The notes beneath the pieces are model-generated. The model had not been told where the DNA came from. It did no database searches and saw only the letters and a list, made by a program, of their open reading frames with translations. A stretch of 64,000 nucleotides of DNA from contig JANHCV010000015.1 in the NCBI GenBank assembly GCA_025594325.1, forward strand, positions 744,001 to 808,000, written 5' to 3'. Positions 1 through 64,000 of this stretch are shown here, one piece after another; within the stretch, counting starts at the first letter, position 1, and each line of letters begins with the position of its first letter. Position numbers and translations under genes: made by a program. The stretch is from Blastocladiella emersonii ATCC 22665 (lineage: Eukaryota > Fungi > Blastocladiomycota).

Positions 1-2
1 GC

Positions 3-950
3 GACCGGTCGGCGATCTCGGTGTGGATCGGCGGCACCGCGACTGCAAATCCCGGCCCGAACGCCGTCTCCACGCTCGGCCGCCGTCCCGCGACCGCCGA
101 CGACGTGCGCGCCGCGGCCCACGCGGTGCCGAGCGGCGTGGTTGCCGTCGACGCGCCCGTCCCGCCGCCGCTCGGTGGGACGAATGCCGCGGCGTACAAG
201 CTCACGCGCAGCAAGAGTGTGCCGGGCTCGGCGCAGGGGATGGTGGCGGGCGCCGGCGGTGGGAGTCTCCCGCGGTCCGCGTCCGGGTCGATTCGGCGGT
301 CGTTTGGGTGGCGCGCCAACTCGACATCGGCCGCATCGTCCTCGGCTTCGGCAGCGGGGGATGCGGCCGATCCGTCCCGCCGCCGCGCGCGCAGTACGCC
401 GCCGGGATCGGGCGACGCGATGCCTGACGCGACCGCGCCGCCGCCGGTCCCACCACTCCCTGCCAGCAACAGCGCCGACAGCAGCGACGCGGCGAGCTAC
501 ATCCAGCCGCCGCCGGGCTCGCCGTGGGACGACATTGACGGCGTGACCGTGGTCCCGGCGTCCGCGCTCCTCGCGGCCCTCGACCCGGCGGTCCTGACCG
601 CGTCGACGGTCCGGTACCACAAGTTCCTCCTGCTGCAGCGCTCGCACGCGGGCCTGTACGCGCAGCGCATGGCGCTGCCCATCGACCTCGTCCTGTGCAA
701 CTGGACGCACCTCCTGTACCCGCCGCGGTACGTGCGGTTCGCGGGCACGCATTTTGGGCGATTGATCACGTACGAGTTTGCCACCCCGCAGGCGCTCGAC
801 GCCGCGCTACGGAATACCGCGCGCAAGTGGCGCCGCAGGTACCGCGAGCGGCTCGATCCCGGGTTCCGGCCCAAGTTGTCGTGGAGCGATAAGATCGTCG
901 CGGTCCTGGATCGCGTGGTCGGGCGGTTGGTGAGTTCGGGGCCCATGTAG
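3..950 (+). CDS. 5'-partial protein with a GRDP-like (glycine-rich domain-containing protein family) C-terminal domain
   Basis: The frame is open to the window edge. After a low-complexity Ser/Ala/Pro region, RYHKFLLLQ...PIDLVLCNWTHLLYPPRY resembles the GRDP motif Y..FL.L....P..DIDL.WHTH.L.P..Y. Confidence 0.5.
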   Translation, partial: DRSAISVWIGGTATANPGPNAVSTLGRRPATADDVRAAAHAVPSGVVAVDAPVPPPLGGTNAAAYKLTRSKSVPGSAQGMVAGAGGGSLPRSASGSIRRSFGWRANSTSAASSSASAAGDAADPSRRRARSTPPGSGDAMPDATAPPPVPPLPASNSADSSDAASYIQPPPGSPWDDIDGVTVVPASALLAALDPAVLTASTVRYHKFLLLQRSHAGLYAQRMALPIDLVLCNWTHLLYPPRYVRFAGTHFGRLITYEFATPQALDAALRNTARKWRRRYRERLDPGFRPKLSWSDKIVAVLDRVVGRLVSSGPM

Positions 951-1018
951 CGCTGGGATGGAAGATGAATAATAAATACTTGGCATCGATGCGATTCTTG
1001 AGGTCCTCGCTGGCTTTC

Positions 1019-1230
1019 GAGTGACGCGGTGCAGGGTCGGCCGTGCTGCGCCACAACAAAGCCGAAATGAGCGACGCGTCAGCGCGGCCGCGTGGGCGGA
1101 GACAGGTCGTCGTGACGCCGGCTTGGCCGTGATGGCAGGCGAGAGCGACTTGTACTTGTCCTTGAGTGACACGGTGCGGGGTCACTTGTGCTGCGCCACC
1201 CTGCAACCGAAAGGAGCTCCGCGTCAGCCG
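1019..1230 (+). repeat. Two diverged tandem copies (period about 145 bp) of a GAGTGAC..GGTGC...TGCTGCGCCAC...CCGAAA...CGCGTCAGC module
   Basis: 1019-1083 aligns by eye with 1164-1230. A third copy lies at 4333-4390. Confidence 0.6.
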
Positions 1231-1340
1231 GCGTGTCAGCGCGAAAGCACCGCGAGGTCACTCACGATCGGCTCACGCAATGCGACAGGAGTATCAATAT
1301 TCAACAAACCTTTGTACTCAACAAGCAGAAACTAGACAGG

Positions 1341-3985
1341 CTAGCGATCAATCTCAACAATCCGGTCGTCCACCACGCCATAGTCCACCTCCTCCTCCTC
1401 CGCCTCGCCCTCAAGCGCGTCGTTGGGAGAAGCAGTAATGGCGCGATACTCGGCCCCGTTTGCGCGATACAGTGGGAGCAGGAAGCACCGGAACATGTTT
1501 CGCTTGAGCCCATCAAAGAAGTCGGGCTGGATCCCTCTTGGGTTGGGACGCGCGTCCGTTGGCGACGACGCAAGGCCGTCCTGGAGCAGCTGCATAAAAC
1601 AGTCCACGTAGCCCGGCATGAGCGTGATCTGCTCGCTGGGCGTGAAATCCGAGCCCAGCTTCCGCACGACGGCAGGCAAGTACGCGTCAGCCAGCTCGGG
1701 AACGAGCTTCAGGCCTGGGTAACCCCACGAAACCGCGATGTCCGGGTGCGGGACGACGCTCAAGTCAAGCACGGGTGTGTGGGCACGGGCGGCCTCGCAC
1801 GGAGGAAGCACTGAGATGCGGTTCACGAGCAGGAGTGCGAGAAGTTCCTTCTTCTCGTTCAACACCTTGACCAAGGGAAGCGCGTCCCGATGGATCAAGG
1901 CGAAGAGCCGCGCGAGCGTAACACGCAAGAAGCGCGCCCGCTCAGCGGCGGATGGAGCTCGCTTCGAGTCAAGTACGCGCCGCTGCACGGCGTCGTCCTC
2001 GTCGTCGGTGCGCTCCAAGGAGAGCCGGTTCAACGCAACAATGAGCCCCCACTGTTCGTTCGTATCCAGTGCGTCCGCGTCCGAATCATCGGCGAGGTAG
2101 GGCACGAGAGCAAGGCGGGCCAGTCCGTCCTTGGCCACAGCGAGCACACGGGCGACGGTCACCGTCACGCGACGGGCGAGGCGTTCAGGGTGGCCGTCCA
2201 CGAGTTCGGCGCACGAGGAGAAGCGATACGACTGGGTCGCGCCCCCGACCTTGAGATCGAGGGTGCCCGGCGCACCAGCACTGGAACGCGAAGGAAGCGG
2301 CGTAAGCTGGGTCTTAGTCGAGCTGAGTCGTGGTTCATCGTGTTCCATATCAAGAAGACGTACCCAGCGATGGCAATGGCGCAGCTCGATCGGGACCGCG
2401 GAGCGCTTCGGCGCAGCGGATGAGCGCCCCAGCGAGGAACGGCGACTCTTTCAGGGCAACAGGAACACTGGGGAAATCGAGCTTGTAGAATGTAAACGGC
2501 TCGAAGGCGCGATCGTCGCGTCGCTCGACGTGCTCGCTGCTCCAGGTGAAGCGCGTGACGTGCGACGCCCAGTCGCTGTCCGTGGCGCGCTCAAAGTAGT
2601 TGATACCAAGCAGCGTCGGAAGCGCCTCAAGCGGAAGGCCGGTGGCGCGGCAAACAAAGTCGTCGCGCGAAGCCGCAACGGAAGTAAGGTGCTCGGTCGA
2701 CGTGTAGATGAGCGACCGCATGTTGGCCTCGTTGTTCGCCAGCAACGGCGAAGCTTGAACGAAAAGGTTGAGCAGACCGCACGTGTCGATGGCCGAGCCC
2801 GTGTGGATCGCAGGGAACCGCTGCTCGCGCGAAACGAGCGACTCCAGGACCGCGACGGGTGAGCCGACGCAAAACGCGATGCGGCACTGGAAGTGCGGCG
2901 GCACGCATGCCTTGCCCCACTTGGTGACAAGCAGATACGGACCCGTGCGCCGTGTGTCGCACCTGGGACCAAATGCGAGCGCGAGCGGGTCGAGGAGGTC
3001 GATGGCGGCCTGAGCTGTCGCGCCCAGCGACTCGAAGGTAATGGGGGAAAAGACGTCGAGTACGACGTGATCGAAAGGCGAAGAGAAGCGGAGCGAGCCG
3101 TCGGGGCACACGAGGAGCATGGTCGGGTTGATGTCCGTTGCAAACGCGCTTTCATCTTTCGCCTCCGGACTCTCCGTATCAAAAAAGTAGGCGCCGGTGT
3201 TGATAAACTTTTCGAAACCCCGCTTGAGTGCATCTTGTCTGTCGCCCGGAATTGCCAGCAGTTGCGAATTTTAGCCGACCAAGCCGCGCAAGCATCGCTC
3301 AGCGGCTCGCTGCGCGTACGTTTAAGTCACGGAGGGAGGGCAAGCGCGCTCGTAGTAAGCATTCCGGTGGGCGTAGAGCTGCTCGGGCGTCCAGCCGGCG
3401 GCATCGAGCCATGACTTCCAACAATGGCGAACTGCGCCCAGCGTGGCGTCGTCAACGACCCGGATACGAGCCGCGGAGCGGTTCCAGTTGACAGCGAGGC
3501 ATGCGCGCATCTGCTCTTCCCAGAAAGCACGGGGATTAGGTTGGAGCAGGAGCGAAAAGTAGAGCTGGCCCAAGTAGTACGCTGGAGCGCCACCTTTGGC
3601 GGCGAACTTGCCGTTCGAAATCGCATAAAGCACCCAACAGGTCGCGCGCAAGGACCTCGGGGCGCGAGTTGCCGAAAACAAAGTTCAGGCCCGCGGTGCC
3701 ATACTTGCGCGTCGCACCATGGATCGTGTGCGCGACGTCGCGCAAGCTGCCAAACTGGAGAGCAAGCACGTCAAGCCGTGTGACATCGCGCGGGTTGTGG
3801 TGCAAGAGCAGGTCGCGCGAGTAAGACTGGCCAAAGGGATAATACGGGTCAGTCACGTCGCCGCCGCCAAGGAGCGCCGGGCCCGATGTCGCCGGTGCGA
3901 CTGGCGGCGGCGGCGGCTGCGAAGTGGAAGAAGAATTGCCGCCGCGGGATACTTTGCCGATAGTCTTGACCGCTTTCGTCTTCAT
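1341..3985 (-). pseudogene. DUF4470-domain gene disrupted by several frameshifts and stops
   Basis: YYPFGQSYSRDLL...LDVLALQFGSLRDVAHTI...LNFVFGNSRPEVLARDLL matches the DUF4470 pattern. One extra base at 3633-3635 shifts the frame; removing it restores EVLARDLLVLYAISNGKF. Further breaks occur near 3320-3230 and 2350. Confidence 0.7.
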
Positions 3986-4332
3986 TTGTTTTGCATCGAG
4001 TGTGAGGAGAGCAGCTGCGGCGGAGCGTCGGATTTGGGCATGGTGACGCTTGCGCGGACGATCAGGTGACCACATCAGCGAGACTATCACGCATCTCCAC
4101 TTTCGCCTACCCTGTTCGCATCCTCGATGGGCTTTGTGGAAGCTGGCGCTCTTGATCTCAAGCTGTACAGACAAGGGCCATGTCCGGATTGCTTCAGCAT
4201 GACCTCGCGCAAGGAGCGCCGTGCGGCCCGCATGTATCTCCAAGAGGGCACTGGCAACGCTAAGCCTGGCGTCGCGCCCCTTGAAGTCAGGTAGGCAGCG
4301 GTTGCAGCGAGTGCGCCGCTGGCCTGTCGGGC

Positions 4333-4390
4333 TGCTGCGCCACCGCGGAGCCGAAATGAGCGACGCGTCAGCCAGCGGGACCGCGTGGGC
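4333..4390 (+). repeat. Direct repeat of 1044-1097
   Basis: Shares TGCTGCGCCAC, an exact 23-mer GCCGAAATGAGCGACGCGTCAGC (1061-1083 = 4350-4372) and CCGCGTGGGC. Confidence 0.85.
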
Positions 4391-5759
4391 CGCGACGCGT
4401 CGCTGTCTCCCGCTTACGAGGAGTCGCGTTGCAACGCTTCTCCGCTGTTCTCCGACCCGTCCCGTCTCACACATCACCATTCATGGTTCCCACCATCGCC
4501 ATCCGTGGACAACCGTGTCGCTCCTGAGGAGGCGCGTTTAGCCGCCAGGACGACGACGCGAGGGCGTGGTCATTGACAAAGACGCGCGCGGTTTTTCGGG
4601 CGACCAGGGAAGCTCAGGCTGTGGTCGTGCCCGCGGACTGCTCTCTCTGTGGACAGTTTCCTGACGTTGACAGGCATGGATCGAGCAGGATACATGATGC
4701 ACTTGTGCCATGGAAGCTGACCGACTTGGTGAAGGTCGCGTAGGCGAGCTGACGGCTGTCCACGGCGGGGTCAAGGTGGAAGGCTGAGGGAAGCGCTAGT
4801 TGTTCGCGTGCACACGCGCTTGCTGCTGTGGAGTGGTTCTTGGTTGCGCTCAGCGGGTTCGGCATCAAGCGCAAGCGATTGACGGTCGTTGCGCGTAACA
4901 CGCGACCTCGAGTGCTCGACTCTTGATCCAGTCGCTTAACGTTGATCAAGCGTGATTGTAAGCCGTCAAGAGCGATGCGTATGGCCCTGGCCTGCATCGA
5001 CGCGTACACTACCGCCGCTGGCCATGAACGAGGACCTGCAGGGTGGCGCAGCCAGGCCTCCCGCGACGCGTCTCTCCCGCTCGCGTCTGATGTACAGCAG
5101 TCGCCCACCGCGCCGTGTGCTCCGCGATCGTTGGCGGTCAGGTCACGTCGCTCGCTTTATTGTCATGAAAATGGGAGACGGTACGGAAAGCTAGCCGGCA
5201 CTGGGCCCCCGTAGCGGCCGCCGCTGGTCCTCGTAGTCCAGCTCGGCTCTCCTCCCTCTCAGATTCGCTCCCTCACCTTCCGTTCGATACGAAACTTGAC
5301 TCTGCCGTTACAAGCTGAGCCATACTGTACCTCCCCGGTCTCCTTTGCTGTCGTCGCCCTCGCCGACCTACAGCAACCAGTACCTGCGCCCGTGTCGCAC
5401 CCGGATCCGCCCGATCCACACACTCGCGCGCACTTCGATTTTTCTTCGACACCCGTGTGCACCAGCTACAGCTGGTCTTCTCGCCGTCGTCTCGCCAACC
5501 TCGAGTATCCTGCACCTCCACGCGCACTGCATCCGATCCGCCTGATCCGACCGCCCTCGACCAAACCTGCTCTCGCCCGCGCGCACCTTCCGTCGACCAT
5601 CCCGCCTGCCCTCCTCGACCTGCAGCAGTATCCACGGGCTTGATTTTCTCGCTCGCGACCGACTACAACGTCCTTCGACACCTGCTACTTTTTACTATCG
5701 CTCCCCGGCTACTCGCACCGCCCTCCCCGCGCTGATCCACCCCGTCCACACCCGCAACC

Positions 5760-8700
5760 ATGGGCGTCTGGTCGCGGATCAAGACCGTCGCCGTCCACGT
5801 CGGCGCCGGCCTCGCCGCGCTGACGGGCTCGCACGGGCACCTCTGCACCGAGTCTGCCCAGCGGTACGCCTTCTTCGTCTCGGCTTCTCCTCTTGCTCGG
5901 ATCCTATCGCATGTCGCGGTCGCGCGTGTGCGGTGGCGCAGCACGACCACGTGCGCCGTTCGCACGCCTCGCACGCGCCTTCTCGCGACGCGCCTTCTCT
6001 CTTCACCCTCCCGATCCGCGTATGAAACTCATGGAAACGCTAATCAACTCTATGCATCGGCCTCCAGGACCTTCCCCGCTGCCTTCCCGAGCGCCATTTT
6101 CGTCGCCAAGTCAATCTCGGTCAACAGCCTCGCGTCGCTCTCGTTCGTCGACACGGCTTCGATCGCCCTTCCCGCCACCGCCACCCCCGCTACCGCCTCC
6201 ACTACGGTGACCTCCAAGCCCGCCATCCTCGTCGACTCGGCCGTCCTCGCCGCAAACAACTCGTCCGACCTCGTTGCCCAGTGCGACCGTGCCACCGTCA
6301 CCGCCACCCCCGCTACCCCCGCTACCCCCGCCAAGGACACGTCGGCTCACGCCGCGTTCACGTCCAGCGTTACCAAGAATTTCGTCGCTGCCCTCGAGCT
6401 GCACGCCGTCCCCGTGCAGGTGATCGAGCTCAAGAAATTTGAGGCTTCAAGGTAAGCCCGCCATGGGTTCGCCGAGTATGGCGCACGGGATGCTGACAGC
6501 TCTGATCGTGTAGCAGCCTCGTGCAGTCGCTCCCCGACACTATCAACGCCGACACGCCGGCCGAGCTCGATTCCATTATCGTCGCGCAGGACCCGTCGCC
6601 GCGCGACGATAACGCGCCCGTCGTTGCGGCCGCCCCGACGCGTCTACTCGCCAACAACACCGAGGCCGACGTGATTGTCACTGCCACCACGCGCACGACC
6701 GAGAACCTCGCCGTGATCGAGCTCCACGCCTCCACCGCCACCTCAACCACTATCGCCATCACCTGCAACACCTCGCCAAGCAGCACCGCTGCGCCCACCG
6801 CCACCGAGTCCATCGAGAAGCTGCTCGAGCTGTCTGCCGTCTTTGGGCAGAAGTTCGAGCCCTGGACCGCTAATGTCAAGGCCGCACGGTACACCTGCAT
6901 TGCACTGGCCAATTGTGCACTCATGACTGACGGGTTGTCGATTGTAGCACCCCCGATTACACGCACCTAGTCTCGGCCAGCGAGCAGGATGAGACCGTCA
7001 TCGCGTCGCCGCTGACGCTGTCGTCCGAGGAACACGGGCCCGCCGTCAACGACTCCAACATCACCTCGGCCGGCTCGACCCAGCCCAACATCACCATCAC
7101 CATCACCACCAAGGAGGTCAACATCAAGACCATCACGCCCGCCGAGTCGGGTGCCATTGCCGCTGTCACGCCCGTCACCTCGAAGGACTGCGCAAACAAC
7201 AAGCTCGACTTTGTCGAGGACCCGGAGTACGCCGTCGCTCAGGCCACGAGGTACGTCTTTTTGCTCAGATCAGACGAACTCGTAGCGCTGACGGCTTTGA
7301 GCGTGTAGTGGCCTCAACGACCAGATCGTCGACGAGACCAAGGTCGATGACGTGCAGGCTGAGCACGAGCCCGCCGTCATGCCGCAGCAAGACCAGCTGC
7401 CGCGCTACGAGTACGCCACCCTCCCCGTCAAGCCGGGCAACATCAACGACAGTCGCTCCACCTTTGCATCCAACGGAGCCATGGAGCAGAATGTCGCGGC
7501 CGAGACCAACCTCGCGCGTCCCGCCGGGTTCGAGTCAACCTGCGCCGCGTCCCCGCGGACCGTCGCCCTCATCGAGCTGTCGGCTGCCCTCGCGCAAGAG
7601 CTCGAGTCCGGCTCGCCCGTCCAAGTCACGACCAGGTCCGTGGTGTTCTTTGGGGGCCCGCTCGGCACACATGAACTGACTGGTAGCCACACGCGCGTAC
7701 CGTAGTGGCCTCGGGCACCTGTTCGCGCCCAGCGCAGCCAACGTGCAGATCGCGCCAGTCCCGTCCACTGACACCGGCATCGTCGATGGTGCTCACGTCG
7801 CGGCACACCTGGCCGAGCCGACTGCGACCGCCGTCGCTGACGTTCCGGAGCAGTGCGCCGCCTTCTCAGCTGTCACGCACGTTGGTCACGATTACTGACT
7901 ATGATCGCATGTATAGAGCCACGGAGATGGCCGCCAACGCCGACTTACCGCCAGCCAAGGCGGATCCTGTGCCGCTCGAGTTGGAGGCCCGCTCGGAAAA
8001 GTACGTTGGCGGTGCGGGCGCCCGTCAAAGAGTCGCATCATCACTCGCGCTCACGGACCCGTGTGTAGTTCGACCGCCCGCAAGACCGCCATCAACCTCA
8101 TGTACAACCTGGTCGCGGACTCGACGGCCGCCGTCGACGCGACGACTGTTCCGCCGGTGCGTGGGGCCGCGAGTACGGTGCGTGAATACGGCCCAAGCAA
8201 GGGCCCCGGCTTCCTGGCGCCTGGCGAGGCGCCGCCGGCCGACTATGATCCGCTGATCCATGGGTACGGACTTCTCGGTGGACGTGTCTCACCATGAAAT
8301 GACCACTAACGCATGCTGTACGTTGTAGCCAAGGGCTGTACAAGCGGGCCGACCAGGTGCCGTTCATCTGGTCCATCTACCGCGACCGCGGCGAGCCCAA
8401 GCGCTCTGCCATCAAGGCGCCCAAGTGGGCCCGCAAGCTCGGCTCTCGCATCGCCCGCAACGCGTCCAAGTCGACCGAGTCGACCGAGTCAATTCCCGCC
8501 GCGCCTCAAGTCGCAGCTGCGCCTCTTCCTCGCCCTCGGCCGCGGATCCTCGACGAGCTCGCCGCCACGCCGACGATGCGCGCCAAGCTCGAGCTCATGA
8601 GCCGGCAGGGCGACCACCGGGCGGACCTGACGGGCCGCAACTCCAAGTACCCAATGTGCCGCGCCGACGAGGACGCGCACTATGACGGCGTGTTCGGGAT

Positions 8701-9313
8701 GCGCCGCGCGCGCGACGCGGGCGAGTTGGAGCCGTACCGCAAGTTCCTGTTCCAGTCCGAGATGGACAGGCCCAACACGTTTGTCGACGCGCTCGGGCTG
8801 CATCTCGCCGAGCAGCCGGCCGCGCTGCTGCCCGAGGCCGTGGTGAAGCGCCTGCTCGCCATCACGGACCAGCACCCATTCGCCATGGCCCACCACACGG
8901 TCAACATTGACGCGGACCTGACCCGCTGGTACCCGATCCCGTCACACAGCGTGGGCAGCGAGAACCTGGGCGAGGCGTCACAGTGGGCGATCCGCGCGCT
9001 CAACGTCCGGATCGCGCAGGCCTTTGCCGTCAAGCGCGACGACGGCAGCGGCGGCGTGTTCGACACGCAGCAGCAGGTCGACAACGCGGTCGAGTACTTC
9101 CGGTACCTGAACCGGATCGCGGCCGAGTGGTCGTGGCGGTACCAGCTGACCACGACGGCGCAGGAGCTGGCGGCCGCCGCGGCGCTGCACGCGATGCGGG
9201 TCGACGCGCGCGACGTCTTTGCCAAGGATGCGTGGTACAACCGGGTGTCGTACGAGCGCCAGGCGTTCGAGCTGGCCAACTACCTGGTGTGCTACTTTTC
9301 GAACACCCATTAG
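5760..9313 (+). CDS. Multi-exon hypothetical protein: Thr/Ala/Pro-rich N-terminal part and a globular C-terminal exon
   Basis: Canonical short introns near 6452, 6888, 7251, 7635, 8002 and 8263 (GT...CTGAC/CTAAC/CTCAC...TAG). The terminal exon is ORF 8357-9313 with host-like codon use. The exact exon chain was not fully verified. Confidence 0.6.
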
Positions 9314-9531
9314 ATTTGCCCTTTCTCCTTATAAGTTCAACAATATACTCTAGTTCAGAACATTCGTTCAAACCGGTACCACGACGTATTGACAGGACGC
9401 GTTGCGCCACTTGCTCGACGTGGCAGGCGCGCCGCGTGACGTTTCGGCGCCGCAGATCGACCGACTTGGAGCGATGAGCGGCGCTCTCGCCCTACACAAC
9501 AACGCTCCCCATCCGATTCACTCCCAACACC

Positions 9532-10863
9532 ATGGAAGCCAATGAACTGCATGCAACCCGCCCGGCGCGCTTCACGGACCTTCCCGCGGAATTCTCGACT
9601 CGATTCAAATTGACGAGTACGGGTGCTGCCTTGCCCCTAGTGTTGACTTGAAGCCATCGGCAATGTCGACTCGGACGCAAGCTCAGACTCGCAACCCGAA
9701 CTTGACGAGTTTGTTGCGGCGCGCAATGTCGGTGCCATCATTCGCGAAATCGCTGCGATCGCAGAGCTTCGGTTGCGTCGGGGATTCCGTGAGCACGGCT
9801 TCATCAGTGACGCTGCTCTTGACGCACTTGCGCGCTTGGGCGCGCCCAACGACGTGATCGCCTTCATATCCAACTTCCAAGGCGCCATGTTTGTCTTTGC
9901 CGATTACAACCGAGCAGTGTACCGGTACAAGGGAGGCAATTGGTTTGACGTTCCGTTTGAGGGGTCGCTGGCTGTTCCGTACGGTCAACTGCTCGTTGCA
10001 CTCCTGTGCGACCAGATGACTTCGGCCGAACCGCTTCAAATGCTCGGTCAGCAAACGTCAGGTTATGCACTTCCTGACGCTCACAGGCACTTTCACCTAC
10101 TACTTTTCCCCGGCGTTCGGCGCGGTGCCCGTCCGCTGTCGCACTGGAGCCCAAGCGTCTACGCGTACATTGATTCGCTGCCGCTCGTCTGCTTCAAACA
10201 CGCGAGCTTGCAAGCGTCGTTGCCGGCCGTGGACATGGCGCAAGGCCGCGATCGTGGTCACGGTGAATCATACAATTTTCGGCCATCGAGCCGATCCCAC
10301 GTTCCGCTCATGATTCCTCGCCGCAGCCGCCCGATGACCTTCCTGACTTGTCGTGGGCGCCATGGCAGTACGCGATCCACTGCATGCTGAGCAAGGTTCC
10401 GGGGCTCACTCCCACGGCGTAGGCGATTCCTGAGGACGCTCGCATTTTACTCTTCTCGCGCGAGGCGCTCTGCCGCACAAGCTTCTTGTACCTCGGCGAG
10501 GCTGCAAGCGGTAGTACTGGACCCGGTACCAAGGCGGCATGGATCATTGAGCAGCTGTACCGCGCCGCGCCCGCTGTCTTTGTTAATGACATCGTTCAGG
10601 TCAGCGTGACGAGTCCGGCGTTTACTTGGCGCATGCTCCCGCGCGGCGCCCTGAACGGACTCCGGCCGTACAAGTGGCTCCTCGCCGCCGCATGTGTGGC
10701 CCTGGACCGCCTTACAAGCCGGGAAACTGTAATGCGCGATGCGCTTTCTGATCTCTTCGCCGCGGCTTCAACAACGGCGCGTTCGCCCGAGTTCCGCGCC
10801 ATGTTTGCGGCCGAGTGCAGCTATCGCGGGATTGACGTGAACGTGTTCTTTGGTGACGATTAG
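9532..10863 (+). pseudogene. Decayed F-box gene
   Basis: ATG at 9532 gives MEANELHATRPARFTDLPAEF (F-box start motif), then the frame is lost. Protein-like pieces continue in ORFs 9773-10390 and 10486-10863. The 5' part is paralogous to 18985-19171. Confidence 0.55.
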
Positions 10864-11199
10864 ACCTGTACTCGAACAGAATATATCCACGTTACCTTCC
10901 TCACGAACTTTGTCTATAGGTCGGGATCCTGCTCGACGCGTCAATTGGCGAAGCGATGCGTTGTCGGCGGTGATGGTCAACCTGCCAGGGGCGCCACGAC
11001 CCTCTTGCGCCTAAGCATCGCGATCCGATCAGAGGAGCAACGCGACTGGCCCGGAACCATGTCGCTTTCGAGTCGAATGAACGACACGCTCCTGTGGGTG
11101 GATTGGCTGCTTCCCACGGCGCGCACCTGGCTTGGGTGTCGACGCCAAGGCCCCTCCCCCGTTCCCGCTCTTCCGCAACAACCCTCGCCCGCTTTTGCT

Positions 11200-13035
11200 A
11201 TGAATCCTTCTTCACCCGACTCGATGCAACCTCATGAACCGGTCCCCCTGACCCTCGACGCGCTGCCGACCGAGCTACAGCTCGACATTGCGTCGCGCCT
11301 CTCGCTCCGTGACGCGGCGGCTCTCCGCGCGACCTCTCGTGTCATCAACGACTCAGACCTCTGGCGCGGCAAAGTGTGGTGGGGCTTGCTCTTTGCTCTC
11401 GCAGCGGGCGACCATGACCGCTTCTTCGCGCTGGCGCCGCCGTTTTACGGTCCTCGCCGCCGCCGCCGTTCTCGCGCTAACGAGAGCCCGAAGCCGTGCA
11501 CCAACGCCGAGATGAAAGCTATCTTCCTCGACCTCGCTATTGCTCTCGTCACTCGCGACGTGGGCGACCGCAAGCGGTGGGCGATCCTGCGCTCGTGGGC
11601 ATGCGGCCGGCTGCCCGTCAGCGAATACCCGTATGTGCGGCTACATCGTCTTGCCATGGACCACAGCGCCATCAACGCGATGCTCGTCGTCTCGACGTGG
11701 ACCAACCGCAACGGCCGCAACCTGCACGACATGTACGTCAAGCTTCGCCGCCCGACCCGCTCGCCGCTCGCACACGCGATTCAAATTGTCAGCACGACTG
11801 TGGCGAAACGCAGGTTTACGCCCGAGCAGATCGCGCCGCTGTTGCGCGCCAAGTTCTACTCGGCGTGCCAGCTGCGCCAGGTCCACGCTGCGGTCCGCCT
11901 TCTCCTCGCGCAACCGCCCGAGTTTTGCCTCGACGTTCTACTCGACGCGCCCGCGCACGCCAAGTTTGAGCCCGACAGTCGCACGTGGTCGCTCGAGAGC
12001 GTATTCGAGTCGATCATGCAGGCGTCGCTGCGCGGCGGCGGGGCCATTGCGGTCGCGCGCCTCATGGCGGACCTCACCATCCTCGCACACGCGGCGGGGT
12101 ACGAGGGCCGCGGCGACGGCGGGACCAATATCGAGATCGAGCTCGTCAACGGCGGCATCGAGCCCGTCCGCGCGCGCGTCGAGGCGCTGCTCCCCGAACG
12201 CAACCGCGCTGCTGCCGTTAAACGCCTCGACGCGCTGCTCCCCGTGTTCGGCGCCAACGTGCTCGGCGGCACCGTCTTCTCGCGGCCCTGGCGCGACCTC
12301 GGCGTGCTGCGCGATCCGCTGCCGGGTGCCGTCGACGAGACGCTGCAGCAGGCGCGGTGGTGGTACCCGAACGCAACCATCATTCGTGCCGTCTCGGAGC
12401 GGCTCGTCAGCAAGCACCCGAGCTGGCCCGCCGCTGCGATCCCGGACGTCGCCCAGCGGTTCCCGATCTGCTTCCACCCCAACCTGCACAACTTTGCCGG
12501 TATCCCGAAAGCGTGGCGGCTGCGGTCCGAGCCGTTCACGGACGCCGAGTGGCACGCGCTGCACGCCGACCTCATGGCCGTGTACCGCCGCGAGTCGTCG
12601 CCCGCAGACGACGAGGACGCGGTCGCGGCGCGGTGGCAGTGGCGCGTGATGCCCCAGGACCGCGGCGCGCTGCAGGCGCTCATTGACGTCGAGTACCCGG
12701 GCATGCCGCGCGAGCTCGATACGGACGAGGCCCTCGACGCGCACCCGCTCGGCGTCAACGGGCTCGGGCTGCAGATGATCACGGTCGTCCAGCAGCACAC
12801 GGGCAAGCCGGGCGGCGGGCGGTGGCTCGCCGAGAACGTCACGACGCTGCGAGGCCGGCCGTGGCGCATGTCGGGCGACCTGGTACGGCGCATCCTCACG
12901 GCGCCGTGGGCGTCGCGGCACAAGGTTGAGGTCGTCGCGTTCCTGACGGGCGCGCAGCGGTCGGGGGTGCTGAGCGACCCCATTCTCTGCGATCGCGTTG
13001 AGACGTGGTGTCACGGAGCGACGTCGAGCTCTTGA
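11200..13035 (+). CDS. F-box protein, intronless, C-terminal region of unknown family
   Basis: LTLDALPTELQLDIASRLSLRDAAALRATSRVIN is a canonical F-box. The ORF is long and uninterrupted; likely start is the ATG at 11200. Confidence 0.85.
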   Translation: MNPSSPDSMQPHEPVPLTLDALPTELQLDIASRLSLRDAAALRATSRVINDSDLWRGKVWWGLLFALAAGDHDRFFALAPPFYGPRRRRRSRANESPKPCTNAEMKAIFLDLAIALVTRDVGDRKRWAILRSWACGRLPVSEYPYVRLHRLAMDHSAINAMLVVSTWTNRNGRNLHDMYVKLRRPTRSPLAHAIQIVSTTVAKRRFTPEQIAPLLRAKFYSACQLRQVHAAVRLLLAQPPEFCLDVLLDAPAHAKFEPDSRTWSLESVFESIMQASLRGGGAIAVARLMADLTILAHAAGYEGRGDGGTNIEIELVNGGIEPVRARVEALLPERNRAAAVKRLDALLPVFGANVLGGTVFSRPWRDLGVLRDPLPGAVDETLQQARWWYPNATIIRAVSERLVSKHPSWPAAAIPDVAQRFPICFHPNLHNFAGIPKAWRLRSEPFTDAEWHALHADLMAVYRRESSPADDEDAVAARWQWRVMPQDRGALQALIDVEYPGMPRELDTDEALDAHPLGVNGLGLQMITVVQQHTGKPGGGRWLAENVTTLRGRPWRMSGDLVRRILTAPWASRHKVEVVAFLTGAQRSGVLSDPILCDRVETWCHGATSSS

Positions 13036-13838
13036 GACGTTTCCCAGAATACAAAGCAGTGTACGAATCCAACCTGGGCGTTAGCGCCGGGGAGCTGAGG
13101 TCGGGAGAATCGCGCGAGCGATCCGTGTCCGCCGCTCAAACGCGACGAGAGCGGAAGGGACGTGTCGCAACGACTCATCCGAACAACCCATCAGCGGATT
13201 GCTAATTTTTCCGAAGCGAAGGAAGCAAGGTAACACGCTCAATTTCAGCGGTCAACAGCACAAGCGGTGCGAGACGGTCCGCGTCTCCCCGGTCACGTGC
13301 GTGGCGCAGCGCGTAGTGCCGCGACCTGACTTGTCGCCCAGAGCTGAGCCGGGCTTCCGCCTTATCGGTTGAGCTTGGCACAAATGTCTCCCACGCTTTT
13401 AGTCACAACCTGGCGCATACCTCACGCACTTGCTGTGCTCCCGAGACTGGGCTGCTCGCATCCCCGCGTCCCGTCTGATCGGCTCTCTCACGATATACAG
13501 CGATATGAAACTTGATGCAACGATTGTTCCGACATGAAGCTATCCCGGAAAATCGCATGGCTCGCACTCGTGCCGTTGGTCGCCCTCATCGCCATCCTCG
13601 CGGGTGCGAGGGGGGTGGACGCGGGCAACTTTACAATCAGCGTCAACATGCCATTCACGACCGAGAGTACCCACTCGCCATTCCGCTATCCATGATGAAG
13701 GCGACTCTGATGGGTTGGGAACGTAGGTCTTGGCACTTCCGTAACCGAGATGATCGAGTTTCTTCAAATCAACTCGCCCGGCCTCCACTTGATCGATCCC
13801 GAAACGCAGCGAGCAACTACAAGGAGTCCGTGTACCTC

Positions 13839-14722
13839 ATGGCCGTGGGCCAGAACGTCGCGGTCTCGTCGTGCGTGATTGCGCCGTTCGCGCTCTTCGA
13901 CTTCGGGTCCGCGGTACTCGACGCCTTCTACATCAAGCACGCCATGGTCCTCTACGCAGTGCTGTTCACCTTCGTCGCCCTCGCGGGTCGGCTCACCTTC
14001 GCCGTGTACGCGACGGGCAAGGCGTCCAAGTCGGCCATGGCCACGCTCAAGCTGGTCGACGGGAAGCTCGACAACGGTGCAACCGCGTCCTTTGTCGCGG
14101 GCGCGGCGGATTCCGGCAACGGGTTCAAGGTCGATGTGCACGAGACGAGTGGCAAGGTACGCTGTGACCATGCTCGGCTCGTGTGAACGCGTACTCACAC
14201 CAGGGAACGCGGTAGATTAAGCACATCGGAGGCAAGTACCCCGTCAAGCGCGGCGGCGGGCTGCTCAGCACGTGGAAGCTGCACTACGTGAACCTGTACA
14301 TGAACGAGGGCCAGCTGACCATCGTGCCCATTGACGACGCCGAGGACCTCGGCGTCAGCGTCAAGCTCGGGCAGGCGCAGCTCGACACGAACCCGGGCCA
14401 GACGACCAACTGCATCGCCGTCGCCGCGGGTGGCCGCGAGTACTGGCTCCAGTTCCCCTCGGACCGCGAGGTGGAAAAGTGGACGTCGCTCATGACCACG
14501 CTCGTCATCACGCGCCTTAAGAAGGAGCGGCGCGGGCTGAGCATCCCGGCCGACGCAGTCAACCGCGCGACATCAGCTCGAGGTGGGCGCGAGCGGTCCA
14601 CGTCGTACTCGGACTCGGAATCCACGTCCGCGACCGGGACTGGCTCGATGCTGCAGCAGCAACAACAGCAGACATCGTCTTCGCGGGCCCGCGGCGAGTC
14701 GGTCAAGGCTCCACTCGTATAG
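13839..14722 (+). CDS. Membrane protein with a C-terminal PH domain (exons 13839-14156 and 14216-14722; start uncertain)
   Basis: Hydrophobic N-terminal segments. The phase-0 intron 14157-14215 joins in frame to KRGGGLLSTWKLHYVNL...REYWLQFPSDREVEKWTSLM, which carries PH-domain hallmarks. Confidence 0.7.
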
Positions 14723-14901
14723 CCGATGAATCGGTCGTGTAATGACCTAAACTTGATTTTCTTGTTGCGATAAACATGTTAGACGCTTGATGTGCGCGGG
14801 TGATCCGGACGGCTGTCATTCGTGTCGGACGGGGCTCACTTGGGAGCAGAAGGCGTCGCGGGGGTCTTCGCTCCCACCGCGATGCTAGCCGATGAACGCA
14901 A

Positions 14902-17049
14902 ATGGACTTGTACAATGAACTTTGGCTCTCTGTCGTGGACCACTTGCTGCAATATGGACAGCGCACCGATGTCTTGGCGCTGTGCATGACTTGTCACCGG
15001 TTCTCAAAGCTGGCCCGCCCGGTCCTCCGCCGGACCATGCGCGTCGAACTCGCGCTCAATGAACTCGACGAACTCGACTCTGTGAGGCCTCCTTCGGGCC
15101 TCTACCTTCACGGCGCTGCGCTTCAGGCGTGGCCCGAATGGATGTCGCTCGTGCGGGAGCTCGACATCGCGCCGGGGCGACTTCCCGTTTGGCACGGACA
15201 GAGCGATCAGCCGTTTCCAATCTCTCCGGTTCCGATACCGATACCAGTTCCCTCGCCAGCGCCAATCGATTCTCAACAACATGTCAACCCTCTTGAACCG
15301 CTCGTTGGTGCTACCGTTGCGGTAGTTGTCGTGCAAGTGGCGGAAGCCTGCCCGCTTCAGTCGCTTCGAATTCATGACTTTTCGCTCAGCAACGCGTGCT
15401 TGATCGAAACCTGCAAGAGCGTTGCGAGCCCGCTCGTGCGACTCAGCCTCTCGCTACATCGGCCATCAGAAGCCCTTGACCTCGGCCTCCTCACTCTGCC
15501 GTCGCTCGCCTCGCTCGAGCTTTATGTTCTCGACCCCGTAAGCACGCCCAATCGACTCGAGGCGCTGCCTCGCACACCCAAGCTTCGGAATCTTACTCTC
15601 ACGCTTCCGGTTGCTGCACCACACGTCGCTGCCCAGATTCACGCCATGCAACACTTGCGCTCGTTGCAGCTACGTCTCAATCCCGGTGCTGGACGCTCCG
15701 AGTTTCAAGCTGCGCTCATTGCGCCAGGCTTCCCCGCTTCGTCGCTCGTACACTTTGAAATGCATAGGCTCAGCGTCGAGGAACTTGAACGACTACCGCC
15801 TATGCCGCGACTCCAATCCATGATCATGCAGCGCCACCAGAGCCACATCGAAGTCGGACCAGACCCAGCGCTTGACTCCCTGTCTATGGGCCTCGATCGC
15901 GCGGAGCGGATTGCGGCGCACTTTCCAAACCTGCGTCGGGTCACGATCACTGGACCGAGCACGTCTGACTTGGTCGTGGATCTGCGTTGGCTGAGCCTCA
16001 CCCCATCTCTTGCGTTCATTGACATGGGGCGGCTATATTCCGGGGCGCGCGGCCCAGGTAGCCCTAGGATAGAGACCCTTTTGGCCGACTGTCGCGATCT
16101 CACATTCCCCTCGTTGGAGAATCTGACTGTTCCCCACGCATTATGGAAGCCTCTCACTCGAGTTCTTCAGGCACCAAATCTCACGGCTCTCTGTATCCGC
16201 GGGCCACCCAACACCACTTCCAACCTTCTCGCGTCGCATGCGTCCTCTGCGCGCCTGACGCACCTTGAGCTCGACGTCCGCATCGCGAACTTCTCACTGC
16301 AACCCAGCATGTTCCCGTGCCTCCGTTCGCTCTCAATCCGCCCAGTTTCTAACAACACCATTGCTGGCCAATGCATGTCCGCGTGGTCGACTGTCACTCG
16401 ATTGCAGCTTCTCGACATGTGGTCTCTCACGTCGCTCTTCGACCTGCACATCGTGTTCGCCGAGTTTCCAGCCGTGCGGGAACTCACACTCAGCGCGGCG
16501 ACCACGTCAATGCCTGGAATCGCCCTTTTCCTTGACCCGCGCGCGTTGCCCGAGCTCACTGGTGGTCGCAGAACGTTACAGAGGCTGATCATTGAGAATG
16601 ATGACCGCTGCGTGATATGGCACAGCGATGCCGCCAGTCGCGCGACTCCCATCGACATTCGTTGGACGCGCTGGTCCCAAACGCAGGTGCTGCGCGAGCT
16701 TGCAGAAAAGACTCGACTCTCTGGTGCTCCGTTGGGCATCCATTTGCGCATCGGGTTCAGCGACGATGCGCCTGATCCGGGCGGCGCTTCGACCGTGGCG
16801 AAATTGCTCGCTAAGTTTGCTAATTATCAAGGCGCTGAAGTAGCGGTGGGTCCGACGCTTGTCGAGGCAGCGGAGGAAGCTGGGTCAAAGAAGGGCGGGG
16901 TCGCGCGTTGGCTCAAACGCAAGCTGAGCCTTCTTTCCGTCAAGGCAACGGCGCCCGCGGTGAGTGACGACGGCGTTTGCGACCCTTGTGTGATCGCGGC
17001 GCTGTGCGAGTGCCTCGGAACGGCCGGCGTCAAATATCAAATGCTATAG
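14902..17049 (+). CDS. F-box / leucine-rich-repeat (RNI-like) protein
   Basis: N-terminal LYNELWLSVVDHL...DVLALCMTCHRFSKLARPVL is F-box-like. Many LxxLxL repeats follow (LRNLTL, LRSLQL, LENLTV, LTHLEL, LRSLSI). Confidence 0.8.
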   Translation: MDLYNELWLSVVDHLLQYGQRTDVLALCMTCHRFSKLARPVLRRTMRVELALNELDELDSVRPPSGLYLHGAALQAWPEWMSLVRELDIAPGRLPVWHGQSDQPFPISPVPIPIPVPSPAPIDSQQHVNPLEPLVGATVAVVVVQVAEACPLQSLRIHDFSLSNACLIETCKSVASPLVRLSLSLHRPSEALDLGLLTLPSLASLELYVLDPVSTPNRLEALPRTPKLRNLTLTLPVAAPHVAAQIHAMQHLRSLQLRLNPGAGRSEFQAALIAPGFPASSLVHFEMHRLSVEELERLPPMPRLQSMIMQRHQSHIEVGPDPALDSLSMGLDRAERIAAHFPNLRRVTITGPSTSDLVVDLRWLSLTPSLAFIDMGRLYSGARGPGSPRIETLLADCRDLTFPSLENLTVPHALWKPLTRVLQAPNLTALCIRGPPNTTSNLLASHASSARLTHLELDVRIANFSLQPSMFPCLRSLSIRPVSNNTIAGQCMSAWSTVTRLQLLDMWSLTSLFDLHIVFAEFPAVRELTLSAATTSMPGIALFLDPRALPELTGGRRTLQRLIIENDDRCVIWHSDAASRATPIDIRWTRWSQTQVLRELAEKTRLSGAPLGIHLRIGFSDDAPDPGGASTVAKLLAKFANYQGAEVAVGPTLVEAAEEAGSKKGGVARWLKRKLSLLSVKATAPAVSDDGVCDPCVIAALCECLGTAGVKYQML

Positions 17050-17692
17050 CGAAAGAAGGAGCCGTGGACGCGTCTGCATGTTCCGTACGTGCGGTCCAAT
17101 AGAAGTACATCGTTCCTCAGTCTTGCAAGCAACTTCGTGGCTCTGACTCTTCACCACGCCCTACCTCTCACACCAAAGAAAGCTAGCGTTAACGGATCAA
17201 GCGCACGAGGTGAGGTGCCAGTAGGCGCGTGCTACCAGATTTGAGGTTGAGAAAACGCTAGGGGTCCAGTGACGGTCTTTGCGGTTGAAAAACGCGCAGC
17301 TCGTCGCCTCAGATCAAGTGAGCCCGACGTTTGTGCACGACGTGTAACCCTCGCTTCGCATTCAAGATTCATGGCGCGTAGTTGTGTGGTCCCAAGAGCA
17401 GGCCACGGCAGAGGCGCCGATGCGGTGGATGACGCGACGCGCCACTCGCATGATGCGGCGGCGCCACTGCAAGAACGCCGCACTTTGCCCTCCGTCCATG
17501 ATCGCCTCGGAGCAAGTCAAGGACAACGCAGACGCATCGAATGTGATTTCAATTTCGAATTCTAAACCGTCGAACGCGGTACAGAATGAGTTCAAGCTCC
17601 TCAACGCCGATCGAGAGAGGTGGATGGCGGGGTGGGGAGAGGGGAGCGAGATGTCAGGGGTGGGGGTGGGGTGCGGGGAGGAACAGAGCACG

Positions 17693-18242
17693 ACGTACCG
17701 GAGATGTTGCAGAAGGCGTAGATCTGCAGCACGTTGACGTAGGTCGGGGTCAGGAGCGAGTACTGGATGAGGTTGAAGATCGGGTGGTACCACTCGAGGT
17801 ACAGGAGCGACGACACGAGGTACACGCCGTACGTGGCGACCAGCGAGAAGAGCGTGAGCGCGACCTTGTTCTCGTCGAGGCGGGCAAAGGCGTTGAGCGA
17901 GTTGAGGCCGCGGAGCTGCGCGAGCTCGGGTTTTTCGATCTCGAATTGCGCCATTGTCGAGAGCACGATGATGGCGAGCATGGTGATGGCGACGATGGCG
18001 AACAGGACGATCACCATGTGGAAGACGTGGCGGGCCGACTGCGGGCGGTTGCCGAGCGAGGCGATGAACGTGATGCACAGGGCGAGGACGTAGAGCGGGC
18101 GCAGGATGAGGAGGAACGAGGACACGGCCGTGTAGGTGCCCGGGTGGTTGGTGCGCGACGGGATCGACTTGAGGTACACCGAGTTCGGGTTCTCCATGAG
18201 CAGGATGAAGCCCGAGACCAGAGTGTGGAACGCGATGTAGAA
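17693..18242 (-). repeat. 550-bp near-identical copy of part of chitin synthase exon 3 (24676-25225)
   Basis: Base-by-base comparison at offset 6983 is identical except two substitutions near the 5' (high-coordinate) end. It encodes the same [11 protein letters not shown]...QIYAFCNIS peptide. Confidence 0.97.
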
Positions 18243-19060
18243 GTGAGCCTCGGCACGTTCCTGCAGCGTCGTTGCGGGCTCGAGTTTTGGAAGCGAACGG
18301 TGGGGAATCGGGGTAGAAGATGTATGTTTTGCATAGATGTGATCGAATGCCTGCGAACAAGTCTTGGGTAGGAGCGCCCGTGGCAGCACGGCCAAGTACT
18401 GGCAGAGCGTGTTCAGACCCGAGGGGTCCAGCAAGAAAGCCTCGCACAAGATGGCATCTACCAAATGCGGGTATCTTAAGAGATGATTTCATGGTTAAGT
18501 CATGAGTGGGATGTCCGAGAGGAGAGCGCGAGCGGCGCGAACGAAGTTCGGGACAGGCTCGATTTGTGGGAGATGAATGGTCGGCCCCACCTTGGTAAGC
18601 ACGCAGTCGTCCTGGTTGCCAAAACTTTTGCTGTGTAGGCGGCCGAACGGCTCGGGCGTGAGTCGCGCGATCAGGCGCTGAAGAGTAGGTCCGTCAAACG
18701 CGTCGGCAGCAGGGAGCCAACGGTTGAAGTCACTCGTCTGGGACGCGGACGCGACACACTCGCGATCAGCCAAGTGGTACAAGTAGCGCGCAAGCGGCAA
18801 GCAGTTGTGCGGAACATCGGTCTGTGGCGACGGGTTCGGGCTCCGCCATTCGTGAAAATCGGGTTGGAGCACAAAGGCGCAGACCCAGACCGACTGGGTC
18901 GCCGAGTCGGACGCGATCGCTGCGAAGCCGGCCGTTGACAGCGCAACGGCGAGGCGAGGGATCGCAGGACCACCGCCGTGACGAGTTCTGCGGGAAGGTC
19001 CGCGATGCGCGCCGGGCGGGTTGCATGCAGTTCATTGGCTTCCGTGGTGATGGGTTGCAT
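18243..19060 (-). pseudogene. Decayed F-box gene whose reading frame runs into the chitin synthase exon copy
   Basis: MQPITTEANELHATRPARIADLPAELVTAVVL (F-box start), a frameshift near 18960, then two in-frame stops (TAA at 18495-18497 and TGA just after). ORFs 18495-18872 and 17601-18464 share one frame. Confidence 0.7.
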
Positions 19061-19267
19061 TCGGCGAGAGTACTGGTGGTGGTGAGGGTCGCACCGCTCA
19101 TCGCTCCAAGTCGGCTGGTCGGAGTCGTCACGCGGCGCGCCTGCCACTACGAATGCGTGGCGCAACGCGTCTCGTCGCTCCTGACAAAGAACCAGCGAGA
19201 ACGCAGCCGATGTTTGCAAAGATCTCAGGCGAGTGTATTCAGTGGCAGTGCTACATGGGCCCGGAAC

Positions 19268-20262
19268 TCACCAACCGCCCGACCACACGATCCGCGGTGC
19301 GGGACCCGCGGGCGCGCCATTGCCGCCGGGCGACTCGTCGTCCGAGTCTTCGGGGTTATCGCTGGACGCGTTCGCCGCGCCCGCCGCCGCAGCGGCAGGA
19401 ACCGCGCTCGGGTCGGGCTGCCCGGCGTACGTGAGCCACGCGAGAACGAGCGTCGCGGTCGTCCGCCAATGTCCGCGGACGCGGGCGACGAGGTCGAGCG
19501 AGAGCGGGGTGACGAGGTCGCGGTAGCACCGCTCCATGCGGTCGATGGCGGCGCGGATGTGCCACGAGATGAGGCGGTGGTCCTCGAGCTCGAGCGCGTA
19601 CAGGTCGACTTCGAGGCGGAACAGGACGTCTGTTGGTAGGACGGGGTCAGTGAGGGTTGGTGGGGTGAGGGATAACGAAGGGCGTACTCGAGATGTCGCG
19701 CCACGGATCGAGTCTCTGCGACCGCTGCGCCTTGTGGCTGCTGCTGCCGCCGGCGGGGTTCCAGAACCCGAACCCGGAGGAGGTGCTGGCTGCCGTGTTG
19801 GTGCGCTGCGGGCGGTGGTGGTGGATCCCAGCCGACGCCGACGCGTGCGGGGTCGGCCCGACCTCGGACGACGCGGCGCTATCCGCCCCACTGCCGCCGC
19901 CAAGCGTCGCGGCGCTGCTGCCGGGCCCGGTCGGCGGCGTCGCGTTACCCGGCAGCGTCACGATCTCGTCGCCGTCCTCGTCGGCTTCGGGGACGGGCGA
20001 CGGCGCGGCGCGGCGGGGTGCTGGTACAGGTGTTCGGGCGGAGTCGGGGTCGGGGTCCCGATGGGGTCGGGGTCGGGGTCCCAATAGGCACGGCGATGGC
20101 ATTGTAGAGGTCGACGACGGAAGGCACGTGGGCGAGGTAGAGCACAATCTGCCTGGACAGGTAGTGGTTGGGTCCGACCGAGACCGAGACCGAGATGGGG
20201 TTGAGGCGGGTGCCCGCGACGTAGGTGTTGGACTCCCGCTGCGAGCCTCTATAGCTGTCCAT
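19268..20262 (-). CDS. Hypothetical low-complexity protein, probably with one intron (about 19628-19685) and a possible frameshift near 20070
   Basis: A GTACGC...CTGAC...CAG intron is followed by the helical coding segment VLFRLEVDLYALELEDHRLISWHIRAAIDRMERCYRDLV. Confidence 0.4.
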
Positions 20263-20860
20263 GAAGCATGCTCGGATTATTTGTTTTCATCGCAGGGAGT
20301 CTTATTAAGTGCATTCGCGGCGGTGGCCATGCAAGAGAGAGCGAAAGCGGCCATTGAGCGCGTCGGACAGAGCAATCGAGGCAACGTTGAGTGTCTCAAT
20401 CGCCTCACGTGTTTGTTCGACGCGTCTCTCACTCATTGTCCGGGAAGGTCCTGCACAAGAAAGCAGCGTTAAAAAGCGGTGGGACTGATCTAACGTTGCT
20501 CTAATGCGACTCGATGGCGACGGGGGCTAGTCCTCGCGGCGGACAGTCGAACGGCCTCAGCGCGACACGCGCGAAGTGAGGGCCAACAAGGAGCAGACAC
20601 TTGAATACAAAACAACGCCGATCAGACAATGGGCACGGCGGTTGTGCCGCCATGAAATGCTTCGGATGCGCCGTTGATCCCAATGGCTCCAAACGAGCCC
20701 GCTGCGACAAATCGTTCCCACGCGCGGACCCTGCGACCGCGCTGACGCGTCAGCTCGGGCAGAGCGCCAGGAGACGTGTCCGAAGAAGCGTTTTATTCAC
20801 GGGCTCAAGGAGTTTGCGGCCGAGATCGCGGCCAGGCCCGACTTTGGCGAGGCCGTCATC

Positions 20861-23332
20861 ATGTCGCGCCGGTGGTACGGCACGTTCGAGTCCGAGACGC
20901 AGGCGCTCGCGCACCGCTTCGGCCCCGCGAAGGAGCCAATTGCGCCTCATCGAGCGGTCCTCGTCCAGGACAGGTTTGTATCCTGGCAGTACCGCAAGGA
21001 GAAGGGCCGCAAGGAGCACTCGATCAAGTGGCGTCCCTGCTGTCGCCGCTGCGGCGACTGGCACCTACGCGCGCCCAGCTACTGCCCGTCGCACACGATC
21101 TGCGAGTCGTCGGCGCCAGCAGCTGCGGCCAACAAGGACGCGCGCGGTGCCTCCGACACGCGCAACGAGCAGGACCAGCGGCTCGCTGTGCGCAAGGCCG
21201 TCCGCATCCTCAACGGGAACCCGCACCGCGTCACGGACCTGTCGTACCCGCCCACCGAGCTCGGCTTCGACATCCCGCGTTTCCTCACGGCCAAGCGCGT
21301 CTTCAAGAAGGCGCCGCCCGCCCGCCTCGACCTCGGCCCCGCTGCCGTCCCGCGCATGGTCAGCGCCGACCAGCAGCGCGCCATCTCCGACCTCAAGCTG
21401 ACCGCCGAGCAGGCCGCCGCCGTCCTCAAGGTGCTCGCCGCCGACGCGCTCGTCGTCTCGGATCCCACGACCAGCGCCGCGCCACCCGTTGTGCCTCCCC
21501 TCCCTGCGCCCGCCGCCGAGTCGACCGCGACCACCCCGCTCGACCAGATCCTCGCCCTGTTTGCGCGGTGCCGCAAGCCCGGTACAGCGCTCAACCAGTT
21601 TGTCGGCCGCGCCATGGCCAGGTGGGACGCCGAGGAAGACGACGGTGACGAGTGGGAGCTCAAGGACGTCGACGACCGTGACGACGAGACCGCGACCGCG
21701 ACCGCGACGCTCGAGGTGCCGCCGCTCGCTGGCGTCACGTCGCGCGGCGGCAAGTCCCGCAAGGGCGCCCGCACCACGTCCGCTCGCCGCGACCACGGCG
21801 CCGCGCGCGAGGGCCACCGCCCGAAGCTGTCGATGCTCGCGCTGCTGCGGCCGGCGGGCCCGTACCCGATCCTGCCGCCCGAGCGCATGTACGCGCGCGT
21901 CACCGACAGCCCGAGGGATGCGCGCACGCGGGGCGCGTTCTACGACGTGGACGGCGTGCTGTGCCGCCTGATTTACCCGAACTTTGTTCGGTATTGCTGG
22001 CGCCACGTCCGCGTCGGCAGTAACTGCGGCGCGTGCGGCGGGAAGAACGAGTGCCGCCATGGGAAGATTCGCCGATTCTGCAGCGACCCTACGTGCGGCG
22101 GCGGGCAGTCGCTGTGCCAGGAGCACGGCAAGGACAAGTACAATTGCGCGCTCTGCCGCGGCGCCCCGATCTGCCGTAACCACGGCAACGGCTGCGACCG
22201 TGGTGGGCACGAGGCCTTTGACTGGTACTGCGGCTGGTGCTTCCGCAAGACCGACAAGGTGCGCGCCGGTCGCGCGTGGCGCGGGGCCAAGGAGCGCTTC
22301 GTCGCGAGCGCCGTGTACCGCCACGTCGCCGCCCGCTACCCGGGCATGGTCGTCATCCACGACGAGCCCGTCGAGCGCGGCCGCTGCATCCGTCGGCCCG
22401 ACCTCCTGTTCCTCGCCGACCGCTTCCGCCTCATCGTCGAGATTGATGAGCACGCGCACAACGCCTACGACCAGGAGGACGAGATGTTGCGGGTGCTCGA
22501 GATCCAGGACGCGCTCGGCCTGCCCACCATCGTGCTGCGCATCAACGTCGACGGGTTCCGCCGCGCCAGCGGCGAGTCGGTCAAGTCGCCCTTCCACTCG
22601 CGCGACCTCGACGCGCACGGCCTGCCGATCCTGCGCGAGGGCAGCGCGGCCGCGGCCGACTGGAGCGCACGCATCGAGCGGCTGCTCGCGCGCATCGACG
22701 CGATCCTCACCGCCAACGCCCCGCACGACTCGGTCACGGTCGAGTGGTTGAACTACGACGGCGACTGCGGGCGCGGTCGCGGTCGGCTGTTTGTCCTGCA
22801 CGACGACGACTCGGTCTCGCTCGGCGCCCCGGGTTCCCTGCAGCTCACCAAGTTCGTCGCGTCGTCGGGCAACAAGTATCCGACCGCCTCGTGCCCCGAC
22901 CAGGCCAAGCTCGATCAGGAGGACGACGAGCTCGAGTACCAGGGCGACGACGAGGAGGAGGAGGAGGAGGACTACGACGGCGTCACGTCGGGCTCGTCGC
23001 AGGTGGGCTACGAGGACGAGGACGAGCTCGAGTCGGCCATCTCGCTCGCGGGCTACTACGGCGGCGACGACGACGACGAAGAGGAGGAGGACACGGACGC
23101 GGACCAGTACGAGCTCGAGATGGTCGAGTCCAAGGAGGTGGACGAGATCGACGTGGCCAAGTCGTTGTCGGCGGCGGCGGTCGGGTCGCGCGGCATCAAG
23201 CGGTCCGCGTCCGACGCCGTGGCGGATGGCGGCGACGAGGACGCGCCGCACCGGCCCGCTAAGCGCGTGCTGACGCGGGCGGCCCAGAAGCGACAGCAGC
23301 AGCAGCAGCAGCAGCAGCAGGCCGAGGAGTAG
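20861..23332 (+). CDS. Cys/His-repeat protein with a Vsr/DUF559-like PD-(D/E)xK endonuclease of NCLDV type and an acidic/polyQ tail
   Basis: Intronless 823-aa ORF. CxHGK..C..CGG.S.C.HG repeats, then YCGWCF...KERFV...RRPDLLF...LIVEIDEHAH..Y..EDE..RVLEI..ALG.PTIVLRINVDGF...DW..RIERL...VEWLNYD, colinear with giant-virus 'restriction endonuclease' proteins as I recall them. Confidence 0.8.
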   Translation: MSRRWYGTFESETQALAHRFGPAKEPIAPHRAVLVQDRFVSWQYRKEKGRKEHSIKWRPCCRRCGDWHLRAPSYCPSHTICESSAPAAAANKDARGASDTRNEQDQRLAVRKAVRILNGNPHRVTDLSYPPTELGFDIPRFLTAKRVFKKAPPARLDLGPAAVPRMVSADQQRAISDLKLTAEQAAAVLKVLAADALVVSDPTTSAAPPVVPPLPAPAAESTATTPLDQILALFARCRKPGTALNQFVGRAMARWDAEEDDGDEWELKDVDDRDDETATATATLEVPPLAGVTSRGGKSRKGARTTSARRDHGAAREGHRPKLSMLALLRPAGPYPILPPERMYARVTDSPRDARTRGAFYDVDGVLCRLIYPNFVRYCWRHVRVGSNCGACGGKNECRHGKIRRFCSDPTCGGGQSLCQEHGKDKYNCALCRGAPICRNHGNGCDRGGHEAFDWYCGWCFRKTDKVRAGRAWRGAKERFVASAVYRHVAARYPGMVVIHDEPVERGRCIRRPDLLFLADRFRLIVEIDEHAHNAYDQEDEMLRVLEIQDALGLPTIVLRINVDGFRRASGESVKSPFHSRDLDAHGLPILREGSAAAADWSARIERLLARIDAILTANAPHDSVTVEWLNYDGDCGRGRGRLFVLHDDDSVSLGAPGSLQLTKFVASSGNKYPTASCPDQAKLDQEDDELEYQGDDEEEEEEDYDGVTSGSSQVGYEDEDELESAISLAGYYGGDDDDEEEEDTDADQYELEMVESKEVDEIDVAKSLSAAAVGSRGIKRSASDAVADGGDEDAPHRPAKRVLTRAAQKRQQQQQQQQQAEE

Positions 23333-23950
23333 GGCGCCGACGGTACGTTGGCCGTGGCGCCGTAGTCGTTCGTGGTCGACCTGGGTCGCCACAAGAGTCC
23401 AAGTTTTCTTTTGGTTTTCGTTTTCGTTTTCGTTCGTTTCCATTTTTGTTTCCCTTTGACATTTACGGCGCCCGCTCGCTGTTTGGAGGCCGGGGAGTGG
23501 GCACGACCGCTGGGAGGGGTGGGCCCAGTGGAATAGCATGCATGTATTCTGTTCCCGAACACCCCCGCATGGACTTGATCTCTCAGCCGAGTTTTTGAAC
23601 CACGTGTGTGGCGCAACGCGTCACTCTCTACTCTCGCGAAATTGCCCGAGTAGTTGGGGACTCTCGTGACTCTCACGAAAATTGTCCAGACAGTTCGGTT
23701 CGCAGCAGTAGTGCTTTGGCGTTGAACTCAACGAGGTTGGTCCGTTCGCTGTTGCGGGGCCAAGTGAGTTGTTGCTCCCTTGCGAGTCGGATTGAGGGCA
23801 GACCGAGCGAGCAAAAGGTTCAAAACGACAACAGGGAGCATACATTGCAATCTGGAAAAGAGATACGAGCTAGAAGAGGGAGATGGGAAAGAAGCGATGC
23901 AAAGGCAAAAGGGTGATGCGGAACGACAGCGACGGGCTCGCGCGAGTCGC

Positions 23951-26900
23951 TTAGCAGAAGCCGACGAGGTGGCCGAGCCAGTACACGCACGAGAAGAAGA
24001 AGCGGATGACCGAGAAGATCAGGACCGCGATGAACAGGCCGAACAGGTAGTCCTGCGTGAACTTGGTCGCGCCCGTGATGCCAAAGGTAGCGGGGGAGAG
24101 CACGGCGCCAGCGAGCAGGCCGTTGACGCCGACCCAGATCATGAGCCAGAGCGTGCGGAACTTCTTGAAGTTGTCCTCCTTGTTGTCCTCCTCCTCGTTC
24201 TCCTCGTCGGGCTTGCGCATCTCGGTGACGAGCGCGTTGAAGCGCTGCTCGGTAGCCGAGAAGAAGTCGTTGGCGGCGCGCAGTGGGACCGCCGCGAGCT
24301 CGTCGGTCGGGACGCCGCCAGAACCGCCGCCGCCGCCCGCCGCACCGTGGCCAGCGTCAGAAGCTCCCTTGGTACCCCAGCTTAGGTCTGGAACGCCCAA
24401 TAATATGTTGGTGAGGTTGGGGGAGGTCGGGGGAGGTCGCGGGAGGTCGCGGTAGGTCGGGGAGGCGGCCGGAAGTCGAGGTGAGCCGGAGTGAGTCGAT
24501 GCGCCACGAACGTCGAGGAGACATGAAGGGCAAACGTTGTCGTCGTCGTTAGTGATGTTTCGTGAGGTGTGGTGAGGTGTGGAGGTGTGGGGGAGGTGAG
24601 GGAGGGGTGAGGTGGTCAAGTCCGGGCGGAGTGACTCGACGATCGATCGCGATCAGAGTGACGTCACAGATCAGCACGTACCGGAGATGTTGCAGAAGGC
24701 GTAGATCTGCAGCACGTTGACGTAGGTCGGGGTCAGGAGCGAGTACTGGATGAGGTTGAAGATCGGGTGGTACCACTCGAGGTACAGGAGCGACGACACG
24801 AGGTACACGCCGTACGTGGCGACCAGCGAGAAGAGCGTGAGCGCGACCTTGTTCTCGTCGAGGCGGGCAAAGGCGTTGAGCGAGTTGAGGCCGCGGAGCT
24901 GCGCGAGCTCGGGTTTTTCGATCTCGAATTGCGCCATTGTCGAGAGCACGATGATGGCGAGCATGGTGATGGCGACGATGGCGAACAGGACGATCACCAT
25001 GTGGAAGACGTGGCGGGCCGACTGCGGGCGGTTGCCGAGCGAGGCGATGAACGTGATGCACAGGGCGAGGACGTAGAGCGGGCGCAGGATGAGGAGGAAC
25101 GAGGACACGGCCGTGTAGGTGCCCGGGTGGTTGGTGCGCGACGGGATCGACTTGAGGTACACCGAGTTCGGGTTCTCCATGAGCAGGATGAAGCCCGAGA
25201 CCAGAGTGTGAAAGGCGATGTAGAACGAAGAGAGTGCCAAAAACGCGAAGAGGAAGTTGATAAAGTTGTAGAGCAGCTCGAGGAGGAAACCGATCTTGCG
25301 GAAGATCGAGTGGCCCGAGGAGAAGACGCGCTTGAAGTTTCCGATGGCGTACAGCGAGGCGAACGTCGAGCCGTTGAGCCAGCGGCGGCGCTGCGAGATG
25401 AACTCGGGGAAGTTGTCGGGGGCGTCGGTGATGGCCAGCGAGTTCTTCTCGTACCGCAGGATCCAGTCCTTGTTGTCGGCCATGGCGATCTCGAAGCACA
25501 GGATGCTGCGGGCGGTGGCGAGGAGGGTGGCGAGAGTGGAAGGGGGAGTCGCGAGGGTCAGCGATCGAACGGGCGCGGGGCGCGGCGGGCGCGCGCATCC
25601 GACACGAGGAGCGGCACGCGGAGCGACACGAGGAGCGACACGCGGCGCGACACGAGGAGCGACACGAGAGAGGGGCGTACCGGTCCTCGGCGAGGTACAT
25701 GTTGCCAGCAAAGATGTCAGACGAGTCGTGGAGCTTCTCGCCGATAAAGTACTTCTTGAGCGGCTCGCCGCGCAGGGCCTCGTAGCGGTAGGCCGAAAAC
25801 GCGCCGGGAAGTACGCCGATAAAACCGGCGACGCTTTCCAAAGGCTTGTCGAGGATGTTGCTCATTTTGTACTCGAAATTCTGCGCAGCGATGATCGGGT
25901 TGAGCAGCGACCAGAAGTTGCCCTCGACGGCGATCTCGCCGCACGCGCCGCCGACCTGCTTGTTGAGGAACACGCGCCAGAGGCGGTACAGCGAGAGCGG
26001 CTGCGGCTTGGTGCCGACGTCGAGCAGCAGGCACACGTCGGGCTTGAGCGACTCGGCGACGGCCGAGAAGAACCAGCGGTGCGAGTTGATCTTCTTGGCG
26101 TTCTTCTCCTTGAGGATGAAGAGCAGCTGGAGCGGGACGACGCCCTTGGTGCTGCTCTTGCCGGTCACGAGCTTGGTGCCGTCCTCGGGCGTGCCCTCGA
26201 AGCTCGTCTCGACCGTCGCCTCGAAGATGTGCGCCTGGACCTCGCGCTCGCCGACGCGGGTGCGCATGAGGCCCTCCTGGTAGCAGCCCATGAGGCCGAT
26301 GAGCGCGAGCGTGTCCTTGTTGATCTTGGAACGCCCGTCCGAGATGATGGAAATTACGACCTTGCGCCAGCCGTCCGGACCCCAGTTCTTCTCGTCCTGC
26401 TTCATCATGTCCTTCAAGTTGCTCGCAATACCTTGAAGGGTCTTGATAAACAGCCGGGGCCCTTCCTTGACAATTTTTGATGGAGCTAGCGTTAGTTTTG
26501 CCCGAAAACGGCGAGATCGGCGCGCGGAAGTGCGGGGAAGCGGGGCCAAACCCGAGCGAGTGGCCGGGGGGCCGGAAGGGCGAGGCAGAGGGCCGGGGAA
26601 TCGAGGCAACAATCAGGCAGACGAGGCAGAAGGTCGCGAAAGCGAGGAGGGGGGCGAGGAAAACGAGGTTAAAGTGAGAGACGCACGTTGTACATGGTCA
26701 CGACGATCAGGAGGTCGGTCGTGCGGCCGGTCTGGCGCAGCGAGTAGCCCTTCTCGACGAAGCGGTTGGGGCCCGTCGTGCACGCCGTGTAGCGGAGCTT
26801 CTTGAAATCGTGCTCCTGGTGCGTGAACTGCGACGTGAGCTGCGACGGGATGTCGACCTCGACGATGAGCGACGAGCCCGACAGCGTCTGCTGGATGTTG

Positions 26901-27091
26901 CCGGCGGTGCCGGCAGCCGCGCCAGAGTCGACACGGTGCATGCCGGGCGCGTACGGCGTGTCGACGGTCAAACCGTCGGCGCCGTAGTACGTGTTGCCCT
27001 GCGCGTGCATGTCGATGCCGGGAGCCGCGGGCATGGCCATGGAGCCCGGCTGCTGCTGCATGCCGGAGACGGGGGCGTACTGGTACGACAT
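23951..27091 (-). CDS. CHS: Chitin synthase, division 1 (class I-III); exons 27091-26687, 26465-25681, 25505-24682, 24387-23951 (2451 nt)
   Basis: Splicing at GT-AG sites restores TMYN|E, LAEDR|ILCFE and CNIS|DLSWGTKG. Also [32 protein letters not shown] and a transmembrane region. Total exon length is divisible by 3. Confidence 0.97.
24418..24466. repeat. About 10-bp G-rich tandem repeat (GGGAGGTCGC-like) in the last chitin synthase intron
   Basis: ggggaggtcgggggaggtcgcgggaggtcgcggtaggtcggggagg. Confidence 0.7.
25601..25668. repeat. 12-bp tandem repeat (GACACGAGGAGC, about 5.7 units, alternating variants) in chitin synthase intron 2
   Basis: Read directly from the sequence. Confidence 0.9.
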
Positions 27092-29389
27092 GGCCGCGGG
27101 TGGTGGGGGAGAGGGGGGATCTGCAAGAGGTCGGGAGGTGGCGCGAGCGCGCGTGCACGACGGTGCGACGGGCCGTCGAGGGTGTCTAGACGCTGGTTGG
27201 TGTGCCGCTACGGGTCGCGTCGACAGGTGGCATGTGAGTTGCAAGAAGTAAGAGTGGCGAGGGGGAAGGTGGAGGAAACGCTCGCCCGCCCGCCGGCCGG
27301 CCAACCACACACCGCGGCGTCACGCCGTCGCAAACCGCCACCGTCGAGCACCGTCGATCCCTCCCGCGCCGGTTTCGACCGTGGGAGACACCCCGTGTCG
27401 CAAGGACAGCAAGGTTTCCGAGAAGGCCGGGGTGAACAGGGACGCCACCACCACCACCGCTGCCGGCACGAAAGCCGTTCTTAGCCCCCGTTGGACGGCG
27501 ACGCCAGGAACAGCGCAGTGACCAGCGGCATCCATGAGGCACATGGGAGCTGTTTGGCGTCCACCCGGGAGGCAGAAGACGGCCGTGGTCGCGCTCGGCG
27601 ACGGGTGGCGGCCGCGGGACTGTATCGCTCGGCGGGCGGTAATAGCGACGCTGCGACGGTGGCCGCGGTGGCGGCGACGAAACTGGCGGCGGCAGCGAGC
27701 CTTACGCTCATATGAGGCAGGGAGACGGTGTTGCTAGACGAGCGCGAGGAGGTCGGCGGCGACCGCCGACTTCGTAGTGCCGTACCAAGGGTCTGCCACA
27801 ACTGTTCCGGTCGACGTCGTATGCGCTAACCGATGAGCAGCGAGCGAGGACGAGGTCTGAGGAGCGGTTCCACAAAGTGCGACTAGGAGGGGAGAGAGGA
27901 ACTCTTACGAGACTGCGGCGGCGGGCACCTCCCCTCGCTCGCTCGCACGCACACGAGCGCACCCCTTCAGCCCTTGTTTTGGCTTTCACCGCCGCCGCTT
28001 CATTTGGAAGCACGCCGGCCGCTTCGCTTTCCTTCCGTTTCGCAGCGTCACCAAGCTGAACACATTCACTCGGTTCTCCATGCAGACGGCGGACCGCTGG
28101 CCGCTTCGGTGGGCGACGTCTCCCACCGCCGCCCCTGCAAGGCTACGCCCGAGGCTTTCGTTGCCATGCTCGGCCATGCTCCAGCGAGAACAATTTGCTC
28201 ACCGACAGGGGAACTAGCTTCTGGGCAAAGGGGATCGCGATGGACGTCGCGTCATGCCGTCGACTCCCGTAGCAACCGCACACCTGATTCCACCTGGGCT
28301 GGCGCGCTGGTGGGCGTGTGGCGCAGCCGCTTTCACTTCCCCTCGTCCTTCGCGAAATAGTGGCAGTCCTTGATGCGACGCTACAGAAGAATATCGATGC
28401 TGAAGACCGCATTGATGCAAGGTTGATGACATGAGGCCAATGAGGCGAGGGAAGCGCTGCAAGGTGCGTTGGAGCCGGACTCGAAGCGATTGTGGCGCGC
28501 GACGCGCCCCGAAGGAGTTGTTCGACGCTGATAGCGAGTGCATCGACGGATTGCTTGACGATCTGAACTAAATTTTACGTCAAGCACCGGTAAGACCGCG
28601 CCACGCGGGTTGATTGAGGGGCGCCGCCATCAAGAATGCGCCCGCGGCTCCGCGTGTTGGAAGTCTGCTTCGTTGCCGTCGCTCCTTGGAGCTCTGAAGT
28701 TTCCGACATGCCCTTCGAGTTCTCTTTGTGATGCGGCTCCGTCAAGTGTGTTGGGATGCGCCATTTGAGCAAGTGGCGCGCGTCCCAGTCATGTCACAGC
28801 AATGGGTTTCGCCAACCTCCTCGCCCGCCGCATCCTTACTCCGCTTCGGCTTCACCATTCTCTCGCTAATGGCTGAAAATGCTGCTGCCGTGTAAGCCGT
28901 CATCCACCTCGTGATGGACCGTCACGCGCGGCAGCGTGAAGATCGACAGCACAATTTTTTGAGGCGGCTTGGGGATGCGCATGAGCGACACGAACAGGAT
29001 GGCACGCGTATTCCTAGCGGTGCAGGAGGGGTATGGTAACGATAAGCTCCCACTGAGTGCGCGCATTTTGGTGCAGAAATCGGTCGGCCGCGGAAATCGA
29101 GACGCGACGCGTCGTGACGCGCCATCATGTGATGGCTGAGATGAGCAACGCGTCCCCTTGACCGGCTCCCTGGCGGCCACTCCTCCCCACCGTGCATGAT
29201 TTGGCTACTTACTTGGTGCAAAGTATAGCCCATCAACGCCGAAGCGCGGTAGTCTGCCGTGGTCGGCATTTCGTGCGCTTTGCGCTCGCAGCAACGATCA
29301 AGACTGCGCCACTCTTGTTGTGCAAGGTGGGTTCAAGCCACGTAGGCCGGCAGACCATGATGGACGAGTTCGCCTAGAACCCCTGCTTG

Positions 29390-30860
29390 ACTATGTGGCT
29401 CAACGCCCGCATCCAGCAAAAGTGACTACTGAGCGGCCCAGCCGCTGGGTCCCGTTTGTCACGGGCTCCACCGTCATGAATTCCTCGCCGCCAAGGACCA
29501 AATGACCCAGGCTCTCAAGTCGCTTGACAAGGACCAGGCACCCACCCTTGCCGGCAATACGACCAGTACTTGGCCTCTTTCATCCTCAACGGCGTGCGCT
29601 ACGACATTGCCGTGACCCTCGCCGCCCGCGAACTGGTCGTCCTGCGCTTCACGACTCGCACTTCGTTGTCCGCACGCGCGCCCTCCCCAACCGCGGCGTC
29701 CTCGTAACCTACGCACAGTCATTGCACGCCACGTACATTCGCATCCAACGACCGCACTGTAATGCTTGAGCAGGGGACGGACCCAACGCAGCTGCGCTCG
29801 CCGTCGCCTGGCAAGCTTGTGCGCTAGCGCATCCCCAACGCCGGCCACGTTGACGCCGACCAGGCGGTCGCCGAGATTGAAGTCATGAAGATGACCATAC
29901 CGCTTGTCGCTACCAACGCCAGCACTTTTGCGTCCAGTCGCAATCAGCCCGGCGAGATTCTCGCCGTCCTCAAGCCGTACCCGGCCGCCGAGCTGCTCGC
30001 GTTCCTCGCTACGGCTCCCGACCAGGTGGCCATCGCGCGGATTCGTGAAGTCGTCCGCAAGTACAAGGCGGGCGCCGACGCGCACGCCGTCGCCAAGCTC
30101 GACCGCCTGATCCGCCAGTTCCACGCGTCAGAGTCGCCGTTCATGCTGGGCGGCGACGCCGTCCGCGCCAAGAAGTAGGTGCTTAAGCTCTGCGCCCACA
30201 TGGAGCCCGAGGCGCTCTACTGGACGTGCTTCTCATGGTCACGCGCTGCGTGGAAGGCTGAGGCGATCAGAGTCGTCTTCGACCTCGTCGCCGCCCAGCG
30301 CTTGGTCCTCGCCCGCTCGGCCAACGTCCAGAAGCTGTACACGACCCTGCACCAGCTCGCTGAGCTTGGCGACACAGCGGCTGTTTTGGTCGCGGCCAAG
30401 GCCAAGGGCGCTCAGTCAGTTCAGCTCCGCGCTTGCGCGCTGCTCATTGTGATGCAGCTGCCCAGGTTCGACGAGCGGTACCACCATTTCTGTGACGTGA
30501 CATGGGCCGTCACGGTGCTGCCCAAGGCGTTGCCCGCCGCGCACAAGGCCATGAACCTGATCAACACGCGCTTCTTGACCTTCGACGTACTCCCCTCGCT
30601 CTTCTACAAGCACGACGTGCGTGCCCTCCACCACCTTATCGCCCTCAACATGTGCGTGCGCCGTGCCTACAACTCCTACCGCGTCCACGCCGCCAATAAG
30701 CTTGACACGGTCCCCGTCCCACTCGCCAAGTGGTACTTCTAGTTCCGTGCCGCCGTGCGCGATGCCGCCGTGCGCGATGCCGCCGTGCGCGATGCCGCCG
30801 TGCGCGATGCCGCCGAGCTCCAGCAGCACCTGCCTGCAAGCTTTGCGCTGTTCCCGCGGG
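29390..30860 (+). pseudogene. ACC1: Acetyl-CoA carboxylase relic (end of BC domain, BT, BCCP and part of the central domain)
   Basis: TMWLNARIQ.KVTTERP; DPTQLRSPSPGKLVR*; biotin motif AEIEVMKM; FDVLPSLFY...ALNMCVRRAYNSY. It has three in-frame TAG stops, frameshifts and an internal deletion. Confidence 0.9.
30748..30815. repeat. 15-bp tandem repeat TGCCGCCGTGCGCGA x4.5 inside the ACC relic
   Basis: Four perfect units plus a partial one. Confidence 0.95.
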
Positions 30861-32036
30861 TCATGGTCAATAAACTCGGCTGCACCAAGCCGTACACGCT
30901 TCGAGCCGCTGCACTGCGTCGCGTGATGGCCATGGACGCGGTGCGCGCTGTGCTAAGCAGAACAGCGTCTGAGCCAGCTCCACGAGTGCATCTGCCGCTG
31001 CATCACCAAGGTGCGCGTGCGCGGCCGCGTCGGGTCCTTGCCGCTCCGCCTTGCCCGATCCTGCGTACGTTGAACCGCTCACATCACGATGAAGATACAT
31101 TCCCAGCTCTCGTCATCATCGCCGCACTGCCAGGCTCCCGCCTCATCTGACGAGTTGACAACCACGGTTGCTCAGCGCGACCATGGCCGCGCGCTTGAGC
31201 AGCGGGCGACGCGTCTCCAGCTCTCACCCACTTTTAGATGTGTAGTACGACTGCTCGTGCGCGAGCACATGCTGGGTCTCGAGATCAGGGAGACTCGGGT
31301 GGCTTCGCTCCTCGTCGGTCGCGTTCGCGAGTCTTGGATTGAAGTGGCGGTGACCGTGGCCACGGCCATGACCATCGTCCGCGGCCACGGCCACCAACCG
31401 CGGCCACCATGCCCCACATGCTCTTTCCTGTTTCTCCCTGCTGCCGTCGCTTCACCGTCGCTCTCCGCGCCACGATCTCCATCCAGCAGCCGAACATGAT
31501 GCGTTCCGTTCATCACTTACACCAGCTCGCGCGTGTCCCGCCTCGCATCACCTCCAACATTTAACGCGGCCACCACCACGTCCTCCACCGCTTGCATGTC
31601 AGGCCTCCGTAATCGTCATGCTGATCCGACCGAGATCAGCGACAGCGCTGCGAACGCCTCGCTCCGCGTGCCGCTTGAGCCCAGCCGCGCTCTGAGTTCT
31701 CGCCATCGCGCGTTCTCACCTCTCACACCGGAACGACCTTGACCCAGATGCGCGAAAGCGTGCGACGCAGCGAGGAGCCGTTGGCACACACAAGTTCGAG
31801 GTGAACCAGAGCGAGCGAGAGATCGACGTGTATTTACTTGAGCAAGCTGATGAGGCTCAACGTGAACGACGCGACCGAGAACCATCACTCTCATCAGACC
31901 CGAACCGCGACACTCAGGACCTCACGATGACACGATGAAACAGGCAGGTTGTGTAAATGCGCGCTGGCGGACGGGGACGCTATGCCCCGAGCCACCGCAA
32001 CATCGATCGAGTGTATTCTGACCAGGAGGTCCAAAC

Positions 32037-32524
32037 TTACTGGGACTTGAAGTACTCGAGGATGATGTTGAGGGCCTCCGACTCCTCTCCCCAGTCCTTG
32101 ACGACGACGACCGAGGCGCCGACGACCTTGCGGGCGTTGCCGTCGCGGTCGATCTTGCAGAGGCCGGCCATCTCGCCGAGCTTCTTGTTGTCCTCGACCT
32201 TGATGAGGCGGATGCCGTGCTCGGCGCACAGGGCCTCGACGAGGCGCACGTACTCCTTCTCGTCGCACGACTGGGCGAGGACGCAAAGGTGGGCCTCACG
32301 GCTACGTGATCAACGGGACAGGGGTCAGCGCACCGCTCACCAAACACAAAATCACCCCAACAAAAAAAACCGTACCGGTCCAGGGCCTTGACGGCCTCAC
32401 GGATACCACGGGCCAGACCGTCGTGCTTGAGCGAGCGACGGAGGACGTCCTGGAGGGCCTCCTCCACGGTCATGGTCGACGCAACGGGGACCTCGACGGC
32501 GGCAACCTCGACAGTGTCAGCCAT
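32037..32524 (-). CDS. RPS12: 40S ribosomal protein S12 (eS12); exons 32524-32376 and 32301-32037
   Basis: [29 protein letters not shown]|REAHLCVLA...LVEALCAEH...[34 protein letters not shown]; spliced length 414 nt. Confidence 0.97.
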
Positions 32525-33664
32525 TTTTTGATGTAGATGAGCTTGGTACGTGGGACAAAACTCCAGGGAGAGAACAAGCCTAGGCCTGGATGGACCGCCG
32601 TGTTGAGGAGGCTGCCGTGGGGGCAGGGCGGAGAGAGGCGGCTGGTCTGCGCAACGCTGGTTGGCTGCAGGTCAGCTGACCACTTGCATCACTCTGTAAC
32701 GCGTCTCGGTTCGCTTCGCCTGGTCGCCAACGGTTCTCCCCCTCGCTCCCGCGTCCGAGCAATGTATCTTCTGGGTTATGGATCTTGCAGGGAGCTCCCA
32801 GGATGGGCAGCACACGGTCTTCGCTCGCTCGGTCCGACTCTGGGACGCCCGTCACCCCCCGTGGGCGGCTATGGTGGCCAGCTGGGGACGGCATCGCGTG
32901 AGGGGTCAGCGACGCGGCCGAGCGCCGGAGAGACGGGTTGCGGACTATGTCCGCCCCGATTAGCGCGTGCGACGCGACGCGACGCAGGGGAGCTGTGTGT
33001 GCAGGCCAGAATCGCCCGGTGTAAAGCGAGCGCGACGGGCAGCCTTCCCGTACCTCACCACGGTGATGTGACGGACGACGCCGCGCGCAGCCGCCGACTC
33101 GGGCGACGGCCATCGTGATCAGCGTCCGCACGCGACGCGCGCCGGTGAGACGGTGCGGGCAGCGGACTAGCCCCTTTGCTTCCTTCTCGCACGCCGGCAG
33201 TCGTGCTTGGGCCGTCTTCGTATGCGTACTGGTCGTCGCGGCGCCCTGCACGCAGACGCGGGATTGGGCTCGGGTTCCAGACAGCCGAGGTCGCCCCGCG
33301 GGCGGTCGCGGACCCGGCGGCCACTCTCGAGAGGCCGATGCCCGCTAGCGGCGATGGAAGTCGGACGCTAAGTCGGACGCGGCGCTGAGCTCAACTGTAC
33401 GCACCAACCTTCGCTTCGCGCTGGCTTCGGTGCGACGCACTCGTCTCGGCCGACCTTGAGTGGCCTGAGACACGACACTTCAGCAGCTTGCCACGCACGA
33501 CGGCGGCGACGGACTGAGCGCGCACGTCGCGTCTAGCGTCCTCGTGAGGGATACGCGCTCTCCCACCAGTGTTGACCAACATGTCCCCGCGCTCGCTCAA
33601 GTCGCGATCATTTGCGAACCGGTATATGTATTACAGAGCAACCCACGGCCCAGCCGCCTAGCGC

Positions 33665-34972
33665 CTAGAGCCGCGTCGACGGCGCGTCGAGAATGACACG
33701 CTCCACGACGAGCGCGCTAGCGCCGCCGCCGCCGTTGCAGATCCCCGCGGCGCCGATCCGGGCGTTCTTGTGGTTGAGCACGGTGCAGAGGGTCGCGACG
33801 ATGCGGGCGCCCGAGCACCCGAGCGGGTGGCCGAGGGCGACGGCGCCGCCGAGCACGTTGACCTTATCCGTGCTCACGCCGAGGATGTGAGTGTTGGCGA
33901 GGGCGACGCAGGCGAAGGCCTCGTTGAGCTCAAAGAAGTCGACCTGGTCGACCGTCATCCCAGCCTTGGCGAGGGCCTTGGGGAGGGCGACGGCGGGGGT
34001 GGTGGTGAACTTGACGGGCTCCTGCTCGGCGTCGGCGGCGGCGAGGAGCTTGAAGACGGCGGCGCCCTTGCTGACGCGGCCGGCGGCGAGGAGCTGCTGG
34101 AGCTTGTGGCCCGAGACGAGGACGACGGCGGCGGCGCCGTCCGAGAGCGGCGACGAGTTGGCGGCCGTGATGGTGCCCTGCGCGTCAAACGACGGGCGCA
34201 GCGCGCGCAGCTTGTCGGGGTGCAGGTTCGTCACCTCGTCGTCGGCCGTCACCGTCTTGGGCGGCTTGCCCTTGCCCGTGGCCACCTCGACGGGGATGAT
34301 CTCGGCGAAGAGGCCGTCGCGGGTCGCCGCCTGCGCGCGCGTGTACGACTCGATGGCGTAGTCGTCCTGCTGCGCGCGCGTGAGCGCGTAGTCCTTGACC
34401 GTGGACTCGGCGGCGACGCCCATGGCGTACTGGCCGAACGCGTCGGTGAGCCCGTCGACGGCGAGGGCGTCGACGATCTCGGCGGTGCCGTACTTGACGC
34501 CGGCGCGCGCCTTGGGGAACAGGTGCGGGGCGTTGGTCATGGACTCGGTGCCGCCGGCGACGGCGACGTGCGTGTCTCCGAGGCGGATCGACTGCGCGGC
34601 GAGGGCGATGGCCTTGAGGCCCGACGCGCACACCTTGTTGACGGTGGTGGCGGGGACCGTGACGGGGAGGCCGGCGTGGACCGCGACCTGGCGCGCCGGG
34701 TTCTGGCCGTTGCCGGCCGAGATGACGTTGCCAAAGTACACCTCGTCGACCTCGGCGGGCTCGATGCCCGAGCGCGCGAGCACGCCCTGCACGGCGCGCT
34801 TGCCGAGCTCGACGGCGGTCAGCGAGGCGAGCGACCCGAGGAACCCGCCGATCGGCGTGCGGCCGACGGCGAGGATGAAGACGTCTGGACGAGAGGGAGG
34901 CGTTTAGGACGGGTGTGCGCAAGTTGCATGGTGCGTGAGGCAGATACCGTTGGAGGCAAAGTTGGTGGCCAT
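33665..34972 (-). CDS. ERG10: Acetyl-CoA C-acetyltransferase (thiolase II); exons 34972-34948 and 34884-33665
   Basis: VGRTPIGGF, NKVCASG (catalytic Cys), FELNEAF, GAVALGHPLGCSGARI, GICNGGGGA; spliced length 1245 nt. Confidence 0.93.
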
Positions 34973-35661
34973 GGTGGGAGTAACGGGCATGGATGGAGAG
35001 CGGGGACGGGGCGCGGGGGGTGCCGGCGCGTTATATAGTCTACGGCTCCGAGGGTCAGCGACACGGCGGGCGCCAGGGTGTGGGGACGGCGCAGCACAGC
35101 AGCTCCGTCAGGAGCACGCGTCCGGCGCGCCCTTTGATACGAAAGGCGCCTCGCATGCGACGCGATCATTGGTCCGCTAAAAACCCTCACGCGACCCAAT
35201 TCTGGCCGTGAGAAGCGCGGGGCGCCTCCGCATAGCGTTATCCGCGCGTGAAAAGCTTGCGGGACGAGGCGGGGCGGCGAGTCATCGGCACGCGGTGGCG
35301 GGACGCGTGCTCCGTGCCGTGTGCATGCGGGTGGTCGCGCACCTTGGAGGAGGAGGTGGTCGAGCAAGGCTCAAGGGAGAGGAGACAGAGCGACCGCGCC
35401 ACCATCAACCGCAACCGTGAGTGCATCCCCAACCTTGAGCGCCGGGGAAAGGCCGAGCGGCCGGCGCTCGATCGGCGCACACGCGAACGTGAGTGGCGGC
35501 GCCCTTGCCGAAAACCGCGCGGCTGATGTCACCTGACGCGCGTTTGCGGCGCGACGCGTCGGGCTTCGCGTCTCTCGTCTCGTCGCATCGCTCCTCTTGT
35601 CGTCGTCGCGCCGTGAGACTCGCTGGATGAATCGCATGCACCGCCGCCACCACCCGCAACC

Positions 35662-37176
35662 ATGATCAGCGGCATCTTCCTCTTCAACTACAAGGGCGAG
35701 GTGCTCATCTCGCGCACCTTCCGCCCCGACATCAAGTACCGTTCGCCCACTCCCGCACACCCCCCTCACCACAACGAACCTAACACGTCTCACCCATGAC
35801 CTAGGCGGTCGACGGCGGACCTGTTCCGGATCCACGTCATCACGGCGCCGCAGATCCGGTCGCCCGTGACCGTGGTCGGTAACCTGTCTTTCTTTCACGT
35901 CAAGCACGAGAACATCTACGTGGTCGCTGCGGCGCGCACCAACGTGAACGTGGCCGTGGCCTTCGAGTTCTGCAACAAGCTGATCGCGCTGGGCGAGTCG
36001 TACTTTGGCAAGTTCAACGAGGACGCGGTCAAGGCCAACTTCACGCTCATCTACGAGCTGCTCGAGGAGATCATGGATTTCGGCGTGCCGCAGCTGTCGG
36101 ACGCCGACACACTCAAAATGTACATCACCACCGAGAGCGTGCGGTCCGAGGCCGTGCAGCCGACCGACGCGTCCAAGATCACCATCCAGGCCACGGGCGC
36201 GACGTCGTGGCGCCGCCCCGATATCAAGTACCGCCGCAACGAGGTCTTCATCGACGTGATCGAGGAGGTCAACCTGCTCGTCTCGAACAAGAGCGCCACG
36301 CTCAGCGCCGACGTCGCGGGAACCATCAAGGTCAAGGCATTCCTCTCGGGCACCCCCGAGTGCCGCTTCGGGCTCAACGAGCGCGCCTCGCTCGAGCGCG
36401 ACCCCAACTCGTCGGGCGGTGCTGCGGCGGCTGCTGGCGCCAACACCGGGTACGCTTGTTTCGATCGATGATCCGCGACTACTGCTAACCACCCCACACA
36501 ATCTAGCGGCCCCAAGAAACTCGTCGAGATCGACGACTTCCAGTTCCACCAGTGCGTGAAGCTGGGCCGGTTCGACGCGGAGCGCACCATCTCGTTCATC
36601 CCGCCCGACGGCGAGTTTGACCTGATGCGGTACCGCGCCACCGAGGGGCTCAGCATGCCCTTCAAGGTCCACCCGGTCGTCAACTACATATCGCAGACCC
36701 GCCTCGAGTACAAGATCAACCTGCGCTCGCAGTTCCCGCGCAAGTTCACCGCGTCGGGCCTCGTCATCAAGATCCCGACCCCGCCCAACACGGTCGCCGT
36801 CAACGGGCTCGGCAACTTTGCCAACGGGCACGGCAAGGCCAAGTATGTCGCGGGCGAGAACTGTATCGTCTGGAAGTACGTACACCCCCTTTCCCTCGTC
36901 CGTCGTCGCGCGGGTGCTGACCGTCCCCGCAAAACTAGGATCCCGCGCATGACGGGCAACGTCGAAATGGACCTGAACGCCGAGGCCGAGCTGTCGGCGA
37001 CGTTCGACAAGAAGGCGTGGTCGCGGCCGCCCATCTCGCTCGACTTCACCGTGGCCATGTTCACCGTGTCGGGCGCGCACGTGCGGTTCCTCAAGGTGTT
37101 TGAGAAGTCGGGCTACGACACGGTCAAGTGGGTCCGGTACCACTCCAAGGCGGGCAACTACCAGTTCCGCTTCTAA
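35662..37176 (+). CDS. APM4: AP-2 complex subunit mu; exons 35662-35735, 35805-36449, 36507-36875, 36939-37176
   Basis: MISGIFLFNYKGEVLISR, SWRRPDIKYRRNEVFIDVIE, FHQCVKL...SFIPPDGEFDLMRYR, KWVRY; spliced length 1326 nt. Confidence 0.95.
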
Positions 37177-37213
37177 TGATTTGGGGGGATTGACATATAT
37201 CGACTTGTTGTTG

Positions 37214-38454
37214 TTACGCGTCAATGGGCCGGAACGGGAACAACGACCCGAACTTGACGTGCTGCACGATCGGGAACTTGGACAGCACCTCGGCCACGTA
37301 CATTTTCAGCATCCCGCCGTTCACCTTGGCCCACTGCGCGACACCGGAAATGTCGTACAGGATCGGCGAGTGCTCGAAGAACGGGCCCTGCTTGGTCTAC
37401 ACTCCCGCAATGTGAGTGCTCGTGAGCGACGGCGGCGCCACGCGAAGCGTACCCGGTAGATGTAGTCGATGCAGCCAAAGTACAGGTAGTCCTTGGCAAA
37501 GTGCTCGGCCTGCTCCTTGTCCGTGACGGCGCTCGGCTTCAGGTGCTTGTGGTCTACTCCCACGCACAATGTCAGCACCCCACCCCGCTCGCCTCCCGCA
37601 AAAGACGACGTACCAATGAGCTGCGCGCTGCCCCAGTAGTACGGCACAAACTGGAAATCGTCGAGCCCCCAGACGCCGTGGGACCCAGCAGGCTCGAGCG
37701 TGTACGTGGTCTGGAGCCGGCGCACGACGCCGAGGTACCGCGCCATGGCGACGAGCGCGATGCCCGCAAACACGTCCTTCACCTCCCCCTCCTCCCCCTC
37801 CGCGTGGGTCCCAAAGAACCCGACGAGCTCGAGCCCGCCGAGAAAGTGCACGAACGCGAGCTCGTGCCCACTGCCATAATCGAGCCGCGTCGCGTTGCCG
37901 AACGCGTCAACGAGGTACGCCGCGAGTTCGGGCACCGCGTCCCGCAAACCGTCGCCGACGAGGGCCGCGACCAGCCGCTCCGCCTCGTCCGCCAGCTTGC
38001 CGAGGAACACGCGGAACGTGCGGTTCCCGAACCGCCCCTGCTGCGGCTCGGGCGGGATCGCGCTGATCCACCCGTCGAGCGTGTCGAGGAGCGCTACGAC
38101 GCTACGCACGGGCTGCATCTCGGCACGGTCCATGACCGCGTGGATTGAGCTCGCGGTCCGCCCCGCGCACGCCTGGTTGACGGCCTGCACGAACCACATG
38201 GTGCGCACAAACGCCTCGGACTGCAGCCACGGCGCCACGTCGTCGGCGCGCAGGATCGCGCGGTCCGGCACGCGGCACGACGAGGCGGGTTGGAGGCCGC
38301 GACGCGGGACCGTGGCGAGCGGGGCGTGCGCGAGGGGAGTCGAGGCGGACGGTGACTGTTTTGCCAGGAGCGACGGGTGCACGGGCGTCCCGCCCGCGGT
38401 CGGGATCGCGCCGCGCAGCGTCGGGTTGCTGCTGCCCAGGTTGGAGTGCATCAT
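37214..38454 (-). CDS. PTPA: Serine/threonine phosphatase 2A activator (PTPA, Rrd1/Rrd2 family), two introns
   Basis: [74 protein letters not shown]. Confidence 0.95.
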
Positions 38455-38586
38455 GAGGTTACGTTGCAGAGTGGGTGGGGGCGGGGAGAGCGGGGGCTGC
38501 TGGCGACTGAGGCGGGGCGACTTGACTTGACCGCCGCGTCGCCGCCGCCTTCGTATCCGATTCTCCCTCACCGACCCCTCACTGCC

Positions 38587-39495
38587 ATGAATCCTGACGC
38601 AACACCAATGAATCCCGGCGCACCAACCCCCGGCAACCCGTCCACTACCGCCGGTGGCGGCGACAAACTCCCCGCGTCGCACCTCCCGGCCGCTCTCGCC
38701 GCCCTCCTCGCCTCACTTTCCGCATCACCCTCGCCGCACACGCCGCACACGACCCGCGCCGCGGTCCCCGCCGTCTGGCTTCCCTCTCTCTCGCGCGCGC
38801 GCGTCGCGCAACCGCGCGGCTCGGTGCTCCCGCGCATGGGCCAGCGCGAGCGCGGCGGGAACGCGCGGGTGCTGTGGCCCGAGGAGACGCTTTACCTCGT
38901 CGAGCGCGGGGACCTCGATCTTGTCACGGAGGGCGAGGCGGGTGGGGAGCGGTACGGCGCGGCCGAGTGGCGCGCACGGATCGGGGTTGAACTAGAGCGC
39001 GCCGTCGTGTACGCGCAGGTCAAGGCGGCGGGGTTCATTGTCGCGCGCGCGGGGATGGGGTTCGTCGTTGAAGCGGAAGCGAGGGATGAGCCGCCGGCGC
39101 GGAAGGTTGAAAAAGGTGGATGGCTTGCGCTCGTCGTCGCAAGGCTCACGTTCCTCGCCGTACTCGCCCGGACGTGGGTCCCAGCACCGTTGCTCGAGCG
39201 CGCCGAGTCGGTCGCGCGGTCGCTGCTCCTCCCGCCTTCCCTGCCCAACTCACCTTCAACGTCACCTCGCGCGCCGCCGCAGTGGACGTACGACGTGTGG
39301 AAGCCGCGCCCGTCGTTCAAGCCGACGCAGCCGGGCCCGCCCGACTTTCGCGTGCTCGTGGCCCGCGGGGACTTGCCCGTCGCGATCCCGGCGGGCGAGG
39401 GAGAGGAGGGGGTGCCCGTGATCCTCGCGCTCGTGACGCAGGGGAGTGTCGCGTACTACGATATCGCGCCGAGAGCAGCGGTGACGTTGCAGTGA
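38587..39495 (+). CDS. SEN54: tRNA-splicing endonuclease subunit Sen54
   Basis: VAQPRGSVLPRMG...LWPEETLYLVERGDL, VYAQVKAAGFIVAR and YDVWKPRPSFKPTQPGPPDFRV match the Sen54 pattern. Confidence 0.8.
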   Translation: MNPDATPMNPGAPTPGNPSTTAGGGDKLPASHLPAALAALLASLSASPSPHTPHTTRAAVPAVWLPSLSRARVAQPRGSVLPRMGQRERGGNARVLWPEETLYLVERGDLDLVTEGEAGGERYGAAEWRARIGVELERAVVYAQVKAAGFIVARAGMGFVVEAEARDEPPARKVEKGGWLALVVARLTFLAVLARTWVPAPLLERAESVARSLLLPPSLPNSPSTSPRAPPQWTYDVWKPRPSFKPTQPGPPDFRVLVARGDLPVAIPAGEGEEGVPVILALVTQGSVAYYDIAPRAAVTLQ

Positions 39496-39717
39496 TGGGT
39501 ATATATTGTGTGCATGCTTGGATGTTCGAGATGGGTAAACGGGGCGACGTCGACACGAGGAGAGCGGCGAGCGGTCGTCGCGCGCGTCCGCGAGTATCGG
39601 GTCGAAGTTGCAGTCGTAACGGAACCTGTACGACGACGATGCTCGACCCCCGTGCCGCTCGCCGCGCGCGCGTGGCAGCGTACAACGGAACGGGTCGCTC
39701 GGCAACCGCTCCGATCC

Positions 39718-39960
39718 CTATCTGGCCCGTAACGTAACACCACACGTCTCGACGCTCGCGACCATGGCAGGGTCGCCGACCATCCCCACCCGCACTGCGT
39801 GTGAAAAGAGCGCGACGGCCTCGATCTTGTGCCACGACGCCCACGGCACCGTGACGATCCGCCGCGCCAACTCGGCCGACTTGCGCCACGGCTGCCCGCG
39901 CTGCGGCGTGACCTTCTCGGCGAGCCACCGCTTGCGCGCCCGCGCTGCGCCACCAACGTG
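39718..39960 (-). pseudogene. Orphan fragment paralogous to the C-terminus of the F-box protein at 11200-13035
   Basis: RWLAEKVTPQRGQPWRKSAELARRIVTVPWASWHKIEAV aligns with RWLAENVTTLRGRPWRMSGDLVRRILTAPWASRHKVEVV. Confidence 0.85.
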
Positions 39961-40210
39961 ATTCCGCAACGCGTCTCTCGCCGCGAGACACGAGCGCCTT
40001 CGCGCAATCTGGCCATGACTTCCGCACTCCGCTTACACCCGAAGCAGCTCGAGACAAAACCTGGATCACGCGCGTGTGGGCGAAGCGGAGTGGGGAGAAG
40101 CCCGCAACCTCACGCTCACTTCGACGCCAACGGCACTCGCGACGTTACTGCAATGACAGCTATGTATTGTGCACATCTGTGTTGATCAAAAGCGGGTCAA
40201 GAGCGGTCGT

Positions 40211-41919
40211 CTAGAAGTATGGGGCACTATTGAGGCACAGATACGCTGGGACCATCTGGAACCCGCGCTCGCGGATGAGCGAGAAGACGGCGGGCGCGGC
40301 GGCGGCGGACTTCTGGTGGATGTCGTGCTGGAGCGTGATGAGCGACGTCGACGCCGGGTTCGTCAGGATGCTGCTGTAGTAGTCGACGATCGAGTCGGCT
40401 GTCGTCTCTACCGATTACGAAGCGATGCGGGCGTCAGCGGCTGCCTGATGGGACGGGAGCAGGGAGAATTGGAGCGTACCCTCGCGCCAATCGTTGCTGT
40501 CGCCGTTCCAGCCGATGGCGAGCAGGCCGTAGTTGTTGACTAGTGCGAGATGCGAGGGGGGGGGGAGTCAGTAAGGTGCTCCAACACGCCACGAGGCGAG
40601 CGCGGGCGCGTACTAATCTCCATGACCGCGGCGTTGACGCTGCCGTACGGCGGGCGGAAGAAGCTACACGCACACGCGGTCGCGCGATCGTTAGCCACGG
40701 CCACAAGAGGCACAGGAACCCCCGCTCATGCGTACCGAGGACGGACCCCAGCCGCCTTGAAGATCGACTCCGCCGTCGCCGTAATCTCGTACGCGACCTG
40801 GTCGGCGCTGAGCGTGACAAGGTCCGGGTGAAGATAGGAGTGCGACGCAATCTGGTGACCCTGGTTGAGGACGCGGAGTGCGATGTCGGGGAACGCGTCG
40901 ACGTTGGAGCCGATCATGAAGAAGGTGCCCTTGTACCCGGCCTGCGCGAGCAGGGCCAGGAACGCATCCGTCTGGCCGCCGTTCATGGGCCCGTCGTCGT
41001 TGGTGTAGGCCACGGCGCCCGGCCACCCGCACGTCACGATCAGCCCGTCGCCGTTGTACCCGATCTGCGGGTTCGTCAGCGACGACACGGGCGTCCACGA
41101 CCGGCTGTCGGCAGCGGGCGCCGGGTAGATGCCCGTCGGCGGCGTCTCGGGCGGCGTCACCGGCGTCGTGGTATCACCACCGCCCGACGATCCGCCGCCG
41201 CACGTCGAGAGGCCGGGAACGGCGACGCCGTCGCACTGCGACTGGCACCCGGCGCTGCAGTAGTCGGCGCCGGTCCCGCACCACCCGTACTGCGAGCAGC
41301 ACTGGCCCGAGGGGCACAGCTGCGTCGCCGAGCACTGCGTGGTGCCGGCGGGCTGCACGCACTGGCCGGCCGTTGAGCCCGAGCCGGTACCCGAACCGGA
41401 GCCCGAGCCGCCCGAGCCGGAGCCGGAGCCGCACGTCGGGAGGCCGAGGATGGGCGAGTTGTTGCACTGGCTCTGGCAGCCTAGACGAAAGACGTGGTGC
41501 ACCGTACGGTGTTAGTGGGTTGCTCTCTCCAGAAAGGAGACGGGCGGGCGGGGTGGGGTTGGGAACCGGTCGAGGCAGGCGCTGTGGCCGGGACACAAGC
41601 TGCGACGAGGAAGGTGTGCGCGGCGGCGAGCGGCGAGGCGAGGCCGGGGAGCGAACTTGATCGGGGCGATCGAATGACCGACCGGGCCGCGAACACCAAC
41701 AACGAGGCGTGAGGATGACATACCGTTGCCGCAGTACTCGGCGCTGGTGCCGCACCAGCCGTACTGGGAGCAGCACTGGCCGTCGGGGCACGCCTGGTCG
41801 GCCGAGCACTGGGTGGTGCCCGAGACGAGGACGCACGACTGGGCGTTGGCGACGGCCGCGACGGCGGCGAGGACGGCGAGCACGGTGGCCGTGACGCGGG
41901 TAGATGATACGCGGGTCAT
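40211..41919 (-). CDS. Secreted chitin/polysaccharide deacetylase (CE4, NodB) with two N-terminal CBM18 (hevein) domains, four introns
   Basis: Signal peptide; two CCSQYGWCG...YC..GCQSQC domains; CE4 motifs TNDDGP, HSYLH, RPPYG, DSNDW, LQHD. Confidence 0.92.
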
Positions 41920-43217
41920 GGTCGAGGGCAAACGAAAGGTGATCCGACGGGCGGAGCGGGAGGGAGATAGAAGGGGACGCGGTGGGTATAAGTAGGTCGG
42001 CGGGGCGTCCCCTGCCAAGCCCTGTTGCAAACGAGAACCCGGCGGGTCGACAGTATGGGAAACTCTGTTGTCGGGCAGGCCGCGGTCGGGGCCGTTGCAC
42101 CGTGCAACGGCAAGAACAAGGGCGACGGCGGTGCTGCGGTGCGATAAGTGGAGCGGCGGCAGCGGCAGCAACGGACACCGCAGCCGACGCGTGCCGACCA
42201 ATCATAGTCGCAGGCGGCGCGCCTCATTTTGGACAAGGGGCCGACCGCGTCGTAGTCCCCTCTCTCGAGCGGGGCAGCATGGCCCTCTCAGCACACGGCG
42301 ACCGGGACAAACGTTCAGATGACATCGAAAGTATATGTTGCATTGAGTTAGAGGCGGTTAAATTCAAATGCAGGCGGGCAGCGGGCGGGAACACAAGGCG
42401 GCGCGCGGGGTGCACCGGATCGGCGGGCCTCGCGGTCACGTGGTGCATTCCGGGGCATCAGCTGATTTCAGAACGCGTCGCGGTTTTCGCAGGCGAGACG
42501 CGCGGATCGGGCACGGGCGAGACGCGCGGATCCGCGGTCGTTGGTCGCCGGTGGCGAGGGCAGGCGGTCTCAGGCCGAGCCGTCGAGGTGAGCGGTGGTC
42601 GGAAGCAGCGGCGCATCCGCGTCGCCGACCTCCGGTTCGGCCTGCTGGGCGGGTCCGCAGCGGTCGTCACCGTCCGAGGATGCTTCCACGCCTTGTCGGT
42701 CATCTGCCGCGATGCCAATCCATCGACATCGACCACGCGTCATGGGAATGAACAGCATCGGGCGCCAGCGGCCCACGAAGGCAACACGCTCTGCCGGACG
42801 CCCGCTGGACAAGCTCCCGCCCTTTTCTCAGCGGCAAGCGCGGGAACCGTCGGCGAGGGGAACTTGGCCGCACAGCCGCGCCCTGAGCCGCGCCGGCGCG
42901 CTCCCCGTTCGCACAGGCTGATCCGGCGCCCGCCCGCTCGCGCTGAGCCACCTCCGTGTCCTCCCTCCAGCGGGAAGGTGCTCGCTCCACGAGCGAAGAG
43001 GAAGCAAGCAGCGAGCGCCGATCGCGTCGAGCTCGGCCGCCGGAAAAAGTCGGTGCTTCCCAAAGCGCACCGGATGCCCGCGCGCGTGCCCCCGTTTCAG
43101 GAAAGCGCTGCTGTAACGTTACTGCCACGTTCGCTCGGCCCGCTTCTGTCGTGGCCAGCGCTCTTCCTCTCATTGCGCCGCGCACAGCCGCTCGATTAGA
43201 CTCGCACACCTATTGCA

Positions 43218-44987
43218 ATGAAACCGCTACCCATACACCTCGCCTTGGCGCTCCTGCTCGCGCTCCTCCTCGCCGCCGCGCCCACCACCCGCGCCGCGTG
43301 GCCGCAGAACATGCGCGCGACCTTCATCGGCCCCGCGGCGCTGTACCTCCCGCGCGAGCGCAAGATCTACGTGTTCGGCGGGCGGCAGCTGATCTCGGAC
43401 ACGGTGGTCGTGGACCTGGACGAGGTGGCCGTCGTCGACCTGGCCGCCCCGATCGCCGACCTGGCCGACCCCATGTCGCCCGCTGTATCCCCGGCGCCCT
43501 TCAAGCTGCCGACCCCGGACTACTACATGACGGCGCTCGCGTACGCGGGCGGGCCGGGCGTGTACGAGGTGCGGCTGCTCGCGGGGCTCACGGCCAAGTC
43601 GGCCCCAATGAAGGTGTGGCGCGTGCCGGACCTGCTGCGCGCGACCTCCGTCGAGGTATCTCCGCGCCCGCCGTCCGCGAATGCGTCGCTCGCGATCATG
43701 AACCCGGCGTGGGCCGCGAGCACGGCGCCGTTCGAGCTGACGGGCGGGCTCGCGACCGACCCGAGCAGCTACCTTCTCGGGAACTGGACCAACGTCACGT
43801 CGACGCTGTGGCGGTTCGACCAGACGGGTCTGTCCGAAGTCGCCGTCTCGTCGCCCGACCGCCCGCTGCCGCGTGCGTGGACGTGCCTGCTGCGGTACGA
43901 CACGAACCGCCTCGTCCTCGCCGGCGGCAACGACGGGACCAACACGCAGCTGGCCGATATCTGGCTGTTCAGCATCCTGCCGCGCACGTGGGCGCGGTAC
44001 CCGCACCCCATGTCGGTCAAGCGCGACGACTTCCAGATGGCCGTGTACACGGCGCCCAGCGGCGCGCGGTTCCTGATCATCCTCGGCTACGTCCCGCCGC
44101 TGCTCGAGTACGTCGCCCTCGACAAGGGCACGCCGCCCGTCGTCCCCGTCATCGACAAGGCGGCCGCCGCGGGGCTGTCCGCGATCGCCGCCAACGCGCT
44201 GGTGGTGCACGACTCGCACCTTTTTGTCATTGGTGGTGTGCCGAAACACCTCATGAGCGCCATCAAGATCACGCCCAACGGCGACGAGCTCAGCTTCTCG
44301 TGGGTTCCGTCGTACACGCCGTCCTACTACAAGCCGCCTCAATCCAACGGCACCTCGTCCGCCGCCGCCGCAACACCAACCCCGCAGGGCGACGCGGTGC
44401 CTGTCGCCGCCATCATCGGCGCGTGCATCGGCGGCGTCGTTGCGCTCGCAGGCCTCGCCCTCGCCGCCGTCGTGTTCCGCCGCCGCACCGCCGACCACCG
44501 CCGCGACCGCGCCCAGCGCGACCTGCTCCTGCACGCGCTGATCGAGGAGCGCCGCGCGTCGAGCCACCCGGGGTCCAACTCGGAGATGGACGGCGGCGCG
44601 CGCACGCTCGTCTCGGTCCCCGGTTCGCGGCCCGGTACCACGCCGTCGGACGCGGGCGGCGGCGGCGCGAACCCGCTCCTGTCGCCGCAGCCCCAGCCGC
44701 CGCTCACGGCCGCGTCGAGCAACGACATGTCGCGCCTGTTCCTCCAGTGGGTGCACGAGCAGACGCGCGGGATGGCGACCGCGCCTTCGTCCGTTGACGG
44801 CAGCGCCACGGGGCCGCCGCCCATGACGCCGACGACAGCTGTCAACAGCGAGTATGGCCCGCCGCCGCAGGACGTGGAGGTGGCCGCGGGACAGCCGCCG
44901 GGAGCTGGGCGGGAGGAGGGCCGCGCTGAGGTCGATTCGATCACGCTGTACCTCCCGACGCAGACGAAGCTACGTGATGGGCAGTGA
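43218..44987 (+). CDS. Type I membrane protein with a Kelch-like beta-propeller ectodomain
   Basis: N-terminal signal peptide; Kelch-like IYVFGG, LVLAGG...DIWLF and LFVIGG; TM segment AAIIGACIGGVVALAGLALAAVVF followed by RRR. Confidence 0.8.
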   Translation: MKPLPIHLALALLLALLLAAAPTTRAAWPQNMRATFIGPAALYLPRERKIYVFGGRQLISDTVVVDLDEVAVVDLAAPIADLADPMSPAVSPAPFKLPTPDYYMTALAYAGGPGVYEVRLLAGLTAKSAPMKVWRVPDLLRATSVEVSPRPPSANASLAIMNPAWAASTAPFELTGGLATDPSSYLLGNWTNVTSTLWRFDQTGLSEVAVSSPDRPLPRAWTCLLRYDTNRLVLAGGNDGTNTQLADIWLFSILPRTWARYPHPMSVKRDDFQMAVYTAPSGARFLIILGYVPPLLEYVALDKGTPPVVPVIDKAAAAGLSAIAANALVVHDSHLFVIGGVPKHLMSAIKITPNGDELSFSWVPSYTPSYYKPPQSNGTSSAAAATPTPQGDAVPVAAIIGACIGGVVALAGLALAAVVFRRRTADHRRDRAQRDLLLHALIEERRASSHPGSNSEMDGGARTLVSVPGSRPGTTPSDAGGGGANPLLSPQPQPPLTAASSNDMSRLFLQWVHEQTRGMATAPSSVDGSATGPPPMTPTTAVNSEYGPPPQDVEVAAGQPPGAGREEGRAEVDSITLYLPTQTKLRDGQ

Positions 44988-45135
44988 GCTTGGTGGGAAA
45001 TATACTTAAAGTTGCGCTCACGCTGGCTGGCCGATGGGATCGACGCGTCGCGCGACGCGCCACTTGCGCACCGCCCTCAATCCACTCTCCCCTCACCACC
45101 CGCCCTACCATGTAACTTACACCACCAACAACAAG

Positions 45136-45960
45136 ATGCTCTCCGCCCACCCGCTCCCGCCGCCGCACCACCCGCTCTACCCCCTGCACCTCGCCGCGCT
45201 CACCATCCAAAGCGCGGTGCGCCGGTGGCTCGCCCGCCGCCGCGCTGCCCACGCCGCGGCGCGGTACGCCGTAGCCGACGCGTCCCTCGCGCTGCGCTCG
45301 CGGATCGCCGCGCTCGACCAGCGGATGCACGTGCGTCTCGCGCGCCTCGACGCCCGCGCCGCGCGGTCCGCCAGCGCGGGCGCCAGCGCGCTCCCGCTCC
45401 TCCGCGTCGACGCCGAACGGCTCGCGGCCGTCAGGCTGCAGCGTTGGTGGCGCCGCGTGTTACAAGCGCGGGTACCCGTGACGAGAAGAAGGGAGAAGCG
45501 GGTGCGGGTGCGGGTGCGGGTGCCTGCACCGACACGGAGCACGACGGCGGCGGTGCAGGTCGCGTCGCCGTGGCCCGCGCGGAGTCCGTGGGACGCGCCC
45601 GCCTCCGCGTCGGATCTCCGTGCCGTTAACGGGTCGCCCGTGGGCGACCGCCTGCGCGTGCTCCGGCGCATGTACAGCGCGCAGGCGGGGCTCGATGCGA
45701 AGCACGCGCCGCTGTCGCGCAGCGGCACATCGACAGTGATGCAGCGCACGGCGGCCGAGCTCGCGGCGCGGATCGGGCGCGAGGCGCGCGCGTGGGACGA
45801 GAGCGGGCGCGACGTCCGCATGGGTGCGCAGCGCGTCGTGCACGGGCTCGCGGTCGTGCAGGGGCATCTGGCGCGGGTCGCAGAGGCGGTGGTCGAGATG
45901 GAGGGTACGCTTCTTCTCACTGATTCGTGTGTAGCAACGGCTGACGAGATGTGTGTGTAG
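45136..45960 (+). CDS. IQ calmodulin-binding motif protein
   Basis: AALTIQSAVRRWLARRR and AAVRLQRWWRRVLQAR. The 3' end may be spliced. Confidence 0.6.
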   Translation: MLSAHPLPPPHHPLYPLHLAALTIQSAVRRWLARRRAAHAAARYAVADASLALRSRIAALDQRMHVRLARLDARAARSASAGASALPLLRVDAERLAAVRLQRWWRRVLQARVPVTRRREKRVRVRVRVPAPTRSTTAAVQVASPWPARSPWDAPASASDLRAVNGSPVGDRLRVLRRMYSAQAGLDAKHAPLSRSGTSTVMQRTAAELAARIGREARAWDESGRDVRMGAQRVVHGLAVVQGHLARVAEAVVEMEGTLLLTDSCVATADEMCV

Positions 45961-46057
45961 CGACGAGCGAGGCGATGTACTCACTTTCCTCATCATCATC
46001 GTTGCAACCGTAATACATTCCGTTCGAGTCGCACCACGCGACCCCATTCCCAACTGC

Positions 46058-47029
46058 TCACAGCTTGTTCTTGGCCTGCTTCTTCATCTCCTCCATGCCC
46101 ATCATCATGACGGCGGTCTGGGTCATCCACGACCCGCCGTCGACCACGAGCACGGTGCCCGTCACGTAGCTGCCGGCCTCGGACGCGAGGTACAGCGTGG
46201 CCATCTCAATGTCGCGGATCGTGCCCATGCGGCGCACCGGGATCGTGTTGATGTACGCCTTGTTCATGCCCGGCGGCATCAGGCGCTACACGTTGGCGGG
46301 ATGTGAGTGTCAGCTCCCAGCAACGCGTCGCACCCAAAGTACGTACAGCAATCCCCTCGGTCCCCTCAATTGGGCCAGGCGCGATCCCGTTGACGCGGAT
46401 CCCGTACTGGCCGAGCTCGACGGCGAGCGTGCGGGTCATGGAGTCGACGCCGTTCTTGGCCGCCGCCGCGTGCGTCTGCATCGGCGTGCCCGCGTACTGC
46501 AGCGTCGCCGTCACGTTGATGACGGTCCCCTTGGACTGCTTGAGCGGCTCCAGGCACGCCTTGATCGTGTTGTAGGTGCCCACGAGGTCAATCTCGATTA
46601 CCGTCTTGAACGCGCGGTACGACAGGCGTTCGGCGGGGGCGAGGAAGTTGCCCGCGGCGCCCGCCACCACAATGTCGATCCGGCCGAACGTCTCCATGGC
46701 CTTGGCGACCGCCGCGATCACCTCCTCGGGCTTGCTACACAGTCCGCACACACGTCCGTAAGCGCTCTGCAGTTCCCCACCCTCCTCCTCGCAGAGCCGT
46801 ACCGCACGTCCGCCGCAACGGGGAGACACTTGCGCCCCGTGGCGGCCTCGAGCTCCTTGGCCGCGACCTCGAGCTTGGCCAGCGTGCGCGACACGATGAC
46901 CGCGTCGCACCCGTGCCGCATGAGCGCCTCGGTCATGCCCTTGCAGATCCCGCTCCCGCCGCCCGTCACGAAGGCGACTTTGCCCGCGAACAGGTTCGGG
47001 GAGTAGATGTCGGTCGTCGGCGTCTTCAT
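46058..47029 (-). CDS. SPS19: Peroxisomal 2,4-dienoyl-CoA reductase (SDR family), two introns
   Basis: VAFVTGGGSGIC, GAAGNFLAPAE, THAAAAKNGVDSMTRTLAVELG, VNGIAPGPI, VVDGG; ends in NKL. Confidence 0.92.
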
Positions 47030-47450
47030 GGTATGGTGTTGATTTCGTTGCAATGGGGGGGGGGGGTGTCGTGAGGGAAGAGAGCGTGGGTGGGCGATGG
47101 GAGTTCGCCTTTTGAAGGCCGCTGGCGATCGACGAGGGCGGGCGACGCGTTGCGTTTCGGCTTTCTCGGATGTTCGTCGAGCCGCCCGATGTCGTGTGAA
47201 TTCGGCCGTCCAGACCTCAAGCGGCAGCAGGACTTGGCCCCCCTGGCGACAGCGACAGCGACAAGTCCTTCACGGCGGTGATCCATGTCACCGCGAACGA
47301 GTTCATCGCAACGGCGATCAAGCGCACGAAGCCGGGCGAGTCCTCGACGAGGGGCGGAAGAGACGGCGGGAGGTTTGATGGAACAGGTTCGTTTGTATTT
47401 CACGACATCGAGACCCGCACCGCTAAACCGTTCTCTCGCGAGAAACGAGT

Positions 47451-48638
47451 TTAGGCCTTGGCCTTGCGCTCGAGGAGGGCCTTGCGGTCGTTGTCGAGGT
47501 GGAGCTTGGTGACGACCACGTTCGAGGGGTGGATGCCGACGGGGACCGAGGTGCCGTTGACCTTGTCGCGGGTGATGCGCTCAATGTGGATCACGTACTT
47601 CTTGCGGTACACCTGCATGACCTTGCCCTCCTGGCCCTTGAAGTTGCCGCGGACAATCTTGACCTCGTCGTCCTTGCGGATCGGGACGGCCTTGACGTTG
47701 TGCTTCTCGCGCAGCTCCTTGGCGAGGGGAGCCGACATGATCACACGGCGGACGTGCGAGGGGGCCGTGAAGTGGGCCTTGCGGCTCTTGCGGCGAGACG
47801 AGGACACGTCTGGAGAAAACACCAGGCGACACTCAATTAGTCTTCTGATCGGTTTGCACAGAGGCATGCGATGCGAGCGAGAGGGGAGGCAAGGCCGCAC
47901 TTCACGGCCCGTCACCGAGGCAGCGCCGGACGACCGAGATCGAACGACACCACCCGGTGCGAGCGAGAAGCACAACGCAAGCCGGCCACCACCACCACAA
48001 CGAACGCACACCATCCGAGCCACCAACCACCGCAGAGCAGGGGACACGCGGCGAACCGCCACGGCGCGTGCGAACCCGCAGGGGGCGCATACACGACCGT
48101 GATCCCGCTCGGGACGGGCCCGCCCAGACACGCATGAGAACGAGAATGGGCGGACCGCGCCGCCGTAGCACACGCAGAGGGCGCAACACACTAGTCACAC
48201 GGACACACACAACACACCTCCCGCCGTCCCACACCACGGCGCCCCGTCCGGAGGGCAGGGCGCTGGGCGCGGTCAGGGGTTGGAGTCACGGGAATCACCC
48301 AGGAAAACGAAAAAAAAAAAAAAACACACGAGACGGCGAGATTTCCAAACACCTCGACCACACGCCAGCCAGGAGGGCCGCGGGGAGGGATCACGGGCGG
48401 CGGGAAGATGGCGGAGCGAGCCGCGCGAACGAGCGAGTACGCGCACGAGCGCGAGATACGGGTCGAGCGAAGAGTTTCGTGTCCCCTACACTGCAGGGGG
48501 GTGGCACGCGGATGGATGCGGGTGGTGACTGGGCCGGGCAGCACGGCTCCATTTACCGTGCTGCTCACCGCGCGCGAGCGGATTTTTTGTCGATTACATG
48601 CGGCGGGGCGACTGACGCGCACCCTTAGAATACTTCAT
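47451..48638 (-). CDS. RPL26: 60S ribosomal protein L26 (uL24); exons 48638-48623 and 47809-47451, 813-bp intron
   Basis: MKYSK|[29 protein letters not shown]...PIRKDDEV...[18 protein letters not shown] donor and TTTTCTCCAG acceptor. Confidence 0.96.
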
Positions 48639-49275
48639 TTTTTGGGATAATGCTTCGTCCGTGATGTTCGAGAGGGAGCGAGGACGATGTGGGCGGGCAG
48701 CCTGAAGTAGGGGAGGCGACGGCCGCGGCCGCCTGCCAGCCGCGGACCCAAGCCGCACTTGGTTGCAGCCACAGCTCGCCCCTTCACTTCACCTCACCTC
48801 TGCTGTTCCCTTGAGCCCGTTCCTCAACATGGTTGCGACCACGCGTGCCAGTGATCCTTGGCCCAGCTTCACAAAGAGCGCTCTCGCTGACGCGTCCTTG
48901 CCGTGCCGTGCGGCTGCCGCCCGCGCTCGCCGAGGCGACGAACGAGGAGCGCACATCGTCGAGGGGCGGCGGGTCCTGGCCGACGTCGAGGTGTGGTAGG
49001 TGCGCGACGGGCGGCGGCGGAGACGAGTCGGCCGAGTCGACGTCCATTTCGTACGAGAGGTCAAAGTCGCCGAAATCAGGGCGCCGAGGCGGGACTTCTG
49101 GTGGCCGCGGGCGGTCGGGCAGCAGCGGCGGTGGGTTCGCGCATGGCAGTGGTGGTGGCGGGCTGGAAGGTGGGGACGGCGGCGCGTCGATGCACAACGG
49201 CGGCCGTGGAAAGCGAGGGGCGGCCGCTCGTGGGCGGGCCGCGCGTGCGCAGTTCAGTGCGCGTCGCTTGCGATC

Positions 49276-49314
49276 GTGGTGGTGGTGGTGGTGGTGGTGG
49301 TGGTGGTGGTGGTG
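49276..49314. repeat. (GTG)13 microsatellite; reads as poly-His in the minus-strand low-complexity ORF 48784-49440
   Basis: Read directly from the sequence. Whether the surrounding ORF is coding is uncertain. Confidence 0.9.
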
Positions 49315-52300
49315 CTGGGCCGAGTGAAGGTGGCTGAAGCTAGCAATCGTCGTGGCGAGTGCTAGCACTCGCTGCGTTGACGGCATTGATGGCAGGAGTA
49401 CGACGTACGATATGCGAGGAAGCCGTACGAGAAAGACCAAGATCGACGTCCATGCGGTCCGCGGCAGCGGAGCGGCAGCGGGTCGTGGTGGGAGCCGGTC
49501 GGCGCTTGGAGGTGACGGCGAGCGGGCGGGCTGCGCGCGACGCGACGCGATGGAGAGGAGGGCGGTGAGAACGGCGGCATAGGGAGGGAAGTGCCTTCGT
49601 CGATCTCGCCGGCCTCGTCGAAGGGAACGTCGGGGAACGAGACGAGGATGGCCAGCGGCCGCGGCAGAAGCCGCCCGCTGCCGCGCTGGGCGGCATCGGA
49701 CAGGCGCGGGTCAGTCTCACGAGCGAGGGCGCGGGACAGGTTTCTGGGCGAGGGTAGGGGCGGTGGAGGCGGGGGTTCAGTCGCGCGCTGCGCCGTGATG
49801 GTTCGGCGCGCAAGTCGCGGTCGCGGCCAGGCGAGCGTGGTTTCGGCGACGGCATGGCTGCGGGAGGTCGATGTCGATGTCGATGCTGAGATTCTTGGCG
49901 AGGAGGGAAACGAGAAGGTTTATACAAGTGCGCTCGCCGGAGACTTGGTCAGCGCAGCGCAGCGTGCGTGAAAGGCAGTCGACTCACGGCGGCCCGCGGC
50001 GGCATCGCGAGCGCGTCGCTAAGGTGAGCGTGGGTGTGCTTCGAGGCTGCACACGCATTGCATCAGGTTGCATAGTCCGCAGGCTTCATGCGTAAGCTTC
50101 GCGGGGAGGAGGAGACGCGGCAGGGCGCTTGTTTCGCCTCACATGCGTAGGTCCGAGGCGGTCGGCGGTCGCGAGTCGGCCGAGTTCGAGCGCGAGTACA
50201 CACGCACGAAGCGAAAGACAGAGAGCATAACACTAGCAACACATGCTCCCGGAGGAGCCAGTTGCCCCGCCCGGAAGGGCGGGGATCATAAAATAGCGAC
50301 GAACTCCTTCGCGCGTCCGCGGAGGAGGAAACGAAGCGCACGTACCCATGATACGTACCACGAGGCGCACCCACGCGCTCCGCGCGGATCCCTCTACCAG
50401 GTCCGTCACCGGGTCATCGAGGAGGACCGCGCGAGGCAGGGTGCGCACTGGAACCGAGACCCGCCACGTTGATGCGAAGAGAGAAGAGGGTGAGGAGGTG
50501 CAATACTCCAAGGGAAATCGTGCGCGGCACCAAACCCCCACCACCGTCCGCTGAGACCCCGCCAAGGCAGCTTATTTCCTTCACTGCCAAGGCTGCTCCG
50601 GCTCGACACCCCCGGGCGGACGATGGAGGCGATATCGCGACCAGCCGGGAATGAAGAGCTCACGGAAACAACAAGTGGTGGATTCGCTAGGCTCGCAGCA
50701 GGAGGCCACACTCCTTTGGTGTGGCCGCCGCAGAGACGACTAGAATGCCTGCGCCGTGTCCGCGCCCACGCCGCATCGGACGACGTGGACCCCACCCGTA
50801 CACGTTCGTCGGCGTGAGAGTGCGACAAGGGCCCCGCCCAGGTCGTGCCGAGAGACGGGTACGGGCGGCGCCGCAGCTGGTAGTGGTGTGCGGGCGGACC
50901 GAGGGGTCGGGTCTCGGTTCATGGGGGTAATGCCATTGCATGGAGTGTGGGGATGAGGTGAGCGATCAAGTAGGGTTGGGTAAGTGGGTTGACGAGCAAG
51001 CGGTCGAGAGGAGAGCGGGGAAGCGGGCCGGGTTTTATACGCGTTGGGCGACTGCACGGCAAGGACGTCGGCGGCCGCGGACACACGAGCAACGCACCCG
51101 TTGGGTCCGTTCGAAGAATAAATAAAAATGCGCGCCTCCCGTCAAAAGTCTTGGCGCGCTCGGTGCAACATTCGAGAAGGGAGACGGCAAGCGCGACGCG
51201 TCCGACGCGCGCGGAACAAGCAAGGTGGGTGACCGCGGTGCGCCACGGGCATCGAGACAGGAGATAGTGGCCAGACTCGGTGCAACGGGATATTTCGGCG
51301 GCAAACGTGCCGAGGACACGAGAAACGAGCGCGTTTACCGCGCCCCCGTCGAGGTGGATGCCGGCCACGTCAGCTTGACGCGGAGCGCGACGGCGGAAAA
51401 CGACGAGGAGTCCTCAATGGACGCCGCGTGCGATGCAGCAAGTGGGATACAGGTGCCGTTTTGGGGTGTCCGAGAGGGAGACGAGGCGGCGGGGTGCGAA
51501 GAAAAGACGCGCCGCGCGGTGGCGGAGATGCGCGACGCGTCTCTCACCGCGGTCGCGTGATGTGAGACACTTTCGACGTGACCGTCCCCCTGAAGATCCT
51601 CTCCCAGCGACCGCTCAACTCTCGCGAGAGGCGTTCCGCGTGGTCGAGTGGCTGCATGTTGAGGATCTCGCGCAAGTGGCTCCGCGCACGCGACTCGGCG
51701 AGCACCGACCGTATCAAGCGCCGTGAGAGCGATCGGGACGTTCCTCGGTGCAGTACGACGTCAAGGGAGCGCTAGAGCGGGAGATCACGGAGAAGTGACG
51801 AGGGCTCGGAGTGCCGGCGGGGGTGGTGACATCGCAGAGGCGCGCGAGTGTGAGCCTGCCCAGAAGGACGGCCGGGAAGATACATTGCAGCGAGTGGGGC
51901 GGCCACGAGAAGCCGTCGAGGGCGCAGCGAGGGCAGGTTGAGTGTGAGGCGGGCCGAGCGAGTCGGCGTCGCTGGCGGCGAGCGAGCGAGAGAGCGCACC
52001 CACCCGTCCCACGTGAAGCTGCAACGCGACGCGTTCCGGCGCGTTTCCCGTGACGTTGCTCTTCGTCCCACTTGCGACAAGGCGCATCGCGCGCGTCTCC
52101 GGGTCGCCCCGTCAGGGGTCGTCGGTGCGCGGCCCAAGTTCAAAGGTCGGGAACCAGGCGACGGGCCACGCCGCGCGCTCGCAGCTGCCGCGACGGGAGA
52201 ATGGCTGCTCGCTCTCAAGCAGTCGCTCTCGCGGATGGATGGGATCGTGAGAGTTGAAGATGAAGCTACCTCGTAGATGATAAGGTTGCGAAACTAGGAT

Positions 52301-53188
52301 GTAGAGGCCATGTGGATGGATGAAGGCTACCTCGCGAGCGTGTGGCAGGCCAAGCAGGGACTGCGCTCGAGGCGCCACAGCGGTAGTATCCTCTTAAAAC
52401 CTGCTCGACGTTTGTCTGGGTCTCTCTCTCGGCCCAGCAGCGCGGCGCAGCAGCTCAACAGCGAGTCTGGAGCGTCTGGAGCGGGCGACCGCTGTCATGG
52501 AGCACTCGCCGCAGGGCGCCGCAGGGCGCCGCGGGACGCATGCACCGGCCCAAGGTGCGGTGCGGGTCGGCCGCAGCGCGTTGCAGGCACTTTCGAGTGC
52601 GATTACGAGTCGCTTTGGGTGCTGCCGAGAGGAGCGGCGACGCCCGATCGCGCCAGAAGCAGCCGAGGCGACCATGGGAACGCGGGGGAGGCTCGGCGCC
52701 GACGTGCCGGTCGCGTGCGTGGCGGCGCCGGAGCTCCTCTCCACCTCTTCTCCTCGTCGCCTGCTCCCGCGGCCATGGTACGTGACGCCGGGTTGATCGC
52801 ACCACAGTGGGATGGCACGATGTCGCACCATCGACTCTATCCGGCAGACTCGATGGACGCGATGCCGTGGGACACGGGGCGCGAGACACACGCGGCAGTC
52901 GCGTGATTCCTCGACGCGTCTCCCCTGTCTCGCACCGCGGCCACGCGCGGCTGTCTCCACTCGGCTCCCCCGCCCGTCACGCGGCCCGCGACGCGTCGCC
53001 GGTGCACTGTTGCTGTTCGCGCGCGCGGCACTCGCGCCCGTCCCCGTCCGCGGCCGGCCCCTCAAAAGCGCGCCCGTCCCCGCGAGCCGGTCGCTTCTCT
53101 CATCATGCTATCCACGATCTGTAGCAGACCCCATACCCCATACCCGCCACGCATCCGAACGCCCACCGCGACCACGACTACTACCACC

Positions 53189-55521
53189 ATGGACCCCGTC
53201 GCCTTCATCCTGGCCCTCGGCCTCGCGCTCATGGCCCTCTTCTCGACCATGCAGGGCGCCGCCGCCTTCGCCACCCCCGCTGCTGCCGCGCCCATGTGCG
53301 CGTCCCCGTCCGCCCTCTTCCTTCTCGCCGAGATCTGCCCCCGCGCCTCCGCCTCGCTCGTCCCCTCGGCATCGACTACCTCGACTACTACTCCCGGAAA
53401 CGCCATCTTCGACTTCATCGCGACCAAGTTCGACTACAACCTGTACGCCGCCGACTCGATCGACGGCACCTACGACAACGCGACCGACTTCCCCGCGACC
53501 CGCACTGGCTGCGCCTTCATGTCCTTCCTCAGACCCTCGATTGGTACGTCACCACCCCTTCCTCCCCCCTCGTCGCGGTATCACTCGAGGTGCCGTTCCT
53601 CCCCAAGCTCGCGCGTGGCGCGTCGCGCCGACGTGTGCCGCGCGACGCGTCGCTCAAAGCCGGGAGACGCGCCACGTGGGCCCGCTTTCACCTCCCTTCG
53701 CCGCCCCGCTCTCTCTCTCTCTCTCGATGGCCATGAAACTCACACTCCATGCCCATGTATCTCAGCCTACTACGCGCAACATGTGCGCACCACCGCCACC
53801 TCGGCCGCCGTGACCGCGTACAACTTCATCGGCGCGACCTCGCTCGCCAACCCCGACTTCACCGACTTCTCCAACCTGACCGACGTCACCATCATCTCTT
53901 CCTGCGGCCCGCTCGCCCCAGGCACCGACTCCAACTTCCTCTACATCCCGTGCGCGACGCGCGCCAGCCCCATGGGCATCGACTTTGTCCAGAACCAGAC
54001 GCTGCCAGTCGCCCTCGAGGTCGCGGCTACTGCAGCCACGCCTCGGGTCGCTACACCCGCACCCGACTGCATCATCCTTGGCGGTGGCAAGCTATGCAGC
54101 CCCGCCCTCCCCGTCGCGACGACAACGCTGACCGCCGGCCACGCCGCGGCCGTCCTGTCCGACCTGTACTCGGGCCTCAAGGAGCCGACGCTCCGGCTCT
54201 CCAAGACCTTTACCCTCCTCTACTACTCTGCTCTTCGCTCGATCATTGTAATCCCCGATACTCTCCTCCGCGGCGACGCCGCCTCGCTGTACTCCCACCT
54301 CCCCACCGACTTTGCCTCTCTGACTACCCCCGGCCCCGTTGCCATGACTCGACTCGACTACCTCATCACCATCGTTGCCCTGACCATCGTCTTTGGCTTC
54401 GTCACCTCGCTCGCGCTGCGCCACGCGCGGCCCACCTCCAACATCGACTCGGGCGTCCACAACGATCTCGACACGTGCCCCAACTACTCCAACAATCTCA
54501 CGTCGGACCCCAAGACCGACTGGACCGACGGCGACGGCGACGTGACCGTGTCGGGCAGCAGCACCACCGCCATGACCGACGCGACGTGCACCATCTCGCC
54601 CGCCTCGGTCCTCGCGCAGTCGGTCCTCGACCTCGACAACATCAAGTCGGTGACCATGACCGAGTCCGAGATCCTGGGCCAGATCACGACCAAGACCGAT
54701 ATCCCCGCGCGCGACATCGTCGCGCGCCCCGGCACCCCGACTACCGGTCTCGCCGCTGACGCGGGCGTCGCGCAGTCGATCGGCTCGGTGACGCCAACGC
54801 CCATCCTGTGCAAGAACATCAACAACACCAAGTCGACGGCGGCGGCGCTCGACGACGCCGAGGTCGCGCTGGCGACGGACCTCACGATCCCCGCGAGCGA
54901 CCTCGCCTCGCGCCCCACAACCCCGACTACCGGCCTCGCCATCAACGCGTCCATGACCATGTCCAAGACCCTGCCCAACGGCTACGAGAGCGGCTACGAG
55001 ACCGACGCCTCGTGCTCCGACGTCGACGAGAGTGGCTACAAGACCGACGCCTCGTGCTCCGACGTCGAAAAGGACTGGTTCGGCTTCGAGCCCCGCGGTG
55101 CCGCCTCGATCGACCGGCTGTCGTGCTCGGCCCTGCTCTTCAACGGGACCTTCATGACGCCCACGGTCGACGCCCACGTGTTTGCGCCCGCCCTCGCCCT
55201 CGCCGAGCCGCTCGCGCCATCAAGAAGTCCAAGAAGAAGTCGGCGGCCGCCAAGAAGCCCGCCGCTGCTGCCGCCGCCACCGCGTATGCGTCGCCGTCGT
55301 CGTCCGACACGGACCTGGCCGCCGCCGACTACGTCTCCATCAACTCGGCCAAGGTCGTCGACGACATGGACCGCGACGAGTACGTCAAGGTCGACGTGCG
55401 CGACTCGATCCCGACGCCGCCGCCGACCGACTCGGAGCTCGACGGCGAGTACGAGGTCGAGACGGCTGAGGTCGTCAACCAGATGGACTGCGACGAGTAC
55501 GTGCTCGTGCTCGTTCGCTGA
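53189..55521 (+). CDS. Secreted or membrane Thr/Ala/Asp-rich hypothetical protein with internal repeats and an apparent frameshift near 55200
   Basis: Signal peptide MDPVAFILALGLALMALF; intron 53544-53765; TM segment YLITIVALTIVFGFVTSLAL; 42-bp tandem repeat 54986-55069. The C-terminus reads protein-like only in the frame ending at 55521. Confidence 0.6.
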
Positions 55522-56008
55522 CCCGCGGCCGACGTCACGGCCGACTACGACCGCCAGCACCACAACTAGAACCCGTCGGCGCCGCGTGGACGGCGCCGTC
55601 TACACTACTAGACTTGACTACCCTCGGGCGTGTACACACACCCTCCCCCATTCCACTTGTCAAAACATAAAATACCCGACTTAAACTCTAAACATGGCAT
55701 CTCGGCTCAGTCAGCGCGTCGCGCTCCTCAGGCGGTACAGCAGCAGATCCTTAAAGACTCCGCCAAGGCTAGACCCAGTTGTTCGCGTGCGGCCGGAGCT
55801 GACGCTGGTCGCGGACAGCTGACGTGCTTCGCCACCCTTTCAACTCTTTCACACGCGAGGATTCTGCTCAAGAGCGTGTGGATCTCTGTTGAACTCTGCT
55901 GCTGCACGACGCCAGCCTACTTGCTCTCGCCGGCCTCATTACCGGCGCGCCGCGGCCGCCCTGTCGGTACCCGGCCGTGGACCTGAGCGCGAGCCCGAGC
56001 CGCTCATG

Positions 56009-56076
56009 ACCACCGCCACCACCGCCGTTCACGACCACCGCCACCACCGCCGTTTACGACCACCGCCACCACCGCC
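56009..56076. repeat. 25-bp tandem repeat ACCACCGCCACCACCGCCGTT(C/T)ACG x2.7
   Basis: Read directly from the sequence. Confidence 0.85.
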
Positions 56077-57101
56077 GCCGCGGCGCGACTCGACGGCCGC
56101 GAGGGTCTCCTTGAAGACAATGTCCTTGCGAGCGAGGACCGAGTGCTACATGTGGTCGCCGCGGCGCGTCAGCCACCATGCATCGCGCACATCATCCGAC
56201 CCATTAGAACACACAAGTTGTGGGTCGATAGCGCGCACCTCGCGCGTCAGGTCCTGGATGGAGCTCGAGGGCGAGCTGCGCGCCGACTGACGCGCCTGGT
56301 GCCGGTCGCTGCGGATCTGCCGCAGCAGGTAGCCGTTCCGCTCGAAGAGGACGGCCGGGTCGAGCGGGTCTTGGCCAAGTGCGGGGATTTTAGACGTATT
56401 GGCGATGGCGGCGCTGCCAGTCGTGGTCGTGGAGGTGGGGATTGGGCGCGGGGACGTGCGGCAGGACGGGCCGCGGTGCCGGTGCCGGTGCCGGGGTCGA
56501 GGTTCGCGCGCGGCGGGGGCGGTGGGAGGTCGTCGGAGGGCCGTGGAACGGTCGACGACGGCGTGTTGGACTCGGTGATCGACAGCGGGCTCGACTCGCC
56601 CTGCTGCTGCGGCAGCTCAAAGAACAACTACGAGGGAGGCACGCGACAGGTCAGCAATCTGCGTCCATCACACGACCCCACATTCAAGAATGCACCTTGC
56701 CGGCCGTGGGTTTCGAGCCTGAACGGCGCGGACACAACGAAGCGGATCAGCCTGTCCACGCCGGCCTCGACCTCGCGGAGCTCGTCGCGCTCGACATGCA
56801 GCGCGGCGTCGAGGAACGGGTCGATGAGCGGCGGTAGGGTGCGCGCGAGCACGCGCTGGCCCGTAACCTGGGCGACTTCGATGGCGGCGTCGCGCTGCGC
56901 GAGTAGGCCGTCAGTCGCCGGAGACCGAGTCGCCGCCGCGGTCGCGGGGTGCGAGAAGGCGTCGCGCACGATCACGACGACGCGGCGGGCACCGACTACC
57001 GGTGCGTCCTCAGCGCGCAGTCCTTGCCTCTCGGACCGCGCGCTCGAGGCTGCACGCGCAGGCTGCAGCTTCAGCGGCCGTGGGACCAAGCTCGGCGGCA
57101 A
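56030..57101 (-). CDS. Hypothetical multi-exon protein
   Basis: Intron-like segments near 56695-56625 and 56245-56145. Helical coding pieces LIDPFLDAALHVERDELREVEAGVDRLIRF and DPAVLFERNGYLLRQIR. The exon chain is unresolved. Confidence 0.4.
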
Positions 57102-57376
57102 CGGCGGCGGCGGGGACCTCGGCCGCAGCCGCGCATACCGAGCTTGACTAGTAGGCCCGGTGCGAGATTTTCATGATGTTTCCATGTATACAATGACTTC
57201 GTGGGAGGAGCGCGAACTCTTGATGGCGGGAGGCCAGCTGGCCGCCGCGAAGGTCAGCCGTGTGGCTTGGGCGCGGAATCAGGTGATGTCCCTCGGCCTG
57301 TCTCTCTTGTTCGTCACCGCCGCTGCCAATCTCTCTGCTCTCCCTCCCTAGCAACCGAGCCCATGCAGCAGTAACC

Positions 57377-58426
57377 ATGCCACAACACAAGGCGCCCAAA
57401 CCCAGCGGCCGGAGCACCATCGGGCACTCGCGCGCGCGCGGTGGGAGCGCCGTGGTGTCGGCGGCGTCGCGGCAGGCGCGGCAGGCGGCGACCCAGAGCG
57501 CCGCCGCCTCGGCCTCGACCGTCTCGACGATCCCGTCCCAACCCTCCATCGTCGCCGACCACCAGCGCCTGCTCGACCTGCTCGCCTCGAATTTCGCCCC
57601 GGAACTCGCCGACCCGACCTTCGCGGCGCGGCTGCAGGAGATCAAGTCGCTCTTCTTCGAGCGCAAGTTCCTGGACATCTTCGCCGGCACCGACCCGGCC
57701 GCGGACGCGCGGCTCGCCGTGTACTCGGCGCGGTACATTCCGTACCGCGCGCTGGCGTACCTGGACCTGATCCGGGACGTGCCGGAGCTGCAGCTCGCCG
57801 TGGAGCGGGACGGCGCGCGCGCCGTGTTTCTCGGCGGCGGGGCCGGGTCCGAGCTCGCCGCGTTCGCGTACCAGCGCTTCTACAAGCCGTCCAAGGGGAC
57901 TGTCGAGATGGCGACCATGGATATCGGGCGGTTCGGGACGGTCCTCGCGCGGCTCGAGGGCACGCTGCGCGAGTCCCTGAACATCCCGGACGGGTCGCTC
58001 GCCGCGCCGTCGATCCTGTGCGACCTGCTGTCCCCCGCGTGGCCCGCGACGGCGACCGCGAGCGACGATGCGGGGACGCCGATCGCGCCGTACATCCGCA
58101 ACGCGACCGTCGTGACGCTCTTCTTCACGCTCAACGAACTCTTCGCGCAGTCCGACTCGAAAGCCGCGGGCGTGAGCTTCATCCAGCGGCTCATCTCCTC
58201 CCTCACGCCCGGCACGCTGCTGGTGGTCGCCGACAGCGCGGGCTCGTTCAGCGACCTGGTGATCGGGTCGCGCACCTACAAGATCACGGTGCTGCTCGAC
58301 ATGCTGCCGGGGCTCGAGTGTGTGGCGAGCGACGACGCGCGGTGGTTCCGCTTCGACCACGGGCTGCGGTACGGCGCCAAGCTCGAGAATATGCGCTATT
58401 TCGCGCGCGTGTACCGCCGCAAGTAG
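57377..58426 (+). CDS. BMT6: 25S rRNA (uridine-N3)-methyltransferase, Bmt6/DUF3115 family
   Basis: LFFERKFLDIF, YSARYIPYRALAY, SAM-binding FLGGGAGSE, FFTLNELF, VVADSAGSFS, KLENMRYF. Confidence 0.8.
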   Translation: MPQHKAPKPSGRSTIGHSRARGGSAVVSAASRQARQAATQSAAASASTVSTIPSQPSIVADHQRLLDLLASNFAPELADPTFAARLQEIKSLFFERKFLDIFAGTDPAADARLAVYSARYIPYRALAYLDLIRDVPELQLAVERDGARAVFLGGGAGSELAAFAYQRFYKPSKGTVEMATMDIGRFGTVLARLEGTLRESLNIPDGSLAAPSILCDLLSPAWPATATASDDAGTPIAPYIRNATVVTLFFTLNELFAQSDSKAAGVSFIQRLISSLTPGTLLVVADSAGSFSDLVIGSRTYKITVLLDMLPGLECVASDDARWFRFDHGLRYGAKLENMRYFARVYRRK

Positions 58427-58577
58427 AGTTGGGGGATACATGGATTTGATTAGGCGAACAAACGAATGCATGACAGGGAAGGGGGAATCACGAACGAGGG
58501 TGAGGACATGGGATGAGATGGTGGGATGGAAATGGGTACACTGCAAACTGCTTCTCCTGCGACTGCAACAACAATCT

Positions 58578-61350
58578 TCAGGCCGACGACGACTCGGCAC
58601 CGTCACCGTCACCGTCAGCACCGCGGACCACCAGCTTGGCCTTGGCCGCGGCCGTGGCCGCCGCCGACTCGCGGAGCTCGGCCGCAAACACCTTGTCGGG
58701 CGGCGACAGCACGCCGAGCTTGCGCCGGAGCCCCGTGTCGAGGTACGTGAGACCGACTTGGTACTACACACTCGCGCAAGATGTCAGCAACCACACGCCC
58801 AGTCCCACAACCCACAAGAAAGCGTACCGAAGCGTTCATCCACCCGAACCCCTCACGGGGCACATACTTGAAGTCGGTCCCGACATTCCCGTACTCGACC
58901 GTGAGAATGTGGTTGAGCGTGACCACGTCAAACTTCTCGGGCACCGTGCCGTTGAAGTCGACAAACGCCTTGGTGATCGTGTACAGCCACCGGTACGCGA
59001 GCCGGCGCGCCTCGCGCGCGAACCCGTACTTGGCGAGCCCGCGCCACGCCAGCATCTGGTGCGGCGCCCACCCGAACGGGTAGTCCCACTGCCGGTTGGG
59101 CCGGTCCATGCTGATGGCCCCGCGCGACGCCTCGGTCCCCGACACGAGCCCGCCGAGCTCCTCGAAGAGGGGGAGCGCGAGGTCGACCGTCGCGCGCGCC
59201 TGGTCCACCGTCGCCAGACCCGACCACAGCGCCCACGTCGTCGTCACCGACGCGTAGCTCGACCGCGCGCCCTGCGCCACGTCGTAGTCGTAGAACAGAC
59301 CCGCGTCCGCGTCCCACATGAGGTCCGTGACCGTGGCTGCGCGGCGCGCCGCGCGCGCGCGCCAGACCGACGACGACTCCCACGTGCACGCCTGCGACGC
59401 GCGCAGCGGCGCGGGGACCGACGTGTTCTCGGCGTCGTTGGTCCATAGGTCCGCGAACGCGGGGCCGAGCGCGGCCGCGAGGTCCGGGAGGACCGGGCCC
59501 GCATCCCCCAAACCGTCGTCGCGCGCGAGGATGCCCGACTTGGCGCGCCACGCGTCCGCGACGGGGATCCGGAGCCCGTCCGCCCCGTCGACAGCCACGC
59601 CGACGGCCTCGATCAGGTCCGCGATATCGACCTCGTACTTGTACAGGAGCGCGTTGAGGTCAACCGTCAATAGGTTGGCGCACCGGCGCTCGAACCGGTA
59701 GGTCGTATCGTGGCCGGACTCGCGGACGGCGCGGTCGTGGCCGAAATACGTGTCGAGCTCGGGGACGACGGCGGCGCCCATGTGGTAGAGCTCCGTGAAC
59801 TTTTCGACCGTGACGCCGCGCGCCGCCGCGTACGGCTCGAGGATGTGCGTGAAGTGCGACGCCTCGGTCTCGGGTGGCATGCCGATGCCCGTGGTGCGGT
59901 ACGCCGAGAGGCCGGTCGCGGGATCAAACCGCGGCGCCGCCGTCCACACCGTGTAGTACTCGCGGACCGCGAACAGGAGCGCGCGGCGGAGCCACGCGGT
60001 GCGGGCCGCGGTGTCGTGCGGGAGCGCCGCGGCCCAGTGCGTCGCCACACACCGGGCCATGTCGGTGAGAAACGGCGGCTGCGAGCGGGTCAGGTAGTAG
60101 GACCGGTTGGCGTTGAGGATCTTGCCGTAGTGGTGGATCTGGTACGCAAAGTTGTCGACCATGTGCTTGCCCATGTCCCATTTCCCGTCGGCCGCGAGCC
60201 CGAGCGTCTCAAAGTACGAGTCCCACCCGTACATTTCGTTGAAGCGGCCGCCGGGCACGATGAAGGGGACGCCGCGCCACACGCGGTCGTTGGCGAGCGG
60301 GTCCCACACGCGGTGCAGGGCGAGGGACAGGATGCCCGGGTGGTCGTCGAGCGTCTTGACGTACTCGGGGGTCGGGTCGGGCGGGAGGACGTGCACCTGC
60401 AGGCCCCAGTCGGTGGTGGCCATGATCTCGTGGTAGTAGGCCTGGCCGACGTGGTCCTCGTAGGGGACGTAGATCTTGAACGACTGGTCGCGCGACCGGT
60501 TCTTGGGGTCCTGGCAGATGACCTGCATGCCCTTGCGGTCGATGGCGCGGGTGAGGCCGGCCTGCATTGCGCGGGTCAGTGACCGCCGTACTTGTAGCGA
60601 ACGAGGAGGAGAGAGCGTACCCAGAAGTGCGTCGCAATCATCCGACTGAGCCGCGTGACGGGGTTCTCGTTGAGCGTCGACTCGGCGACGACAATGAACT
60701 GGCGGCCGACGTCCTTGGCGAGGGCGAGCTCCTGCAGCAGGTTCGACAGGACGTAGGTGCCGCGGATGTCGTACTTGCGGAACCCGGCGCTGCCGGCGGA
60801 CCCGAGCTGCATCATCTTGGGCCCCATGTCCTTGACCGTGATCTGGAAGTCGCCGTCCGTGTCCTCCTGCTCGAGGATCAGCCGCTCCGTCTCGCCCACG
60901 TCGATCAGGTACATGCGCTCGCCCGTCGGCTTGGCGTCGTGCGACGACCGGCGGTGCCGCGGCGCGGGTGGCGACGGCGGCGTGCGGTACGGGGTGGTGG
61001 TCTCGGCGGGCGCAACCGCCAGGGGCACCAGCGTGTGGCACTCGCCGTCGCGCGGACTCGCGGCGGTTGCGGGGTGCGCGGGCGGCGGCGGCAGCGGCGT
61101 CACGGACGGCGCGGCGAGCGCGACGTCGTGGTGGGGATGATGCGCGGGCTGATCGAAGCCGTGCGGCGTGCGCGGGCCAAACGACCCGCCGAGGTACGGG
61201 CCGCGCTACGGTCGGGTCAGGGAGTGAGCGACGCGTCGGATGAGCGCGCTGCAGGGCGAGGCGTACCGTGGTCATGGACCGCGCGCGGCGCAGGACCGCC
61301 TCGCTGTTGGCGGACGCGCCCGAGCCCGCTCCCGAGGTCGACGACGACAT
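58578..61350 (-). CDS. NTH1: Neutral trehalase (GH37) with Ca-binding motif and PKA sites, about four introns
   Basis: RRARS and RRSSHD (PKA-type sites), EQEDTDGDFQITVKD, VPGGRFNEMYGWDSYF, SQPPFL, ESGHDTTYR, QWDYPFGWAPHQ, GFGWMNAS|YQVGL. Confidence 0.96.
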
Positions 61351-61707
61351 GGCTGGCGGTGCGGTGCAGGGTGCAGGGTGCGTTGCGGGCAGTGGCAGTG
61401 TGGTGCGGGCGCGCGGGCGAGCTGCGTAACGCGCCAGAGAAATCGCGTGTGGGCGTGAGAGTGCGGGCGGGGAGAGAGAGGGCCGCCGAGGGCAGATTGG
61501 CGATTGTCAAGGCGGCCGCGGCGCGCACGTGCGCCGTTGTCGCGGCGCGCCGATAACCGCCACGGTCGCGTCGCGCCACACTCTCCGCTCCACTCCACTT
61601 CACTGAGAGTGTAGAGACGTGTACTGTATTGAAGGGGGAGTGGGGGGTGGGGTTGGGTAGGGGTACACTTGTGGTCGTTCTCGGCTTCACAAGCCGCTCT
61701 CCTCGGG

Positions 61708-63999
61708 CTACCCGCCGGGCTGCGGCGGTCGCACGGGGACGTGCACGACGGGCCCGTGCCCCGCCGCGAGTCCCTCGTTGGGCGGCGACTGGACGAGCGC
61801 GGGTGTCGTGGGCGTCGGCATCCCGGACGCGTCCGCGATGACCAGCGAAGAGCTGCTGCCCGCCTGCGGCACCTGGAACGGTGGTGGTGGTGGGACCGAC
61901 GGCACGTACTGCCCGTTCTCGTCGACGAGAAACGCCGCGGGACCCGCATACGTCGCGCCGGGCCCGAGCACGACCCCCGCGGCGGCCGCGCGCGTCTGCA
62001 GGTCGTGGACCAGCGTCGAGTACTTGGCCAGCTTGCGCTCGAGCGTGCGGATGAACTCGACCGACTTGACCAGGATCGTCGCCTTGGACACGGTGTGCCC
62101 GCCGACCACGCCGCCCGTCCCGCCGTCGCCCGCTTCATCCTCGTCACCTGCTTCGGGCGGTGGTGCCGATACGGGTTTCGCCATGGCCGCCGCCGTCTGC
62201 CGCAGCTCCGGCACGTAGTCGACCAGCAGCTGGAACCCCTGCCGGATCGTGTTGCGCCGCTTCTTCTCCGACTGGATGTGACTTGCCCGCTTGACCACGG
62301 GCGGGTGCTGCTCGCCCGCGCCGTCGCCCTGCGCTGCCGCCGGAGCAGCTGGCGCGTCGCTCGCCCGCGCCTTGCGCTTGCGCGGGTTCGCTGCCATCGG
62401 CTTGGGTTCTGGCTCCGCCGCCGCATCGCCGCCCTGCTCGCCGGTGCCCGAAAGCCCGAGCCGGTGCACGCCGAGCGCGACCGCGCCCACCCCATTGGTG
62501 GCCCCGCCCGCGCTCATGACGCTCGACGTGCGCGCGCGCCGCGCCGGATGCGCCGACGCTGCCGTGGCCGCGGCCGCCGCCGCCGCCGCGAACCCGGACC
62601 CCACGGCCGAGTGCGGCGTGATGGGCGTCAGCGGCGGCACGCTGCTCGAGTCCGACGTGCCCGACGCGTGCAGCAGCGGCGGCGGGTGTTGCTGCTGCTG
62701 CTGGAACACCTGGAACATGGGCTGCTGTTGCTGCGGCGGCGCCTGCCCGCTCATCATGAACTGGTGCTGGTGTGGCGGCGCCGTCGTCGCGATGAAGAAC
62801 GTCGGCGACGCGAGCGGCTGCTGTTGCGGCTGCGGCTGTTGCACGTACACGGGCGTGCCGCCGGTGGCGAGCTGCACCGGGACCAGGACCATCGGCTGGT
62901 GGCCGTTCTGCTGCTGTTGTGGCGGCGGGTGGTGGTGTGCGAGCACGGCGCCGGGCGGGAGCTGCAGCTGGAGCACCGTCCCGCCGCCATTCCCAGAATC
63001 GACGGGGGTCGGCGCGAGGATAAACACGCCCTGCGGCTGCTGCTGAGGCTGCTGCTGGACGAGCACCATCGGCTGCTGCTGCTGGTAGTGCTGTTGTGGC
63101 GGCGCGTCAAACGTCGGCGACACGAGCATCGACGACGACGACGCCGACTGCGGGAGGACCGGCGACATGGGCCCGTGCGCGTGTCCGTTCGGCGAGTACA
63201 GCGGCGACCCGAGCGACAGTCCGAGCCCTGTGTGCTGCTGCTGAGGGACGACCTGGAGCCGCAGGTTGTGGATGTTGGCCGGGTTGCTCGGCGGTGGTGG
63301 CGGCGGCGGGTGCACGTCGAGCGGCATCATCTGCTGCTGCTCCTTGTGCGACGGCACCACGACGGGCGGCGGCGGTGGGGGAGGGGACATGATCCCCTGC
63401 CCAAACACCGCGTCCATGGGACTCGCGGCGCCGGCGCTCGGCGGCTCGGCGCCCGTCGCCATCCAGTCGAGGAACATGTCAAAGTACCGCTGCTCGTTGG
63501 CCGACAGCAGCGAGTCGCCGCCCACCGCCCCGCTCGCGGCGGTGGTACCCGCGTCGAACATGAGCGAGTCGGCGGTCCCCGCCCCCGCCCCCGCCCCCGC
63601 GGCGTGCGCGTCGAACAGGCCGCCGAACAGGTCCCCGCCGCCCGTCAGCCACGACGCGTCGCCCGCGCCGAGTCCGGGAGATGGCGGGGCGGGCGGGGCG
63701 AGTGACGCGAGTGGTGGTGGCGGCTGCGGCTGCGATGGGCGTGGTGGCGAGGACACGTCGGGGTGGCCGATTGCCGCGCCCAGCGTGTGGTTCGCATCGA
63801 GTACGGGCGCGGTGGCAGCGGCAGCGGCAGTCCAACCGGCCGGCGACGACGCGCTCTCGGCGAGCGGCGTAGGCGACCGCCGGGTCTGCGGCGCAGCGGA
63901 AGCGGAAGCGAGCAGCGAATGTCGTCGCTCGTGGCGCGCGACGGCCGAGGGATCGAGCAGGCTCGCGGGCGGCGGCGGTGCGCGGTGCGTGTGCGCGGG
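61708..63999 (-). CDS. bHLH transcription factor, 5'-partial, Gln/Pro-rich N-terminal part
   Basis: KRASHIQSEKKRRNTIRQGFQLLVDYVP...SKATILVKSVEFIRTLE. The frame stays open to the window edge. Confidence 0.9.
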   Translation of the reverse strand, partial: PAHTHRAPPPPASLLDPSAVARHERRHSLLASASAAPQTRRSPTPLAESASSPAGWTAAAAATAPVLDANHTLGAAIGHPDVSSPPRPSQPQPPPPLASLAPPAPPSPGLGAGDASWLTGGGDLFGGLFDAHAAGAGAGAGTADSLMFDAGTTAASGAVGGDSLLSANEQRYFDMFLDWMATGAEPPSAGAASPMDAVFGQGIMSPPPPPPPVVVPSHKEQQQMMPLDVHPPPPPPPSNPANIHNLRLQVVPQQQHTGLGLSLGSPLYSPNGHAHGPMSPVLPQSASSSSMLVSPTFDAPPQQHYQQQQPMVLVQQQPQQQPQGVFILAPTPVDSGNGGGTVLQLQLPPGAVLAHHHPPPQQQQNGHQPMVLVPVQLATGGTPVYVQQPQPQQQPLASPTFFIATTAPPHQHQFMMSGQAPPQQQQPMFQVFQQQQQHPPPLLHASGTSDSSSVPPLTPITPHSAVGSGFAAAAAAAATAASAHPARRARTSSVMSAGGATNGVGAVALGVHRLGLSGTGEQGGDAAAEPEPKPMAANPRKRKARASDAPAAPAAAQGDGAGEQHPPVVKRASHIQSEKKRRNTIRQGFQLLVDYVPELRQTAAAMAKPVSAPPPEAGDEDEAGDGGTGGVVGGHTVSKATILVKSVEFIRTLERKLAKYSTLVHDLQTRAAAAGVVLGPGATYAGPAAFLVDENGQYVPSVPPPPPFQVPQAGSSSSLVIADASGMPTPTTPALVQSPPNEGLAAGHGPVVHVPVRPPQPGG

Positions 64000-64000
64000 G

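Follow-up and report, generated by a model that had tools for sequence, protein, structure and literature searches.

On the minus strand of positions 17601-20262 of the stretch of Blastocladiella emersonii DNA analyzed here (the window, 64 kb), about 2.7 kb is occupied by four truncated gene fragments, F1 to F4, which abut one another and all lie on the same strand (Table 1). B. emersonii is a fungus resembling water moulds. A preliminary description of this DNA had called the locus a mosaic, and the fragment map and the matches of the pieces to counterparts elsewhere bear this out. The three repeats reported there were all recovered (self-matches of 99.1%, 78% with gaps, and 94%); they are among the seven repeat pairs found at E ≤ 1e-8 when the window was compared with itself. 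To judge from these alignments, unique intact source genes lie on the same contig for F1 (18 kb off) and for F4 (7 kb off). The whole block was found once in the 32.6-Mb genome, in which its flanks (16900-17700 and 20240-21100) are single-copy, and multi-copy families and other fragments abound in the surroundings. The reading frame is broken in F1, F2 and F3, i.e., in three of the four pieces, while neighboring open reading frames run unbroken over 580, 687 and 823 codons. The breaks are probably real, because the assembly was built from HiFi reads and corrected with Pilon, according to the genome paper (PMC9730499).

Table 1. Fragments of the patchwork locus, their counterparts and neighboring features. 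Positions are those of the window unless preceded by C7, the contig to which the window belongs.
Feature	Position	Strand	Description
F1	19246..20262	-	5'-truncated, internally deleted copy of a GRDP-like gene
F1 tail	19246..19293	-	inverted match to 955-908, 94%
F1 perfect tract	19362..19963	-	602 bp identical to the parent gene, intron included
F1/F2 linker	19172..19245	-	74 bp
F2	18498..19171	-	promoter, ATG near 19060, ~180 codons of lineage-specific family 1
F3	18249..18492 (left end approximate)	-	start of a member of LRR-type family 2; ATG 18492-18490
F4	17683..18242	-	chitin synthase membrane region, 182 codons
Parent gene of F1 (GRDP-like), intact	C7:~741750-744950 (left flank plus window 1-950)		large gene beginning left of the window
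Terminal part of the F1 parent	1..955	+	stop codon TAG at 948-950
Family-1 relic	9396..9594	+	promoter and ~25 codons; closest DNA relative of the start of F2
F4 source segment	24666..25225	-	inside an intact chitin synthase gene at about 27.5-23.9 kb
Endonuclease-like neighbor	20861..23332	+	intact 823-codon ORF; Cys-rich repeats and predicted Vsr/homing-type PD-(D/E)XK-like domain

F1 (query positions 154-1109) aligns with C7:742946-743843 at 90% identity over about 950 bp, and its tail (query positions 1108-1155) matches C7:744908-744955. Exon 1 of this parent gene matches Pfam profile PF07173 with 27.9 bits (cut-off 22.7); window positions 21-950 give a weak match to the same profile, which at 21.9 bits stays under the cut-off. 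F1 lacks about 400 N-terminal codons of the parent as well as both of its Pfam GRDP-like segments, and window positions up to 909 belong to a segment of the parent that is missing from F1. Its frame is shifted by indels netting +25 nt at about 20090-20010, and its tail is joined via a 1066-bp out-of-frame deletion relative to the parent, with a 2-bp overlap (GG) at 19292/19293. The preliminary description had noticed a 48-bp copy of the 3' end of an ORF at 908-955; that match is real, but it is merely the tail of a copy of about 1 kb, the gene body of which lies to the left of the window edge. The F1/parent alignment has 103 differing columns, and a run of identity as long as the 602-bp tract did not arise in any of 100,000 permutations. 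Outside the tract, the flanks of F1 are 89.9% and 86.2% identical to the parent, with indels. The run is thus far longer than the divergence of its flanks predicts, as gene conversion would leave it.

F4 and its source segment are in direct orientation and align without gaps over 560 bp with 99.1% identity. The core of 535 bp (17693-18227) is 100% identical to the parent, and all five mismatches fall within the outer 25 nt (edges of 15 and 10 nt), for which the probability under a uniform spread is 1.8e-7. Two of the mismatches are exonic; both are synonymous and in third position. The length of the identical run would again suit gene conversion, although the homologous flanks are very short and recent copying fits as well. 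The parent ORF matches Chitin_synth_1 (PF01644) at 1.2e-57, with QRRRW upstream of the copied segment and DLSWGTKG in the next exon, and the catalytic domain and QRRRW mark it as a chitin synthase. F4 is a fragment of such a gene and not a family member in its own right: it comprises a membrane segment downstream of QRRRW, with about 3-4 strongly hydrophobic stretches, and has neither the catalytic domain nor the next exon (SWGTKG); no further chitin synthase sequence was detected downstream of it. F4 starts at FYIAFHT, mid-exon and amid a hydrophobic helix, and extends past the GGTACGT donor by about 10-17 nt of intron. Since the chitin synthase piece and the GRDP-like piece both start mid-exon, the exon shuffling proposed earlier is not supported.

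F2 carries the shared motif GAGACGCGTTGCGCCAC in its promoter at 19173-19157, contains a single frameshift, near 18966, and breaks off at about residue 181, whereas full-length members of family 1 measure about 450-470 aa. At least 41 matches to this family were found in the genome, mostly on contigs C5 and C6. Positions 18983-19171 match 9594-9396 in inverted orientation with 78% identity if gaps are counted and 90.0% by substitutions alone. The earlier pairing of a promoter and F-box start with 9396-9592 is therefore correct as a match; the relic, however, with its roughly 25 codons, is shorter than F2 and was rejected as its source. The F-box label itself goes back to a DLPAEL-type motif only. 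F-box profiles (PF00646 and PF12937) gave no match in the fragment, in six intact family-1 members or in family-2 members, and a search of the PDB with a family-1 profile yielded none either. For an intact family-1 member, an AlphaFold model was inspected for the three-helix F-box fold at the N-terminus; its pLDDT is below 50 across nearly all of residues 1-167. Neither Pfam nor the PDB profile search nor the AlphaFold model thus establishes an F-box in family 1 or family 2.

F3 reads MKSSLKIP, one extra base, HLVDAILCEAF..., i.e., it bears a +1 frameshift after codon 8. It keeps about 80 of roughly 540 codons, namely the part that precedes the LRR repeats. Family 2 has at least 15 matches in the genome, among them the members of a tandem array at C19:509.7-518.2 kb and others on C17, and relatives of F3 lie only on contigs other than that of the mosaic. 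An intact member matches LRR_6 with 25.5 bits (cut-off 23.4), LRR_1 with 23.1 bits (20.6) and FNIP with 22.0 bits (21); through such intact members family 2 is recognized as being of LRR type. The 'F-box body' that had been taken as one unit consists of fragments of two unrelated families, F2 and F3. The two stops mentioned for it were found at 18497-18495 and 18491-18489, just upstream of and overlapping the ATG of F3, and the one frameshift is that near 18966, to which F3 adds its own. An assembly of the locus from three loci within the window is not supported, as 9396-9594 is too short to be a source and the relatives of F3 are on other contigs.

Across the F3/F4 junction (18243/18242) a frame of 295 codons is open from 18488 to 17604, and it continues in the true chitin synthase frame, as had been described for the chitin synthase copy, then given as 550 bp. 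Chimeric genes that arose from partial duplications have been surveyed in Drosophila. The genome paper on B. emersonii emphasizes domain recombination and fusions to transmembrane domains (Leonard et al. 2022, PMC9730499), and the locus could follow the pattern described there, in which a domain is fused to a transmembrane module, and be a young functional chimeric gene, either as an F3-F4 fusion or as H9P43_009762, a 458-aa ab initio model in GenBank in which F1, the GRDP-like fragment, is spliced to F4 with its chitin synthase membrane helices. The in-frame junction, the splice donor retained at the end of F4 and the existence of the model speak for such a gene. The protein model was mapped onto the DNA of the locus exon by exon. 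Its introns are rated as pseudo-introns. One (about 20090-19977) sits on continuous coding sequence of the parent, at the frameshift of F1, and another, of 1010 nt (19288-18279), has to swallow F2 and F3. The annotation passage of the genome paper lists only ab initio predictors; the paper makes no mention of RNA-seq and uses ESTs just to check the assembly (PMC9730499). The ATG of F3 is out of the F3-F4 frame, in which no ATG precedes the chitin synthase part, and F4 opens in mid-helix. Among 5.8 billion sequences, no protein of the same architecture (length range 162-516 aa) was found besides the B. emersonii model itself. Very probably the annotation of H9P43_009762 is in error and the model a pseudogene chimera, and a functional chimeric gene at this locus is improbable. 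As in the Drosophila genes formed at the DNA level, and in the transmembrane-domain recombination reported for B. emersonii (PMC9730499), a partial duplicate lies in frame beside a part of another gene; in the mosaic, known here from DNA alone, the frames are broken upstream and there is no usable start codon.

The juxtaposition of several unrelated gene fragments on one strand, with chimeric frames that pipelines call as genes, also resembles Pack-MULEs and Helitrons. Such same-strand fragments are the classic look of transposon captures in plants. The mosaic differs from these elements in having no terminal repeats, repeated ends, multiple copies or transposase, and in pieces of greatly different age. 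Terminal inverted or direct repeats around 17.6-20.3 kb and repeated flanks were searched for and none were found; the best inverted pairs, of 12-40 nt, are at chance level. The preliminary description had seen no transposase, and indeed neither a transposase nor transposon ends are present. A search of 15-27 kb against Rfam gave no match. Given the single-copy flanks a Helitron origin is unlikely, and with the block present only once, capture of the fragments by any such transposon is hardly credible.

The perfect tracts of 535 bp and 602 bp could in principle result from over-correction during assembly or polishing, and the joins could be chimeric or repeats collapsed; duplicate contigs were purged from the assembly according to the genome paper (PMC9730499). 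The same paper gives 6.37 Gb of PacBio HiFi reads with a mean length of 10.5 kb, polished with Pilon (PMC9730499), so the mean read far exceeds any repeat here and could span the 2.7-kb locus. Furthermore, unique sequence lies on both sides of each fragment, there is no contig end, and the edges of the tracts retain differences. Mis-assembly is unlikely with HiFi reads, and as an explanation of the locus as a whole an artefact has next to nothing to recommend it.

Rearrangements of the FoSTeS/MMBIR type copy short nearby templates into repaired breaks. A broken resident family-2 gene might have been repaired in one or a few steps, through replication template switching or through end joining with templated insertion; 560 bp of the chitin synthase gene, 7 kb off, and possibly also the GRDP-like piece would have been copied in, and near-identity would reflect recency. 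The mosaic shares with such rearrangements short segments, direct or inverted, from templates within tens of kb (here less than 20 kb away on one contig), and an overlap of 0-2 bp, as at the deletion junction of F1. The pieces abut directly (the F3/F4 gap is a few bases at most), and the mismatches of F4 lie right at its junctions, as error-prone synthesis predicts. The two exonic changes at the edges of F4, however, are silent. Along roughly 350 bp of flank, F1 differs from its parent by about 10-14% and by several indels, for which errors at the junctions do not account, and F2 and F3 are both old and disrupted. The entire mosaic thus cannot go back to one recent event, and we regard complex repair as an unlikely origin of the locus, although it could have produced F4.

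We favor, with a probability of roughly 0.6, the reading that the locus is non-functional duplication debris in a fast-turnover cluster of lineage-specific families, and that the cores of F1 and F4 were later overwritten by ectopic gene conversion. Partial duplication, deletion and end joining would have united the four truncated pieces at the DNA level, F2 and F3 being relics of two expanded families and F1 and F4 partial copies of the two intact genes. F1 would derive from an old inverted duplication (about 10% substitution divergence). F2 probably dates from the same duplication, because the divergence between F2 and 9396-9594 equals that of the F1 flanks and their order and inverted orientation likewise match. 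The counterparts of F1 and F2 are now 8.4 kb apart, and the linker between the two fragments matches neither counterpart locus significantly (shuffle P = 0.22 and 0.06), which counts against one shared event. Ectopic conversion with the intact parents would have come later in this presumed order, overwriting the cores of F1 and F4 and leaving the edges diverged. A perfect core with differences at its edges, as seen in both fragments, is characteristic of ectopic gene conversion, which we consider most likely; for F4 we infer conversion rather than very recent copying, while such copying, if synthesis at the junctions was error-prone, would leave a similar picture. Two observations would count against debris, namely that the F3/F4 frame is kept (chance about 1/3) and that the four pieces lie on one strand (about 1/8); both would be expected as well under selection for a fusion.

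The verdict is that the locus is a patchwork pseudogene of an ordinary type within a birth-and-death gene cluster; it appears to be the decaying debris of duplication rather than a working new gene, and presumably no protein is expressed from it. The earlier picture of an active hub producing a chimera is not upheld: three of the four pieces are frame-broken, the unconverted parts are old, since they are about 10% diverged, and near-identity fits conversion better than recent capture.

Human CYP21A2/CYP21A1P and the chicken immunoglobulin V pseudogenes are examples of interlocus gene conversion. The mosaic has in common with them a perfect tract amid diverged paralogy and partners, one of them broken, that are separated by a few to tens of kb on one chromosome; it differs in that the broken partners are short truncated fragments and belong to two genes at one locus. 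Clustered families of F-box/LRR type evolve by birth-and-death in nematodes and plants. The families of B. emersonii resemble these in being large, clustered and lineage-specific, with many truncated or frameshifted members, but Pfam does not recognize them as F-box families, and their cluster has in addition acquired pieces of housekeeping-type genes. Literature searches found no specific account of comparable patchworks or of an F-box expansion in Blastocladiomycota.

The preliminary description had also pointed to an endonuclease gene 0.6 kb away as a source of breaks. This gene is the ORF at 20861-23332, which probably encodes a domain with a restriction endonuclease-like fold. No Pfam or NCBIfam match was obtained for its protein, and a sequence search of the PDB gave nothing useful. 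The domain (residues ~470-620, RPD...VEIDEHAH) is C-terminal and was modeled with a pLDDT of 84.7. In Foldseek nearly all matches were PD-(D/E)XK nucleases, with a best E-value of just 1e-3, and VIA-align ranked the homing endonuclease I-Bth0305I (Z 7.9) and Vsr (Z 7.5) best, values in a range where a common fold is no proof of more than that. The P-D, E-x-D-E and H residues are invariant across 44 relatives. The predicted Vsr/homing-type enzyme might cut locally, repair from nearby templates then making the copies and the conversion tracts, which would modify the debris-and-conversion reading and not replace it. The intact gene has F1 on one side and the chitin synthase gene on the other, hence lies inside the direct repeat formed by F4 and its parent, and a paralog on C19 is likewise bracketed by a direct repeat (361 bp, 95% identical, 4.6 kb apart). 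Two other paralog loci, from among five or six nuclease paralogs, have no such repeat pair, one having none and the other a genome-wide LTR-like element, and the gene itself occurs once at the DNA level. Bracketing at two of four nuclease loci is at best suggestive, and a contribution of the enzyme seems rather doubtful. It is similarly improbable that recombination of a 'soluble domain plus transmembrane module', of the kind that shaped the signalling genes of B. emersonii, has been caught in the act here, with conversion-refreshed pieces, perhaps promoted by a giant-virus-like homing-type endonuclease, yielding a selectable transcribed chimera such as H9P43_009762. The ORF at 14902-17049, for which PHROGs gave nothing useful, was rejected as a candidate endonuclease; it resembles an F-box/LRR protein.

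The main value of the analysis lies in correction and context. On the favored reading of debris with converted cores, the locus would show that ectopic gene conversion across 7-18 kb is going on in a fungus of an early-diverging lineage, and it illustrates how raw material for domain recombination arises in B. emersonii, i.e., by partial gene copies landing adjacent to one another and in frame. Should the chimera be expressed, the origin of a new gene would have been captured at a datable stage, which is rare. The repeats are also substrates for further rearrangement. A deletion between the direct copies (535 bp) would remove 7 kb and leave a chitin synthase gene truncated, and the inverted copies (602 bp) lend themselves to an 18-kb inversion.

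The segment at 17683-20262 (minus strand) is a real, well-defined patchwork pseudogene of four abutting fragments (F1 to F4), which carries two probable conversion tracts and lies in a birth-and-death cluster. The three repeats that the preliminary description had given for 17601-20262 were recovered by gapped self-comparison of the window, in which only seven repeat pairs occur in all at E<=1e-8. The assembly (32.65 Mb in 21 contigs; window G000:C7:744001-808000) was built from PacBio HiFi reads (mean length 10.5 kb, 6.37 Gb) with the La Jolla Assembler, followed by purging of duplicate contigs and polishing with Pilon (PMC9730499). No repeat at the mosaic comes near the HiFi reads in length, which argues against an assembly artefact. 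Regarding capture by a transposon, for which no transposase had been seen, no terminal repeats bracketing the block were found, and the block and both its flanks were single-copy in the genome search.

Table. Coordinates of features in and around the mosaic (window positions unless a contig is named).
Feature	Coordinates	Strand or orientation	Description
F1	20262-19246	-	copy of part of A'
F2	19171-18498	-	family 1 fragment
F3	18492-~18249	-	family 2 fragment
F4	18242-17683	-	chitin synthase fragment
Repeat 1	17683-18242 vs 24666-25225	direct	560 bp, 99.1%
Repeat 2	18983-19171 vs 9594-9396	inverted	78% with gaps
Repeat 3	19246-19293 vs 955-908	inverted	94%
F-box-like/LRR-like ORF	14902-17049	+	intact, 715 codons, convergent with the mosaic; F-box-like N-terminus, LRR-like repeats
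Putative nuclease ORF	20861-23332	+	intact, 823 codons; EsV-1-7-like Cys-rich repeats, then RPD...VEIDEHAH
Family 2 (LRR) tandem array	G000:C19:509698-518170	head-to-tail	five genes, spacing ~2 kb

F1 derives from A', a large two-exon gene (~580 + ~500 codons) carrying a GRDP-like domain (PF07173), both Pfam-matched segments of which lie outside the copied part. The 48-bp match to 908-955 noted earlier is real but is not the whole copy: a genome search with 17300-20400 extended the similarity to C7:742946-743843, just left of the window (90% identical to 20247-19292), so that the match is merely the tail of a ~1-kb copy. This copy starts inside A' exon 1, ~400 codons in, and retains the A' intron; microsatellite-type indels at ~20090-20010 (net +25 nt) shift its frame, and an internal deletion of 1066 bp, with a 2-bp GG overlap at the join, is out-of-frame, which accounts for the changed reading frame of the tail.

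Within F1, 602 bp including the intron (19963-19362) are identical to A', whereas the homologous flanks of this tract are 89.9% and 86.2% identical with several indels; an identical run of this length occurred in none of 100,000 permutations. F4 is identical to its parent over 535 bp (17693-18227), all five differences falling in the outer 25 nt (P = 1.8e-7 under even spread); the two exonic differences are both synonymous. Identity patterns of this type are classically left by ectopic gene conversion. There is little alternative in the case of F1, because the diverged flanks are long; F4, taken alone, could possibly be a very recent copy with error-prone synthesis at its junctions.

The parent segment of F4 lies in an ORF matching Chitin_synth_1 at 1.2e-57. 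F4 opens mid-exon at FYIAFHT, downstream of QRRRW, and comprises 182 codons with ~3-4 strongly hydrophobic stretches. The GGTACGT donor is retained and similarity is lost within the intron, 10-17 nt from its start; F4 lacks the chitin synthase exon that follows (DLSWGTKG).

What had been described as a single F-box body running in frame into the chitin synthase copy does run on into it, but consists of two fragments of unrelated families. The residues encoded by F2 (19060-18534) correspond to the N-terminal ~181 residues of lineage-specific family 1 (at least 41 matches in the genome, the majority on contigs 5 and 6; ~450-470 aa in intact members). F3, from its ATG (18492-18490; MKSSLKIP), matches the N-terminus of family 2 (at least 15 matches in the genome), intact members of which contain LRR_6, LRR_1 and FNIP repeats. 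One extra base after codon 8 moves F3 into the frame that continues into the chitin synthase copy. With family 2 similarity traceable as far as 18249, F3 directly adjoins F4. The expected frameshift and two stops are present, the former in F2 near 18966, the latter at 18497-18495 and 18491-18489, directly upstream of, and overlapping, the F3 ATG. The F-box assignment itself was not supported: neither family has a Pfam F-box match, a PDB search with the family 1 profile gave no match, and the N-terminal 167 residues of the family 1 AlphaFold model are almost all below pLDDT 50, so that the label denotes a DLPAEL-type sequence motif only.

The similarity of the F2 start to 9396-9592 is genuine; however, this counterpart (9396-9594) holds a promoter and ~25 codons only and is therefore a smaller relic than F2, not its donor. 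Since F2 differs from it by ~10% in substitutions, equal to the divergence of the F1 flanks, and since F2 and F1 stand in the same order and in inverted orientation relative to the 9.4-kb relic and A', both fragments may go back to a single, old inverted duplication. The 74-bp linker between F1 and F2 offers no support for or against this. Members of family 1 have in common an MEA(N/D)EL start and the upstream motif GAGACG(C/T)GTTGCGCCAC.

This motif lies ~100-130 nt before the ATG, at 19157-19173 (-), at ~9421-9437 (+) and at ~1330-1350 of L012, a stretch outside the window; ACGCGT occurs inside it in two of these three copies. Upstream of the nuclease ORF, at 20741-20754, there is a related palindrome, TGACGCGTCA.

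Gene annotation was performed ab initio with funannotate; ESTs served solely for a completeness check, and RNA-seq goes unmentioned (PMC9730499). The open frame 18488-17604, used as the query of a protein search, matched 'hypothetical protein H9P43_009762 [Blastocladiella emersonii ATCC 22665]' at 100%. This GenBank model (458 aa, window 17683-20262) joins F1 exons to F4, i.e., a GRDP-like to a chitin synthase fragment. One of its 'introns' spans the F1 frameshift, exactly where A' has continuous coding sequence, and the other (1010 nt) spans F2 and F3; both are artefacts of the kind that ab initio predictors typically produce at pseudogenes, and the annotation of H9P43_009762 probably mistakes a pseudogene for a gene. 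No ATG precedes the chitin synthase part in the F3-F4 frame, and no other proteins with the F1-F4 architecture were found within the length range searched. The mosaic is a known kind of structure; its main use lies in correcting the annotation and in marking active ectopic recombination.

The putative nuclease ORF has F1 on one side and the chitin synthase gene on the other. In a protein atlas its nearest look-alikes are among Nucleocytoviricota (giant virus) clusters that contain EsV-1-7 cysteine-rich motifs. HMMER, run against the full library, gave 1079 relatives; PF19114 was present in 9 of the 44 aligned, and P-D, E-x-D-E and H are invariant in the alignment. The C-terminal domain model (pLDDT 84.7) matched almost only PD-(D/E)XK nucleases; I-Bth0305I, a homing endonuclease, scored highest (Z 7.9, with 93 aligned and an rmsd of 3.0), followed by Vsr at Z 7.5, so the earlier endonuclease label is plausible at the level of the predicted fold. 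The genome contains five or six paralogs, some with stops. A paralog on contig 19 is bracketed by a 361-bp direct repeat (95%, 4.6 kb apart; G000:C19:1963717-1964077, equal to L035:609-969, and 1968359-1968725), which echoes the F4/chitin synthase pair around the ORF in the window; two other paralog loci have no such repeat, and the contig 19 locus is a lead, not evidence, for a link between nuclease and repeats.

Multi-copy families specific to the lineage, and fragments, abound in and around the window, which lies within a large zone of family expansion. Dozens of copies of a DUF4470-like family (65-78% identity) occur along C7:520-870 kb, with a member at window 2390-4012. The family to which the stretch at ~29.4-30.9 kb (29360-30900) belongs has at least seven copies, dispersed over contigs 1, 5, 6, 18 and 21 (74-85%). 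The ORF at 14902-17049, which has no match in Pfam, PHROGs or PDB, represents another lineage-specific family. An inverted 210-bp repeat (12809-13015 vs 39733-39942, 76.5%) pairs the C-terminal end of the F-box-like ORF 10945-13035 with an orphan copy 27 kb away. Elsewhere, a ~378-bp element (L036:551-927 = G000:C1:534693-535069) has at least 30 copies genome-wide (93-98%), one of them inside the family 2 array; several same-strand pairs lie 7.3-8 kb apart and look like LTRs of a young retrotransposon.

Follow-up and report, generated by a model that had tools for sequence, protein, structure and literature searches.

Giant viruses (NCLDV, Nucleocytoviricota) encode a family of 'Endonuclease' proteins, represented by Pithovirus LCPAC404 (A0A481ZHE8), Brazilian cedratvirus (A0A2R8FFX4), Aureococcus anophagefferens virus (A0A076FGG2), EsV-1-115 (Q8QNG4) and proteins on IMG/VR GVMAG contigs, whose nuclease domain is homologous to the fungal domain described here. 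We know of no member of this zinc-repeat nuclease family that has been tested biochemically. Among enzymes of the restriction-endonuclease fold, the Vsr endonuclease carries a composite Glu-Asp-x-His-Asp set formed by E25, D51, H64, H69 and D97, with spacings of 26, 13, 5 and 28 residues (PMC3239194). Giant-virus DNA has been reported in zoosporic fungi, Blastocladiomycota included, and capsid genes have to date been the main means of tracing giant-virus genes in these fungi (PMC13533422). EsV-1-7 repeat genes have been cited as a possible host co-option of a viral gene (PMC12993054).

Here we analyse a 64,000-nt window of the Blastocladiella emersonii ATCC 22665 genome (assembly GCA_025594325.1, contig JANHCV010000015.1, positions 744,001 to 808,000 of the forward strand). 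An initial annotation made from the letters alone had read one long open reading frame in this window as a giant-virus-type zinc-repeat endonuclease, apparently intact and domesticated in a fungal chromosome, and our analysis supports the core of that reading. The three findings named in advance as grounds for rejecting it (vertically inherited fungal orthologs as best matches with no viral clade nearby, lack of a PD-(D/E)xK fold, a contaminant contig) did not materialise. We consider it fairly probable that the product of the gene is a DNA endonuclease guided by zinc modules, from a family typical of giant viruses, and that the gene is an old viral import that was duplicated, remodelled and kept by the host.

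A zinc-module protein with a predicted PD-(D/E)xK-type nuclease core

The open reading frame exists as first described and contains every motif quoted for it, with CCRRC at residue 60, CRHGK at 398, QEHGK at 420, RNHG at 439, YCGWCF at 456, RRPDLLF at 511, EIDEHAH at 527, RINVDGF at 560 and VEWLNYD at 627 (ORF numbering; Table 1). Its product is 100% identical to B. emersonii H9P43_009763, encoded on a host contig of 1,068,026 bp. The NCBI model places a short first exon and a 49-bp intron ahead of the frame, so the gene, at first called intronless, is one long exon and not strictly intronless as annotated. Residues 1-373 match no Pfam family and form a region that is partly common to a B. emersonii paralog and not found in viral relatives; the CCxxC..H..C..H stretch inside it, at residues 60-78, is missing from the paralog. 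The C-terminal tail contains Asp/Glu-rich runs, basic patches KRSAS (780) and PAKR (799) and a polyQ end, and shares only 18% identity with the tail of the paralog. Neither extension has a counterpart in the viral relatives compared. The acidic tail, basic patches and polyQ that had been described as eukaryotic-style additions are thus present, but the N-terminal finger counted with them is not a conserved feature of the fungal pair. The two basic patches might serve in nuclear import.

Table 1. Features of the nuclease gene and its surroundings, in window positions.
Feature	Position	Strand	Description
Whole gene H9P43_009763	20683-23332	+	NCBI annotation, 866 aa, hypothetical protein
Exon 1 of H9P43_009763	20683-20713	+	31 nt, NCBI model
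Intron of H9P43_009763	20714-20762	+	49 bp, GT..AG, NCBI model
Exon 2 of H9P43_009763	20763-23332	+	NCBI model
Uninterrupted 823-codon ORF	20861-23332	+	Its start is a Met that is internal in the NCBI model
Lineage-specific N-terminal region	20861-21979	+	ORF residues 1-373
Cys/His-rich zinc-module region	21980-22243	+	ORF residues 374-461; near-invariant Cys/His columns
Degenerate CxHGK-type units, about 3	22052-22195	+	Residues 398-445
Terminal C..C..CxxC finger	22172-22240	+	Residues 438-460; abuts nuclease; weakly A20-like
Nuclease core	22244-22765	+	ORF residues 462-635; predicted PD-(D/E)xK-type alpha-beta-beta-beta-alpha-beta fold
Lineage-specific C-terminal tail	22766-23329	+	ORF residues 636-823
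Antisense 824-aa ORF	21065-23539	-	Shadow of the + gene in GC-rich DNA
Upstream copy of 560-bp direct duplication	17683-18242		Inside annotated 458-aa gene (17592-20436, -)
Downstream copy of 560-bp direct duplication	24666-25225		Inside chitin synthase gene (23951-27091, -)

We predicted two structures with pLDDT values of 85 and 90, and the nuclease model (pLDDT 90.2, pTM 0.86) contains a helix at model positions 2-31, strands at 37-39, 54-57 and 62-68, a second helix at 77-91 and a final strand at 95-101. This modelled alpha-beta-beta-beta-alpha-beta core places the protein in the PD-(D/E)xK fold superfamily, and all of the top 50 PDB fold matches are nucleases of this type (R2 RLE, Bax1, McrC, Hjc and restriction enzymes), with weak E-values of 1.4e-3 or higher throughout. 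No curated Pfam or NCBIfam model matched the whole protein or three pieces of it, and a nuclease-only profile found nothing among PDB sequences at E<=10. A 56-sequence alignment of the family contains 15 invariant columns, all intact in both fungal copies: K477, E478, R512, P513, D514, E527, D529, E530, H533, Y536, R544, R560, N562, D564 and L608. The PD, ExDE..H and RxNxD residues quoted at the outset, the putative catalytic PD, ExD and H among them, lie in these columns. The acidic pair of the PD-(D/E)xK signature is placed as expected in the model, with P513-D514 at the start of beta-2 and E527 on beta-3, and E478 falls on alpha-1. Two residues after E527, where the (D/E)xK motif canonically has Lys, beta-3 carries the invariant D529, within the motif E527-x-D529-E530-x2-H533. 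This Asp-for-Lys replacement makes the cleavage chemistry putative; in the model, K477 on alpha-1 or H533 may substitute for the missing Lys. We propose that the core would act as a metal-dependent nuclease with a site built from E478, D514, E527 and D529 and completed by E530, H533 and D564.

Upstream of the nuclease core, the fungal protein carries tandem CxHGK-type units in a degenerate form. The viral CxHGK unit has a period of 18 aa, four zinc ligands (C1, H3, C10 and C13) and hypervariable positions 6, 8 and 9; such units precede the nuclease in 55 of 83 IMG/VR ORFs and number up to 9 per protein. The fungal protein has about three, spaced 21 and 19 residues apart and with changed gaps between the ligands, in a zinc-module region that opens with a C-x2-H pair (C379/H382). 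In searches of PDB sequences the family profile gave only weak A20 zinc-finger matches, and the whole fungal protein gave only one chance-level match, to the eS31 zinc ribbon. The Cys/His units, together with the CxxC finger that abuts helix alpha-1, would bind zinc and grip DNA. A bolder proposal, which we regard as decidedly improbable, is that the 18-residue units may be modular DNA-reading units, that arrays of up to 12 joined to the nuclease form a natural zinc-finger-nuclease system of giant viruses, and that B. emersonii retained a re-tooled pair to serve the host as nuclear enzymes, for example in defence against giant viruses of zoosporic fungi or in programmed DNA processing.

Relatives in giant viruses and a paralog in the same fungus

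A phmmer search with residues 355-650 against 1.84 billion representatives returned 1120 relatives at E<=1e-3, most of them without names and so perhaps including other cellular carriers, and 105 at E<=1e-10. Only the query itself and its B. emersonii paralog scored below 1e-30, and the 30 next-best representatives are all environmental proteins. The paralog is the sole relative from a named cell among the 1120 matches, and the named relatives include no ortholog from another fungus; a whole-protein search of a collection that takes in NCBI genomes returned only the query and no ortholog at 50% identity or above. An alignment of the two paralogs used as query returned only the query, a search that was probably swamped by low-complexity words.

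The family is well represented in viral sequence collections. Relatives are encoded in at least 427 stretches of IMG/VR viral contigs; among the best 80 IMG/VR loci, 23 bear GVMAG names. One relative adjoins an NCLDV major capsid gene (Capsid_NCLDV, E=1e-59), another lies near a MutS gene, and some giant-virus contigs hold two to three copies of the nuclease family within 21 kb. The best viral structural matches are two UniProt entries (1.4e-14 and 4.5e-13) and the Pithovirus LCPAC404 'Endonuclease' (8.5e-14), followed by proteins of Marseillevirus, cedratvirus, Harvfovirus, Heterosigma akashiwo virus, Aureococcus virus and Tetraselmis virus and by EsV-1-115. The giant-virus character first read from the motifs is therefore borne out by named NCLDV proteins and giant-virus contigs that carry the homologous domain in the same architecture. 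PHROGs yielded only weak matches, on relatives, and tblastn against phage genomes yielded nothing; no close relative came up in prokaryote genomes either, a weak test that detects only near relatives. Apart from the fungal pair, the family is typical of giant viruses and found almost only there. It is a very large nuclease family, with over 1000 representatives and a front end of modular zinc repeats, that has no Pfam model and, to our knowledge, no studied member.

The two fungal proteins are sisters in a neighbour-joining tree (bootstrap 93/100) and share about 30-40% identity. The paralog has host genes around it on a contig of 2.0 Mb, and its gene spans 2873 bp for 745 aa and hence has predicted introns; in a noisy tblastx comparison with the window, its locus shared no flanks outside the gene. 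The nearest tree neighbours of the pair are uncultured sequences (including P0029 and P0004) that were not found in IMG/VR, and a Pfam scan of their contigs found no viral hallmark gene. Identity between the pair and any catalogued viral domain is only about 31%, and the deeper nodes of the tree are without support. Given this distance, these neighbours and these nodes, we treat the giant-virus donor and even the virus-to-host direction of transfer as putative.

The same observations bear on the converse history, in which a eukaryotic family, fungal or wider, was captured by giant viruses and the Blastocladiella genes are its vertical survivors. The pair sits on a deep branch, no confirmed viral clade encloses it with support, its tree neighbours are of uncertain provenance, and both genes are wholly host-like in composition with predicted introns, as vertical survival would have it. 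We nonetheless judge this history unlikely, since the best matches contain no named cellular organism besides the same fungus, the collection with NCBI genomes yielded no ortholog at 50% identity or above, and many NCLDV lineages are represented in the family, which turns up in hundreds of viral contigs, often as several copies. In the reading we prefer, a giant virus was most likely the source from which a forerunner of B. emersonii obtained the gene, long ago; the gene would then have been duplicated, have acquired the base composition of the host along with one or more predicted introns, and have gained its long N- and C-terminal extensions with their acidic tail, basic patches and polyQ.

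Coding periodicity and conserved residues argue for a functional gene

The GC content of the forward frame by codon position is 0.70/0.49/0.93, and this periodicity is alike in every 100-codon block, the extensions included (position 2, 0.40-0.59; position 3, 0.86-0.97). Relative synonymous codon usage correlates with that of the neighbouring thiolase and PTPA genes at r=0.96, and the GC3 of 0.93 compares with a GC content of 22-53% in the viral loci of relatives. Codon use of the nuclease gene is host-like, as the initial annotation had stated. The antisense 824-aa ORF has codon-position GC of 0.905/0.488/0.703, a mirror image of the forward frame, and we rule it out as a gene on this ground; the three-base periodicity marks the forward frame as coding and its antisense partner as a high-GC shadow.

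An open frame is a weak sign of selection in DNA of 65% GC, where the antisense strand also bears an ORF of this length. The gene might accordingly be a decaying relic of an old viral insertion, held open by the rarity of stops in GC-rich DNA, with a protein that is no longer made or active. The long chance ORF on the opposite strand and the degeneracy of the fungal CxHGK units relative to the 18-aa viral units fit such decay. We consider it quite unlikely in view of the strong periodicity throughout the frame and the retention of 15 of 15 invariant residues in two copies whose identity has otherwise fallen to 30-40%. Since both copies preserve the full invariant set, the host probably still uses them as active enzymes. 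The intact catalytic set, the coding periodicity and the remodelling of the protein point to probable domestication, and the host would use the enzyme in nuclear DNA processing, repair or defence, not as a currently mobile selfish element.

The genomic setting is that of a resident fungal gene

The nuclease gene has a chitin synthase, a thiolase, a PTPA, an F-box and a ribosomal L7Ae gene as neighbours. It is bracketed by the two copies of a 560-bp direct duplication that are 99.1% identical; this was the only rearrangement seen near the gene, where a cluster of rearrangement junctions had been proposed. The duplication is a fragment of the chitin synthase gene, and its 99% identity makes it far younger than the nuclease gene. 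We found no terminal inverted repeats flanking the gene, which is the only copy of the family in the window and sits in neither an intron nor an intein.

These features weigh against the suggestion that the gene is a homing-like element that is still spreading, whether as a free-standing homing-type endonuclease gene or as the passenger of a transposon. In giant viruses the family has the behaviour of a multi-copy gene that swaps modules, its N-terminal fingers vary, and the bracketing duplication could be taken for a trace of movement. We hold current selfishness to be very unlikely, however, as the duplication is a young gene fragment, the only other relative detected in this fungus is about 30% identical and has no shared flanks, and terminal repeats and an intron or intein setting are both lacking. 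Contamination, or membership in a recently integrated giant endogenous viral element (GEVE), has a precedent in the giant-virus DNA reported from zoosporic fungi and is nevertheless extremely improbable here, as the gene is flanked by fungal genes on a contig of 1.07 Mb, is the sole viral-type gene within 10 kb on either side, where no viral hallmark gene was found, and equals its housekeeping neighbours in GC and codon use.

Comparison with known nuclease systems

The fungal nuclease shares its core fold with the archaeal Hjc resolvase, Bax1 and McrC and has no significant sequence relationship with them, the weak Pfam Hjc matches in three relatives reaching a best E of 0.017. These enzymes have a canonical E-x-K motif and no zinc repeats, unlike the fungal protein. 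Vsr and the EDxHD homing endonuclease I-Bth0305I (PDB 1vsr and 3r3p) are, like the fungal family, variants of the restriction-endonuclease fold that lack the Lys. Compared by spacing, fungal residues E478, D514, E527, H533 and D564 (36/13/6/31) form a set that may resemble that of Vsr, and one BFVD protein labelled DUF559 matches the fungal model (4.4e-5). The Vsr/DUF559 assignment initially made for this protein finds nothing further in its favour: neither the profile searches nor the 50 matches listed for each of the two PDB fold searches contain Vsr or I-Bth0305I (3r3p), and Pfam gave no match for the query at E<=10 and no Vsr/DUF559 match among 40 relatives.

The best PDB fold match is the RLE of R2 non-LTR retrotransposons (PDB 8gh6, 9nl2 and 9dou), at a weak E of 2.2e-3 and 22% identity over 104 columns. 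In both R2 and the fungal protein a PD-(D/E)xK-type core immediately follows a zinc knuckle. The fungal gene has neither a reverse transcriptase nor a retroelement context, and R2 retains the catalytic Lys where the fungal family has Asp at the beta-3 position. In a sister subgroup of the same nuclease family the CxHGK units are replaced by EsV-1-7 repeats (Pfam PF19114; Ectocarpus IMM), and the EsV-1-7 repeat proteins contain no CxHGK units. We rejected an EsV-1-7 identity for the fungal repeats, as PF19114 matches neither the query nor its closest relatives.

The closest known system is the NCLDV 'Endonuclease' family itself, with which the fungal nuclease is homologous at tblastn E-values down to 5e-26 and Foldseek E-values down to 1e-14. 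The two have all 15 invariant residues in common and follow the same order of Cys/His repeats, CxxC finger and nuclease. The fungal protein differs in being two to four times longer, with extensions not found in the viruses, and in carrying about three degenerate units, and its gene is chromosomal, host-like in composition and has a predicted intron. If our reading is true, the Blastocladiella locus would add a remodelled, duplicated and apparently intact enzyme gene to the mainly capsid-based record of viral genes in zoosporic fungi, as a candidate case of viral DNA put to long-term use by a host among early-diverging fungi.

Coding evidence for the nuclease gene

GC content in the window is 59-73% in 2-kb steps, and an antisense ORF of 824 aa overlaps the 823-codon plus-strand ORF and is as long, so ORF length alone is little evidence in such a GC-rich stretch. 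GC at codon positions 1/2/3 of the plus-strand ORF is 0.70/0.49/0.93, a three-base periodicity that holds for each 100-codon block and marks the frame as coding over its full length; the antisense ORF shows the mirror image of these values and is a shadow of the plus-strand gene. The ORF product (P0001) matches NCBI hypothetical protein H9P43_009763 (B. emersonii ATCC 22665) at every position of residues 44-866, and the gene for that protein lies on a 1,068,026-bp contig. The initial annotation's observation of this ORF as a whole is confirmed, with all quoted motifs found in order and in position. Its description of the gene as intronless holds only in part, since the annotated NCBI model contains a small predicted intron.

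Features of the window around the nuclease gene
Feature	Position	Strand	Remarks
Nuclease ORF	20861-23332	+	823 codons
Exon 1, NCBI model H9P43_009763	20683-20713		
Predicted intron, NCBI model H9P43_009763	20714-20762		49 bp, GT..AG
Chitin synthase gene	23951-27091	-	Chitin_synth_1 type; neighbour of nuclease gene
Direct duplication, 560 bp	17683-18242 and 24666-25225		99.1% identity
Annotated 458-aa gene	17592-20436	-	contains upstream 560-bp copy
715-aa ORF	14902-17049	+	absent from NCBI annotation
F-box ORF	10945-13035		
200-bp alignment	18986-19171 and 9396-9591		inverted, 79% identity, ~9.4 kb apart
Short tandem array	25600-25668	opposite to chitin synthase gene	12-nt units, 4 overlapping copies, 85-100% identity

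Structure of the nuclease core and zinc region

Searched whole and in pieces, the protein had no Pfam or NCBIfam match. Alignment with relatives delimits three conserved parts: a Cys/His-rich region in which the Cys and His columns are near-invariant, a terminal C..C..CxxC finger, and the nuclease core. In an alignment of the 2 fungal sequences with 54 from viral contigs, 15 columns never vary (K477, E478, R512, P513, D514, E527, D529, E530, H533, Y536, R544, R560, N562, D564 and L608 in ORF numbering). AlphaFold models are confident for residues 355-650 (pLDDT 85) and for the nuclease alone (pLDDT 90, pTM 0.86), and reveal an alpha-beta-beta-beta-alpha-beta core. Foldseek comparison with the PDB gave weak E-values throughout (≥1.4e-3), and all 50 of the matches listed are restriction-endonuclease-fold enzymes, among them the R2 retrotransposon RLE, Bax1, McrC, Hjc, restriction enzymes and cap-snatching nucleases, supporting the assigned PD-(D/E)xK fold class. 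Acidic residues occupy the places expected for this fold, with invariant D529 at the canonical Lys position, and the protein is predicted to act as a nuclease.

Upstream of the core, CxHG[KR] units recur among relatives every 18 residues (98 spacings of exactly 18), up to 12 units per protein, with Cys, His, Cys and Cys as ligands at unit positions 1, 3, 10 and 13 and greatest variability at positions 6, 8 and 9. P0001 carries about three irregular CxHGK-type units, which may bind DNA; its paralog P0002 has lost them. The C-terminal-most finger of the zinc region is weakly A20-like, and the N-terminal finger, initially read as a eukaryotic-style addition, is not conserved in P0002. We rejected identity of the CxHGK units with the EsV-1-7 motif: CxHGK-bearing proteins have no PF19114 match, and those members of the nuclease family that do carry PF19114 form a subgroup without CxHGK units.

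A family at home in giant viruses

Used as the query of an exhaustive phmmer search, residues 355-650 recovered 1120 proteins at E≤1e-3; only P0001 and P0002 fell below 1e-30, and the 30 representatives ranking after them are all environmental proteins. At least 427 IMG/VR stretches encode relatives, and 23 of the best 80 are GVMAG-named loci. CxHGK units precede the nuclease in 55 of 83 viral-contig ORFs, a gene for an NCLDV major capsid protein adjoins one viral-contig homolog, and MutS is encoded near another. Some IMG/VR contigs (L024, L025, L028, L033 and L034) carry 2-3 members within 21 kb, on both strands, so the family behaves as multi-copy inside viral genomes. By structure, the viral proteins that matched best were two UniProt entries and the Pithovirus LCPAC404 "Endonuclease" (E ~1e-13 to 1e-14), with further matches in Marseillevirus, cedratvirus, Harvfovirus, Heterosigma akashiwo virus, Aureococcus virus and Tetraselmis virus, and to EsV-1-115. 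No phage relative was found in the phage genomes searched, and no close prokaryote relative in the prokaryote genomes scanned. Giant viruses are clearly the home of this family.

The gene set of L001, a 73-kb environmental contig encoding the relative P0003, looks typical of giant viruses: an AAA ATPase gene (16572-18683, +) contains a Hint/homing-endonuclease (intein) module, and TBP-like and P-type cation ATPase genes are also present. The 21 kb examined held no hallmark capsid gene.

An old resident of the fungal genome

Besides chitin synthase, the neighbours of the nuclease gene encode thiolase, PTPA, an F-box protein and ribosomal L7Ae, all ordinary fungal genes, and no second viral-type gene occurs within 10 kb. 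RSCU correlates with that of housekeeping neighbours (r=0.96) and GC3 is 0.93, against a GC of 22-53% in the viral loci sampled. Neither the N-terminal nor the C-terminal extension shows similarity to viral relatives. Terminal inverted repeats are absent from the flanks of the gene, and there is no sign of the current mobility that had been suggested. Together, these data identify the gene as an old, ameliorated and remodelled resident of the fungal genome. It is no fresh insertion; codon use and the lack of further viral-type genes within 10 kb reject a giant endogenous viral element, and contamination is dismissed by the fungal neighbours and their shared codon use. Basic patches may direct nuclear import, and the host may presently use the nuclease.

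P0002 (H9P43_006579 of B. emersonii; 745 aa) is encoded on a 2.0-Mb contig among genes for a CHD helicase, a myosin-chitin synthase and a peptidase M18, and its gene span implies introns. Residues 153-718 of P0001 align with P0002 at 29% identity (nuclease 39%), and the two are sisters in a neighbour-joining tree (bootstrap 93/100). A chitin synthase gene directly adjoins both paralogs, at the P0002 locus the myosin-chitin synthase (L084, 2572-8404, +). Further synteny between the two loci was not seen, and this common neighbour may have arisen by chance or be the remnant of an ancient segmental duplication.

No catalogued viral domain comes closer to the fungal pair than about 31% identity; in the tree, the pair is nearest to uncultured sequences for which no IMG/VR match was found, and deeper nodes are without support. 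Transfer from a virus to the fungus is the most parsimonious interpretation, if unproven: the family occurs in hundreds of viral contigs and in viruses labelled as several NCLDV groups, against one fungal species. Giant-virus genes have also been reported from Blastocladiomycota (PMC13533422), which agrees with such a transfer. The central proposal of a giant-virus-type nuclease kept in a fungal chromosome is supported: a host-resident NCLDV-type gene with a PD-(D/E)xK nuclease fold in a zoosporic fungus.

Nearby duplication and other window features

A cluster of rearrangement junctions, initially placed beside the gene, reduces to a single young duplication: a piece of coding sequence from within the chitin synthase gene has been copied ~7 kb upstream, and one copy lies on either side of the nuclease gene. 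This duplication is far more recent than the nuclease gene; genuine segmental duplication, gene conversion and misassembly are all possible sources. The table also lists an inverted alignment and a 12-nt array that probably codes for, or sits in, a low-complexity stretch. The 715-aa ORF has no Pfam match, and its codon bias falls well below that of the genes around it (GC3 0.66, RSCU r=0.74); by eye it looks F-box/leucine-rich-repeat-like, in the style of the F-box ORF.

Comparison with Vsr and EDxHD enzymes

The Vsr/DUF559 label first given to the core is unsupported: Vsr, DUF559 and I-Bth0305I were absent from profile and fold search results except for one BFVD protein labelled DUF559. We treat the likeness to Vsr as a lead, below a finding: Vsr and EDxHD homing enzymes are described with a Glu/Asp/His/His/Asp set, and E478, D514, E527, H533 and D564 of P0001 are similarly spaced (PMC3239194).
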